From positions 2,180,925 to 2,244,924 of the forward strand of contig CM082583.2 in assembly GCA_040954595.2 (NCBI GenBank): a stretch of DNA of 64,000 nucleotides, read 5' to 3'. The notes under the pieces are model-generated. The model saw only the letters and a list, made by a program, of their open reading frames with translations. It did not search any database and was not told the DNA's origin. A program made the position numbers and the translations under genes. Positions 1-64,000 of the stretch are shown here, piece after piece. Numbering within the stretch: the first letter of the stretch is position 1; the number at the start of each line of letters is the position of its first letter. This stretch comes from Balanoglossus misakiensis (taxonomy: Eukaryota; Animalia; Hemichordata).

Positions 1-449
1 ATGTGTGTAACTGCCCTTGTTATTGTTGTCAGATGAATTCTAGTCTGGACTTGAATTAAAATTTGGCGCAATAATAATGCTGACTATACTTGTAGGCTGT
101 GTTTATAAATATAAGCTGGATACTGGGCACTTCATCAAGTTTCAGGGATTTGAACAAGAAACTGCAGTATACACACAAAAACGTACTGAAAACATAGCCA
201 GAAGTTGCAGCTAATGGAGTTTTTAATTGCCACAGCTTGTGTTTTATTGTGGATTGTATGACACCATGAAATTATATATAAAAGCTTGTTCTCACTAAAA
301 GTTTCGACACCGGTTCGGTTTAGACAGGTTTTACTACATAATAATTAAGTGAAACTAAATATGACAGCATAATTATAATTACAAAAGTCTACTGGCATGA
401 TGATAATGCGTGTGAAATAACGGTGTGTGATCCCTCATATCATTTTCAG

Positions 450-593
450 GTCCAGTGGCCAGCTTCTTCTCAAACAAGTATGGGCATCGCATCACAGCCT
501 TCCCTGGTGCAGCTCTGTCAACCTTCGGTCTCTTTGTATCGGGTTTTAATAAAAGTGTGGGATTTTTGTGTTTCAGCTACGGTATTCTGACAG
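450..593 (+). CDS. Internal coding exon of an SLC16/monocarboxylate-transporter-like MFS gene (TM2-TM4 region)
   Basis: Acceptor cattttcAG at 448-449 and donor cag|GTgagt at 594; 144 nt, phase 1/1. Translates (G)PVASFFSNKYGHRITAFPGAALSTFGLFVSGFNKSVGFLCFSYGILT(G), matching the MCT pattern GPxxSxLxN(R/K)(F/Y)GxR...YG(I/V)xxG. No downstream exon recognised in the window. Confidence 0.85.
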
Positions 594-667
594 GTGAGTG
601 TTTTATGTACAGCACACAAAACACGGAAAACCGGGAACGCAAAGGAATATTGTATTTGTCCACATTT

Positions 668-2050
668 TTTTAGGTCCCATTGGTATTTACATATAATCCC
701 ATGATATCTTTCTTTGTTTGACGTCATCGTATACGAGTGGTTTTCGCAGAGCTGTGCAACTTCGAGCCGCAGGCGAGAAGTTGTACGCTTCCGCGAAAAC
801 CACGAGTATACGATGACGTTAAACAAAGAAAGATATCATGGGATTGTATATTTATCACATGAACAGTCTTCTTATTTTTCGTTAGAAGAGGCAGGACTAA
901 AAAAATTCAGTATCTTGCAACAATTTTGGAGCGGCGTCATATTTTACTGAGCAGGATTATTTCCCCCAGGAGATATATGTTGGGTGATTTTATGAATGAT
1001 CAGCGATAGTCCATCATTTGCATATACGTTGAGTTCCGTTCGCTCGAAGTTCGGCCTTACACAAATGTAATCGATTCTCTAACAATTTTACTGCAACCTG
1101 TTGCCACGTTGACCGGTGGAATAGAGAGGTTCAGTCGTCACGCTGAACTGGCTCGAAACAATTCCCCACGCTGATTCGACTCGGAACGTACCGGACTTGC
1201 GCCTAGACTAGGCTATGTGTACCTGACCCAAAACTTTGACAGCCACGATCGTCTATGATCGTTGCGTCGACTGTCTTCTTTCCAAATTCCACCTTTCTGT
1301 TTTGAGCTTACAAAGCGATATTGTCATGGAACCGTCATTTTTTTATTTCATTTCTGTATTGTAAATGCCGCGCGCTACACATACTGTTTCTGTTTGACAA
1401 CAAAGCTACGGCGAATCGGTGGAAATAGTTCCGGTTGATGACGTAACACAGGGGTGATCTGGATTTTTGATCTGTCCTGGTCTACGTCACACAGGTGGCG
1501 ATCAGGGCCAGTTCATGTGATAAAGGCATATACACCATGGGACCTTTATGGGATCGGTTGCGTCTGTATGTATGGATGGATGGATGGATGGATGTATGTC
1601 TGAATGTCCGTCCACATCACAAACATGAAAACCGCTGCGCATATGACCTCGATATTTGGTGTGTAGATGAAGGCAGGGCTGTAGATGGGAGTTTGTTCAA
1701 ATGAAGTTGTCATTGCCAAAAATATGCAAATTAACTGGGGAAAATGTGAAATTGGTAAAAACTCGACAACCACTGGTCATATCGATTTGAAAATTGGTAT
1801 GCATGTACATGTACCTTATGTCAACCTCATACAGTCCTGTATGTTTTGAGCTAATATTATTGATTTCCTATTTTTTATGCATTTTTTTGTATTTTTCTAT
1901 GTTATTGGTAAAAAGTCTTCATTTCTGAAAGTGATTTCAAAATCTGTTAGGCCGATCAACTCCAACTTTGGTGTGTAGCTAGCCTAGCATTTGATAATCA
2001 TTTGAAGCGAAAAAAAATATATGAAAAATCGACCGATTTTTTTATATTAA
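668..2050 (+). mobile_element. HINE/DINE-1-like non-autonomous Helentron element, copy 1 (5' part), interrupted by a hairpin MITE
   Basis: T-run + aggtcccattggtat ... accatgggacct 5' hairpin, then a (GGAT/GTAT)n microsatellite at 1567-1598 and a core shared with copies at 2750-3060, 40300-40517(-) and 48650-48775(-). Confidence 0.65.
687..1524. mobile_element. Crypton-like non-autonomous hairpin element A
   Basis: ~160-bp near-perfect palindrome (691-851) centred on cgagccgcaggcgag, followed by a segment bounded by inverted repeats tttatcacatgaac (852) / gttcatgtgataaa (1511-1524). No classical TSD. Crypton assignment is inference. Confidence 0.55.
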
Positions 2051-2073
2051 TTTTTTTTAGGTCCCATTTGTAT

Positions 2074-2734
2074 TTAAATAATAACACATGATAGCGAGGG
2101 CAATATCACGATTTGAAGCCTGCACGAGGGATGGTGATCTCTGACCATAATATTGATGATGCCCGAGCCGCAGGCGAGGGTATCATCAATATTGTGGTCA
2201 GAGATCACCAGCCCGAGGGCAGGCTTCAAATCGTGATGTTGCCCGAGCATAATGTGTTATTAATTTTATTACGCCGAACATTTGAACGTACATACACTGC
2301 AGCATGTAGCATGTAGACTCGCGTCCATATGTCGTACGTTGCTGAGAATGTAAAATGTCTCGATCTCCCAAGAATTATACGATACCTACTTCGAACTTAG
2401 ATTATTTTGAAAATACTGCGCTGTTGGTTGCGATTTTGGTGTATTTACTGCCCGTTTGCAGTAAAATATCATCCAGTTGAACAGGTGTTAAGCCTGTGTG
2501 TCGCTTTGAAGCCATATAGATGCGGGAGTTGACTGATCGTGAAGGAAGCCATTGAACGACAGTTTGGAACGCGCAGAAGTCGCGCGCAGAACACCAAAAC
2601 AACCCAGCGGGCAATATCAGCGCACGCGACAGGGCTTTATCAACTCTAGCCATGTTATATCACTTTTTTTTCTATATCACGTGAGCGCGTCTCAGCCAAT
2701 CACGAAAACGGTATAATACGTGAGGTGTAATAAA
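2074..2734. mobile_element. Crypton-like non-autonomous hairpin element B (different family from A)
   Basis: ~185-bp palindrome (2078-2262) centred on cgagccgcaggcgag, then a segment bounded by tttattacgcc (2264) / ggtgtaataaa (2724-2734). Inserted at the same HINE hairpin position as element A. Confidence 0.55.
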
Positions 2735-4079
2735 GGTATATATACCATATACCATGGGACCTTATGGGATGGGTTGCGTCTGTATGTATGGATGGATGGA
2801 TGGATGTATGTCTGTCCACATCAAAAACTTGAAAACCACTGCACCTATCACCTCAATATTTGGTGTGTAGGTGCAGGCAGGGCTGTAGATGGGAGTTTGT
2901 CCAAATGATGTTGCCAGGCCCAAAAATATGCAAATTAGCCTGTAAAATGTGAAATTTTTCAAAACTCTGAAAGTCAACAACTACTGATCAGATTCCTTTA
3001 AAAATTGGTATGCATGTACCTTATGTGAACCTCACACCGACCTGTAAGTGTTTAGTTAATATCATGGATGATTTATTTTTTATGAATTTTTTAGTCTTTT
3101 TCAATATTTTAGGTAAAAAAAAAAAAATTCTGAAAGTCATGGGCCAATTTAAGTCATTTTGGGTCAATTTGTTGCTTTTTGTATGCATATTTGTAATTTT
3201 GGGGATATTTGGTCAAAAATCATTTTCTCTAAAACCGCTTGTTATATTCCTTAGAAATTTGGCAGGCATGGTTCTGGGGTTAACCAAGGTAAGGTGTTGT
3301 AAAACTATGTTACATCGTTTTTGTGTAATCTGTTCCCTGAAATGTCCAGTCCTAAGTGCAATCTCTCCTAGAGTGTACATGAGCTGATGATGTCACAGTT
3401 ATATTTGTGTATCGAAATAACCTTGGGGCAGTGTGGCACACACCATACTTATGTAGGTGTAGCAGCATTGGAAAGACTGCTTGATTTTCTGTAGTTCAAA
3501 GAACACACAGGAATAGCTCAAAACATGTGTTGGCATTATTGTAATAACTTTAGATCTGTTGCAATCTAAACATATTGTTTGCAATATTGCACTATATTAT
3601 TGTTGGCAAACCTCTCAGTGGCTGTTATCTGCTGACTTTGAACCCTAAAGTATCAAGCTACTGTTGCCAGCAATGTGAGGGAGTACTGGCAGTGCCAGGA
3701 ACAGCCTAATGAGCAGCCACTTCCTGTCATTGTTTTGGAACAGTTAGAGACTTAGCCAGCACTTTTTGTCAAATCAAATTGAAGGTAATTATATTACATA
3801 TTTTATGTTTCAGGTGAAGTTTTTCATAGTGTTTCTCTATTTTGGAAGTCCTAGAACATGTGATGGTCATATTGATGTTGTAGTTTCAATTACTCCTATA
3901 AAAATGATGGAAATATATGTTGTGTGAGTATGTTACAATTCAGCAATTCTACATGTTACATTTTTGCCAGGCTTTTACTTGCATATTATCCAGGCAGTTT
4001 CAAGTTGTCTAACCAATGATGTTAAAATGCTGTTATTGATATTATCACACTGTTGTCTTTTGCTACTAAGGTCAGAATT

Positions 4080-6254
4080 ATGCCAAGGAAAAAGAATTGG
4101 AGAAAATCAGCTGTGAAAAAATCGGTATGTGTGTATTTGCATACTATAAAATAGTACATGCAAGTAACCTTTAAAAAAACACATGATTACATACATCATC
4201 TGCAGTAATTCTGGTTATAATGCTGTCTGCATGCAGTCACATGAAACAGAAAATAGAGGTCTACCTTTGAGCATGTGAAAGTAGGTCAAGGTCATTGTTT
4301 GGTCGCAGGTAGGCTTTATCAGCTAGTCCATAATGATCAGTAAAATCGAAAGTATTGTTATTTCTGCGATTTTGCGTTATTGGTTTCTCATGTCACTGTG
4401 TTTGTTTTTGAAATACAAGGCAATGAATTTTGTGGATAATTAAGGAACACTGAGTCAGCATATTTAGTGATGGTTTATTTATGGGCAAAACATTTTGTGA
4501 AGTTTATCTAAAAAAATTACAGTGACCATACGATATTTGATGGATGCATTTATTTTTATTTGATTGAGCTATGAGTAAAATTTCATGGAAATAGTAGAAG
4601 TGAGTTTTATAGCTGTACTTAATGTAATCATATGGAAAAAGTCATATGCGCACACATTTTCCCAGTTTTGAAGTTTGTTTTAAACTTGGTAGTTTCAGAG
4701 TAGATAGAGGGTACGTTCAACTTTCCAGACTCAATTTGTCAGGTAAAGTGTATGGTTTCAAAAGGTTCAACTGAAAAAGATTTATTAGAAAAAGTTTTAT
4801 TTGATATGGAACCTTGTAAAAAGGCGAGGTTTGTAGGCGATATAATTTCAATGCTGCAATGACCTTTCGAATAAAGATTGTAAACATAAGAAAGTGTAAG
4901 ACACAATGTTATGGAAGGTAGTTTGATAAGGTGGTGTGACAATAGCCATGTTACTAATTTGTGCAATGTCTTTGTCCACATGTGATATAAAAATATAATG
5001 CAAGTAGCTAAATTTTGCAAATTGTATTGAAATTACAACAAATTTATACAAAAGCTTAATTGAACACATTTGCAATGTACATTCTAGTGATAGTACTTAT
5101 ATCTACATGATACACACAAAACCAATTTGAATATGACACAAAATTGACCTGTCATTGGCTGTCATCGTCATAGTACTCATCAGGGGTCAAATAAGGACAA
5201 GTGATGGAAATTAATGTAACTGTATGTTATGGTTACAAGTATGTCATGTGTACCAACACCCATGTAAAATAGCGCGATTCATGTGAAATATATACAAATC
5301 ATGTAAGCGCTAATTCTCTCTTTTCTGTGTTATTCCTCAACAGGCTGATGGACCAATCATATCAGCTGGGTCTGATTCTGGTTTGGGTGGATCCAGTAAG
5401 GTAAAACACCCTGTGCTACAAGCGACATTCAATAAGTCAGATTCATACGGCAATGCCAATAACAGTATGTCAATATCCTCAAGCATAGAACCATACAGCA
5501 ATAATATGTGTATATCTTCAAGTACCATTATTTTTAGTTTTAATACTACTCAATCGGTTACAACCTTCAATAAGAATTCTTCGACCAGTGTGTCAAATCA
5601 AAATTCCTCTTGTATATACTACAGTGCAAATGATGCACATGACAAACAAGAATTATACTCTTCTCACAATAGTCACACTTTACACTGGGAAAGTTACACA
5701 ATAGACAGTGTACTCCAAGGTAGTTTTCATCAAGGCAATGATATTTTTAGCATAAATTCATGAGGTAGACAATGTACTTGTAATGCCCTTGCTTTCCTTT
5801 GCATATCAAAAGAAAGAGAGATGACATTGACATCTAATGACTTAGATCACATTTTACATGCTGGTGATAATTTGTACATTAAAACCACAAATGACCTCAG
5901 AGCAAGTAATAAACTATTTTCTGAAATACTAATGTTTGATGAATTGCCAAATATTGTTTACATGAATTCTGTGCAGTACAATATTACACAAGGAAGACTG
6001 TACTTTGGTATGTTAGACTGTATGTCTGACTATGATGAACAAGGATGTATATGGTGTTCAGAGATGCTATGATTAACATGTTCAATTCTAGTAACTCAGT
6101 TATGTTAACACTTAGTGGCTACAGCATGGCCCTTTCTGCAACAGATGGTAAATACTTCCTATTTGATTCTCATAGTCGAAACTCACATGGTTTCCAATGT
6201 TCTGACGGTTCAAGTATTTTATTGAGTTTTGAGACTCTAAATGATTTAATATGA
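4080..6254 (+). pseudogene. Helitron-borne herpesvirus tegument deubiquitinase-like (peptidase C76-like) gene remnant
   Basis: Putative exon 1 at 4080-4124 (MPRKKNWRKSAVKKS|GTatgt); exon 2 from 5344 (caacAG|) in frame. Motifs QGSFHQG...NS*GRQCTCNAL, DLDHILHAGDNLY, LMFDELP and YFLFDSHSRNSHG. In-frame TGA at 5761 and a frameshift near 6045. Confidence 0.75.
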
Positions 6255-6285
6255 TCTAATGATTTCATAACCTTAACTTCAATAG

Positions 6286-8183
6286 CATGACACCTACACA
6301 CCCCTAGTTGAAGTCCTGTAACAACCTAACGACTATTTCAACATCATGGTGAAGATCCTAAGGGTGAGTACTACAACATTTCCCTTGCCCAATACTAAAT
6401 GCATCGTCCACCAAACAAACACGCCCCGCAATATTTCCAGCGTATGTCGTACCGCATGCTCCTGCACGTGTACACGATCGATCACCTGCTACCTCTGTAT
6501 GTACACACCCGCCGTTGTCGTTATCGTTACACCTTAAACTATTGTGTATATTTCTGCGCAACATAAAATTCAGAAAAGTGTCAAAATGTAGCGATAGCAT
6601 GCACATGCTATCATTTATTACAACAAATAATGACAACATTTCGCCATTTACCCGGTACATGTAAACTTCAGTTGGTGTGTACTTGTGCGCTCAATGCCAA
6701 TGGAACTACGGGTACGAGCCCATCTTTTCATACACACTTATCATGGTTATAGCCGTGCAAGACTTCATAGACTCCAAACGGGCACGCTTACCGGACAGAT
6801 CGTGACCGCAACTTCTAAGTTGCAATTCCGTGTTATCGGGGCAATTTTCCTCCTGTGCCTACCTCTACAATGTGACTCGCTTCAGAGATCATTCGATAGT
6901 TCTCCTCGCTCTCTGTAACTTTTGTTTGTTTACCCATGGACATCGCCATATTGTACACAACGACCACTGAGTCATGGGACGTTGGGAGAATTTAATCGCG
7001 TCATCATGTTGCAGGCTCCATGTTGTGGTCGGTGTTCATCACTAATCATGTATCCATGCCTTCTATTCCATACAGGTGCAGGACACCAAACAGCCTTCGA
7101 ACAACAGCCTACGGAGACGTACGTTGGTTGTCGCCGACAACACATCACAGTACAAAGTGACTGTTTGGAACGCACTTACAGACCACCCATCACTAGCTAT
7201 TAACAACACAATCATAATCACCAATGTAAAAAAATCTGCTAACTACTCAAGGCTAACAACCCGATATCAAAGTGAAATCAAGGTAAGCCATCAACTTCCA
7301 TCCACTGCAAAGGTCAAGACATCCCTATAATGGACTACATGCCCCAACCTACAAACTCTACATCTGCCAATAACCATGACCTTCAAAAGTATCACTGTTC
7401 ATTCCTTCTGTGACATCTATACCTTAATTATACCTGTATCACATAAAACATATATCTCTTTAACATCAACAGATACCAAATCAACAACAACTGGACAACT
7501 ATGAACATGCTGTAAAAGACGATGTCACTGAAGACTCGGACAGTGATGCCCACTGGACATCTGGAGCAATCCAGGCCATCACATCAGTCGAAAAAAAACA
7601 CCAGAATGCACCAATGTACAATGCATTGGAGTTATTGGTGACAATGGGAGGTACGTGCACACCACAGTACAATATTTCACCCGCAATTCTCAGTGACTTG
7701 TATTTAAAAGAAAATGACATGACGTACTTATACATTTATCTATTTCTATGTATATCTAAGAAAAGTACCTTCAGGAATTACAATTTAGAGTGAACATTCC
7801 AAAATCAAAATTTAAAAGCCATAGCAATCAACGCATTTATGCATAATAATTTCTTAAATCATTTGAAATGGTTATTGGTAATTGAATTGGTAATTAACAA
7901 TAACTCTCTCCGTCATGTTTTTGGCAGATGCCGCATGTGCAAACAACATAAATCACCGACAGTGCGTATGGGCTATGTGGTACAGTTTATGGTCACAACG
8001 TGCTCAACACAGATCTACACAATCTACCCACGCGTGACTAGATACCTGCTTCGCCATCTGCATATTTCCACAACCAACAAGACACCCGACCAACTTCAGC
8101 AAGCAATCACGGACAGATTAATTTCACCGATACCTCTTAAGTTCAAAGCTCACAACCGCATCATTGTTGAAGCAAAATTCTGA
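6286..8183 (+). pseudogene. Spliced RPA/OB-fold ssDNA-binding protein gene remnant (Helentron accessory gene)
   Basis: GT-AG exons at 6286-6363, 7076-7282, 7473-7650 and 7928-8183 give YTPLVEVL*QPNDYFNIMVKILR|VQDTK...RRTLVVADNTSQYKVTVWN...IIITNVK (OB fold), plus CTNVQC...CRMC (RPA70-C-like Zn ribbon) if one A is added to the run at 7591-7598. Confidence 0.6.
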
Positions 8184-9866
8184 ACTCAACTGGTTTCCTC
8201 ATTTACAAACAGCACATTATTTTCTCCTGTTATTTTGTTGTAATGTTGTACTCAAACTCTAAACATCAGCGCATATATGCCAATTGTACGACCATTACAT
8301 ACAGTTATTATTTTTTTGTTTTATTTTGTTTTTGTTATTTATTGTAAGGTTGTAGTCTTATTTCCAACAGCCGTATTTTTTTTGTTTTGTTTTTTTTCCG
8401 CTTTTTTTGTTGCAATGTGTAATCTAACTTTCAAATACACGTACATGTATACAGGTTAGGCAGACACCATACTGCTTGCAGATGCACAGGCATCATCTCA
8501 TAATGTGACGTTTCATTTGTTGAACAAAATCATAACATATGTCATTTTAACTTTGCCCCTCCCACTGCCAACCGGGCCCCCTCCTCCATCCAAATACATT
8601 GTACATGTAAGATATTTGGTTGCCATTCTGAAATATTGCTAAACAAATAGGTAGTTCTACATTGATCCCAGTCTTCAGTTTATCATTCATCATTCATTCG
8701 TCATATTTTTGTTTACTTATTTGTTTATACTTTATGCTGTATGTGTTGTCAGTATTGCTGTCTGGAACAACCATTGATGCAGCTGTTAATTTCTCTGTCA
8801 GAAGACACTTTTTTGAATCTTTACCATTTTCTTTGTTATGTTTGAAAACACTTCCACGCAACCACACTCTCAAAGGAGACCTCATAAATTAACATCATTA
8901 GAAAACACACACACATGGCTGGTGCAGGCACATCAGCTGAAAAGCAGTGTGTACATGCATATTTCAGGAGTGAAAAGAAACCTGTATTGCTTTGATTGAC
9001 TCATTTTCTGTGCATTATTTCCTTGTTTTTGTTGTTGCTTTGTTTGTTGCAATATTCCAGCAGCAGTATTTTTTTGTTAGATTTCTGTTTTTGTATGTTC
9101 AATAAAAAATATTTCACAAAATTATCACTATCGTCATAGTTTCCCTTCAGTCTTGCATTATCCACTCCACAGTAGTCCAGTACTCTTTTCGGTAGCTTGT
9201 GGTCCACAGTTTGATATCAGACTAAATCCATACAGTCCCTTCGGCTTGCAACGACGAAGCCATACAAATGTACAAAATACACAACCAATATGCTTTGCGC
9301 CAATGTATGTGATTAAATATTCCACTGCAAATCTGTTTCTGGCCAATCCTCAAATGGGACCACAGTGTCCTTGACGCTATTTTTTAAATTTATACCTCTA
9401 TAGTTAAGCTATGTCCACGTCTTATTGTGGAATTCTGGTCTGTGCAATGGTCTTGTATAGTTACTGGCTATTGGCCAGTGAGCAGAATGGGACCAAAATA
9501 AAAGGCAAAATTTTAGGCTCACCTGTAACACCTGCTTAACTCATTAAATATTTGCATACCTAATTCCTGGCTAACAAATAGGGCTAGAGGTTTCGTTCTT
9601 GTGGGACATGGACAAGTATGGGGTCAACATTTGTTGCCCAAATTTTGGGTGACCTCAGGTGACCTTTGACCTACTTTCCTATATCTAAGCACCTAGAGCA
9701 GGTACAGACATGGCATTTGGAGGGTTGGGACTACAATCGAAAAGCCAAATTGGGGGTCACCTGTGACACCTGCTCATCTCATTAATTATGTACATACCTA
9801 ATTCTGGGCTAACTAATAGGGCAAGAGGTTTTGTTCTTAAACAAGAGTCTTGGCTGGCGAAGATGG

Positions 9867-9975
9867 TTGCATCCGTTTCCTACCGAAGTTGTCGATTTGG
9901 AAACAAGGCGTAGATGGCAAAAACACATAAACAGAAAGGATCATGGGAAGGGGAATGATTGGACACCAAGATAAA
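9867..9975 (+). pseudogene. Decayed THAP-domain fragment (DNA transposon remnant)
   Basis: Manual translation LHPFPTEVVDLETRRRWQKHINRKDHGKGNDWTPR* fits the THAP FP...R..W...I.R....W.P pattern. Not in the ORF track. Confidence 0.5.
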
Positions 9976-11113
9976 AGAAGATCGTCGACTGAACACACTT
10001 GGCTACAATGATAGAAGCGGGAAAACCGTTTCGTGTTGAAAACCATGTTAAAGGTCTTCACAGCACGATTCCCGCTGTCAACGAATCTGGTGATCAGCAA
10101 TGCGGTAAGGATGACAATGCCACCCTACCAGCCTCAAACACATACCCGATTGATAGTGCTGAAATGCCTGTAACCGATTCTCCTATATTCGATGGCCATT
10201 CTGTCTGTAAATGTGAGCAAACACGGCCATTAATGAGGCCTATTGTTATTACGATTTTGAAAATCCTGATCTGATGCTAGGAAAGGGCAAGAGGGAAATT
10301 GAAATTGGGAATTAAGACAACATTCATGTGAGTAATCTTAGATGAGAAGTCAGAATTCATGAAAAGAAATTGTTGAAAAAGGAAAGGCATCCTCAGATTT
10401 ATTCACACGAATTTAATTATCGATTGAAGAAAGTTAAAGCTTCCCGCAGGGTTGCCAAATCGCAAACCGTTTGACTTTTATTTGATAGCTATGTTAAAGG
10501 ACAAATTGCCAAAAATATATGGGCCGTGAAAAAAACATTATCAGGGGTTGGCAGGTTTCAACGAAAGCCAAACAATTTAAGGACCACTCCATATCTTGGG
10601 GCCCAAAGATGAATACTTCATGACCCTGATGAAATTACGACCGGGAAGTGCTAAATGTAGATTTAGCTGTCCGTTTCGGTATAAGTGTCCTTTCTGTGAG
10701 CAAAATAATAAACACATGGGTACGGTTTCTATCCAAATAAATAAATAATCCCCATGCAGAGAAATACCAGTTCAACATTTGCCCATCATATTGCAAACGC
10801 TAACTATAGAAATATCTGCAGACACATCGTACCCAGTATTTACAGGGCAAAGGGGGGGGGGGGGGTTAAATTACAGAACAACGAACCTGTAATCACAGAT
10901 CGGACAGTATGAAGTTCTAGAAAGGGTATTATAGCAATTCTTTAAAATAACAGAGACAGTGAAAGAAAGTTTTGTAGGTATTGCCACTGAAAAATATTTC
11001 TTCACATTCACAAGGACATATCACATTGAGGCATAAGAATTAATAGACTGTCATTTTTTTGGCGGACACCCCAAATTTTCATGCAAAAATATTAGCCCCT
11101 CCTGGAAATCCTC

Positions 11114-11580
11114 CAATAATAATCACTGAGCGAAGCGAGGTGATTATTTCACCCAAATATGCTAATTTTCACCTGAGAGGTCTTATATCCGTACCAAATA
11201 CCCGAGCGCACCGTTTATAACCTCATTATAATATGATTTTGCTTGATAAAGATAAACAATTTCATTTTTTCAAATCCGTTGTTTGGTTGGGAATAAATCA
11301 TGCCAGTTCAAGGGCCTCGTCGCGCACTGTTCCAGAACACGCAATCTGAGCTCGTGCCAACGTGTCCTAGAAGTTCTAAAGTCACGCGATTTTATGCCAC
11401 CGCCAATAGGATTTATAAAGTGCGTTCTATTCAGGAGCGTTCCCTTCTACGTGTTCTATTTCGGTTACTTTTTTAAAACTATTCACTGTTCAGGGTCCAG
11501 GTACTAGGTCTTCTTGTCTAGAATATAAACCCCGGCTCCAGCCAATCAGCGAGCTGGATTCACACCAAGCATATTATAAT
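11114..11580. mobile_element. Crypton-like non-autonomous hairpin element C (5'-truncated at hairpin tip); the complementary arm of the same family lies at 20088-20180
   Basis: ataatcactgagcgaagcgaggtgattat hairpin tip; internal IR attataatatg (11224) / catattataat (11570-11580). 11140-11224 matches the reverse complement of 20088-20178. Confidence 0.5.
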
Positions 11581-12044
11581 TTCTGAATAAACCTTAAAGC
11601 TGCACAGTTGATGGCAAATACCATTTTGGGTATATTTGTATTTTGTGAAATAAACATCGATATACAAACCTTTAACATGAAAATAATTGCCCTACCCATG
11701 GACTCGGGTCAAATTTACAAGGACATATCACATTGAGGCATAAGAATTAATAAGGTTTTTTTTTTTCATAGCACCCCCCCCCCTTAAAAGACTGTCATTT
11801 TTTTTGGCAGACACCCCAAATTTTCATGCAAAAATATTAGCCCCTGGAAGTATTTTCTGAATAATCCTTAAGCAGACAGTAGCCTAATTAATATACACGC
11901 ATCATCATATGCATCACTACAATGAAACAGGTCATCCGCGAACGAGGCTGTAAGGCGTGACTTCCTGACCAGTATGCCAAATCGATCAGATACAAATAGC
12001 TTCACGTCGTGTAAACACCTCGCCGACTGATAAAACCCGCACCG

Positions 12045-12197
12045 CTCGGCAGCCATACACCCAACGCAATCTTGAACACGATCTGGCTAAATAACACCAA
12101 GTTGTTCGGCCTTAGAGGAAGCAACGAACATAGACAAATGAAATGGGGCGATGTGACAACAGCGACAGACGAAAATTTGGAACCTAATCTACAATGA
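12045..12197 (+). pseudogene. Crypton DUF3504 tyrosine-recombinase remnant
   Basis: Manual translation LGSHTPNAILNTIWLNNTKLFGLRGSNEHRQMKWGDVTTATDENLE, the DUF3504 FGLRG..EHR..WGD motif. Not in the ORF track. Confidence 0.7.
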
Positions 12198-13665
12198 GTC
12201 AAGTCAAGCGCGCACGTCTCTGGAATTTCAGCTGATTGTCAATATGAATACCCATCGTGTCAGTATCGCCAGAAACAAATGAGGATGCTCTTTCAGCGAA
12301 ATGACCGGCGACTGGTACTGGCCGAGAATATTGGATCAGGGGATGTATTCAGTGTGTGGGGTCTTCCAATAACGCCAGTACACTGTACCGTGACCGCAAG
12401 GTGTTCAACAAAATTTTAAAAAAAATTCCCGCTGTGATGTTAGTTGGACGCAGATATGTTTTACGTAGACTAGACCACTAGTCGCTCGGTGATTTTTAAA
12501 TCTCAATACTTTTTGTGTTTTCGGTGTTTTTTTTGTCTTAATAAATAATTGCAATACTTTTTTGCGTGCATGCTTGCCTTGAGCGTGTTTTTGGTAGTGA
12601 GGTGAGTTTCGAATTTGGGACTGAGCTTGTGGTTTCGGATAGGGTCGCGTTCCCTACACACATTGGCCGAGTTCGATTGTGACCCGAGTAGCTGGCGCCG
12701 ACGTCATCCCATTCTAGTTAGCATGCGCATAACCGTAACCCGCGAGAGTTCAAACGAACGCAACCCATGTACACAAATATGGCGACTGAGTTTGGAGATT
12801 TCTTGTTTTTGCGTACTTTTTTGAGGATTTTGATGAATCTTTAGATTCTGCGGCAGTTTTGCAACTTCGGATAAATACTGCCATCATTGCCTCTCTGAGC
12901 TGTTTATTTTTGCGCCGAAAATACGTTCCGAAGATAAAAAAAATTGCCGAAGATATCGTACCACAGTATTCTTAACAAGATTTTTGCATCCATTTTCGTA
13001 TTTGCAAAGATATCTTCACGTTTGTTCTGGGTCGCATCGCCCACAAACTGGCAATAGAACAATGCGGTGGCCGCCCTCAAGTGTCTCCAGAAAAACAATT
13101 ATTGGTATGGATTTGGTACATGTGTAGAGATTTTACTCTTTTAATATTCGTATTTCACAGGCGTTTGTGTTTTCGGATCACCTTTGCGGTTTCCTGCGCT
13201 TGTTTGACTCGTTAACTGATGATTAACCGGCACACGCCAAAACGATTAGTCTTTGCAGTTTTATGTGGCGTGCGGCCGGCACACGCCAAAAAGATTAGTC
13301 TGTATATATATAGTAGGCTGGTTTTTCTGCATATGTTTAGTCTCTGTTTACCTGCCGATTTTGAATCCGGCCCCTGCCTATATAAGGCCGCATTTTAAAT
13401 TACAAAGGGGGGAAGTAGTTGGAAGTGGGGACAGGCCGTAGCTGGGGTAAGATAAAGGTACAGCTATTGTTTACTTAGAGTTGTTGCGCTTTGAAATAAA
13501 AACGCCGTGTTGGTTTTTACATCGAATCTTCTCATCTCCTGACAACTCATTGTGCGATTCTCATATGAGGGTGTGAGGTCGTTCCCCTTTCTGATTACCC
13601 TATCAGTCTTACCGTATTCCCTAACAACGATAACACGTCGACAACCGGGAAGAATCTCGACAAAT

Positions 13666-13683
13666 TGGTGGCAGCGGTGGGAT
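13666..13683 (+). promoter_or_regulatory. Primer-binding site, tRNA-Leu type
   Basis: TGGTGGCAGCGGTGGGAT, 3 nt after the LTR-terminal CA; complementary to the 3' end of eukaryotic tRNA-Leu. Identical 18-mer at 49583-49600. Confidence 0.85.
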
Positions 13684-13759
13684 AATACGCTAAAGACTGA
13701 AATACGAGAGCGCAAGTAAATTTGACAAAAAACAATAGAAACCTTCACTCCCCTAGAAT

Positions 13760-15549
13760 TATGTCCAGCATCGACAGCCCGTTAGCTACGAACCGAACAA
13801 GTAGTTTAGATGAAACTGATAAAATAATAACGATGAACACACCGAATGAATGGTCGGATGCGTCCGACTCCGAAAAGAATTTAGCCGGAGCAACGCGTAA
13901 AGCTCCTGCCAAAGTATATAGCCCATTCTCCGAGGTTTTATCAAAAACCGTTGGAAAGGTACGGTCAACGCTGTGTTTGGCTCAGCGGAAAAGAGTCAAG
14001 GCAGTCCCGCTGGAAGTCTACAAAATAATCCTACCCCGGGACCCTCGGGTGATTCACGTGATGACGAATCTACTCATCACTCATTGGACGGAACCGCAAA
14101 CGACTTTCAAGGGACTCGACCAAGAAATCCCCAAGTCGCACCGACATTAAACAACGACCTTGCCGCACATACGATTAATTCTCCGCCTATTTCTCTGAGA
14201 CTCGATGACGACACAAACGTTGAGACTATACACCAAGGGCGCTATGAGGAAACCGAAACAAATGCAAATACAACTAGGTCTAAGCATGGCCTAAGCAACG
14301 ACGAGATGGTTTCAGGGGCGAGTCCCGACAAACGCAAAGTAAAACGGAACGAAATTCCGTACGTTTCGGCCAACACGCATCGATTGCTCACGGATCTCCC
14401 ACACGCCCAACGGGGAGATTTACAGTATCCCCGGTAGCGTATGAGCACGACATCGGTCCGCGGGACCAAAGGAGATCGTACTCACCCATTATCCCAACGA
14501 CAAACCAGTTACGACAACTACCGACATTGCGCGATAAGAAACAACGGATATAGTCTCCCACGCTCTACACCTAACCGTACAAACGATCCAAGAGACGATG
14601 ACCTATCTCGTGATTTCCCTTCCAACCCCATGTCACCTCTTGATGACTCTCATCGCCAAGACATGGAGGATGGGTTAGAGGCAAACGGCGGCCCATCACT
14701 TAGCCTCTATCCTCGTAAACCCAACGGTATGCAAAACCGCCGTCGTCCACTAGTCATGCCCGATAGGTTCGACGGAACAACATCGCGGGAAGACTGCAAA
14801 TCTCATTTCCAATATTGCTCTCTGATAAATGGCTGGAATGACGAGTATAAGGCCAATTTTTAGCTGCCCTATTAAGTGGCCGCCCCGCCCAGAAAGTGCT
14901 TAAGAGATTAAAGACATCCGGCGAGCTCACGTTTACACGCCTAGTAAATCAACTCGACAATCAATATGGCACAGCCGGACAAGCCGAAACATTTCTGTTC
15001 CAATTGCAGAGTCGACGCCGACATCGCGACGAATCTCTCGCCGAATTCGGTAATTCCATGTTGGAGCTCAAGGAACAGTCGTATCCCGAACTAGATTCCT
15101 CTGCGGTCGACAGGTTGGCTCGGCAGTACTTCGAAACTGCCATTTCAGATCCGATGTTACGCATGGATCTGCACCGTTCCCAACCGAAATCAATGAATGA
15201 TGCGATCAGAACGGCTATTTCCCTTGAAACATATTTCCTCGCAGAGGACGAAAGGACAAACCGGCGACGCCCTTTGTCCCGACGTGTTGAAGTCGACGAT
15301 GAGGTTACGTACTAGGCCGCCGTGCGACGCATCGATAGCGAACGTAAAAACCAGTTCCGCGACCGTCAAGTCGATTGTAGTGACGAGAAGTTAAGAAGAT
15401 ATCAGAGAGGCGAGTGTTTTCTCTGCGGAGAAAAAGAACACATTAGCCGACACTGTCCCCATCGCAAGGACGGGGGAAACGGCGATCGACCAAACGCCAG
15501 GGGCAGCGCGAGGTCGGACAACGGTACCCTGCCCCGCTTAACAAATTAA
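13760..15549 (+). pseudogene. gag: Gypsy-1 gag (frameshifted, with stops)
   Basis: MPDRFDGTT...HFQYCSLINGW, QLQSRRR...ESLAEFG, CCHC knuckle CFLCGEKEHISRHC, slippery G GGA AAC at 15474-15480. Confidence 0.8.
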
Positions 15550-15659
15550 AGCGTCAACCAACTTTACGTTCAGCAAATCGTTTTAACCGAAACTCCACGT
15601 TTTCACCAAAGTTCCATAAAAACCAAAATGACGGCAACAACTTGCAACACTACAACAGG

Positions 15660-18403
15660 CTACGAGGACAGCGTAAACGCGCTCGCAGGAGCGCGTTGGT
15701 TCAGCACACTCGACCTAACAAGTGGTTTCTGGCAAGTCGTACTCGACGAAAGTGTTAAGAAGAAGACAGCGTTCACCACTTGGAACGGATTGTTTCAGTG
15801 GAAAGTGATGCCGTTCGGCCTTTGCAACGCGCCAGCCACGTTTCAACGACTCACGGAATACGCCTTATCTGGTCTACAATGGGAGATTCTTTTGCTTTAT
15901 TTAGACGATATTATCGTATTTGCCTCGTCCCTGGATCAAATGCTACAGCGACTGGATAGTGTTTTCGTCCGCCTGAGGGAAGCCGGGTTGAAGTTAAAAC
16001 CTAGCAAGTGTTGTTTGTTCCAAAAACAAGTGGAATACCTTGGTCACCGTGTATCTATGAATGGAATCGAAACGAGTCCCGAAAAGATAGAAGCTGTCAA
16101 GTCCTGGCCAACACCGACAGATGTTCATAAAGTCCGGTCATTTTTATGCCTTGCGTCACATTACCGCCGTTTCGTACCTAACTTTTCAATGATCGCGCGG
16201 CCTCTGACAAGGTTGACGGAGAAAGGTCAGCCATTCTTCTGGGATAACGAATGCGACCACGCCTTCAATACTCTCAAAGATCATCTCATCAGCTCGCCCA
16301 TACTAGCCTTCCCGATCCCAGGCACGCCCATCATTCTTGAGACACCGACGCCAGCAAGTTTGGGATCGGAGCTGTCCTATCACAAATAGAGAATGGCGGT
16401 CGAAAGAGTAATTAGCTTCGCTAGTCGCAGTTTATCGAAAGCCGAGTGAAACTATTGCGTGACACGAAAAGAACTTCTCTTGCAGCAGTTCATTTCATGA
16501 AACACTTCCGACCATAGGTGTACGGTCAGCCGTTCACACTTCGAACAGACCACGCTTCTCTCCGGTGGCTGTTAAACTTCAAAGAACCCGAAGGACAGCT
16601 AGCGAGGTGGCTTGAAGTATTAAGCGAATTTGACTTTAAAATAGTACATCGACCTGGCAAGAACACCAAAATGCCGACGCCCTCTCCAGAAAACCGTGTC
16701 GACAGTGCGAGCAAACTCACTTCTGCGACTACGAGAGAAAGACACCTGCCTTAGCGAAAGTTACCGTGTCGTCCCACCGTTCTGCGGCAACTCAAACCGA
16801 CGCCGATGGGGACGCTAGTTCGACGCCGACATCACCAAAGCGGACTGGATTCCCTGAACAAAAACATAATATCGACGATTCAACGACGAAAGCTACAAAT
16901 GCGATTACAGCTAGACGATCCTGACATCGGGCCGATATTACGGCTAAAAGAGAGCAATGATACATGCCCCAATTGGCCAACAGTATCACCTTCTAGTTCA
17001 GCGGCGAAGGCGTACTGGAGCTCGTGGAATCTGATCGAAGTTCACAACGGTGTGCTCTATCGCCGATGGGTGTTCCATAGGGGTGATACGCATCAGTTGT
17101 TACTGATTCTCCCAAGCTCGCTCAAAAATGAAATACTCCAAGAACTTCACTCAGCGAAAACTTCCGCCCATTTTGGTATTTTTAAGACGAAACGAAAAAT
17201 TCTCGAACGATATTATTGGTATGGTGCGACCGCCGACATTAGGGCGATGGTCAGACAATGTGATGGTGTATATGTGCTGCAAGGAAAAGTCTAGGACGGA
17301 AACGACGCGGCCGGTTACAACAGTAATCGTCGGTTCCCCCTTCGACCGTATCACATTCGACATCGTCGGCCCCTACCCTACCACTGAACGCAACAATCGC
17401 TGGATTCTGGTAATTGGTGATTACTTCACGAAATGGGTAGAAGCATACCCTATCCCTAATCAAGAGGCTACCACTGTCGCCGAAAAGTTGGTGAGCGAAT
17501 GTATCACGCGCTTTGGTGTTCCACGTCAACTACATTCGGACCAAGAAGCAAATTTCGAGTCCCTTTGTTATGGCAGAAGTATGCCGACTACTCGGTGTTA
17601 AAAAGACACGCACCACTGCCTACAACCCCAAGAGCGATGGATACGTCGAGCGCTTTATGCGCACGATTTCGCAATCACTTTCGATACTAGTTAACCCTGA
17701 TCAATCAGACTGGGATCTTGTCGTCCCGTATGCGATGATGGCGTACAGGAGTTCCGTCCAAGCGAGTACATCAGAGACGCCGGCGATGATGATGTTCGGT
17801 AGAGAAATCACGCTACCGGTAGATTTGCTCCACGGTCCCGCACCTGAATCCGACCAGCACCAACGCACCGACTACGCCCTATGACTTCGTAAAAAGTTGC
17901 AGTTGGCACACGAGCGTGCTCGTCTATCATTGAAAAAGAGCGCAGTTACACAGAAACGAGAAAATGACAACCGTGCACATGGCACGCCACTTGAGGCCGA
18001 CCAATTCGTTTGGGTTCGCACCGCGTACCGAAGCGTTCAAAAAGGGGACATCGAAGAAATTGACTGCCCTCATCATCGATAAATTATCGGACGTTTTGTT
18101 TAGAATCCAACGTGGTAAGGGTTGCAAACCACATGAACCAAGAGTTGTACACTTTGACCGCCCGAAGCCTTACCTGGGGGATAAGTGCATTGATTGGAGA
18201 GATGCCCTACAGACTAGCGACAACGAGAGGAGGAAAGCCGACAGCGTAAACGAGCGTCTTACTACGCGTAAAGACGAAGGACGAGGACGAGACATCGTGA
18301 TTCACCATTCATCAATTTTTCACCGACGGTCGAACACGGAACGTCGCAGAACCCATCCTCAGCGACAACGTAGACAGCCCAAGCGCTATGGAGAATGGTC
18401 CAT
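15660..18403 (+). pseudogene. pol: Gypsy-1 pol (RT-RNaseH-integrase); protease and RT N-terminus deleted; many frameshifts
   Basis: FSTLDLTSGFWQV, MPFGLCNAPATFQR, YLDDII, TDHASL, LHS...AHFG, GDYFTKWVEAYP, LHSDQ, AYNPKSDG, in the order RT-RH-IN. Confidence 0.9.
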
Positions 18404-18495
18404 CCCTAATACGCGATATTCGAGTTGTATGAAAACGAAAGATTATTGGGGTTAAACGCCGTATGAGGGCGCTGTTGGTAGGACCAGAAATTACA

Positions 18496-18936
18496 ATGGC
18501 GGCGCGAAAAGTTCGTCGCGACGACCTACAGCGGCTGAAGGTCCCCGAACTCATTCAATTTCTAAAAGCCAGGGGTATATCGCGGAAAGGTGCCACGAAA
18601 GCCGTCCTTTTAAAGCTTGCGGCAAATGCCATTGACCTTGATTTAAGGAATATTGAGGAGCCAGACGATGCTGAAGTCGGTCTGAAGAAACGGCGTACGG
18701 TCGAAGTGAATAGCTAAAAAAATAGTGCTCATCGATGTACGGTCAGTAAAAAAATGGAATGATAACTTGACATTCCTTCCGGATGTTGATCTAATCAGAA
18801 TTAGCTCCTATCTCCGAAATATTTGCATGTGGTCTGATGAACGACTGGTGAATTACCGCCAGGATAACGGACACAAATTGTTTGTTGACGGACACGTCTA
18901 TGGCGTCAAGATTCACGCAGTGCCCAAAGCTGATGG
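18496..18936 (+). pseudogene. SAP-like domain plus N-terminus of a SWIM/YqaJ-type transposon accessory protein
   Basis: MAARKVRRDDLQRLKVPELIQFLKARGISRKGATKAVLL (SAP-like), then LPDVDLIRISSYL...LVNYRQDNGHKLFVDGHVYGVK, like the segment preceding SWIM/YqaJ in ISL2EU ORF2. Stop and frameshift near 18717. Confidence 0.55.
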
Positions 18937-20835
18937 TAACAGAAAATACAAGGGAAAAAACAAGGAATGTGTGTCAATAAAAGCTTTCACGTCTCAGGTC
19001 TCTAGTCAGTCTGGTCTTATTTTGAATTTGATACTTTTGAATCAAAACAAGCGCTCTAGCGGAGCACGTACGCGATTGAGCGCTTACACGACGTCAATTA
19101 ATAATATTTAGACGAAGTTCAAACAAAACACCGCTGCTTAGAAAAAAACTAGTGAACACGAAAGTCAAATTGTAGCAAGAGAAATTCCGTTTACATCGTT
19201 AATTGCGGAATCACTGCAGTAATCGACTGCACGTTAAACTTTCAGTACATCGATATTCTTTACCCGCATCAGTGTTTGTAGTCGGCCTTCACCAAGACGA
19301 CTTCGGAACTTTGACTTGATACGGTTTTGGCAGGAAAATCCGCGTTCACACTCAACGCTGGTCAGTGGTACTGCAAGGGCAATCTCAGCGATCGTCGCAA
19401 ATTCTGGAAAGTTTTCATCGTGATTTGTAATCAACTCCTCGCATAATTCCGGGAATTGGAGATTCCGATGTGTGTAGACGAAATATTTGAACTGGAGAAA
19501 AATCAGCACGAAGATTTTCAGCATCGAACAGATCGTTGTCATGTCCGTAATGGTCGATGATCGTCTGGAGAGCTGCTATGCCATGCTGACCGATCTCCCT
19601 TTGAGTGGCAGGCAAACGTTGCGGGTTGAAAACCATGTCAAACGCCGTCAAAATGTCAAGGGTATCGGCCGGAAACCTTGTGTTCATGTTTTCGATCAGT
19701 TTATCGATGAACGCTTGTACGGCATGGTCAAATTGTGTTTGTCGTAATCTACCAGAGTCTCTCATTTCAACATCTCTTAATCTGGCCGCGGCATGTCCGT
19801 CACCTGGCCGTTCGATACGATCTTTGAATTCGGATAAATGAGTAAGTATCATCCCGCATTGCTGTCAAATTGTCGATAGCGGTATTAATTATAACTCGCG
19901 GTACGGACAAATCGAGATTTTGAGTTTGGAAAGTCTTACTGACTCGCGTGATTATGGGGAGTACATCTAATAGTACATTGGTAACGGCGATGAACGAATA
20001 TTCTTTCACTATGTTGAGAATTCTGTGAGCTTTCGCGTTGTTAGTCGCGTCATTTTCTAGCGTGGTACATAGAGCAGGCCATCACTTAGAGGTTATAAAC
20101 GGCTAGCGAGGGTATTTGGTTGCGGATATAAGACCTCTCAGGTGAAAATTAGCATATTTGGCGGGAAATAATCACCTAGCGCAAAGGTCATTTCAGAACA
20201 AACGGAGGGGGGGGGGTATCCGTATGCCAGTTCAGGGGCCTCATCACAAACCCTTTCGGAAGCTGTGTCAGTCCGATTCAAGCTCTCGCAAACGCGCACT
20301 CCACACAATCAGGAACCACAAAGCACTGTTTAGAACTGCAGAACTTCAAGAATTTTATTGAAAACGCTAAACAGGAAAACACAAAACGGTAATGCTCAAA
20401 ACACTTGCACTGTTGTATGCAGTAAAACATGGGACTATGGTGCGTATGAATACGCACAGAGATGACCGCTACATCTGTGGCGCCTAAATTCGTACATATT
20501 CTATTTTGACGAGTAGTAATTGCTTGTGTAAACATACACATTGCCTTGGAAAGTAGTGGAAACGGAGTTTGAGTGAATACTCTCACGTGTGGACATACTT
20601 CTCTGGTCGCATTGTATGGGGTGCCATGTGTTAACTTATTATTTAGCTAAATTATTTGTTCAAAATTCGTTATTTAACATACTTATATGTATGTTATTAT
20701 AGATTTGCAAACCATTTAAGTCCTGACAATTTATTTATAAATAATTTCAAGTCGATTCAATTATATACATAAAATGTATTTTATGCTCTTTTATTTATAT
20801 ATAATAAATTATTTATAAACAATGTCAGTGTCATT

Positions 20836-21150
20836 CTATTATATATATATCATGAGTGATGTACATAATTATTTATATTTAATTACTTGTTTATAAATAA
20901 AAAAAATTTAAGTGTATTATATATATATATCATGAGTGATGTACATAATTATTTATATATAATTAATTATTTATAAATAATAAAAATGTAAGTGTATTAT
21001 ATATATATCATGAGTGATGTACATAATTATTTACATATAATTAATTATTTATAAATAAAATAATTTAAGTGTATTATATATATATCATGAGTGATTTATA
21101 AATAATTTAAGTGCAAGTCTATTATATATATATCATGAGTGATTTACATT
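20836..21150. repeat. AT-rich minisatellite, ~60-65-bp unit, ~5 copies
   Basis: Recurring tattatatatatatcatgagtgat(g/t)tacataattattta...aataa..aatttaagtg. Confidence 0.85.
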
Positions 21151-21734
21151 ATATAATGAATTATATATAAATAAGTGATTTCTAAACCATGAAAAAATGC
21201 ACTCGCGCCGTTTGTCAACTTATTATTTAACGCAAACTCATTATTTAACGCAAACTCATTATTTAAGGCCTGTTCACACAACCCCTTGCATTTGGATCAT
21301 TACGCACACATATAGTCCCCACACGTGAACAAGAAATGCACATTACGTGCGGTTATTTCATTTTTATTATACTCCTTTCAAAGGTTAGATGAAACACCGA
21401 AAAAGGTATCAACTAGTTAGTGATTTTAGCCCGTGATTGCAATGTTTGATTGAAACGCGAAAAGCTGATCGATAGCTCTACATTGTGGTCTCCGAGGTCA
21501 AAGGTTGGCCGGTCATGACAATGCCATTATTAAAATAGGGGCCAGTCTTCAAGACGTGACTCTACCAGCCCCCAGACCAGGAACTGGCGACCCGCCGTTT
21601 GTTTCCAACGCCAAATTTGATTCTAATGTTGAATTTACGAGAAAACAATTTATCTGACCTGTAGTTTTTTGGCTCACTTACGCTTTAATTTGGAAACTTA
21701 CTTAAAAAATCATACGCCACCGTTTTGATGACCT

Positions 21735-21959
21735 ATCGGAGAATGGTATCACCCACACCATGGTGGGCGGAAGTTGGTCCTGGCGCTTTTTTTCCCATGA
21801 TTCAAATTACAGTAAACGCCATATTGGAAATTCTGCCAACTTTCCCTAGATTTTGTAAAAAATCGCGCGACCGATACATGGCGAATATGTTTTTTTTTCT
21901 GAAAGAGTGACATCAAAGCTACCAAATTATGTAGAAATCAGCTACGACGGATTTCCCCT
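21735..21959 (-). mobile_element. Kolobok-like element end truncating the Crypton ORF; second copy at 30603-30830 (+)
   Basis: TTAA (21960-21963) + aggggaaatccgtcgtagctgatttctacataatttgg; ~220 bp shared with 30603-30830. Confidence 0.55.
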
Positions 21960-21963
21960 TTAA

Positions 21964-22557
21964 TTCCGCGGCGAGGGATATCTTTTTCATTACCTCTCCC
22001 AATGAATTGTGACCCAGGGGGCAATTAACGTACCAAATACTGTGATCGTGGGAGAAATTGGAAACGGGGCGCTGAAAAAAGGCACTGCATTTGGGATTTA
22101 ATTTAGATATGTACTTCAAAATAGCCGAAACGGGACACAGAGGAGACCCCGTTCTATACATGCGTTTCTCGGACTCGAATTTATCCTTAAGATCCCCGGG
22201 GTGATTTTTTGTCGCTTCAAAATAGGCCAAAGTTATATACTCCCTCCCTTCGTCATCTTGCTTCAAAACAAAACTTCCCTTGTGTAGATCCCGAAGACCC
22301 TCCCGCCCCCTTCTGCAAAAGAAAAATTCGACATAAAACCAAACTAAACGTTGAAGTGAAACTGGATTTGAATCGGAGAGTGTTCCGCTGGTAAACATCT
22401 TCTTTAGATCCCCCGAACTTATTGGCGTTTTGTGCCGGATCGTATCCTTCCCTTCACGTTTCAGACTCTTTATCTTCCCCACAAACACGTTATTGGCGGT
22501 TTGAAATTCTCTGTCTCGCAAGATGTTAAAGCCCCAGTATTTCTCGTGTGCATCCAT
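21964..22557 (-). pseudogene. Crypton DUF3504 tyrosine recombinase (KIAA1958/ZMYM-related), C-terminal catalytic part lost
   Basis: NPVSLQRLVWFYVEFFFCRRGREGLRDL...EATKNHPG...CPVSAILKYISKLNPKCSAFFQRP...WYVNCPLGHNSLGEVMKKIS; cut at TTAA before the HSLR/Y motifs. Confidence 0.85.
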
Positions 22558-23446
22558 TTTTCATCATCGAAAAAAGCCCGTTTTTCCAGTACATCCATCA
22601 TGGAATACTATATAATGAAGATGTAAGAAAGGTTTGGGCAATTGTAGCTACATGCAAGCCGAAAATATTGCCCGTAACACTTGAAATGATGCGCGGGTTT
22701 GTTTACAACGGAAATGTTGTACATGTCGATCAGCAAACGTGCCACTTTGACATTTGATGGTCAGACCATTTTCGGATTTGATCTGGTTCCATCGACTGAT
22801 TTCTCCCATAAAGTTATCTTCCCAAAATTTCGCCGAATTAGTGCTCATTTCTTCGCTGAGTCGCTTGATTTGGGGAGACCAAACCTCTTCCGCATAGATT
22901 CACATTTGAGTGCGCATGCGCACTAGTCACGTGCGTCAACAGGAGCCTGACTCACGTGACTTTCTGTCCGGACAGAAAGTCATTCTTCACTCGTTATATT
23001 GTAAATTGTATGAGTTTATGAGCAGAGCTGGGGATGATGACTGTTCGATTCAGTATCAATTATCATCTACTTTTAGAAATTATAGATGCCGTTTATTACG
23101 AAGAAGATCGTTACCAAACCAGAGTATGCGTTTTAGATTAGATAGAAACCTAATGTCTTGCTTTTCAATTTTCAAAAGTCGGTCGAACATTCGAGATATT
23201 ATCGATCGAAAAGTGTCACTCGTCCTGGGGACGTGCGTTACCGACGTAAAATGGCGTTTGGGCGATGTCGCAAATTTCTCTCTGAAAGGTATACATAGGA
23301 CATACTGTTTCATGCAAAAAAAATCATAGCAAATATAACAGTGATGCACATGAACAACGTCCACCATGACTGGGAGGAGCTGAGCTGAGCTCACGCATAG
23401 TTTCATACACATGATATAAAACCCGGCGATCGAACACGGCACTTAA

Positions 23447-23631
23447 AGGTATACAGTCACCTCCAATTTACATACGCCAATATATGGTTGAAATGGCGTA
23501 TTTTAGCGTTCTAAAGAACATATGGTGGCGCTCTTTTTTTCGCGTGTGCCACCCACTGAAAATCTGTGATTGGCTAGATCTCAATTTGCCATGGTAACTC
23601 TAGCTAATTTTCCATAGGTGACCGTATACCT
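23447..23631. mobile_element. Kolobok-type MITE, 185 bp
   Basis: TTAA TSD on both sides; TIR aggtatacagtcacct / aggtgaccgtatacct. Confidence 0.8.
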
Positions 23632-25354
23632 TTAAGGTCACCAGATTCGCAATGGTTTTGTATACGGATTTGTTGTATTTTTCACGTTTTCCGTTTTTTA
23701 TTCATGATTAATCCAACACTTTTCAAGACACATTCTAAGCAAAAATGATAATTATTGACTACACTTCGATGGCACTCTGCTCCGTAGAACAAAGTGTCCC
23801 CCTGTCCCCCCTTTTTGGTAACGCACGTCCCCAGACTCCATGTGAGCGATTGCATACCCTTCCTAACATACACTGTATACGAACGCGTCTGTCCTGGCTA
23901 GCAACGGAGTCGCACGATCGTCTGCCGCGCGAGCTGGGCCGGGCGCGTGCGCGCGTGCGGTTGTAGATTGCTCCATCACTTCCGCGGAACGCGGCGCTAG
24001 TGCGTTCGCTCGCATATTTTGCAAGTCCGGCGCTAGTGCGTTCGCTCGCATATTTTGCAAGTCCAGCTGTAGCTAGGCCGTTCGTGAGTGTAGTTCTCGT
24101 TCACATAAAAAAAAACACGAAATAATTTATTGTGTGTTCGTTTATGCCTATGCTAAATTATCCATACACTTTATTGTTCCATGACGCCCGTGACCTGTCA
24201 TGACAGCCGCTCCGTCACTACCGAGTCCGACCAACTTATTCAGTTGAATATTGTTGTCCCGGAAATATTGGCAAACAGCAAGGTAGATCGTTTCAGCTTT
24301 TCCATCAGTGACATTTATGTTCCCAGCGAAACACGTTTGAGCTCTTCTATTTAACACTAACTTCATATACAGATCCAATTTCTAGAAAACAGCGATGTCG
24401 ATACTTTTCGTCTAATTGTAGCCCAACAAATTTACTCTGTCCGATTTCAGTGCTGATTTCAGCTTTGATGACCTTGTCAATGGAATCTTGCATCTCAGAA
24501 ACGATTTCGTGGTGACTGTAAAGATTAGCGCCAACTATAGCAGGGCAGTCATTTAGTCGTTGTAAGTTCAATAAACTTGAAAATAAATGGGACGGAAGCT
24601 CTTCCTTCATAAGCCAGTACGCCGTACGAAGTTGTGCTGTCACGGTATCGTCGCTAGATTTGCTTGCATTCTTTGCCGCCACTACAAAATTCTGTTTCAG
24701 CGTGAGCTCTTTTTGTGACTCAATATGATCTAAAACGAGAGCAGACCTTTGATAATTTGTACATCCTTATGTAAATCTGTTTTTTTTTTCTTTGTGCGAC
24801 GGCATACGTTACATATCATCTTTGGAGTAGCTGTTGACGGGTCGTCAACTGTCAACCATTGGAACTGATTCTCCCATTCCCGCTGGTACCGCTTAGCACG
24901 CGAATTACGCCGATTTTGACCCGTCTCACCTGCATCGCTTGAGCCGCTATCACTCTGAGACTGCTGGTTCTGCTCAGGTTCGCGTGTTGGTGATCCTGTT
25001 TTGCGTCGTTTAGAAACGTTAACGTCAAACAGAGAAAGCTGTCTTCCGGCCATGATTTATGACGAACGAACGATTTGCCGTTATTTTTATTGCGTCCAAA
25101 TTTTACTTTTTATTTCAAATTTAGTACCGTTAGGCGTCATTTGCATATCAATCGCGTTGCTAACGTCGTGCAAGCGTTCATGAGTACGCAGAGTGGACAA
25201 ACTTTGTAACACTTTAGGTTTTTGACACGCGCATGACCTGATGCGCTGGCAACATTGTTTGTTTTACCTCAGAATTCAAGACGCGCAGCGCAAGCGGAGT
25301 CATAATACTGATATAGTTGCCTAGCTACTGCAGATCAAATAGCCACTTTTAGCC

Positions 25355-27672
25355 AGGTGTGTGAAGTTGGTTACTAGTTCCTAGTTCCTGGTTCCTTATT
25401 CGCCCCAGCCTGAATAAGGAACTGGGATTTGAAGTTAGTTACTAGTTCCTGGTTCCTTATTCGCCCCAGTCTGAATAAGGGACTGGTAACTAGTTCCTGG
25501 TTCCTTATTGGGTTTCCTACGGACTGGCTAAGCTGATGCTCCGGCAATCTGGAGAGGAAACACGCGTACATTGACCACGATGATCAAGTCACATTCCCGG
25601 TTACTTTAATATTGCCCGATTCCCGGTTACTTATTGCCCCAGTCTGAATAAGGAACTGGTTACTAGTTCCTGGTTCCTTATTCGATTCCCAGTTACTTAT
25701 TCGCCCCAGTCTGAATAAGGAACTGGTTACTAGTTCCTGGTTCCTTATTGGGTTTCCTACGGCCTGGCTTAGCTGATGCCCCGGCAATCTGGAGCGGAAA
25801 CACGCGTACATTGACCACGTTGATCAAGTCACATTTCCTTCGGCCTAGCTCGGCTAAAGCGCTGGCGCTCTATGACACAGACTGGCGTAAGTTAACAACG
25901 GTGATTACGTCGGATTTCCTACGGACTGGCTAAGCTGATGCCCCGGCAATCTGGAGAGGAAACACGCGTACATTGACCACGATGATCAAGTCACATTCCC
26001 GGTTACTTATTGCCCGATTCCCGGTTACGTATTGCCCCAGTCTGAATAAGGAACTGGTTACTAGTTCCTGGTTCCTTATTCGATTCCCAGTTACTTATTC
26101 GCCCCAGTCTGAATAAGGAACTGGTTATATACTCGTTCCTTATTCGATTCAATCTGAATATGCAGGTAATTCCCAGTTCCTGATTTTGTTCCTTATTCAA
26201 AATAACACATTTCACCCATTCTAAGGGACCGTTCAGTTTTTACGGCCGGGGGGGGGCGTTTGTGTCATCGGTTTTCTAAATCAGGCCGACCCCCCCTCCT
26301 TCACCCAGGACCAAAAAAATGATGACCCTTCCCCCTTTGACAGACCTAAAAATATGATGACCCCACGCCGAAAACATTCGCCGTCCTGATCCTATGTACT
26401 ATATGCAACAAAGGGAATGAGGCTCCTCACACCTCAATTATAAATTTCTTAAAGTATTATTGAAGTTTATAATAGTATATCATTGCAATAAAGAAATCTA
26501 CGAACAAATGAAAATGACAAGTCAAAACAATAGTTGCTAGAATTGGTAAAACAAGAAAAGTGGCGGGGAATGGAGGGGGTGGGTGTGGGAGGGTGTCCCC
26601 CTCCCACATTAGAAAATTTTGTAAAATATGTAGCGCAAAGTTGAATTTTAATGAACTCAAAAGCAAATTATCTCAATGTTCGGGAGGACCAATTTTACTT
26701 TTTGCCACTCCACTCAAAGTTAGCAGATTTAGCGTCATCTTCGTCATGACATCAATTATAAAACTTCTAGTATATAGAAGATGCAGGGCGAATCTATTAG
26801 TTATGCGAAATGGTTTAAACGATTATTCCCCTTTATGTATTTACTTTGTTAAATATTATCATTGGTGGGGTTGGGGTGGCAAGCACTCTGCTCTGGTACA
26901 CTGGACAAACCAGCAAAAAAATGAAATGTGGCGGAGAATGAAGGGGTGGGTGTGGGAGGGGTGTCCCCTCCCCCTCCCACATTAGAAAAGTTTGTAAAAT
27001 AAATGGCGCGAAACTGCAACTCAATTTTGTGGACTCAAAAGCAAAAGTTCGGTGGCAAAAGTATGTACCCCCCCCCCCACTCAATGTTTAAAAAACCCAG
27101 ATGACCCCCCCCCCTTTTGGACTTCAAAATTTAAGTGACCACCCCCCCCTGGATTTTGCCGCCCCCCCCCCCCCTCTACCCGGCCGTTAAAAACTGAACG
27201 GTCCCTAGAGTGCCGGGGCATCAGCTAAGCCAGGCCGTAGGAAACCCAATAAGGAACCAGGAACTAGTAACCAGTTCCTTATTCAGACTGGGGCAATACG
27301 TAACCGGGAATCGGGCAATAAGTAACCGGGAATGTGACTTGATCATCGTGGTCAATGTACGCGTGTTTCCTCTCCAGATTGCCGGGGCATCAGCTTAGCC
27401 AGTCCGTAGGAAATCCGACGTAATCACCGTTGTTAACTTACGCCAGTCTGTGTCATAGAGCGCCAGCGCTTTAGCCGAGCTAGGCCGAAGGAAATGTGAC
27501 TTGATCAACGTGGTCAATGTACGCGTGTTTCCGCTCCAGATTGCCGGGGCATCAGCTAAGTCAGGCCGTAGGAAACCCAATAAGGAACCAGGAACTAGTA
27601 ACCAGTCCCTTATTCAGACTGGGGCGAATAAGGAACCAGGAACTAGGAACTAGTAACCAACTTCACACACAT
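25355..27672. mobile_element. MuDR/Foldback-like non-autonomous element with modular tandem-repeat arms
   Basis: Inverted arms from a(g/t)gtgtgtgaagttggttactagttcc; 9-bp TSD cttttagcc / cttttagtc; internal units actagttcctggttccttattcgccccagtctgaataagg. Confidence 0.75.
26225..27205. mobile_element. PIF/Harbinger-type MITE inside the foldback
   Basis: TIR gggaccgttcagttttta / taaaaactgaacggtccc; flanks taa/tag; subterminal G/C runs. Confidence 0.7.
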
Positions 27673-27700
27673 CTTTTAGTCGGCTAACGCGAACCCAATG

Positions 27701-28564
27701 TGATGATCACAAGGTACTGGTGTTGAAACTTCAACTCCCAACCCTGTAATAAAATAGTTACAAATAAAAGTCAGCAACATCACTACTAAAATGTGAAATG
27801 TTAGAAAAACAAAGTGGACATGAACTGCACAGGATTTACTAGTATTAAACTACATGAGACAGAGCTAAACTATTGCATGATGCACATATTTATCACTGTT
27901 GTAAAACTTACATTTCAGGTGATTGGTGCTAAATATCATGGTCACTATTAAATAAATGCCAATAACAACCGCCAGCGATCAACATCTTAGATACTAGTAT
28001 TTGGGGTCACTTGACTTGAAAGAACATCAAAATTGTATCACTTGTGTGGGTGACAATGTCAATGGAATAAGAACACTTACTCGGAACACTGGCTTTAAAA
28101 CTGTCGTCCAGTACAACCTCTCCACACACCATAGTGTCAAACTCGGCACCCTGCAACTCGCTTTCGAGAACGTCTGACGCAGGTTCCTTAGACATCTTGT
28201 CTGGTTTCGAAGTAGGGATATGTGAGTCATACCGAAGACGTTTCCTACACTTAGGAGCTGGTCTGTGTCTGTGTGATAGGGGCTTTCCCCAGTTGTTGTA
28301 CTCGAACAAGGTTGGTACTGGATGGTTAGGTGAAGGGCCCTGACCCCCTTCAAAATGTCGCGAACACAACCTTGAGAATTTGTTGGGCTTCCAACACGGT
28401 TCTCTCCTTACCATACGAATCCATTGTAACCGCTGCCGCCGAGACTTACTTTCATTGGGAAACGGATGGAAAGTAACATTTTGCATCCATGGATATTTTT
28501 GCAGTTTTTTCAGCTTTGCAGTGGCAGAATTGCAACCAGGAGCTTTACAAAAGAAATTAGGCAT
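27701..28564 (-). pseudogene. THAP-domain transposase 5' part (2 exons), truncated
   Basis: MPNFFCKAPGC...FHPFP...WIRMVRR...WKPNKFSRLCSRHF...PVPTLF (C2CH THAP). Donor at 28080 (GTaagt) and acceptor before 27743 give RLGVEVSTPVPCDH; then interrupted by the hAT end. Confidence 0.85.
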
Positions 28565-29871
28565 CTTATGGACGTGTCCGCTTCTAAAAGTTCCAAAATT
28601 TGAAAAATAAATACTTATAGGACGTCTCCTTCTCCAGACGATCAATTTCTTACATCTAAGCGGCAGCCATTTTATACAGCGCCCTCAAACGGTGTTTAAC
28701 CCCAATAATCTTTCGTTTTCATGCATCTCGAATATCGCGTATTGCGGTCCGTGTAGCGATCGCGGTTATCAACCGAGTACGGACAGGTGTTATTTGAGAG
28801 ACTCTCAACGGATATACTACGATTTGATCTCAGAGGTGAGATCGATATGAGATCTCTTGTATAGAGATTACGGGAGATGCGAAGAGGTAAAAACGTGAGC
28901 TAGGCGTCAAAAGAGGATCACAGCTTCGGAATTTCCAGCCAATCGTCTTTCTGTATTTCTGCAATTCCTATAGCTATAGCTAGCCAATTAAATTGAACGA
29001 ACGATTTCGTCGGGAACCTGAGTTAGACTCCCCGGAGGCGAGATGAATTCGACCCGGTATCGTCCGATTAGCGCACCGGCAACGAATTTCTAATGATGCG
29101 ATGAATCAGAGTAGTATTTTATTAAATATTCCGACCGGACTTCGTAGTGTAGTTTCGTAATTTCGAAAAGTTTAGAGTTGTTTTGATGTAATGACAAAGT
29201 CGACGTTCTATATCGTGCATCACACGTATACATGCTCCGAGGTCGTGCCGTCGTACCACGACCAATGAACGATCTTCTCCCCGTCACGGTTATATTAGGG
29301 AGTCGAACAGACCGAAGTTTGATACATTGAGAACGGTATAAAAAGGGCAACGATGAGCTGGGAACGTTGCTCCACTCACCCGATCCGGCAACCACAGAAA
29401 CTAACCACGAGTACGAGACGATGAATTATTTCAGGCGGGACCAAGCAGGGAGACGAACACCCGTGCGTCGCCAACCAAAACACCGGTAACGTATCTACCA
29501 GCACCGTCGCCGAGGCGGATCCATCTTCCGCCCCATCTGCAGATTCTACACATAGCCGGCGCCGATCGTCTACACCCCAACCCATTCATCACGGCGATGT
29601 ATTCACCCCACTCGATCTCAATCGGGTGGAGAGGGTGGAGGACTCTCACAGTTACCGCCAATACTCCCATGGGGTCATCAAAGCAGAGACAACCACCAAA
29701 CGTACGTATACTACTTGCTGAAGAACCCGGCCACAACGTCAACTTCTAGTCCTCCGGTGGAGCCAGGGGCCATTCTGCAGCTGCCGACCGAACCGAGGAG
29801 GCCGCCAGCGGCAGCGACCGTCTCCTCCTGCGCCCGTACAGTAGGCCTAGCCGTTACGTTCAGCAAGGGAC

Positions 29872-29904
29872 CACAGGGGACTCTCCCTCCGCGATTTTGT
29901 TTGG

Positions 29905-29972
<68 letters not shown>

Positions 29973-30292
29973 GATTTTTGGCATAACAAACAAATACATA
30001 TTTCTTTGTTAATAAATATGGTTTGTTGACATGTAAAGGTTAGGGTATATTCGACAGGTTAGGGTTAGTGTTTCGATTCACGGCCCCGGGCATCACTAAG
30101 TGATATGTCCGGGGCCGTGGATCGAAAAAAATGCCAACACTGACCCTAACCGTTGATAATACCCTAACACTTACATGTCAACAAACCATATTTATTAATA
30201 AAGAAATATGTATGTTTATTATGCCAAAAATCATCATCAACAACAACAACAACAAACAAACAAACAAAATCGCGGAGGTAGAGTCCCCTGTG
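29872..30292. mobile_element. Palindromic MITE with 7-bp TSD (P-superfamily-like), containing (GTT)n
   Basis: TIR cacaggggactct.cctccgcgatttt; TSD aagggac at 29865-29871 and 30293-30299; the whole element folds back. Confidence 0.8.
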
Positions 30293-32349
30293 AAGGGACC
30301 AGGCCATCTGCCAATACCCCGGGGACCCACACCGAGAAGAGAAGGCGGGGAACCTCGTCGGCGAAGAAGGGCACTGCCGGCCGGCCATGCCAGAACCAGC
30401 ACCGGTCGACCTAAGTTTACAGCTACTCGAGCTCAGCCCTGAAGACGAGGAGAACTTAGATCTGCCGCCGAGGACACCAGGGAGAGACGAGTAATGTTAC
30501 TATTGAACTCTTTACTAGACTTCAGTCATTTTCGAACATTTTATGCATTTTTCTTATCTAAAAATTGTAAAGCTGTACGGGGTGGGGTGTCCCTTCCCAT
30601 AAAAGGGAAATCCGGTGTAGCTGATTTCTACATAATTTGGAGCTTTGAGGTCACTCTTTCAGAAAAAAATCATATTCACCCTGTATAAGTTGCGCGATTT
30701 TTTACAAAATCGAGGGAAAGTTGGCAGAATTTCCAATATGGCGTTTACTGTAATTTGAATCATGGGAAAAAAGCGCCATGACCAACTTCCGCCCACCTTT
30801 GGTGTGGGTGATACCATTTTCCGATTGGTGTCACTGGGCGACAGACTAGGTGTATTTGCATAGCTATTGTGTGTTCTTTGCATCAGTTGATAAACAATCA
30901 TCAGCAAAGTCGAAAATTTGTCATAACCCATGAAAAATATGCGAATATGCTTAGAACATTTAAAAATAGCGTCAAGGACACTGTGGTCCCATTTGAGGAT
31001 TATGCGGAAACAGTGAGACACCAGAATAAAAATTACAGGTGACATTGCAAGCAGATATGATCTTACCATATAGAAATATGGAATGTAAAAATTAACAAGG
31101 AAAATGCCCAATAAACTGTCATGTGTCATGGCAGTCTTACAAGTGGTGCTAGAAAAAATAATTGTCCAAAAATTGTCTGTACAAATACATATGAGAAGCA
31201 ACTTCTTTCAGTCAGCCCTGGAACAGACAGTCACACAGACACACACAGTGTTGCAGCCAGGAATTTTATAACAGGGGACATTGTGTCCCCGCACTATTTA
31301 TTTTGGGGGACATTTTGCATATTTTGGGGACAACATAAACCATGGACATACATGTATGTCCATGCATAAACGTTACACGTACACATACATACACAAAGAC
31401 ATACCACATTAAATTGTATAATTTGATGTTTTTTAATAAAACACTCAGACTCCTTGGTCTGTGTCACAATGACCATATACTTTAACCTGCATTGTGTACA
31501 AATTGTACAAATCCCGTGTTCACAACAGTCAAGATCTGATCACTATTGTTCTGATAATTAAAGTCACTGCCGATTACTGTTTATGCGTCTTTGTTTTACT
31601 TTTCTGATTTTGATTACATTCAAGATCTTTTAAATCGGCTTCATCTCTAAATGAAGTTTTTACCAAAATATCAGAAAGATGAATAATCCCCCCTTTTTAT
31701 ACAAATAAGGATGAAAAACAGACTTGTTGTTGACAAGAATTCTGGCTTTATTCCAAATAACCTGCTCAGCTGGAGGGGTGGAGGAAAAATGACTAATTTA
31801 AATTCTTTCAAGTCCTTTATTATTTTAGGAGTAAATTTGAGAAAACTTGTTCCCCATTATATAAAATCCATAGGGTATTTCTAAAAGCTAGGGAATTCAT
31901 TCCAAGATCAACTGTTGTCTGACTAGGGGTCCTAAGGCATGTAATAAGAATACTCTCAACTCTGTCTTTTTGGAGTCTTATCCAAGAAATTAGCAGTTGA
32001 CTCTACATTAAAAGTTCAGTGGGAGGATTTTCAACAAAACTGAGACTGCTGGTACTCATGTGGACAGAGTTGGTTTCAGAAGCAATTGGAGTCACGGTAG
32101 TTCACTGCCTGCACAGCTGAGTCCGATATATAGGCGTGATATCGCAATGTATTACTATTACAATTCCCAAGAGGGTGGCTGCGTGTACGTAAACTGTATC
32201 AGTCGGCCCGATCGCCAAAAAAGGAAATCTCATGAATATTTAAATTTGGTGTCAGAGGTAACTTTTCGGCCAATCAGATCGCTCGAGACAATCAGTTCCA
32301 GAGAAAATTCGCATGCCCTCGGTTTTAGTTCTGTTAAATGAAGTCAAAT

Positions 32350-32910
32350 TCGCCTAAATACTCAAATTTTTGCCTGAGGATTCCTTGAAAGGTGCTCTAG
32401 CGATCTACCGATGCGTTTTGAAATCGACCGTTGCGTTTTTTAGCGACAGCTGATAATTTCTGCCATGCCCAAGTCCCCACTGTCAACAACGGCGATGATG
32501 GCTATTCTTGTATGCTTCCGGGTTTTAGTCCGGAGTTTTACAAATGAAGTTCAATTAAATAAAATCTACGTCGCCTAAATGCCCAGGATTTTGTCCGAGG
32601 ATACATTGATACACGCTCTAGCTATCTACCGATGTGTTTTGAAATCGATCGTTGCGTTTTTTAGCGATAGCTGATAATTTCTGCCATGCCTACGTTCTCG
32701 ATCTCACTGTCGACAACGGCGATGATGGCTATTCTTGTATGCTTCTGAAGTTTTAGTGCGGGGTCTTAGTTCAATTAAATAAAATTTAGGTCGCCTAAAC
32801 GCTCAGGATTTTGTCCGAGGACACATTGATACACGCTCTAGCGATCTACCGTTGCGTTTTGCAATCGGCCGTTGCGTTTTGTAGCGACAACTGATAATTT
32901 CTGCCATGCC
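32350..32910 (+). repeat. ~220-bp tandem repeat (about 2.5 copies) inside the MITE
   Basis: tcgcctaaa...gctctagcgatctaccgatgcgttttgaaatcg...gctgataatttctgccatgcc starts at 32350, 32571 and 32791. Confidence 0.85.
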
Positions 32911-32940
32911 CTCACTATATACACAAGGAGCTCCGTGCTA

Positions 32941-33071
32941 TATTTAAAGCCGCATTACTACGCGATATATATCCGCATATGCTAATTTATTATGAATATT
33001 CATGAGAACCCGTATAAAAGTTAGCGAATATCCGCACATGGGCTCAGTACCATTCCTTAACCACGGAGGCA
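32941..33071 (+). repeat. Split direct repeat A1 (A2 at 38547-38678)
   Basis: tatttaaagccgcat(t/c)actacgcgatatatatccg...ccttaaccac(a)ggaggcagca; the two copies differ by 1 substitution and 1 indel. Confidence 0.92.
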
Positions 33072-33087
33072 GCATATAGCAGAGAAG

Positions 33088-34441
33088 ATGGCTCAACCAC
33101 CTGTACGGGTAAACCCGCCACCACCACCACCGGCCACAGAAGAGGCACAGCCGAGTGCTACCCAAGCTGTCGCAGCGTTCCTAGCTGCACACAGGCCTTC
33201 TACCAGCCAAAGTAGTAATGCCGGCTCCCAATCTCAGCCAACTCAGCAAAGGGCGACGAGCCGACCAGATAGTCAAGTTCCGGGTCCGAGTCGTCAAGGG
33301 AACGCTCAAACGACCGCAGATAATGAGGTACATATAAATCCTTTCTCGTGTACACCTTATTTATTGTTCATTCCGATGTCTAGACATGTACGTTTCATTC
33401 GGCATGCCCCATTACTTTGTTAACGGGTTTTCTCGACGCCAATTATACTACAGCGTACACCTGTTGAATTCCTGCATACCACCTGCCCCCTATGTGAATG
33501 TTTGTATCCTCATTTGAATATGCATGGAGTGGAAAACCGTGACATGGCCCCACTGCCAGGTGCCTGTACATTTTCGATAGAACAATGCGGCCCAGTTTTA
33601 TGAAATAGAGCATTGGGGCTCGATGATTGAAATAGAGCAGTGAAGCTCGGTTATTGAAATAGAGCAGTGAAGCTCGGTTATCGAAATAGAGCAGTGAAGC
33701 TCGGTTATTGAAAAAGAGCAGTGGAGCTCGGTTATTGAAATAGATGTATGTGTATACAAAATAACAATAATGAAGCAATGAGGCTCATAATGAAATGAAG
33801 GTACGAGGCTCTGAAAGGAAGGAGAATTGATTCAAAATAATGTTAACCTTTGTACATGGGCGTTAGTGTTACTGTGATGTACTCATTACAAAACGGTGTT
33901 TGTATTGTAGGTGAATGAACAGCTATTGGAGCTGAAACAGAAACTACTGTTATTGGAAAAGAATGCTGGGACAGCATCTGTCGAAGAGGCTTTACAAAAG
34001 CTAATGGAGATGGCCCACAATCCAGCAGTCGTATCCCGAACCCAACTACTTAATGCTTTGAGGGCACTGGTCGACAGAGCGACAGCCACCGCACATCCAA
34101 AATTGCATCGTTTTCGAGCGGTGCTCTCCCAGTTTGAATCTACCTATTTCGGGGAAGATGCGGGGAGATTAATTATTCTATTATTGGGAAATAAAGAAGA
34201 GGAAGAAATAGCTTCAAAAGTGTACAAGTTTATGAAACACTCTGGCTCATCTAATCAGTTCTCTCAATATGAATCGGGACGATATATGCCCTATCCACTT
34301 CGTGCATCATATACCCGCACACCGTATTCTCCCTACTATAGAAGAGAGCAACCAAGAAATTCGGCTGGAAAATCCGGAATTAAATGCTATGTATGTGCGA
34401 AGTTGGGGCACATTGCGAGGGACTGCCCCGACAAAAAATAA
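33088..34441 (+). CDS. gag: Spliced Gag-like ORF1 (exons 33088-33327 and 33911-34441)
   Basis: Pro/Gln/Ser-rich 80-codon exon ending gag|GTacat; acceptor ttgtattgtAG|gtg in phase 0; coiled-coil and C-terminal CCHC knuckle CYVCAKLGHIARDC. Confidence 0.75.
33601..33745 (+). repeat. 27-bp tandem array (5+ copies), each with a GAGC-N6-GCTC hairpin
   Basis: tgaaatagagcagtgaagctcggttat repeated head-to-tail. Confidence 0.9.
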
Positions 34442-34698
34442 TGTATTGTACTGATAATCGTATAACTTTTCCGATGATGCATTGAAATATTCAAAAAAAA
34501 TAAATAAGTAATATGACTCTGTAATCTCAGTGTTTGTGTAGTTTATTTTCCTTTCCCTTCGGACAGGGGGGCTAACAATAACAGCCCTATGCCTTTAAAA
34601 GCAACCTGCCTTCGCAGGGTCCTGTCTGGGGGGTCGCCCTCGAAAAAAAAAAAAAAAAAAAAAGTGTCCTAAGCTTTGCTGTTTTCCTTTTGTTTCAG

Positions 34699-36879
34699 TT
34701 TTTGACCCCACAGTGGGAACTGAACTACCCCGTTCATCAAGCAAGTGGTGGACGTGTCTCGTATTCATGGGTATCATGGGAGGGCGCCCCCAGACAGGAA
34801 GTGATGGGAGGGAATCCAGCTGTCGAAGAGGTCGCCTTTGGAAGAACCCTGTCCCGCCCCCAAGAGTTAAATTATAGAAATGCAGCTGAATTTAAGGCTG
34901 GTGAAGTCCATCAACATCTTCAAGAATGGGATCGCATCACAAATGGGCTAGACAACAAAGACTTAGTTATGTCATGGTTGCGGGAGAAAGTCAAAATCTC
35001 GGATTACACTCGTCACTTTTCGGGACAATTTAAAGGAGTCGAATACGATCACGATACACCCCCTCACAAGTTATTTTACAACAACCCGAATTGTAGTAAA
35101 TTTTGGAGAATTTATTGCTAATACCCTGCAAGATAGAATCAAGTCTGGAGCCATTTCGGTGTGGGGCAGAGTAGGGTGTGCCCCTCCCCCTCATATAGTT
35201 ATGCCCATCACAATTGAACCCCAAAAGCCTCGTCTATGTATCGATATGAGATTTCTCAACCTTTGGATGAAGGACATGCCTTTTAAATTGGATAAGCTGA
35301 TAGAAGTTTCAAAATACCTGCAATCGTGTGATTATCAAATAAAATGCGATGACAAGAGCGGATACGATCACATCCTACTGGCAGAGGACGAAAGGCGTTA
35401 CGTTGGTTTCCAGTGGGCGGGATCCTGGTATGTGAACAACACTCTACCGTTTGGATGGAAATTATCCGCCTTCATATACCAGAACGTGGGATACTGTATT
35501 ACCAGCTATGCGAGGTCTCTTGGCGTACCATGTATACAGTACATCGACGACAGACATGTGGGCGCACTATGCTTACCACAAGCAACTACCGACAACGAAT
35601 GGACCAGGTACCAACTCACTGAAGCTGCGGCCTATATATTAATCAAGTTATGTATAGATGCGGGATATTTTATATCTTTAGAAAAGAGCGTCCTCAGACC
35701 AACACAGTCTCTAATTATGCTGGGTATGACCGTCGACACAGTAGCCAACGCATTCTCAATACCCGACGAGAAGAGGCATACTTTTATAACGCTAGTTAAC
35801 CAAGTATTGGACGGTCGTATCGCTCCATTATCATCCCTACAAAGGATCATGGGAAAGTGTGTCTCGTTCTCCCTTGCTATCCCGTGTGCTCGTCTATATA
35901 TCCGTCAGATGGCACGCTCAATTGCTGCCGCAAATAAACAGGCAAAGTACATGGTGCCAATCAAAGGCCCACTCAGAGAAGAATTGCAAGAGTGGGTACA
36001 AGTGGTCACAACCCCAAGGACATTCCATTGGCCAACTGAAAACCATGTCCGGGTAACCATGTCTACAGACGCCAGTTCTTACAAATGGGGTGCTGTATTA
36101 CATAGATCGGACACAGAAGCCACGGATACCACTGTCAGTGATATGTGGGAGACAGTATGGAGACAAAACCCAATCGTCCTGAAGGAGGCGGAAGCGCTGT
36201 CTCGAGCACTGATCGCATTCCAGGGATCTGTTAAGAACACGCGGCTCGATGTACACGTGGATTCTATGACACTGGTCCAAGTATGGTCAAATGGAGTCCC
36301 AGGCACCAAATCGAACGCCCTCAACGAAATTATCAGGAAAATATTCGTTTTTGCGTGGACAACAACGTCACACTGAAGCTAATACATGTCAGATCCGCAG
36401 AAAACGAAGCTGATGGAGCATCTCGCGATATCTCACTAAAGAATTCAAGTCTGTCTCCACGTGCGTGGCAATTACTGGAAGAGAAATTTGGCCCACACCA
36501 CGTTGATGCAATGGCAAACAGCTCAAATGCAAAACTAACACGGTTCGTCTCCCCATTTCAGCAAACCAGAAGTGAAGGTGTCAACTTTTTCCAGCACACA
36601 TTTTCTAGGCAGGAAACCTTATATGTCTACCCGCCATTTCCATTGGTGCATGCGGTCCTCCGACACATCGTAGATAAACGGTATACAGCCACAGTCATAG
36701 TCCCAAGAGGGCGCTTCTTGGAGCCGTTCTGGCCACTGATACGTCAAAAAGCAACACACACGAAGCTAATTGGTAAAAAGGGAGAAGAAGGGGTCATTCA
36801 AGCGCCATCGCGAAATGGTTACAATGAATTTCTACTTCGCTGCGATTTATATGCAGTGATTTTCAAACCCAGCACTTAA
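34699..36879 (+). CDS. pol: Reverse transcriptase / RNase H / DNA adenine-MTase-like polyprotein (two 1-nt frameshifts in T-runs)
   Basis: KPRLCIDMRFLN, DDKSGYDH, LPFGW, YIDD; RNase H STDASSYKWG, LKEAEA, VHVDS, NEADGASR; MT-like VDAMAN...YVYPPF...VIVP. Shifts at ~35101 and ~36350. Confidence 0.88.
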
Positions 36880-36994
36880 ATTCCCAGTAATTATAATGTA
36901 CAAATACATTTCGACACAATGGCATCCATATGTGACAATATTAGGCTCAATATCGCATCTAAACTACAATAGTATTTCCTTTGTCTCCCATCAG

Positions 36995-38254
36995 ATGATA
37001 TGCTATATATGTGGCACTACAAGCAAGACCACCAATACTGAATGTGATGTATGTTCTACTACCCTAGTCTCTCTCACAACCCCACACACGGGTCACAAGA
37101 AGGGTAGTCCGCCGGATATCCAGGCTATAAACCGACGCATGCATGAGGTTCTCGGTCAAAGATCACTATACGAAATACAGAAAGACAGACTCATACAGCA
37201 GTTCGAGCAGTTTCTAGCCGCTACATCACCAACTACCAATTTCATAACGGCAAAACCTGAGGATGTCGTCAGATTCCTAATATACAAGGATAAAGACGCT
37301 AAAACGCAAATACACGTTGATACTTGTGACTTTTATGGAAGGACAGGCACAATGCCGTGTCATTGCCCCAGACGACTGAAATCAAGTACAATAAAAAACA
37401 TGGTTTCAAAACTCGGCGTCTGTTTCAACTCAGTGTCGAATAATGCAAACCCGGCAAAATCCACGATGGTATTTAGGTACGTAAAAAAAATATCGGAAGA
37501 ACAAGCCAGAGCACATATTACCCCTAGACAAGCTAAACCACTGTTTCTAGAAAAAATGAAACGTATATTCAACCACGTATTAAGTAAGCTAGACGTAGCA
37601 AGATCGCTCACCCAAATTTACATACTGGCCAGGGATTTAGCGTTCTTTAAACTACTTGCATTTTCCGGCGACAGGGCGGGTGATCTGGGGCATGTAAAAA
37701 CACAAGAAATTCTACGTTTTCCAGACAACTCCGGCTTCATTTTCAATCACACCTATGGAAAAACTTTGAGGGGCGCATCTTCAAATATGTTTGCCCTTAA
37801 ACGATGTAAAGATGTGGATATTTGCCCAGTACACGCTGTAGAACAATACATCACATTGGCGGAAGGGATTGGGGTAAACTTGCGCAGAGGTCATCTATTT
37901 CGGCCAACAACCCCGAGCGGTGAAGTCGAGCAACGCCCTCTATCATCCCAAACAGCGTACAGTCGCCTCAAAGTGTACCTACAGGAGCTAAACATGGATA
38001 GAGGGGAAACACCACACAGTCTCAGAAGCGCATGTGCGATCACATTATCCTTGGCGGGGGTGGAGTTGAGTGAGCTTATGCGTCACATAGGTTGGCGTTC
38101 AGAAGATACAGCCAATCATTACACCAAACTATCTTCTGTGTCAGCGGCCCAAGGACCAGCCCAGAAGTTAAAAGAGGTGACTGATGCAGGAGAGATCCTG
38201 ACGCGAAACTACGAACAGGCGAATGATCTAACAGACTTCACTATGGCATTCTAA
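36995..38254 (+). CDS. ALOG-domain tyrosine recombinase
   Basis: CxxC-CxxC, then ALOG-like FLIYKDKDAKTQIHVDTCDFYG...PCHCPRRL...NPA...YVKKISEEQARA; catalytic motifs GDRAGDL, GKT, HSLR, HIGW, HY; uninterrupted ORF (frame open from 36896). Confidence 0.92.
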   Translation: MICYICGTTSKTTNTECDVCSTTLVSLTTPHTGHKKGSPPDIQAINRRMHEVLGQRSLYEIQKDRLIQQFEQFLAATSPTTNFITAKPEDVVRFLIYKDKDAKTQIHVDTCDFYGRTGTMPCHCPRRLKSSTIKNMVSKLGVCFNSVSNNANPAKSTMVFRYVKKISEEQARAHITPRQAKPLFLEKMKRIFNHVLSKLDVARSLTQIYILARDLAFFKLLAFSGDRAGDLGHVKTQEILRFPDNSGFIFNHTYGKTLRGASSNMFALKRCKDVDICPVHAVEQYITLAEGIGVNLRRGHLFRPTTPSGEVEQRPLSSQTAYSRLKVYLQELNMDRGETPHSLRSACAITLSLAGVELSELMRHIGWRSEDTANHYTKLSSVSAAQGPAQKLKEVTDAGEILTRNYEQANDLTDFTMAF

Positions 38255-38466
38255 ACCAGTCCGCTCCTTAATGGCACAATAACCTAATTTACAGATGTAT
38301 GGGGCTTGATTTCTGTACATAATCGTAGCAAGAATAAAGTTCATATTTTAGAATTGACACGTGTTTTTATATATATTATGGGTGTAGGAGTGGGTGTGTA
38401 TGGGTATTAAAGGATTGGGTGGGAAATAGGAAAAGTTGTGCATCCATAAAGCAGGGAGTTTCGCAT

Positions 38467-38549
38467 AACATAACATAAAACCCGGACCCACTCCTATAAC
38501 AATAGGCATATTCTAGAGCGGAGTTATAAGGCTTTAAATATTATAGTAT
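38467..38549 (+). repeat. Split direct repeat B1 (B2 at 38813-38895)
   Basis: 83-bp copies of aacataacataaaacccggacccactcc...gctttaaatattatagtat, identical by eye. Confidence 0.92.
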
Positions 38550-41358
38550 TTAAAGCCGCATCACTACGCGATATATATCCGCATATGCTAATTTATTATG
38601 AATATTCATGAGAACCCGTATAAAAGTTAGCGAATATCCGCACATGGGCTCAGTACCATTCCTTAACCACAGGAGGCAGCAGTTAGAGCAGATAAGGTGG
38701 AAGGTCAGGGCATATAAGTGGCGGGCGGGTGGGGGTTTATGTGTACCGATGAGCGATTTGGGAGTTTTGCCCACCCTCCCACCCTTCAGCAACCCCGCTC
38801 TGGAATTTGGCCAACATAACATAAAACCCGGACCCACTCCTATAACAATAGGCATATTCTAGAGCGGAGTTATAAGGCTTTAAATATTATAGTATACACA
38901 ACGGCAATGATAACAATCTTGTGCGTGAGCTAGGCCGTGGCTCAGTCACTCTCGATCCGAAAGTTTCATGATTTTTTTTATTCACAATCACCAATTACCG
39001 TAAATGATAGAAAGAGTCGAATTCACAAAATATGACGATTACCTCATGAATGTGCGGTGTCAACTTGGAAACTGTTAGCAACTTTGCCAAACGTAAATTA
39101 CAACATACGCGCCGCGCAATAGCTCACAACACCGCTCATGCACGCTCACAGTCACCGTACAGAGTATACTACGAGTATCGCTGTTGCCCCTGTATCAGTT
39201 GCGTCTTTATACCATACATGTAGCTGATATAGTCCGACTAGCACAAGTATGGATCGTTATACTGCCCTGCTCTTCACTTAAATCAACTTGGGTTTTAAAT
39301 ACGGCCGCACTGACACTGGATAGTGAGGCCTAAAGTTTACTGGAAGCATTTACCGAGTCATCGTCGGCTCGCACGGGTTGTTGGATCGACCAAAATTTCC
39401 CTAACGAACCAATGCGGAAACCGCTATATAAAAAAACACCGTCCACGGTCAAAGGATTTGTTGTGCCAAGGTCTATTTTTCGGATACCAAGAGCTTGGCG
39501 GGCGGAGAGGTTACCTAGTATAAATGCAAGACAGCCTCAGGATGTCAGTGTTAGCAAAAGGCACTGGCCTTGTTGACATTCCTTCGCGCGTGTCATTTGT
39601 GCATATTTCTGATTGGGCGAAACGTTACCTTTGACACAAATTTAAATATTCATGAGATTTCCTTTTTTGGCGATCGGGCCGACTGTGTATCAAATTCAAC
39701 GATAAACCACAGTCCCTCGAGGGACTCAAGTTTGCTACAAGTTTGCTATGAAGATGTTATCAGTATCGATCACAGGTCGTAAGGTCATAAACTGTGACAA
39801 GTGAATCTCTTTGTACGCGTACACCCATCAGTTATCAGGAAACAATGTATATTAGCGCCGGCTATTTTTTACACTCAGAGTGCGCGCCCGTGGTGACCCG
39901 CAGTATGCCAGAAAGTGCGCCCGTGCAACACTGCACACACTCACCTGCCACTGGTAATTAAAAATTTGATAGCTGGTGGTCTCTGTAACAGCTGGCCTAT
40001 TTAAGTTATGTAAACATGTCTTAGTTCAGGGTAAATAGTAACTTTAAAAACAACTGGGCAATTGGTTTAGGAGAAGATTTGCTAACCAAAAACAAAGAAA
40101 CTTACAAAAAAACTTGCTAAATATTGAATATTTCTGATGTCAGAATTGAATAAGAGTTGCACATAAACATGTATGTGTTATGAAATTATATCCTAAATGT
40201 CAAAGCAATCAGAGAAAATAAAAACAAATTTCAAAGCAATCCAATAAGCAGTTTCACAGAAAATATTTGTTCAAAAGTGGCAAAAACACAATTTCACATT
40301 TTCCCAGCTAATTTGCATATTTTTGGCAATGGCAACTTCATTTGAACAAACTCCCATCTAAAGCCCTGCTTGCATCTACACACCAAATATCGAGGTCATA
40401 TGCGCAGCAGTTTTCAAGTTTTTGATGTGAACGGACATACATACAGACATACATACATACGTACAGACGCAACCAATCCCATAAGGTCCCATGGTACATA
40501 CCAATGGGACCTAAAAATGTGTTGAACATGTCCGAAATTAACCCTTACCCTACCGGTTATGGTACCTGCTACAGTCACAAGTCGTTGAAAATATGTATAC
40601 CAATGTACATACTGTTTTACTGAGTTAGATAGCTTTTGTTTCTTTGCCATGTGTGAGTTGAATTGCTTGATTTTTCTGTATCCACCGTTTATGACCAGCT
40701 TGCCCTGACAAAATTACCAGCTGAGGCAACTAAGTGTCTTAGTTAAAATTCTCCATGGTCAAGGTATGAACTTGTCCAACATTCTACTCTTCTAGATTTC
40801 ATTTCTTACCTGCAATGGAAATTCTTTTCTTTTTCAGCTTGTATGTGATAAGTTCTCAGTTGTCACCAGAATCCAGATCATCAGGAATTGAAATGTTGGA
40901 AACTGACACATTTAAACTCCATTGTTACCAGACATTAACAGGTAGGTCAACAAGGATTGCAGGTTCAAGTTCTAGCATGGCCTTTACTCTTTTCTCATTC
41001 TTCTTTGCCTCCATGGGTAGACGGCCAATGGTGATTTCCACCTGTTCTGGCTGAATGAATTAGGAAAAAAACTTTCCAAGTTTATCAGATTGTCGGCATA
41101 ATACTAATAGAAAGCTTATGGTGACAACAGAACAAATTGAAGTATAGACTATTGTGGTATGCATACAAAGTCTATGTTATTGCCTGTTGGTTATTGCTGT
41201 GTGTAGAAGAAAACACACCACACTTTCGGTCCCCCCCTTGTGGCGAACGTTTGAAATCCTTGATTTTGCGCATGGGTTCACAGCAACTCAAAAGTCTCAT
41301 ATTTGAGTTCACACTGACAGACAACAAGCTATGTCAATGCTAGAAGTCTGCAGATTGT

Positions 41359-43260
41359 TGGGGGAGTTGCCATGTTCCTTGATTATGAAAAAGCCTTCGA
41401 TAGCGTTAACTGGGACTATCTTGATGAAACTTTACGACGTATGAATTTTGGTCATTCCTTTCGTCAATGGGTAAAAACTTTCTACACGAACATTCAGAGC
41501 TGTATTTTATACAAGGGTTGGTCTTCAAGTTACTTCAGGTTAGAAAGGGGTGTCCGTCAGGGATGTCCCCTCTCTGCACTTTTATTTGTAATAGCAATAG
41601 AGTTTTTAGCTTGTAAGATCAGACACGATAAAACTATCAAAGGGTTTCGTCTGCCTGCTGGTAATGGTCGTGCCAAAGAAGCAAAGATATATTTACTTGC
41701 AGATGATACAACAATATTCGTTGCAGATTTGTCTTCTGTTGTGTCTGTTCTCAAAGTAATGGAGAAGTTTCAAGGATGCAGTGGGCTAAGGTTAAATAAA
41801 AAGAAAACGCAGGCTTTTAAACTTGGTAATTTAAGAAATTGTAACGATAAAGTGGGTGATATAAGTTGGACTGACAATCCTGTAAAAACTCTTGGAGTAT
41901 ATTTTGGGTATGATGATGCTCTGTGTAAGCAGTTAAACTGGGATGATAAGTTAAAATCATTAGGTAAAGTTTTGGAAATGTGGGGAAGACGGCAACTCAC
42001 GATTTATGGCCGTGTTCTCATTACCAAGTCTCTTGCTGTTTCAAAAATTATGTATTTATCATCAGTAATTGGTATTCCCAATGATATTCTCTGTAAAGTA
42101 CAACGTCTCGTTGACAGTTTTGTAAAACGTAAAAGGAGAATTTCGAACAAAATTCTTGAAAGTGGCTACAAGCTAGGAGGAGTTAATCATATTAATGTGA
42201 AATGCCAAGTGGAAGCAATGATGGCTCTTTGGGTTAAAAGAATAATAATGTGTAAAGACGAGACATGGGCTGTCTTGCCCTGGTCATATTTTCTTTTAGA
42301 TAATACCACAAATTTATTGCATCAACACTCAATTTGGCAAAGGGTTCCTGATTTTCTTTTATCTGTACTCCCTGAATTTTATGTAAATGTACTGAATGCC
42401 TGGTATGCGGTGAAACACAATGCTTCCCGTGCAGGGAACCGTACCCTTGTCTGGTCCTCCAAATTCAGGTGTTTTTATGCAGCTCACTCTGAAAGTGATG
42501 ACTATGATGTCACACTTGGCGTTTCTAAATCTCCACAAATTAACTTGTAAGGTGTTGTATACTCATCTCATTCAGAGGCACTCAGTACAGGCTAGCGATA
42601 AACTCTCAAAATGGTTTTCTAAGTTAAATATCACCCCTGTAAAGCCAGAGAGCGACTGTTACAAAATCTGGCTGAGTGTGTACAAGTTGACTAAAGAGAC
42701 CCAGTTAAGAGAGTTTCAGTGGAAATTTCTACAACGTTTATTACCATGTAACAAGTATTTATACTTGTGGAAGTTAAATGAGTCAATGTTCTGTCCTCTT
42801 TGTCACCAGATTGACTCTCTGGAACACAGATTTATTTATTGTCAAATAGCTGTGAGATGCTGGAAAAAGCTGAAATACGTCATCTCTAAATGTTTTGAGT
42901 GTAGAGAAATAACACCATCAGACATTATTTTTACAAAAGTTGGCGAGAATGTCAAACCCAAAGAAAAACGTTATGTTTTTCAGCTTTTAATTCTTCTTGG
43001 GAAATGGAGCATCCATAAGTACTGGGTGACGAATGAAAACACACCGATTGAAGTTTTAATCAAAAATGAGTTTATGTTAAGGTATAAGATTGAAAAACAA
43101 ATGGATGCGAAAGCTGTTGTGCTAGAAACTTTTCAGAAAATTACGAGTTTACTGTAATTTTTAACCTCTTCAGGCCCGTGCAACAATACTGTCTTTTCTA
43201 TATTTATATAAACATGTAATTGAGGTGAAGGTTTAAATAAAAGATAAAAAAAAAAAAAAA
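41359..43260 (+). mobile_element. 5'-truncated L1/Tx1-clade LINE
   Basis: 15-bp TSD aagtctgcagattgt (41344-41358, 43261-43275), AATAAA and poly(A) tail. Confidence 0.92.
41372..43157 (+). pseudogene. LINE ORF2 fragment (RT + C-terminal CCHC zinc finger), one frameshift near 42540
   Basis: LDYEKAFDSV, GVRQGCPLS, LADD, KTLGVYF, CPLCHQIDSLEHRFIYC. Confidence 0.9.
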
Positions 43261-43509
43261 AAGTCTGCAGATTGTATTTCTACAGCCAGAGTTACATGTA
43301 CAGTGCCTGGTGACTAAAACCAACTTTTGTTTAAAAAAAACAACCCCTGTGAGATGAACATTTATAGAATTTCCAACACATAATGTAAATAATCCATCCT
43401 AGCAGCAACATGAAACCTGGCGAGAAATGATTCATGTCTACTGACGTCTAAACCATATATACTCCCCCCCCCCCAACACCAGAAAATATAATCCATTCAG
43501 TTTTTTTAA

Positions 43510-43594
43510 CCCTTTCACCATCATGGTTCAGTCCAAACCCATTGTTTCCTATGGTAAGGTTGGACCTCTTAATAGGGATCTGGGGGTGGAAGGG
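43510..43594. mobile_element. Tiny piggyBac-like MITE (~85 bp); related copies at ~45525-45603 and 45986-46069
   Basis: TTAA|ccctttcacc...ggtggaaggg|ataa; shared core tccaaacccattgt...ggtaa.gttgga..tct. Confidence 0.55.
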
Positions 43595-43926
43595 ATAAAG
43601 CTTCTTGCAAACACTTCCTCTCAAATGCACTGCCTCCAATGTACTGGTTTCTGTCAATACTCACCAGCAATCCCATCTTGCAAATACTTCCTGTCACAAC
43701 AAGAATTACAAATTCAGTTTGTAAACAAATACAGCTTCTCCTCTTGTGGTTGCTGTTGACACACCCCTTGAAGCAAGAAGCATTTTTGAAAGAAATTACT
43801 GTCAGCTAGCTAAATCCTTGCATCAGTCAATCTAATGTTTTTAAACTCTGGAAAGGACCTTGGAATACTTTCGCCTAAGAAAATTATCTTGTAATCTATA
43901 TTTATGGAAGTTTGCACTGTGACTGA

Positions 43927-45341
43927 TAGTCCATGGGCCAGGACCCGATTTTTCATGAATTGGTATCAGAAAGATGGACAAAGCCTCATGTGGTTTTTTG
44001 GAAAGGCCTATATCTCTAGATTATAAATTGGGGTGATAGCCCTGCCTATCGAGTAGCTTTCTGCATTTTTTCCCTCAAAAACTAATGTAAGAACATAAAA
44101 ATTTCCGACCCAAATTTTGGGGGTAGGGGAACTTTAAATTGCTGTATCTCCAGCAAAACTAAAGCCAGAACAGTCATTTGCCACTCAAATTGTGTGTTTT
44201 TTAGAACTCTACCAATATAATATATTTTGGTGGTAATTCGTTTTGAATTGAGGTCAATAGAGGTCAAAAGGTCATGAAATTTGGGTCATTCTGAAAATTT
44301 GTAGTATGACTATTTCTTGAACGATTGTTTTGAACTTAAGTCTTTAAATGTCATTCAGAAGATAAAATACTCTCCCAGAATCTATTTCAAACCAATAGAA
44401 AACCTTATTATTCATTTATGACCAGAAAAACACAAATAAGGAGAAACGACAGAAAGACATCCAATTTCCCACTCAGATTTAAGGGTAGGGGAAACTTAAG
44501 TTCTTGTAACTCCGGCAAAAATAAACCCAGAACAGTCATCTACCACTCAAATTGTGTGTTTTTAGAACTCTACCAATATAATATATTTTGGTGGTAATTC
44601 GTTTTGAATTAAGGCCAATAGAGGTCAAAACGTCATGAAATTTGGGTCATTCTGAACATTTGTAGTATGACTATTTCTTGAACGATTTTTTTGAATTTAA
44701 GTCTTTAAATGTCATTTAGAAGATACAATACTCTCCCAGAATCTGTTCTGGGTTTATTTTTGCCGGAGTTACAAGAACTTAAGTTTCCCCTACCCTTAAA
44801 TCTGAGTGGAAAATTGGATGTCTTTCTGTCGTTTCTCTTTATTTGTGTTTTTCTGGTCATAAATGAATAATAAGGTTTTCTATTGGTTTGAAATAGATTC
44901 TGGGAGAGTATTTTATCTTGTAAATGACATTTGAAGACTTAAGTTAAAAAAAATCGTTCAAGAAATAGTCATACTACAAATTTTCAGAATGACCCAAATT
45001 TCATGACCTTTTGACCTCTATTGACCTCAATTCAAAACGAATTACCACCAAAATATATTATATTGGTAGAGTTCTAAAAAACACACAATTTGAGTGGTAA
45101 ATGACTGTTCTGGCTTTAGTTTTGCTGGAGTTACAGCAATTTAAAGTTCCCCTACCCCCAAAATTTGGGTCGGAAATTTTTAGGTTCTTACATTAGTTTT
45201 TGAGGGAAAAAATGCAGAAAGCTACTCGATAGGCAGGGCTATCACCCCAATTTATAATCTAGAGATATAGGCCTTTCCAAAAAACCATGTGAGGCTTTGT
45301 CCATCTTTCTGATACCAAATTCCTGTCTGGCCCATGGACTA
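43927..45341. mobile_element. Academ-like foldback non-autonomous element
   Basis: Termini tagtccatgggcca / tggcccatggacta, 3-bp TSD tga; ~570-bp inverted arms and an internal ~370-bp-period tandem duplication. Confidence 0.75.
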
Positions 45342-45621
45342 TGATGGCAATGTCAACATTATGGTTGAAGGTGGTCATGTTACAGCAATCCAAACAATTT
45401 CATGCACAAGAATGAATTCTGGGTTTCACTTATTGATCTGGTTGTTTGATATTCAATTTAAAAGGATATTAGCTGTAACTATTGACTATATTTTCAGTAT
45501 TTTTGTTCTGTGTATCAAATATAATTTCGCCAGCTTGGTTCACTCCAAACCCATTGTGTTCTGAGGTAAAGTTGGATCTCTATATAGGGAACTGGGGGTG
45601 AAAATCAGAACTTTGGGTTAA

Positions 45622-45925
45622 AGCACGTAGCTCGTCTCAAGCGCATGCGCGTAACTTCCCAGCAAATTTTCCGTTCGATGCATTCAAATAGTGGACTGCC
45701 TTTGCTTCCTTCCATATTTCTTGCGCAGCGTAAAAGTAGATTCTGGTTTTGTCCCTCCTTTTCACCCAAGCTAGAGTCTTTTCCCGATCTCCGACACAGA
45801 TTATGGTCGCCGCCATCTTCTCTGTTGTTAGGGCAGAGCATTGCCTTATGGGATTGACTGACTTCACTAAACGTCTGTAACCAGCGGCTACAGTTGGAAC
45901 ATGCGTGTGAGACGAGCTACGCGCT
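45622..45925 (-). mobile_element. Kolobok deletion derivative retaining the 5' coding remnant
   Basis: TTAA TSDs; TIR agc(a/g)cgtagctcgtctca; minus-strand MAAT...KRRDKTRIYFYAAQEIWKEAK...SNGKFA resembles Kolobok-associated protein N-termini (recollection, unverified). Confidence 0.7.
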
Positions 45926-46621
45926 TTAAACTTTGCAAGACCCCTGTTTTATTGAACCTGAGTGTAAAATTGTTGTTAGATTTAATACTTTCACCCCAGA
46001 TCCCTCTATAGAGGTCAAACCTTCCCATAGAAAACAATGGATTTGGACCAAACCATGGTGGTTAAAGGGTTAATCTCATTATGAGAGAGGGAAATTTAGC
46101 ACAATTATTTCTAGTGTAAATTCTGTGTCAGTCTGAATTGCAACCAGTAATCTACACCTTTGATTAAAACAAAAATTGTGTAATTTTTTTTTTCAGGAAT
46201 TAAATTCAGAGTATTAACAGATCCAAGACAAGGTGGAGTGGATACTCTGTTAAAGAAGATCTATGAAATTTATTCATTTTATTCATTAGATATGCCAATC
46301 AGGTGAGAATATCACTTTTTAAATTGCTAATTGTACATGTATTATCATTTCTATTATCAATATTTTTGTCATCGAGTGTACGCTACCTTTGACCTTATCA
46401 ATACCAATGCTGAATCTGTTTTCAGACTGAATCCACTCCATTGTGGTGTCAATTTGCATTCATAGTTTCATGGATCACGAACAAGAAAATGATGATATAT
46501 GCAGAATGGTGATCACACAGTTATCCATGAAGCATGTCATTTTATTCTGACCACAGATTTATATCTACTCTCTGAAGACTTGCATCTTTTTTTCTTTTGT
46601 TCATTTCTCAGGTGCGAATTA

Positions 46622-47314
46622 GGCTGCATTCACAAACACCTCTGGAGGGGGGGGGGAGAATTGAGGGGGGGGGGATTTGAAAAAAATTGAGGGTATGTAT
46701 GGGGGGGATTTGAAATAATTTAGGGACTGAAAGGGGGGGACTTGAAAACTTTGACGACTAAATATTTATTTTGAGTCCACAAAAATGCAGTTTCACGCCC
46801 TTTATTTTACAAAATGTTCTGGTTTATCTAGTGTCCCAGGTCAGGGGACTTGCCCCCACCCCATGATAACTTTGAGCGGCGACAGTTAAATTTGTCCTCC
46901 CCAACATACCGGTAGGTGAGTTAATTTGCTTTTGCCGGGTTCATTAAAATGCAGCTTTGAGCTCTGTATTTTATAACATTTTCTTATGTGGGAGGGGGAC
47001 ACCCCCTTCAATTCTCGGTTTACAATGTCTCCCAACACAGAATACAAATACTTAAAAAAATAAAAACAATGTTCAGTTTTAATACCCACTGATGAGGGGA
47101 AACATCAGTTTCAAATTCTTTTCATGGGAGTGCTGTTGTGATGTGTTTTGCTCTGAAAGAAAATGGGGGGGGGGGTTTCAAAATGTTGGCAGTTCGGAAG
47201 TGGGGGATTTGAAAATATTTTGGGTTGTGTACGGGGGGCATGTGAAATTAGCGGTAGAAAAAATTGAATTCTCCCGCCCCCCCCCCCCCTCCAGGGGTGT
47301 TTGTGAATGCAGCC
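46622..47314. mobile_element. PIF/Harbinger-type MITE
   Basis: TIR ggctgcattcacaaacacc.ctggaggggg; TTA TSD on both sides. Confidence 0.85.
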
Positions 47315-48649
47315 TTATTTGATGAAAACTTGAAGTCAACACTGGAACAAGCTGAGAGAACCACTGTTTACACAGCCAGTGTATAGATCGAACTTGTGGA
47401 CTTCTTACCCATGATGTTATCATGGCGGTGATGCTGACAGTTGTGTGTTACCAACAACAATGCCTGCACAATATGTAATACCCTCTACAAAGCATGTGCA
47501 CAGCCAGTGTATAGATCGAATTTGCGGACTTCTAACCCATGATGTTATCATGGCGGTGATGCTGACAGTTGTGTGATACCAAGAATGTGCAATCATTTTG
47601 GACTGCTAAAGTTAAAGAATATTCTCAACACATAGAACCAGAAATATATGTTGTTCTGGTTATGTCTGATATTTCCAAGATTCTTGGTGTATTTGAGAGA
47701 GTCCAATTGAGTGTGAACAGCGCCCCCACTGGCCAGAATGTCAACACATCTGTCCAAAATGCCAGGAGGACATTAAAAGACTGTGGTTGATCCAACTAAC
47801 ATGGAGGCTATCATCAGCAGTGCATTCAACTGTAGAGGGTTGACTGATCTTTGTGATATAAATACAAATTTGTTGTCATCATGTTTTATCCCTAATTTTT
47901 TTGTTGGCCACAAGTTTTGGACAAAGCACACAGTTTCAAAAAATGTGCATGATCCGGAGTCCTGATAATAACTACTTTGAACTTCAAAATTCTGTCAAGT
48001 GTGCAATTATGAAAACTAGTGAACCTAGTCTCGTCTAAGTGGGGATTTAGTCACATGGGTGTGTGCTTTCAGCCAATCAGAAGTCTCAGATTCAATGCTT
48101 TCATCTTCATTACAGACACATTAAACCACTAAACATGGGGTTTGTTTTGGCATCGAATGTAAATTGTAACGTCTATTCTCAGAATAAATATAATCAATTG
48201 AATATATTTCACTTTCAAAGATTGTTTTAGTGTAATGTTGCTGCTTCTTGGAAAACAATAAGAAAATATGATCATGGCTATTTTGCCATTTCTGTGTAAA
48301 TTGGTGATTGCAAGAAGTTGTTTATTTATTATTTTTTGGAATAGATTCCTGTTCGCCGAATCGTGTTCTGTAAACCTGCATGGGTTGTAAGTGTAAATTT
48401 AACTTCTAATGTGTAAAATTAGGTTGTCGTCAAGTAGTGTTTCAGTGGAGTCCTGAATGCAAAGCTGTGTCAGGCAAGGTACTGCAGCTGTCAATAATGA
48501 CGCAACCGCAAAGTCTTCTGGGAAATCTCTGCGGCGTCTAACACATTTGACACATTTGAAGCCTATTGTTTGCCGTTGTTTGCCGAGGTGGACAAGACAT
48601 CAAAGGGACATGCCGCGTTGCTAGTCTGTTTTTTCACTTTGTCTGTGGC

Positions 48650-48775
48650 GCCGCGGTTTTCAAGTTTTTGATGTGGGCGGACGTACCCGACATACATCCA
48701 TCCATCTATACAGACGCAACCGATCCCATAAGGTCCCACTGGTAAATCTATATCTATACCAAAATGGGACCAAAT
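48650..48775 (-). mobile_element. HINE 5' fragment
   Basis: tttggtcccattttggtatagatatagatttaccagtgggaccttatgggatcggttgcgtctgtatagatggatgg. Confidence 0.65.
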
Positions 48776-49351
48776 AAAAAACACAATTTTAAGAGGGTTT
48801 TGAGAAACTTGTACTATGTTGCCAGCCACCACAGCCCCATATCAATCATCTCAGAGAGTCATAATGTGCTGATCGGACCTTTGACTCTATAATTGCTCTG
48901 ACATTGACTTCAAATGTTGAGGTTTATTTGCAATGAAACAAGGTTGAATTCTCGTTTTTCACTTGGTTGACTGACAAACTTAGACATAGAATGCCATGGT
49001 GCTATTCTCTGGCATTGTTGATAAAGAAAGAATAGGTGATCAGTTCTGCGAAGCAGCTGACCAGATGTCTTGATGGCCCTGCTTAGCGAGAACTCAGAAT
49101 TGTATATCTGCTGGCCAAGAATTATACAATTATGAGTTTAGTCCAAATTGCATTCTTTGGTCAATTACCTCTGTATGCCTGATTCTAGATGTTGGAAAAA
49201 ACCATAAACAACCTTGTTTATTTGGGTAGATTTTATGCGACCAAGAAGGTGGAAACTTAACATAGTCCTTTGTGGTAGACTTACATTATACAAATGAGGA
49301 CTAGAGAGAGGGTCACATTTAAGCACTTTGGGTACAGTTTGATATGACCAA

Positions 49352-49581
49352 TGATAAGGGTACGATTATAAACATTGGACTTGTTGAAAGGACTTGACCC
49401 CTGACCTCGCGTGTTCAGGCGCCCTCTTGAGTCGGGCGGAATTATTGCTTTTGTGTGTGGTGTTTTAGGGCGAGTTCCCTTGTGTACATGTTGACGTTAC
49501 GAGTTCCCGTTTTCCAGAATATACTGACTGAAACGATACCGTTGGCTGGTGTGTGCTTTCTTATAATTTCCCTCCTTAACA
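49352..49581 (+). repeat. 5' LTR of Gypsy 2
   Basis: Identical by eye to 54529-54758. Confidence 0.95.
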
Positions 49582-49698
49582 TTGGTGGCAGCGGTGGGAT
49601 AGTGCTGTGACTGGAAGGGCCGTTACTTCTTTGTTGGGACTGTACCAGACTGATCGACATTACCCGCGGTTCAGAAGAAGTGTAGCATTCAACACAAA

Positions 49699-50565
49699 AT
49701 GGCGGCCACGTTGATGACTTGGGATGGGAGTGATGGTACGGAGATTGAGAGCCATATTTGTCAGGTGGAGGCATACTTTGTTGCCAAAGATGTTACAGAT
49801 GAACGGAAGAAAGTAGCCAGCCTCCATTTGTCTTTGAAGGGTGAGCCTAAGAACTTTTTCACGCAACTGCAAGCCAGCCAGACAGATACATTTGAAAATG
49901 CGTCAAAAGCCCTAAAAGATCGGTTCAAGTCGATGAAAACAACGACACAGTATCAGCAAGAACTGGCAGAACGCAAGCAAAAAGCTGGTGAGTCAGCACA
50001 AGAGTTGAAATTTGCCATCATAGACCTTGTTTCGCGTGCCTATCCCGAGGTCAAAGATGAAACAACGCGCCTAACACTGGCAGTTGCTCATTTCCGTACA
50101 GCATTACATGGTGACATAAGCAGGAAACTGTCCTGGATAACAACTGAAAAGGAGACTTTAGATGACTTAGTGAAACGAGCTGTACAGTTGGAGAGAGATT
50201 CCTCTTCAATCAGAATAGTAGAAAGTGGCGCTGCAAATAACACTGAGGATGCTGTTGTTACTGATGAACTGCTCAAAAAGTTAGACGAACTTGCGACCGG
50301 ACAGGCAAAGCTGGCAGGTACAGTTGCTGCAATACAAACACAACAACAACAGAACAGAAATGGTTATAATCAGAGGACACCACGAACCTGTTACACATGT
50401 GGTAAAACTGGCCATATTGCCCGGAATTGCCGTGCTGGTCAGCGAGGTCCGGTAGGAGCATTGAACAGGTTTCGGGGCCTGTGTCACAGATGTCAGCAGG
50501 TTGGCCATCGTGCTGCTGAATGTACAGCACCGGCACCAGTGCAAGCACATCCGGGAAACTTCTAA
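49699..50565 (+). CDS. gag: Gag with two CCHC zinc knuckles
   Basis: RKQKAGES, CYTCGKTGHIARNC, CHRCQQVGHRAAEC; intact 288 aa. Confidence 0.93.
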   Translation: MAATLMTWDGSDGTEIESHICQVEAYFVAKDVTDERKKVASLHLSLKGEPKNFFTQLQASQTDTFENASKALKDRFKSMKTTTQYQQELAERKQKAGESAQELKFAIIDLVSRAYPEVKDETTRLTLAVAHFRTALHGDISRKLSWITTEKETLDDLVKRAVQLERDSSSIRIVESGAANNTEDAVVTDELLKKLDELATGQAKLAGTVAAIQTQQQQNRNGYNQRTPRTCYTCGKTGHIARNCRAGQRGPVGALNRFRGLCHRCQQVGHRAAECTAPAPVQAHPGNF

Positions 50566-53500
50566 GGGCTGGAGGTGGTGGTCAGTCTCCTTCAGCAAGA
50601 AACCAGCTGACCGAACCTGTTGTGTCTGTTGCATCACTGGCGGGACCACTACCGAATGGTATTGAGATTGAAGGATTTATTGGAGGAAAGAAATGTACGT
50701 GGTTGATAGACACTGGTGCCCAGATAAGTGTTGTTGTTGATACATTGATTGAAGGAGCCCAAGGAACTCTTTTACCCCCACTTTATAACCCCCAAGGAGC
50801 GAATGGGAGCAGCCTTGGAACTGTATGTGATATTGTGACAGACTGCCACGTCGGTAAACATAAAGTCAGCCAGCACCGATTTACCGTAGTCAAACATTCA
50901 ACATACCCAGCCATCATTGGCATGGATATTTTCCCTTCATTGCCAATCCATTTGTCAATTGGGACTGATGTTTACTACGATTCCAGTTCGCTGTCACATG
51001 GCGAGAAATCACAGAGACTGGGCAGATCAAGGCATAATGAATGTAAAACGGACATGCGTCCACAACAGCCAACAATCTGTCGCATCCAAGCCAAAGAGCC
51101 AATCACTGTTTTGCCGCGGCGTATGTGTGTGATTGAAGGCACAGTGGAGTATAACTTGAGTCCAGGGACAGTTGGTATTGTTGAATCAGCAGGATCCGAA
51201 GGAAGTGAACGTATGGGCATTGGTTGTGGACGAGTGTTAGATGTAATACGTACCGGAAGCAAAGTCCTAATGCACATGACCAACCCATCCAATACTACTT
51301 GTGAAATTGCTGCAGGATCCACTATTGGTACATTTTCCACAAACATTTGCGATACACCACCAGTTCAGGCTGTGACTTCAAAGACTACAAAAGCACAGAG
51401 AGCAGCAAAAGTGGATAAAATGGCACGTTCTTTTGCTAGCGAAGCTGACATTACAGGGAGTGAAAAACACCGACTGTATAAACTGATTCAATCAAATAGT
51501 GATGTGTTTTCAGTCGAAGGAGAACTGGGGTTGACCGATAAGATAGAACATGAAATTCCTACAGGCCAGGCAGCTCCTACAGCTCAACCGCCACGACGTG
51601 TGCCCTTCAACAAACTGCATGAGGTGGAGAACTTCATACAGGATGGTCTGAAGGCAAATGTGATCAGACCGAGCCATAGCCCATGGTCGAGCCCTTTGGT
51701 ACTTGTGAAGAAGCAGAATGGCTCAACACGCTTCTGTGTTGATTTTCGACAGTTAAATGAAGTAACTGTTGGCGATTCATTTCCGATTCCACGAATTGAT
51801 GACAGTCTAGCAGCACTTGGCGGGGCAAAGATATTCACCACACTTGATTTAGCGAAGGGGTATTGGCAGTTACCTGTGAAGGAATCGGACCGCCACAAAA
51901 CAGCATTTGCCTGTCACAGAGGCTTGTTTGAGTTCAACACCATGCCCTTTGGGCTCAAGGGAGCCCCTGCAACTTTTCAGAGACTTATGACATCAGTTTT
52001 TAGCGAACTGAACTGGGAGATAGTGTTAATCTACCTTGATGATGTCATTGTATTTTCGAGCAGTTTTGATGAGCACCTGGAGCACCTGCGAATAGTGTTT
52101 GGAAAGCTTCGTGCAGCTTGCTTGAAATTGAATGTGGAGAAGTGTGTTTTTGCTCGGAAGCAGGTGAAGTACCTAGGCTATATTGTTGGCGAAGAGGGCA
52201 TACAACCGGACCCAGACAAAGTATCTGCGATTTCAAATTACCCAAGACCACAGTCTGTTGCCGAGTTGCGTCGCTTCTTAGGTATGGCGTCGTATTATCG
52301 ACGTTTCATCAACAAATTTGCAGACATAGCTCATCCCCTACATGAACTCACCCAGAAAAATGTAGGTTATAACTGGACCAATGCTTGTCAGGATGCATTT
52401 GATCAACTGAGAGAAAAGCTGATGTCATACCCTGTGTTGGTATATCCATGTTTCACAGAAGACTTTGTCGTTGAGACTGACGCCAGTGATATCGGTTTGG
52501 GTGCACTCCTTTGCCAAAGTGGCCATGTCATAGAATATGCGTCTAGAGCGTTGAACAAGGCAGAAAAGAACTACTCAGCAACAGAGAAAGAATGCCTTGG
52601 AGTTGTATGGGCCCTCGAGAAATTTGGCATGTACTTGGAAGGGAGACCTTTTACTGTGATAACGGATCACAAACCCCTGACGTACCTACGGCAACTGAAG
52701 CAACCTAAAGGAAAGCTAGCACGTTGGCGGGTAACACTAGACAACTACGACTTCACAATTTCACACAGGCCAGGGAAGTTGATGACTGTGGCTGATGCAT
52801 TGTCAAGAGCACCACATGTTCATGCAGTTACTTTGGCCGGCATTTGGACGATAGACGAACTAGTCAGACTACAGCAAAATGATCAACATGTTGGCATAAT
52901 GCGTCGTTGGGTAAAGGATGGCACAAAACCCAGAAACATTCCAAACCATGTCAACAGTTTCCTTGTCAAAGATGGGAAAATGTTGGACTTCCGTGACGAT
53001 TTGTTGGTTCTCAAGACAAAGAAGGGGGACATGCCAGTAGAACAAGTTGTTATTCCACAGACAGAAGCAGAGCGTGTACTCACAGCACTTCATGACGAAC
53101 TTGGACACTTTGGACCAGCTAAAACAAAATCAGCCGTCGGTTCAAGGTATTTCTGGTTTCACTGGAAAAGAGATGTCAATTTGTGGTGTCGCTCATGTCA
53201 GTCATGCTTACAGCGCAAAACTCCAACTATACCTGACCGCCCACCTGAAGGTGATTTACCAATTCCTGATCGACCCCTTCAGTGGTGGCACATGGATTTT
53301 GCAGGACCTTTACCTAAGACACCACGTGGAAACAGATACATCTTTTCGCTAACAGACCCAATCAGTAAATGGGTAGAAGCATTCGCAGTGCCTGATGAGA
53401 CAGCCAAAACAACAGCGGCCGTAATATATGATGAGATTGTTTGTCGATATGGAATACCTGAAGGGTTACATTCGGACCAAGGGAAAAACTTTGAAGCTTG

Positions 53501-54390
53501 TGTCTTGAAGGAGTTGTGTCAACGGCTGGGTATTCAACGCACGCGCAGTTCACCGTACAATCCACGCGGCAATGGCCAAGTTGAACGGATGAACAAGACG
53601 ACTGCAGAACGTCTGTCTATGATGATTGAAGCGGCTGATCAGACAGACTGGGATGACAAACTTCCAACTGCGCTGTCTGCTATCAGAACAGTTGAGAGTA
53701 GTGTTACACAGGAAACGCCATACTACATGCTGTTTGGATATGAAGCTCGCAACAAGGCAGATTTCTTATCCCCAGCGACATCTGCGCATAGAGGGAGGAG
53801 AGGTGTGGAAGATTACTCGAAACGGTTGGACAATCTCAAGAGGATTCATGAAGCGGGGAGGAGAAGAATACTGGCCGAACATGAGACTCGACACAAGCGC
53901 CAGGAACCACAAGTACATTTCAGGCCATTTTCGGTGGGGGAGAAAGTGTGGATATTCAATCTGAAGAGAAGAAAGGGACTCTCTAAGAAACTAGTTGGAG
54001 AACGTTGGCAAGGACCCTATATTGTCAACAGTCGTACTGGACAAACAACCTACCAATTACGACCAATCGGTGTTCACGGAAAAATTCAAAGTAGTGAACC
54101 ATAGGCGTTTGAAAAGACACCAGGAAAGGCCGCCTCACCTCTCCCAGTGTTATAGCAGTTCCGAGGCAAGTGAGGAAACTGAGAATTCAGAGGAGGAGCC
54201 AGAAACACCCGTATGTTTGCCGTACTCGGAGTCTGATAGTGAAGTCGATCATCTGGACGGTGCAAATATACACTCTGATGATGGACATCCACTGGAGCAG
54301 TTGGGAGATGCAGAAGTGCAAAGACCACAACGGATGCGTCGTACACCCCAGTGGCACCAGGATTATTGTATGAGCGAAGACAGTGACTGA
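50520..54390 (+). CDS. pol: Pol (protease-RT-RNaseH-integrase); 1-nt shift in the A-run at 54080-54084 near the C-terminus
   Basis: LIDTGA, RFCVDFR, YLDD, TDAS, HHCC, DFAGP, HSDQG, GQVER, WQGPY; the tail KFKVVNHRRLK continues in the 53995-54390 frame. Confidence 0.95.
50553..50612 (+). promoter_or_regulatory. -1 programmed ribosomal frameshift signal (slippery heptamer + predicted pseudoknot)
   Basis: G GGA AAC in the gag frame just before the gag stop; pol is in the -1 frame; stems gctggagg/ccttcagc and ggtcag/ctgacc. Confidence 0.75.
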
Positions 54391-54528
54391 ATTGTTGTTG
54401 GACCATGTTGTGCATGATACTTTCTCAAATGACACTTGTTACAACTGATAAACTTTTAGTGATTAGCACAAACATTCAATTGCATGCTGTTTCAATGTTT
54501 TGAATTGCCGTAGTTTAGGACGGAGGAG

Positions 54529-54758
54529 TGATAAGGGTACGATTATAAACATTGGACTTGTTGAAAGGACTTGACCCCTGACCTCGCGTGTTCAGGCGCC
54601 CTCTTGAGTCGGGCGGAATTATTGCTTTTGTGTGTGGTGTTTTAGGGCGAGTTCCCTTGTGTACATGTTGACGTTACGAGTTCCCGTTTTCCAGAATATA
54701 CTGACTGAAACGATACCGTTGGCTGGTGTGTGCTTTCTTATAATTTCCCTCCTTAACA
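54529..54758 (+). repeat. 3' LTR of Gypsy 2
   Basis: Follows the PPT, ends ccttaaCA, followed by TSD ccaa. Confidence 0.95.
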
Positions 54759-56279
54759 CCAAGCTGAGGTTGCATACTTGCATCTTAAATTATACCCCTT
54801 TGTGCGAGGGTTACGTCATTATACAAATTTGGACTAATATAGAGGGAGGGTAACACTGCTGCTGGGAGAGATCTGCATTTAACACGACTGATTGACCCCA
54901 ATTTCTTGTGCCTCCACCCCTCAGAATAAATGAAAGCTTTGTTACAGCATGGAGGTACTCTCTAGTACCTCCATGGTTACAGCAACCAATTCTCCCTACC
55001 TTAAATAGGTTTTGAGCTACCTAAGTAAGTGATGAAAATCTCATATGGTCAATACAATTTCAAGATGGCCGATTTTTGCCATGTTTAAAAAATGGGAGTT
55101 CATGAGCTAAAGTGATGATGGGTCATTCTGAAACTTTTTAACAGAAAAAATAACTAAATGTGAAAAAAGTTAAAATGAGTTGCTAACTACAAAAACAGAC
55201 ATGTTTGACCAAAGGAAGTCATGAAATACAGTAAACATATCATTTCTCTTACTACAGTGGGTTGTCGACTTTTTGCCCAGAATGCAATGTGATTTGACCC
55301 CTTGGCGCAAAGTGAAAACCTGTCGAGACTTTTTCAGAGGCCTATTTCTCATTAAAGACAACGTTAAAACCCCCATAAACCATATATATTCTGGAAGCTG
55401 AGTTTTTGAACTTTTGTTTGAGTTGCATATATTATTGATCCCCGGAAATGGTGGCGTTTTGGGGTTAAAAAACCCGTTTTTTTATATTATGTCATTCAGT
55501 TTAAATTAGGTAAAAAAGTTGACCATGCATCATGCATCTTAATATGTCATTCGAAACTAGAGTACATGTGCAAAAAAAAAGATAATTTTGTTTTGCGTTA
55601 TCTGCTTCCATTGAGTAGTAACAGCGTTTGAAAGTTACACTTTTAGAAAAATTTGATCAAATTCACGGTGAGTTGTATTGAATCAGAGTTTATTCCCGCC
55701 AGGGACAAATTATCGACTAACAAAAAATCAGTTTTTTTGGATGTGTCATACACAATCCCCTGTTAAAATTTGAGCAAATTCAGCGAACTCAGAGCGAAGC
55801 TAAATTCTTCTGAAGTTGTCAAGAGCAGCAAAAATGCAAACTGAGAAAAACGGCCATTTGCATTGTTGACACCTACTATTTGTTAAGTTGTGGACTCGTT
55901 CAGAAAAGTGCTATTTTTGGGTGATTATGCACCATTTCCGCCAAGACGTATTAGTCAGGATGTGGATCAGTATAAGACCTACCGATTTATGTAAAAAAGT
56001 AAATTTTGGCAAAAATCACAACTTTTCATGCAATGCCACCTTAAGGCAGCCAGAATTCATATTACCCCTCCAGTCAGTGCAGATATAAGACCACACATTT
56101 AAAAAATGTATTTTTTTATTTTTTTAATAATTAGTGTACACATCTGCATTGAACTAAATATAAATAAAATAAATAAATATATACACTGAGTAAATAAACT
56201 AAGTAAATAAATGTATGCTAACTAAACCTATGCTACCTAAACTAATTAGATAAACCTAATTAACTAAATACTAAACTTA

Positions 56280-56494
56280 TACTAATTAACTAAGAACTAA
56301 CTAACTAACTAACTAACTAACTAATTTACTTACTAACTAACTAACTAACTCACTCACTCACTAACTAACTAACTAAACTATTCAAAAGTTTGGACAAATA
56401 CATGTGTACACTCACACACTCACTCACTCACTTAGACAGACAGACAGACAGACGGACAGACAGACGGACGGACGGAGGGACGGACGGACGGACG

Positions 56495-56530
<36 letters not shown>
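56280..56530. repeat. Compound tetranucleotide microsatellites (CTAA/CTCA)n and (GACA/GACG)n
   Basis: Directly visible. Confidence 0.9.
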
Positions 56531-57974
56531 GGTGTATCAAAATGGGTATTACTGAGGAGGGGGGGGGCAGTTTGGGCCAAGACTGGTTGGGGCATTTCAG
56601 AGGACATTTCAAAATCAAATTTACTTGAGGCAACCTGAGGAAATTGTTAAGACGGGATCTCATGTGCCATGGTTAGGGCGCTCCTTTTTTTATAATTATC
56701 ATAAGTGGGTAAACATTTATTATCAGCGACTTCAAAATCTTGCGTCCACACATGTTATTTGAGTTTCAAATAGGTCGGAGATCAACAGGCATTTGCATGA
56801 TCCATACCGATTCATGGTAACTTTTCATTGGAGGTTGCACTTGAAAGACAAAATGCAAAGTAGTTTTTTTTTGTTATGAAAAAAAAGTTACATGAAAAAC
56901 CTGCTTGATTTCCGATCCATATATTGTATAGCAGCATTCAAGTAAACAAGCTTTGCCAGTGTTCTGGTCAGTTTTTTTTTTCGCTTTTCGAACTCTTACT
57001 CGTATCTTCTTGAGAAAACTCACAGCTTGGGTTTTAAACAACAGAGGTGTTGCGGAATAAACTACAACCAAAAACACTAAGTAAATGTCTGAAAAATAAA
57101 CTTAATAAAGTATTCAAAGAAGATAAATGATTACAATCAAAGATAAAAGATTTGATTTCAAACAATTTTGCAGATTTGCCATTCAGGCAAATACAGCCAA
57201 AGCAACAGATGTCAAGCAAAGTGAGCAACTCTTACAACAAGGTGGAAAGTACAAATGCCTACAGATTGTTTAACCTTTGATTGAATGTTGATGCCATAGC
57301 GCATTGGATGGTATTGTGAAAATGTGTCACCTACATTGTGTTTCAATATAGCTCCCAGCAGTATTCACTTTGTGTGAACTTCTCCACGCCTTCAACCAAT
57401 TTGTCAGTCTTGTGGGTCATTTGTGAGGTGCTATGATTAACCCCTGCAACTGTCAATCCAGCAGAGGCAATGTTATTAACAATGAATTGCACATGCATAA
57501 CTGACTCAGAGGGCCCAGAGGGAAAACCAGTTTCATTCAAAAACGAAGAATAGCCGGTGCCTTGGGGGTCTAAACCATGGGATTTGCAACAATAACACTG
57601 TTGTTCCCCTGATATCAATGCATCCGTAGAAGAATTTGAAAAGCTTGGTGATAAAACTGCAGCAAATATGTAACATGCAAATGAATAGGAAGCCTTTGAT
57701 GGTCTGATAAAATAAACTAGCAGAAAAGCTGGAAAATATTGTCCCTGTGATGCATCGTTGGAGATCATACATTTTATGAATTTTTTTCTATGGATATGAA
57801 AATAGTGGTACTTAAAGAGTGTGACAACCTATGAACAAGGATTAATTCTCACTACTTCAGCCTTGAAACAGAAATGCACCAAATGTTTGATAATAACCAT
57901 AATAACAGTTCTTACAAAAAATGTGCTGTCTTTGGCCATGGCTATATGTTCCCTTTTGTTGAAAGAAGTTTGAC

Positions 57975-60900
57975 ACATCAAAGTCCAGCCAGCTTTTGAA
58001 AGCATGGGAACATTGTGACCTGCAGCAGGTTAGAAAGGGGGACAGATCACATTTTCGGGGGACAATATATCAGGACAGTGTTCTCCCTGGGAAAAATCAT
58101 AGAGCCAGGGCTAATTTCCCTAAAATTTACATAATCATAGCTTCTTTTGGACAAATTTTACCACAGCCGTTACTTATCAAGTATGTTGACATTGGCACAT
58201 TGTACTTACTAAGAAAGAATATTGTCTTTTTTATACCCAGTGCAAAGTAGCCCAAGTGAAATACTATTACTAGTGAAAGTATTTGAAATTGACCTGGAGT
58301 TACGAAGTCCGCTCCAATAAAACACCCTGATGTTCCCACGACTTGCTATGCCCCTCAAAAACTGTGATGTTGTCATATTTTTTACGCGCTAGCGACAACC
58401 AGTAGTAAGAGAGACTGATAAATCGATGCTGATATGATAGCCTGTTTATTGATGTTTTAAAATGGGGTAGAAATTTTGTAGATGGCAGACATTTAGAGGC
58501 TTAAAAACGGCGAATATTCAACAGTGTCGAGCAGTTTTCAAGTGGAAGTTGGGGGCCTTCGCGCTATATACAAATTTACTAGCATACGGATGGGACCTTT
58601 GACACAAGCCACATCTTGTGTCAGCTGCTCGATCACGCAAGTGGGCGGCTCAATTCAAGACACTGCGTTGTTTATCATGATGGTGGTTGTTGATTCTTTT
58701 TTGTTTGTTTATTTATTTGATTGTTTGTTTCCCCGAACAGAACGCCTAATTCACATGTGTCCTGGATGAAACACTGCCTGCCCATGCCAAGTTCACAAGT
58801 TTTCAGTGCGGGTTGTCTTTTACATCCTACTACATTATGTAATTTTGGGAAATTGGACATATCCTAAGACAAGACACCTCAGATTTTGTGTTAATTATGA
58901 TATACTGCCATTGGTGTATTTTTTTTTGGGGGGGGGAAAGATCAACATTCAGGATCAGATTAATTACTTTATCATAATTTTTTTGCAATCATACCCCATC
59001 CTATTCGAAACAAAATCAAATAGTGCAAAGTAATTCAAAGTTTACCTTATCAAGTAGGCATGAATCAGGGCAGGTGGCAATGAAATTTACCTGCCCTTCG
59101 TAATTATTACCGGCCCTGGGCCGCTGTTAATTTTATAAGCCTGTGCAGACGCGCAGACACATGGCATGACCTCCAACAAAAGTTGCTTCATCTTTTGTCA
59201 TGTTTAGCTGAGTTGTTACAATGCACGTACACTCAGTTGGTTGGTTGTGTTACTTAGGCTGTTGATGCGATTTATAGGACGTCTGTCTAAAGATAACTTG
59301 TGCACTGAATGAAATGGCAGCGCACTGCTCTTGACAGTGTGCAGAGCTGCGTTGCTTCTAGGGTGATTCAAGCCGTTGAAGGTGTGAAATCACTCAGTTG
59401 TGTTCACTAAATCATCAAAAATTGAAAGGAAGTAACAAGTTACAGTGAAAGCAAAGGAGGACGCAAAGCAAAAGTACAGGGGTGACAATCAGTCACATTA
59501 TTGCTCACTCAGGAAGAATGCATCACAGTGACCCATGAAGATTATTCCGTTGCGACAATCCAACGTTTATTGCGTCAAATGTCGCAAGACCGCACGCTAG
59601 CTGAAACACTGAAAGAGAGAGCATAATTGGTAGGCAGTCATACAACATTGGCACTTTTGTTTAAGTGTAAAGACAATCTAACTTTTGCCAAATATTCAGA
59701 GGGTATCAACTTCAAGGACAGAAAACGTGGACATTCCTGCCTGCTATTTAGGTTAGTGGTTAGAGGTTAATGTTAGAGGTTAGATTGGGGTTAAAGGTTA
59801 AGGTGCAATTGGAATAGAAGGCTGCAATGTTCAAGTGTAACTGTCCTGAAAGCAGTCATCTGAATATCTGTAGGCCTGCAAGGTCCTAACCAGTAGACTG
59901 TGATAATATGTGATTTCTAGACATAAGCAAGACATTCCTTCACTTGGTAACAGTATTGAATTTTATCATACAAGTAGTTTTTGTCTGTCTATCAGAACTA
60001 TCCGCTTTGCTTTGTAAAATTTTAATAAAAAGGAGGAAGTTTCAGATAATAAGTTGGAAAAACAAACGGGTGGCTTAGAATCCAAAATAGGTGCTCTCTC
60101 TCTCTGTTTAAAACACTAATACTATCTAAAATCACAAATGATAGAAATAAAACAATATACAGTGTTTCAGCTTTCGTGCGGCCTTGCGACATTTAATGCA
60201 ATAAATATTGGATTGTCACAACAAAATAAATCTTCATGGGTCACTGTGACACATTCTTCCTGAGTGAACAACAATATGACAGATTGTCACCTCCCGTACT
60301 TTTGCTTTGCGTCCACCTTTGCTTTCATTGTAACTTTCTCCTGCCTTTCAATTTTTTGATAATTTAGTGAACTCATTTGAGTGATTTCACACCTTCCACA
60401 GCTTGAATCACCCAAGAAGCAACGCAGCTCTGCACGCTGTCAAGAGCAGTGCGCTGCCGTCTCATTCAGTGCACAAGTTATCTTTAGACAGGCCTCCTAT
60501 AAATCGCATCAATAGCCTAGTAACACAAGCAACGCACTGAGCGCGTGCGCGCATTGTAACAACTCAGGTAAACATGACAAAAGATGAAGCAACTTTTGTT
60601 GGAGGTCATGCGTCTGCGCGTTTGCACAGGCTTATAAAATTAACAGCGGCCCAGGGCCAGTAAACTGCAAATGAACATGGTCGCCACCGTGAAAATATGC
60701 TAGAAACAAGGAAAACGTTGCATTTCCAACTATAAAATTTCATAAACAAAGCATGATCTCATCCACTACAATTATGGACGTAAATGTACTCTGCTGGGAC
60801 ATTACATTTTCATTTTTGATCGCAATATTGCAGAATTTTCGATTTTCTTTAACTTTTGGCCATTTTGTCATAAATAAGTGATCTAGATATACTATTATGA

Positions 60901-62630
60901 AATATCATTTAATAGACATAATTCAAAGGACATATGGGATTATTTAAAACTTAAAATTTTTATCCAGTTGCAGCTCATGTGCCTTTAATCTAATCCTGAA
61001 TGTTGATCTCCCCCCCCCCCCCCCACCAATATCGAAAACAGAGGAATGGCATAAACAAAAGATCAGCTGATTGTAGTCAATCCATGTACTGCACATTTCT
61101 AGTATCATATTCAAACATCAGGAAATAAATAATGAAGGTTTATTAACGCAAGTGAAAATATATTAAGGGTTCTGCTGAAATATATCTGAAAAAGTTTTGA
61201 TTTTTGTGAAATCTTGGTGAGGACTCAGGCAATATTTGCATTCATTTGTGTTCTCAGGAAAGTTCACGTATACGGGCGCTCAGAAGGTTGCAATACATAA
61301 ACAAACTCGCCCTCGATCGACCCTCCATACTGCGTAGACAACATGACAGTGACAATTGCGGCATAACTTTTTACGTATAACTTCGTTGATATGACTGCCT
61401 TGTACATGGTTCAGGGTATGTATGGTAAACGAATGTCGAATCCAGTATCATCGAGAGGTTTGCTTTACGTGTGGGACCGAGCCATGTTGAAAACTGCGCG
61501 TGATTCAAGAGCAGATGACATGTAGTGCCGCATTAAGAAGAAACAAATAAACAAATCGCTAGTCAAGGTCAGATTTGAAATTAATAAATATCGCAGTACA
61601 TTGTATTTATTCTGTGAATGTTTGCATTTCTTTTTTAGCCCTTAATATGTTCGCATTGTTTTAAAGCTCCGTTATTCAGTCAGAAATTGTCCACGTCTGG
61701 CTGGTTCTTGAGTGTGTCGCGCGTCCACGTCATAACACGATACATTATCTGTAATAATTTACAGCTATGACGTCACAAAATTCACTTGATAAAGCTATAA
61801 TGTTTAGTATATTATATCGACGTTGAGGGGCCTTAGTGATGTCCAAAAGAACCTATAAGTATGTAAATTTTATGGAAATTAGCCCCGACACTATGATTAT
61901 TCCCAGGGAGAACCCTGTCCTGATATATTGTCCCCCGAAAATATGATTTGTCCCCCTTTATAACCTGCTGCGGGTCACAATGTCCCCATGCTTCACAGTA
62001 CAATATTTTACCCACAATTCTCCATGATTTGTATATTTGAACGTTGCCCATTTAATATCTTTTTCTGTTTTACATGCTAACAATGATATGAAGTACATAT
62101 AAATTTATTTATTTTTATCTAGGAAAAGTATGTTGAGCAATTAATAGTGTGAAAATTTCAAAATCAAAATTAGAAGCCATAGGAATCTAGATATTCATGT
62201 ACTGCAAATGTCACACTTTAGGGGAAACAAGCAATGACTAACTGAGGTGGCCAGTCTCTGTTGAAAGTTAACATGTAAATTTCCTTTGTTCTGTCAATAG
62301 AAAAATCAATTTTTGTTTGATTAAACGGGTATTTCAAGTGTCCCTGTTTACTTCAAACTTTTTTGTATAGCTAGCTATGCAATTGCTTGATTATTTTATA
62401 AAATTAGTATCTCCTCTCTCAATAATGCATAATTTTAAAAATAATTTGAAATGGTTATTCACAGTAAGATTTGCCTTAAAAGTACGATCTCGAACTTGGT
62501 ATTAGTGATCTACAATTCTCTGTTCACATGTGCACTTTGCCTGGTTTGACAGAGGAATATCTGTTGGTACAAATCAGAATGAATCATGAGATATTTCTAG
62601 TACTGTGTGCTTTCAAAAGCTGGCTGAAAC
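57975..62630. repeat. Old imperfect inverted duplication centred near 59880
   Basis: Reverse-complement pairs: 59106-59615 / 60160-60664; 58927-58963 / 60985-61022; 58000-58153 / 61840-61993; 57985-58004 / 62608-62627. Confidence 0.8.
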
Positions 62631-64000
62631 ACTGATAATATACCAATTTGCTTGTTAATTTGAGGAATTTTACCTGGTGAAATAACAATTTGTATTTTTA
62701 TCTGTCTAGCTGAATTTTGGTGATTATCATTATGCTCCATATTTGCCTTTGTACTTTTACAAATATTTTAATCGAGGTTGAAGATATGTAACACCACTAA
62801 TATGTAGATTTTTATGTATTTGATAATAAACAGAGGTCGCGATAACATTTTTTTGAGTGCGTATTTTTGATGCAATCATAAAAAAATGTGTCAAACTCCT
62901 TTTACTTAGCCTGCGTCGTACACATGTCTAATTCAAAATTCATCAAACAAAATTAGCTACATTTTGAGTACAAAAAGTCGGGCACACAAGTGATTATTTT
63001 GATTCCAGGGGATAGTCAGCGGTATGCGTACGTTGACCATTGTACAAATAGAGAGGCCATTCCTATGCGTCAATATTGATGCACTTAATAAGATTTTCAC
63101 GTCAAATGACTATTTTGGCGTCAAATATACATAATTTTTGCGTAAACACGACCTCTGATAAATGCAAATTTTTTTTTTTAATAAACAGCAAAAATGGATG
63201 CATGGGCTGTTGAATTTCAGTCACCATGACGATGCATGTAGTCTGTGACAAACGTAACATTCCATACAAAGCGTATGATTTCATTTTTTTGAGTGTCTAG
63301 CTATTACATTATATTTTCAGCGAATTTACATGCAACACATTGCAGGATGCTACAATCTCTAGTGCAAATTTGTTTGCGAAATTATGTTTGGCTTTACATT
63401 ATATGACAAAAGTGAACATATGTGCATGACTGCCAGATGCTGTTATTTTTCATTTGTCAAGTATACCTGGTCTCATTCACTGGCTTTAGAGAGGCTTTAT
63501 ATATACAGACTCGCCAATAAGTATTTACGCACCTTGACAATGAATGTAAGCTATGAAAGATTATTCACAAAAGCGATCGACTGTAACTTATTTCTGAATA
63601 TAAATAACTTACGGAAGGTTTAACCCATTTTAGTCAACACAGATGTGTTGCCGCGCCGAATTTGACTGCATAAGTGGCGAGTTTTTCGGCCAGTGAAATT
63701 TCCTATGATTATTGCAATGGCGGTATACTCATTAACATCTCATTTTCATTAACTTTTCGCGCCATTGTGTCCGTGGCTAATTTCCCTCTATTCATATTTA
63801 AATCTCCACCAATCAGAGCTTTTAAAAATAATTCTGATTAAATTTTGGGGCGGGAAAATCTGCTAGATTTGCTTATGAATATTCTGATCGAGGTCGTCGG
63901 AGGTTGCTGCATAATTTTTGTTTGTAAACATTGAATCAATGAAATCATGCCCACAGTTCGTGAACTTCCTGAATTTGTGAAAGGTCAAATTGAGGCACTG

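Follow-up and report, generated by a model that had tools for sequence, protein, structure and literature searches.

Gag, pol and recombinase genes of a PAT-like retrotransposon with an ALOG recombinase as probable alternative last exons behind one coding leader

The gag, pol and recombinase genes of a PAT-like retrotransposon in the hemichordate Balanoglossus misakiensis probably represent alternative last exons, three in number, that are predicted to be spliced individually to one shared coding leader, each ending at its own predicted poly(A) signal (Table 1). The element lies in a 64,000-nucleotide stretch of the genome (hereafter the window; GenBank assembly GCA_040954595.2, contig CM082583.2, positions 2,180,925 to 2,244,924). 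The core of the original prediction, namely alternative 3' splice-site choice from a shared leader, is supported by the phase-0 acceptors of the relatives, by their leaders ending in GAG/GTA (the slash marks the exon border) and by 12 gene models in which the leader is joined to gag.

Table 1. Features of the element (positions in the window).
Feature	Positions	Strand	Basis
Terminal repeat A1, starts with TAT, carries the predicted promoter	32941..33064	+	99% identity with A2 over 124 nt
Predicted transcription start zone, start near 33046	33013..33048	+	TATAAAA and TCAGT
Coding leader exon, 80 codons, Pro/Gln/Ser/Ala-rich, F-x-x-x-H motif (33178-33192)	33088..33327	+	Sequence
Phase-0 splice donor GAG/GTACAT	33325..33333	+	Sequence; GAG/GTA ends the leader in 8 relatives
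Predicted first intron; 27-bp tandem repeat at 33601-33744	33328..33910	+	Sequence
gag last exon (predicted): in-frame acceptor TAG, helical domain, CCHC zinc knuckle	33911..34441	+	PF00098
Predicted poly(A) signal AATAAA after the gag stop	34499..34504	+	Hexamer
Long-range stem, 5' arm, intronic	34620..34641	+	Predicted fold
pol last exon (predicted): RT, RNase H, Dam-like methylase	34699..36879	+	PF00078, PF17917, weak PF05869; acceptor rank 1/302
Long-range stem, 3' arm, in pol coding sequence	34780..34799	+	Predicted fold
Recombinase last exon (predicted): zinc ribbon, ALOG domain, tyrosine-recombinase catalytic domain; frame intact	36995..38254	+	PF04852, PF00589; acceptor rank 3/302
AATAAA after the recombinase stop, 5' of the 3' repeats	38333..38338	+	Hexamer
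Internal repeats B1 (38467-38546) and A2 (38547-38670), joined at TAT	38467..38670	+	Sequence comparison
Terminal repeat B2, ends with TAT	38813..38895	+	Sequence comparison

Identity of the element

The repeats and the domain content assign the element to the PAT-like retrotransposons with an ALOG recombinase. It carries split direct repeats in the arrangement A1 ... B1-A2-B2, a methyltransferase-like domain downstream of the reverse transcriptase and RNase H (PF05869 at E 0.0032, under Pfam's cut-off; in the relatives, this region is conserved and shares its frame with the reverse transcriptase), a tyrosine recombinase (PF00589) in place of a DDE integrase and on the same strand as pol, and, as in the Pat1-like elements, a Gag zinc knuckle. 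The zinc ribbon, the ALOG domain (PF04852, E 5e-20) and the recombinase catalytic domain share one ORF, as in the ALOG-type YR retroposons, and the catalytic residues R227, H341, R344, H364 and Y376 are conserved. Ngaro elements were rejected because they have no methyltransferase domain, whereas this element shows the weak Dam match and the conserved region. A strict DIRS1-like element would need inverted terminal repeats with an internal complementary region, but the termini here are direct repeats, and the ends of the element are not connected by any of the 25 longest inverted pairs listed. The recombinases of the relatives have a median pairwise identity of about 41%. The viral contigs searched contain no true relative; their one weak integrase match (L080) was removed from every count.

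Reverse transcriptase, RNase H and methylase had been described as a single ORF, which holds for the relatives and fails for the window. Here, pol carries two frameshifts, one near 35103-35121 and the other near 36346-36376 (assembly error is possible), and spreads over three frames (34699-35121, 34967-36376 and 36235-36879); all four relatives translated from the acceptor have one open frame of 724–750 codons, which led us to reject programmed frameshifting in pol. Because of the two frameshifts, the window copy lacks the complete set of intact gag, pol and recombinase frames that defines autonomy; it would be unable to produce complete Pol and could move only with the help of a partner copy.

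Acceptors in a fixed phase

There is no overlap among the gag, pol and recombinase ORFs, and the acceptors proposed for them (gtattgTAG/33911, gtttCAG/34699 and cccatCAG/36995) are indeed all in phase 0 with the respective frames. All 302 AGs between 33340 and 38260 were scored blindly with a simple pyrimidine-tract model, which places the pol and recombinase acceptors near the top (Table 1); the AG ranked second, at 34567, is strong but unproductive, with a stop after two codons. The gag acceptor is weak and ranks only 61st, and the chance of 1 in 27 initially attached to the common phase is a post hoc figure that is invalid as stated. No clear branch-point motif is found at the pol and recombinase acceptors of the window. 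The observation exceeds chance because the acceptors, the phase and the donor are conserved in relatives.

For the recombinase, among the AGs up to 150 nt from the zinc ribbon, the one that scores best is in phase 0 in 29 of the 33 anchors and 15 of the 19 clusters (built at 80% nucleotide identity), and the acceptor is located exactly 14 codons 5' of the first cysteine in 27 of 32 relatives. The best pol acceptor is in phase 0 in 16 of 18 anchors (9 of 11 clusters). The controls within coding sequence gave 18/38 and 8/25, the first of which itself leaned to phase 0 (p=0.051); the clusters share ancestry, so that p-values overstate independence. These counts exclude a false zinc-ribbon match (L022) and the anchors that lie too close to a contig start (L009, L036 and L045 for the recombinase; L004, L012 and L056 for pol). 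The relatives thus keep phase 0 at the homologous sites before recombinase and pol, as the original prediction demanded, often with an in-frame TAG and without an ATG.

These starts bear on a different reading, in which gag alone is spliced, pol and the recombinase are translated from their own ATGs through internal promoters or reinitiation, and the upstream pyrimidine tracts are U-rich elements related to polyadenylation. The acceptor of the window recombinase is directly followed by an ATG (36995), so that this copy, taken alone, leaves room for an own recombinase start; an in-frame ATG precedes the first conserved pol motif in 8 of 11 clusters, and hexamers occur just upstream of the recombinase tract. 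However, 13 of the 19 recombinase clusters have no in-frame ATG 5' of the zinc ribbon (in 11, the open frame begins with the TAG of the acceptor itself), the AG keeps phase 0 and a constant distance in codons, and similarity among the pol proteins starts directly after the acceptor, 5' of the first ATG (from window residues 2-20 onward, the matches include L014 and L043). We accordingly give independent starts very little chance.

The gag acceptor of the window is located 90 codons 5' of the LLGNK motif, and this distance is 90-91 codons in L002, L007, L008, L013 and L017. Among the 14 gag relatives scanned, the best acceptor is in phase 0 with the anchor in only five; in five more, it lies 86-92 codons upstream with stops or shifts in between, and the other four are ambiguous.

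The leader and its donor

The ATG exon that had been read as 80 codons long does start with an ATG at 33088, spans 240 nt and ends in the donor sequence claimed for it. Upstream, 33013-33019 and 33044-33048 hold a TATA motif and an initiator-like sequence, respectively; the predicted start lies 3' of all four upstream ATGs. TATA-like boxes are present in four of six relatives, at varying spacing.

By itself, the donor motif is about as common in the window as chance predicts (4 matches vs 3.15 expected). Leaders were read at 12 loci, of which four have intact ATG exons ending with GAG/GTA in phase 0 and four others partial or frameshifted leaders with this donor; retention of the donor in relatives, which had been named as a test, is thus seen in eight. 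In 12 NCBI-sourced gene models of Ptychodera flava, a homologous leader is joined to gag at the same point, and the F and H of the F-x-x-x-H motif are kept in 12/12. In the structure model of a leader-gag protein from a relative (P0104), the Gag core is helical and modelled with confidence and the leader is disordered, with a short helix of low confidence; a Foldseek search of the PDB with this fold gave no match at E 0.001.

Further fusions come from database proteins, that is, gene predictions in which exon borders and RNA support are not visible. P0031 (a Mytilus model) and P0071 contain an identical leader stretch of 27 residues, which precedes the recombinase in the former and gag in the latter, where read-through of the donor could substitute for a splice; in P0034 (a Lineus model), the leader domain is joined to the first pol residues. 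From these proteins, from the common phase and from the lack of a conserved donor in gag, we infer that pol and the recombinase use the same donor as gag.

Alternatively, the acceptors might be real while the leader donor serves gag only, with pol and the recombinase drawing on other donors, either inside gag, which would yield a Gag-Pol-like fusion, or in another leader exon. A search with six Ptychodera leaders produced 10 matches, all leader-gag and none leader-pol or leader-recombinase, which is weak evidence in this direction; some ab initio-type models (P0105, P0065) join gag to pol; the mollusc-type subgroup has a more complex leader of several exons (L040, P0070, P0074, P0083); and the leader-gag junction of the window would re-form a phase-0 donor, GAG/GTGAAT, through which recursive splicing is possible, although this is not conserved in relatives. 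In addition, the last gag junction of the oyster-/mussel-type proteins reads phase 1 (P0073, P0078 vs P0074, P0083), hence a single donor for all three genes is not universal. On the other side, no donor passes the threshold in four of eight gag exons, and the eight share no conserved donor close to where gag ends; for the 3' end of pol, a conserved donor was rejected as well. The common leader stretch before both gag (P0071) and the recombinase (P0031), and the hexamers after gag, which favour a separate gag mRNA, also argue for the shared donor, and we regard separate donors as unlikely.

Predicted poly(A) signals

Counting that of the window, 11 of 14 gag ends have a hexamer 37-78 nt 3' of the stop; a hexamer also lies at most 82 nt upstream of the recombinase acceptor in 11 of 16 loci and after the recombinase in 14 of 27, against a background of 14% per 150 nt (346/2463 windows). 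Upstream of the recombinase acceptor of our element, a canonical hexamer is absent. It is the predicted poly(A) signals after the genes that would make gag, pol and the recombinase alternative last exons.

A poly(A) hexamer shortly before the next acceptor is a layout that resembles nematode operons. The element might then be an operon-like unit in which poly(A) cleavage exposes the next acceptor to a host spliced-leader RNA, as the hexamers ahead of the recombinase acceptor would allow. Trans-splicing to a non-coding host leader would, however, require an ATG in each gene and leave the phase unfixed, neither of which holds, and a conserved cis donor in the matching phase is present; such an arrangement is very unlikely.

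A predicted stem at the pol acceptor

A predicted long-range stem brackets the pol acceptor and no other: z < -2 is reached at 11 of 12 pol acceptors, compared with 0 of 14 for the recombinase and 0 of 6 for gag. In the consensus of seven aligned sequences, 9 of 27 pairs are compensated; L051, L041 and L018 do not pass the test for the stem. When 56 positions of the element were scanned as a control, the energy was lowest, by a wide margin, for the pol stem (-51.4 vs -35.3), with lower z at three other positions (only 8 shuffles) and a modest z of -2.9 for the window itself. A scan of the element against Rfam gave nothing real, only two weak snoRNA matches far under threshold, so the stem is not a described family. 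Most likely, the predicted stem tunes the use of the pol acceptor; it may also mark the unspliced RNA, because both arms coexist only there.

Proposed expression of the element

Under the model of alternative last exons, one promoter in A1 would produce a single pre-mRNA, in which the phase-0 leader donor would be joined to the first, second or third acceptor, and cleavage after gag, pol or the recombinase would set the product. Nearest-first use would make Gag the most abundant protein, and all three proteins would begin with the common leader. Only unspliced RNA that reads through every poly(A) signal would carry B1-A2-B2 and be copied, which would explain why the copies keep their introns. 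It is also conceivable, at a more tentative level, that the whole clade sorts its RNA in this way without frameshifts or a protease, such that the common N-terminal leader brings the enzymes into Gag particles and the stem, complete only in unspliced RNA, is a packaging or priming signal for reverse transcription.

Comparison with known systems

ALOG-containing DIRS1-type retroposons were described by Iyer and Aravind (2012, PMC3537659). Like the window element, these retroposons of marine animals encode a zinc-knuckle Gag, a reverse transcriptase with RNase H, an adenine-methylase-like domain and a recombinase that combines an N-terminal zinc ribbon, ALOG and the catalytic domain, and have direct terminal repeats. 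The main text of that paper contains neither 'splic' nor 'intron', and the leader exon, acceptors, poly(A) layout and stem of the window element are not among the features described in the passages searched. The PAT/Pat1-like elements (Szitenberg et al. 2014, PMC4157794; Piednoel et al. 2011, PMC3266345) share the methylase domain, the A1-B1-A2-B2 repeats, the Gag zinc finger and the forward recombinase; the relevant sections of these papers characterize them by ORF order and overlap, without splicing of element genes, whereas the window ORFs are non-overlapping and seem to depend on acceptors. That the scheme is undescribed for DIRS-order elements, as originally suggested, agrees with a literature search of open-access main texts, which found no description.

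Parallels in layout also come from other elements. Foamy virus (PMC3705302) likewise combines one 5' splice site with alternative 3' splice sites and makes Pol apart from Gag, with a suboptimal 3' site setting the ratio. Its pol acceptor, however, lies inside gag and upstream of Pol's own start codon, whereas in the window element gag would be spliced too, all genes share a coding leader and have predicted poly(A) signals of their own; nor is this element a virus, and it has no env or integrase. In plant Ty1/copia (Oberlin et al. 2017, PMC5580714), splicing and early termination yield a dedicated short-GAG RNA that exceeds the enzymes, as proposed here, but pol comes from full-length RNA; pol and the recombinase of the window element also seem to depend on splicing, and the unspliced RNA would encode the leader only. 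TMPO/LAP2alpha and ZNF451 contain domesticated exons from DIRS gag, and the authors of that work conclude that gag brought its own acceptor and poly(A) signal (PMC4495291), the same cassette as in the window element; their study covers host exaptation, and the two are likened by layout, not by homology.

Implications

In the literature searched, the translation of downstream genes and the start of reverse transcription in DIRS-order elements are open questions, with no primer known for the latter (PMC7192593). For the clade analysed here, an answer can be put in specific and testable terms, as three junctions, one RNA stem and three sites of polyadenylation. If the packaging or priming role of the stem is real, it would supply the missing cis-signal of DIRS-order replication. 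ORF-based annotation would truncate the proteins of these elements, which are also a possible source of ready-made acceptor-ORF-poly(A) cassettes, as inferred for the gag exons of TMPO and ZNF451. Should the model of alternative last exons hold, this would be a retrotransposon that retains introns through its RNA cycle and requires splicing for every one of its proteins.

A probably shared leader donor and three acceptors

The PAT-like ALOG-recombinase retrotransposon of this window probably makes a single pre-mRNA in which one phase-0 donor, three acceptors and three poly(A) sites give rise to three proteins with a common N-terminus. Coordinates and frames read from the sequence bear out the leader exon, donor and three phase-0 acceptors of the original prediction, an observation that is real: the leader ends in GAG|GTACAT, and the AGs preceding gag, pol and the recombinase are in phase 0 with each frame. 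The accompanying chance estimate of 1 in 27 is invalid as a test because the acceptors were picked with the ORFs already known. When the 302 AGs of the element were ranked blindly under a simple pyrimidine-tract model, the pol, recombinase and gag acceptors came 1st, 3rd and 61st, respectively, with rank 2 going to an AG at 34567 that is followed by a stop two codons later; the donor motif by itself occurs at chance level. The first codon of the recombinase exon is ATG in this copy. Splicing at the gag acceptor (TAG|GTGAAT, 33908-33916) would regenerate a donor, also in phase 0 and stronger than the first one; relatives do not keep this feature.

Features of the retrotransposon and its surroundings (window positions)
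Feature	Position	Remarks
Terminal repeat A1	32941-33064	split direct repeat; TAT at start
Leader exon	33088-33327	starts with ATG; 240 nt, 80 codons
gag	33911-34441	ORF1; CCHC knuckle (Pfam)
Unproductive acceptor region	34543-34618	upstream of stem; two small hairpins, strong acceptor at 34567
Stem, 5' arm	34620-34641	
A run	34643-34664	~22 A, directly after 5' arm, within loop
pol	34699-36879	RT, RNase H, weak Dam-like methylase match (Pfam)
Stem, 3' arm	34780-34799	
Recombinase	36995-38254	last ORF; ALOG and phage-integrase domains (Pfam)
Internal repeat B1	38467-38546	split direct repeat; TAT at B1/A2 joint
Internal repeat A2	38547-38670	split direct repeat; TAT at B1/A2 joint
Terminal repeat B2	38813-38895	split direct repeat; TAT at end
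Flanking inverted repeats	32200-32248 / 39637-39685	perfect, 49 nt
Tandem array	32394-32911	220-bp repeats
Foldback-like repeats	43960-45318, 25686-27642	inverted repeats of 576 and 403 nt, 98% complementary; internal tandem repeats

Identity and state of the copy

By the features listed in section 7 of PMC4157794, the element is PAT-like and belongs neither with Ngaro nor with strict DIRS1; it also fits the ALOG retroposons described in section 6 of PMC3537659. The catalytic residues of the recombinase are conserved, and the closest proteins in the databases come from Ptychodera flava. A1 and A2 are 99% identical, which suggests a recent insertion. The pol sequence is spread over three frames; because all four translated relatives keep 724-750 open codons, this copy is, on that comparison, damaged or mis-assembled, and programmed frameshifting is ruled out.

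The flanking inverted repeats enclose both the retrotransposon and the tandem array, and the retrotransposon may lie inside a terminal-inverted-repeat element. Other mobile-element genes are found at 49654-54104, 41318-43157, 15550-16389 and 28007-28684 (minus strand); these are Ty3/gypsy-type gag and pol (long open frames), a LINE-type RT (two frames), an RT fragment and a THAP-domain ORF. Among relatives, head-to-tail elements, copy directly next to copy, were seen at L017:1-958 and 1562-6908 and at L002:10206-11167.

Conservation of the acceptors and poly(A) signals

A metagenome scan yielded 79 relative loci, with a median pairwise identity of 41% among the recombinases compared. For each conserved protein anchor, the best-scoring upstream AG was chosen with phase ignored. 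For the recombinase, this AG is in phase 0 for 29 of 33 anchors (15 of 19 clusters at 80% nucleotide identity) and lies exactly 14 codons ahead of the zinc ribbon in 27 of 32 relatives; for pol, phase 0 holds for 16 of 18 anchors (9 of 11 clusters), compared with 18/38 (p=0.051) and 8/25 in coding-sequence controls. In gag, the best acceptor is in phase 0, 90-91 codons ahead of the LLGNK anchor, in 5 of 14 relatives (90 in the window); five more have it 86-92 codons away with stops or shifts intervening, and the remaining four give no clear call. Since the clusters share ancestry, the counts demonstrate conservation and do not speak for independent origins.

In the recombinase, 13 of 19 clusters have no in-frame ATG ahead of the zinc ribbon, and the frame begins at the acceptor's own TAG in 11 of 19. 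In pol, an ATG ahead of the anchor in 8 of 11 clusters counts against splicing, yet protein similarity begins before that ATG. At the DNA level, no leader is fused to the gene at any of the anchors, 33 for the recombinase and 18 for pol.

Against a background of 14% for random 150-nt windows, a poly(A) hexamer occurs 37-78 nt beyond gag at 11 of 14 ends and beyond the recombinase at 14 of 27. Of 16 loci, 11 also have one at most 82 nt ahead of the recombinase acceptor; in the window it is not canonical. From these signals, the three genes look like alternative last exons. A1 contains a putative TATA box and an initiator-like motif; the predicted start is near 33046, so that 33088 would be the first ATG.

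The leader and its joins in relatives

Among 12 loci read, the leader donor GAG|GTA occurs in eight, four with an intact ATG exon (41-54 low-complexity codons, phase 0) and four with a partial or frameshifted one; one has a different domain ending in CAG|GTG, and three have no leader. First introns of L010, L013, L017, L018, L023, L043 and L049 are T-rich, often with tandem repeats, like that of the window. Twelve Ptychodera models join a 67-92-residue leader to gag at the point matching the window junction, all keeping F and H of the FLAAH motif. Together with the leader exons of relatives, these models make a coding exon 1 and the leader-to-gag join well supported.

The other joins appear in gene predictions: a Mytilus model (P0031) runs from leader to recombinase, and a search with its N-terminus found P0071, in which 27 residues identical to that leader, ending in NLQ, continue into gag; in a Lineus model (P0034), a leader domain is followed by the start of the pol protein. 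When six Ptychodera leaders were used as queries, all 10 proteins found were leader-gag, with no leader-pol or leader-recombinase protein. No conserved donor close to the gag end was found in relatives. In elements of the oyster and mussel type, the leader is globular and spans several exons, and protein pairs put the last gag junction in phase 1, which indicates that the expression plan has variants. In mollusc-type relatives (L040:1621-2887, P0070, P0074, P0083, P0034, P0069), a globular N-terminal domain split over exons replaces the low-complexity leader; P0070 and P0034 gave no Pfam match to it. In a structure prediction for the leader-gag protein of a relative (P0104), the leader comes out as disordered apart from a single short, low-confidence helix across the F/H motif; a docking tag would be compatible with this but is not demonstrated by it.

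A stem around the pol acceptor

The two stem arms are predicted to pair over a long range and enclose the pol acceptor (whole-region z -3.2). A matched-site test gave z under -2 for 11 of 12 pol acceptors but for none of the 14 recombinase and 6 gag acceptors; among further loci, two passed and three failed. The arms at different pol acceptors are unrelated in sequence, compensatory changes affect 9 of the 27 consensus pairs in seven alignable sequences (three near-identical), and Rfam holds no described family for the stem. Because the 5' arm is intronic and downstream of the gag poly(A) signal, the full stem is predicted to be present in unspliced RNA only. Hairpins resembling the pair upstream of the stem, with A/C-rich loops, were seen in L007, L023, L043 and L049.

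Proposed expression scheme

The element resembles foamy virus, where Pol is spliced apart from Gag from a shared 5' splice site (PMC3705302), and plant copia elements with their splice-and-terminate gag RNA (PMC5580714); as far as these sources go, its scheme combines the two modes while the element belongs to neither group. For a domesticated DIRS gag, an acceptor and poly(A) signal were inferred in PMC4495291. Spliced expression of DIRS-order elements was not found described in the portions covered of PMC3537659, PMC4157794, PMC7192593, PMC4495291, PMC3783388, PMC6681497, PMC3266345, PMC5633606, PMC12440569, PMC9341512, PMC5580714, PMC3705302, PMC5890265, PMC12477816 and bioRxiv 10.64898/2026.05.21.726589.

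Under the proposed scheme, the leader donor would be joined to the acceptor of gag, pol or the recombinase, each gene ending at its own poly(A) site, so that Gag, Pol and the recombinase would share their N-terminus. Because the processed mRNAs would end ahead of B1-A2-B2 and could not complete the repeat-guided cycle, unspliced read-through RNA would remain as the template, a step with less support than the three-way splicing. DIRS-1 carrying an artificial intron loses it upon transposition, according to PMC7192593, and hence an element that retains its introns would need selection of unspliced RNA. The stem would probably make the pol acceptor less used, and it may at the same time mark unspliced RNA for packaging or priming.
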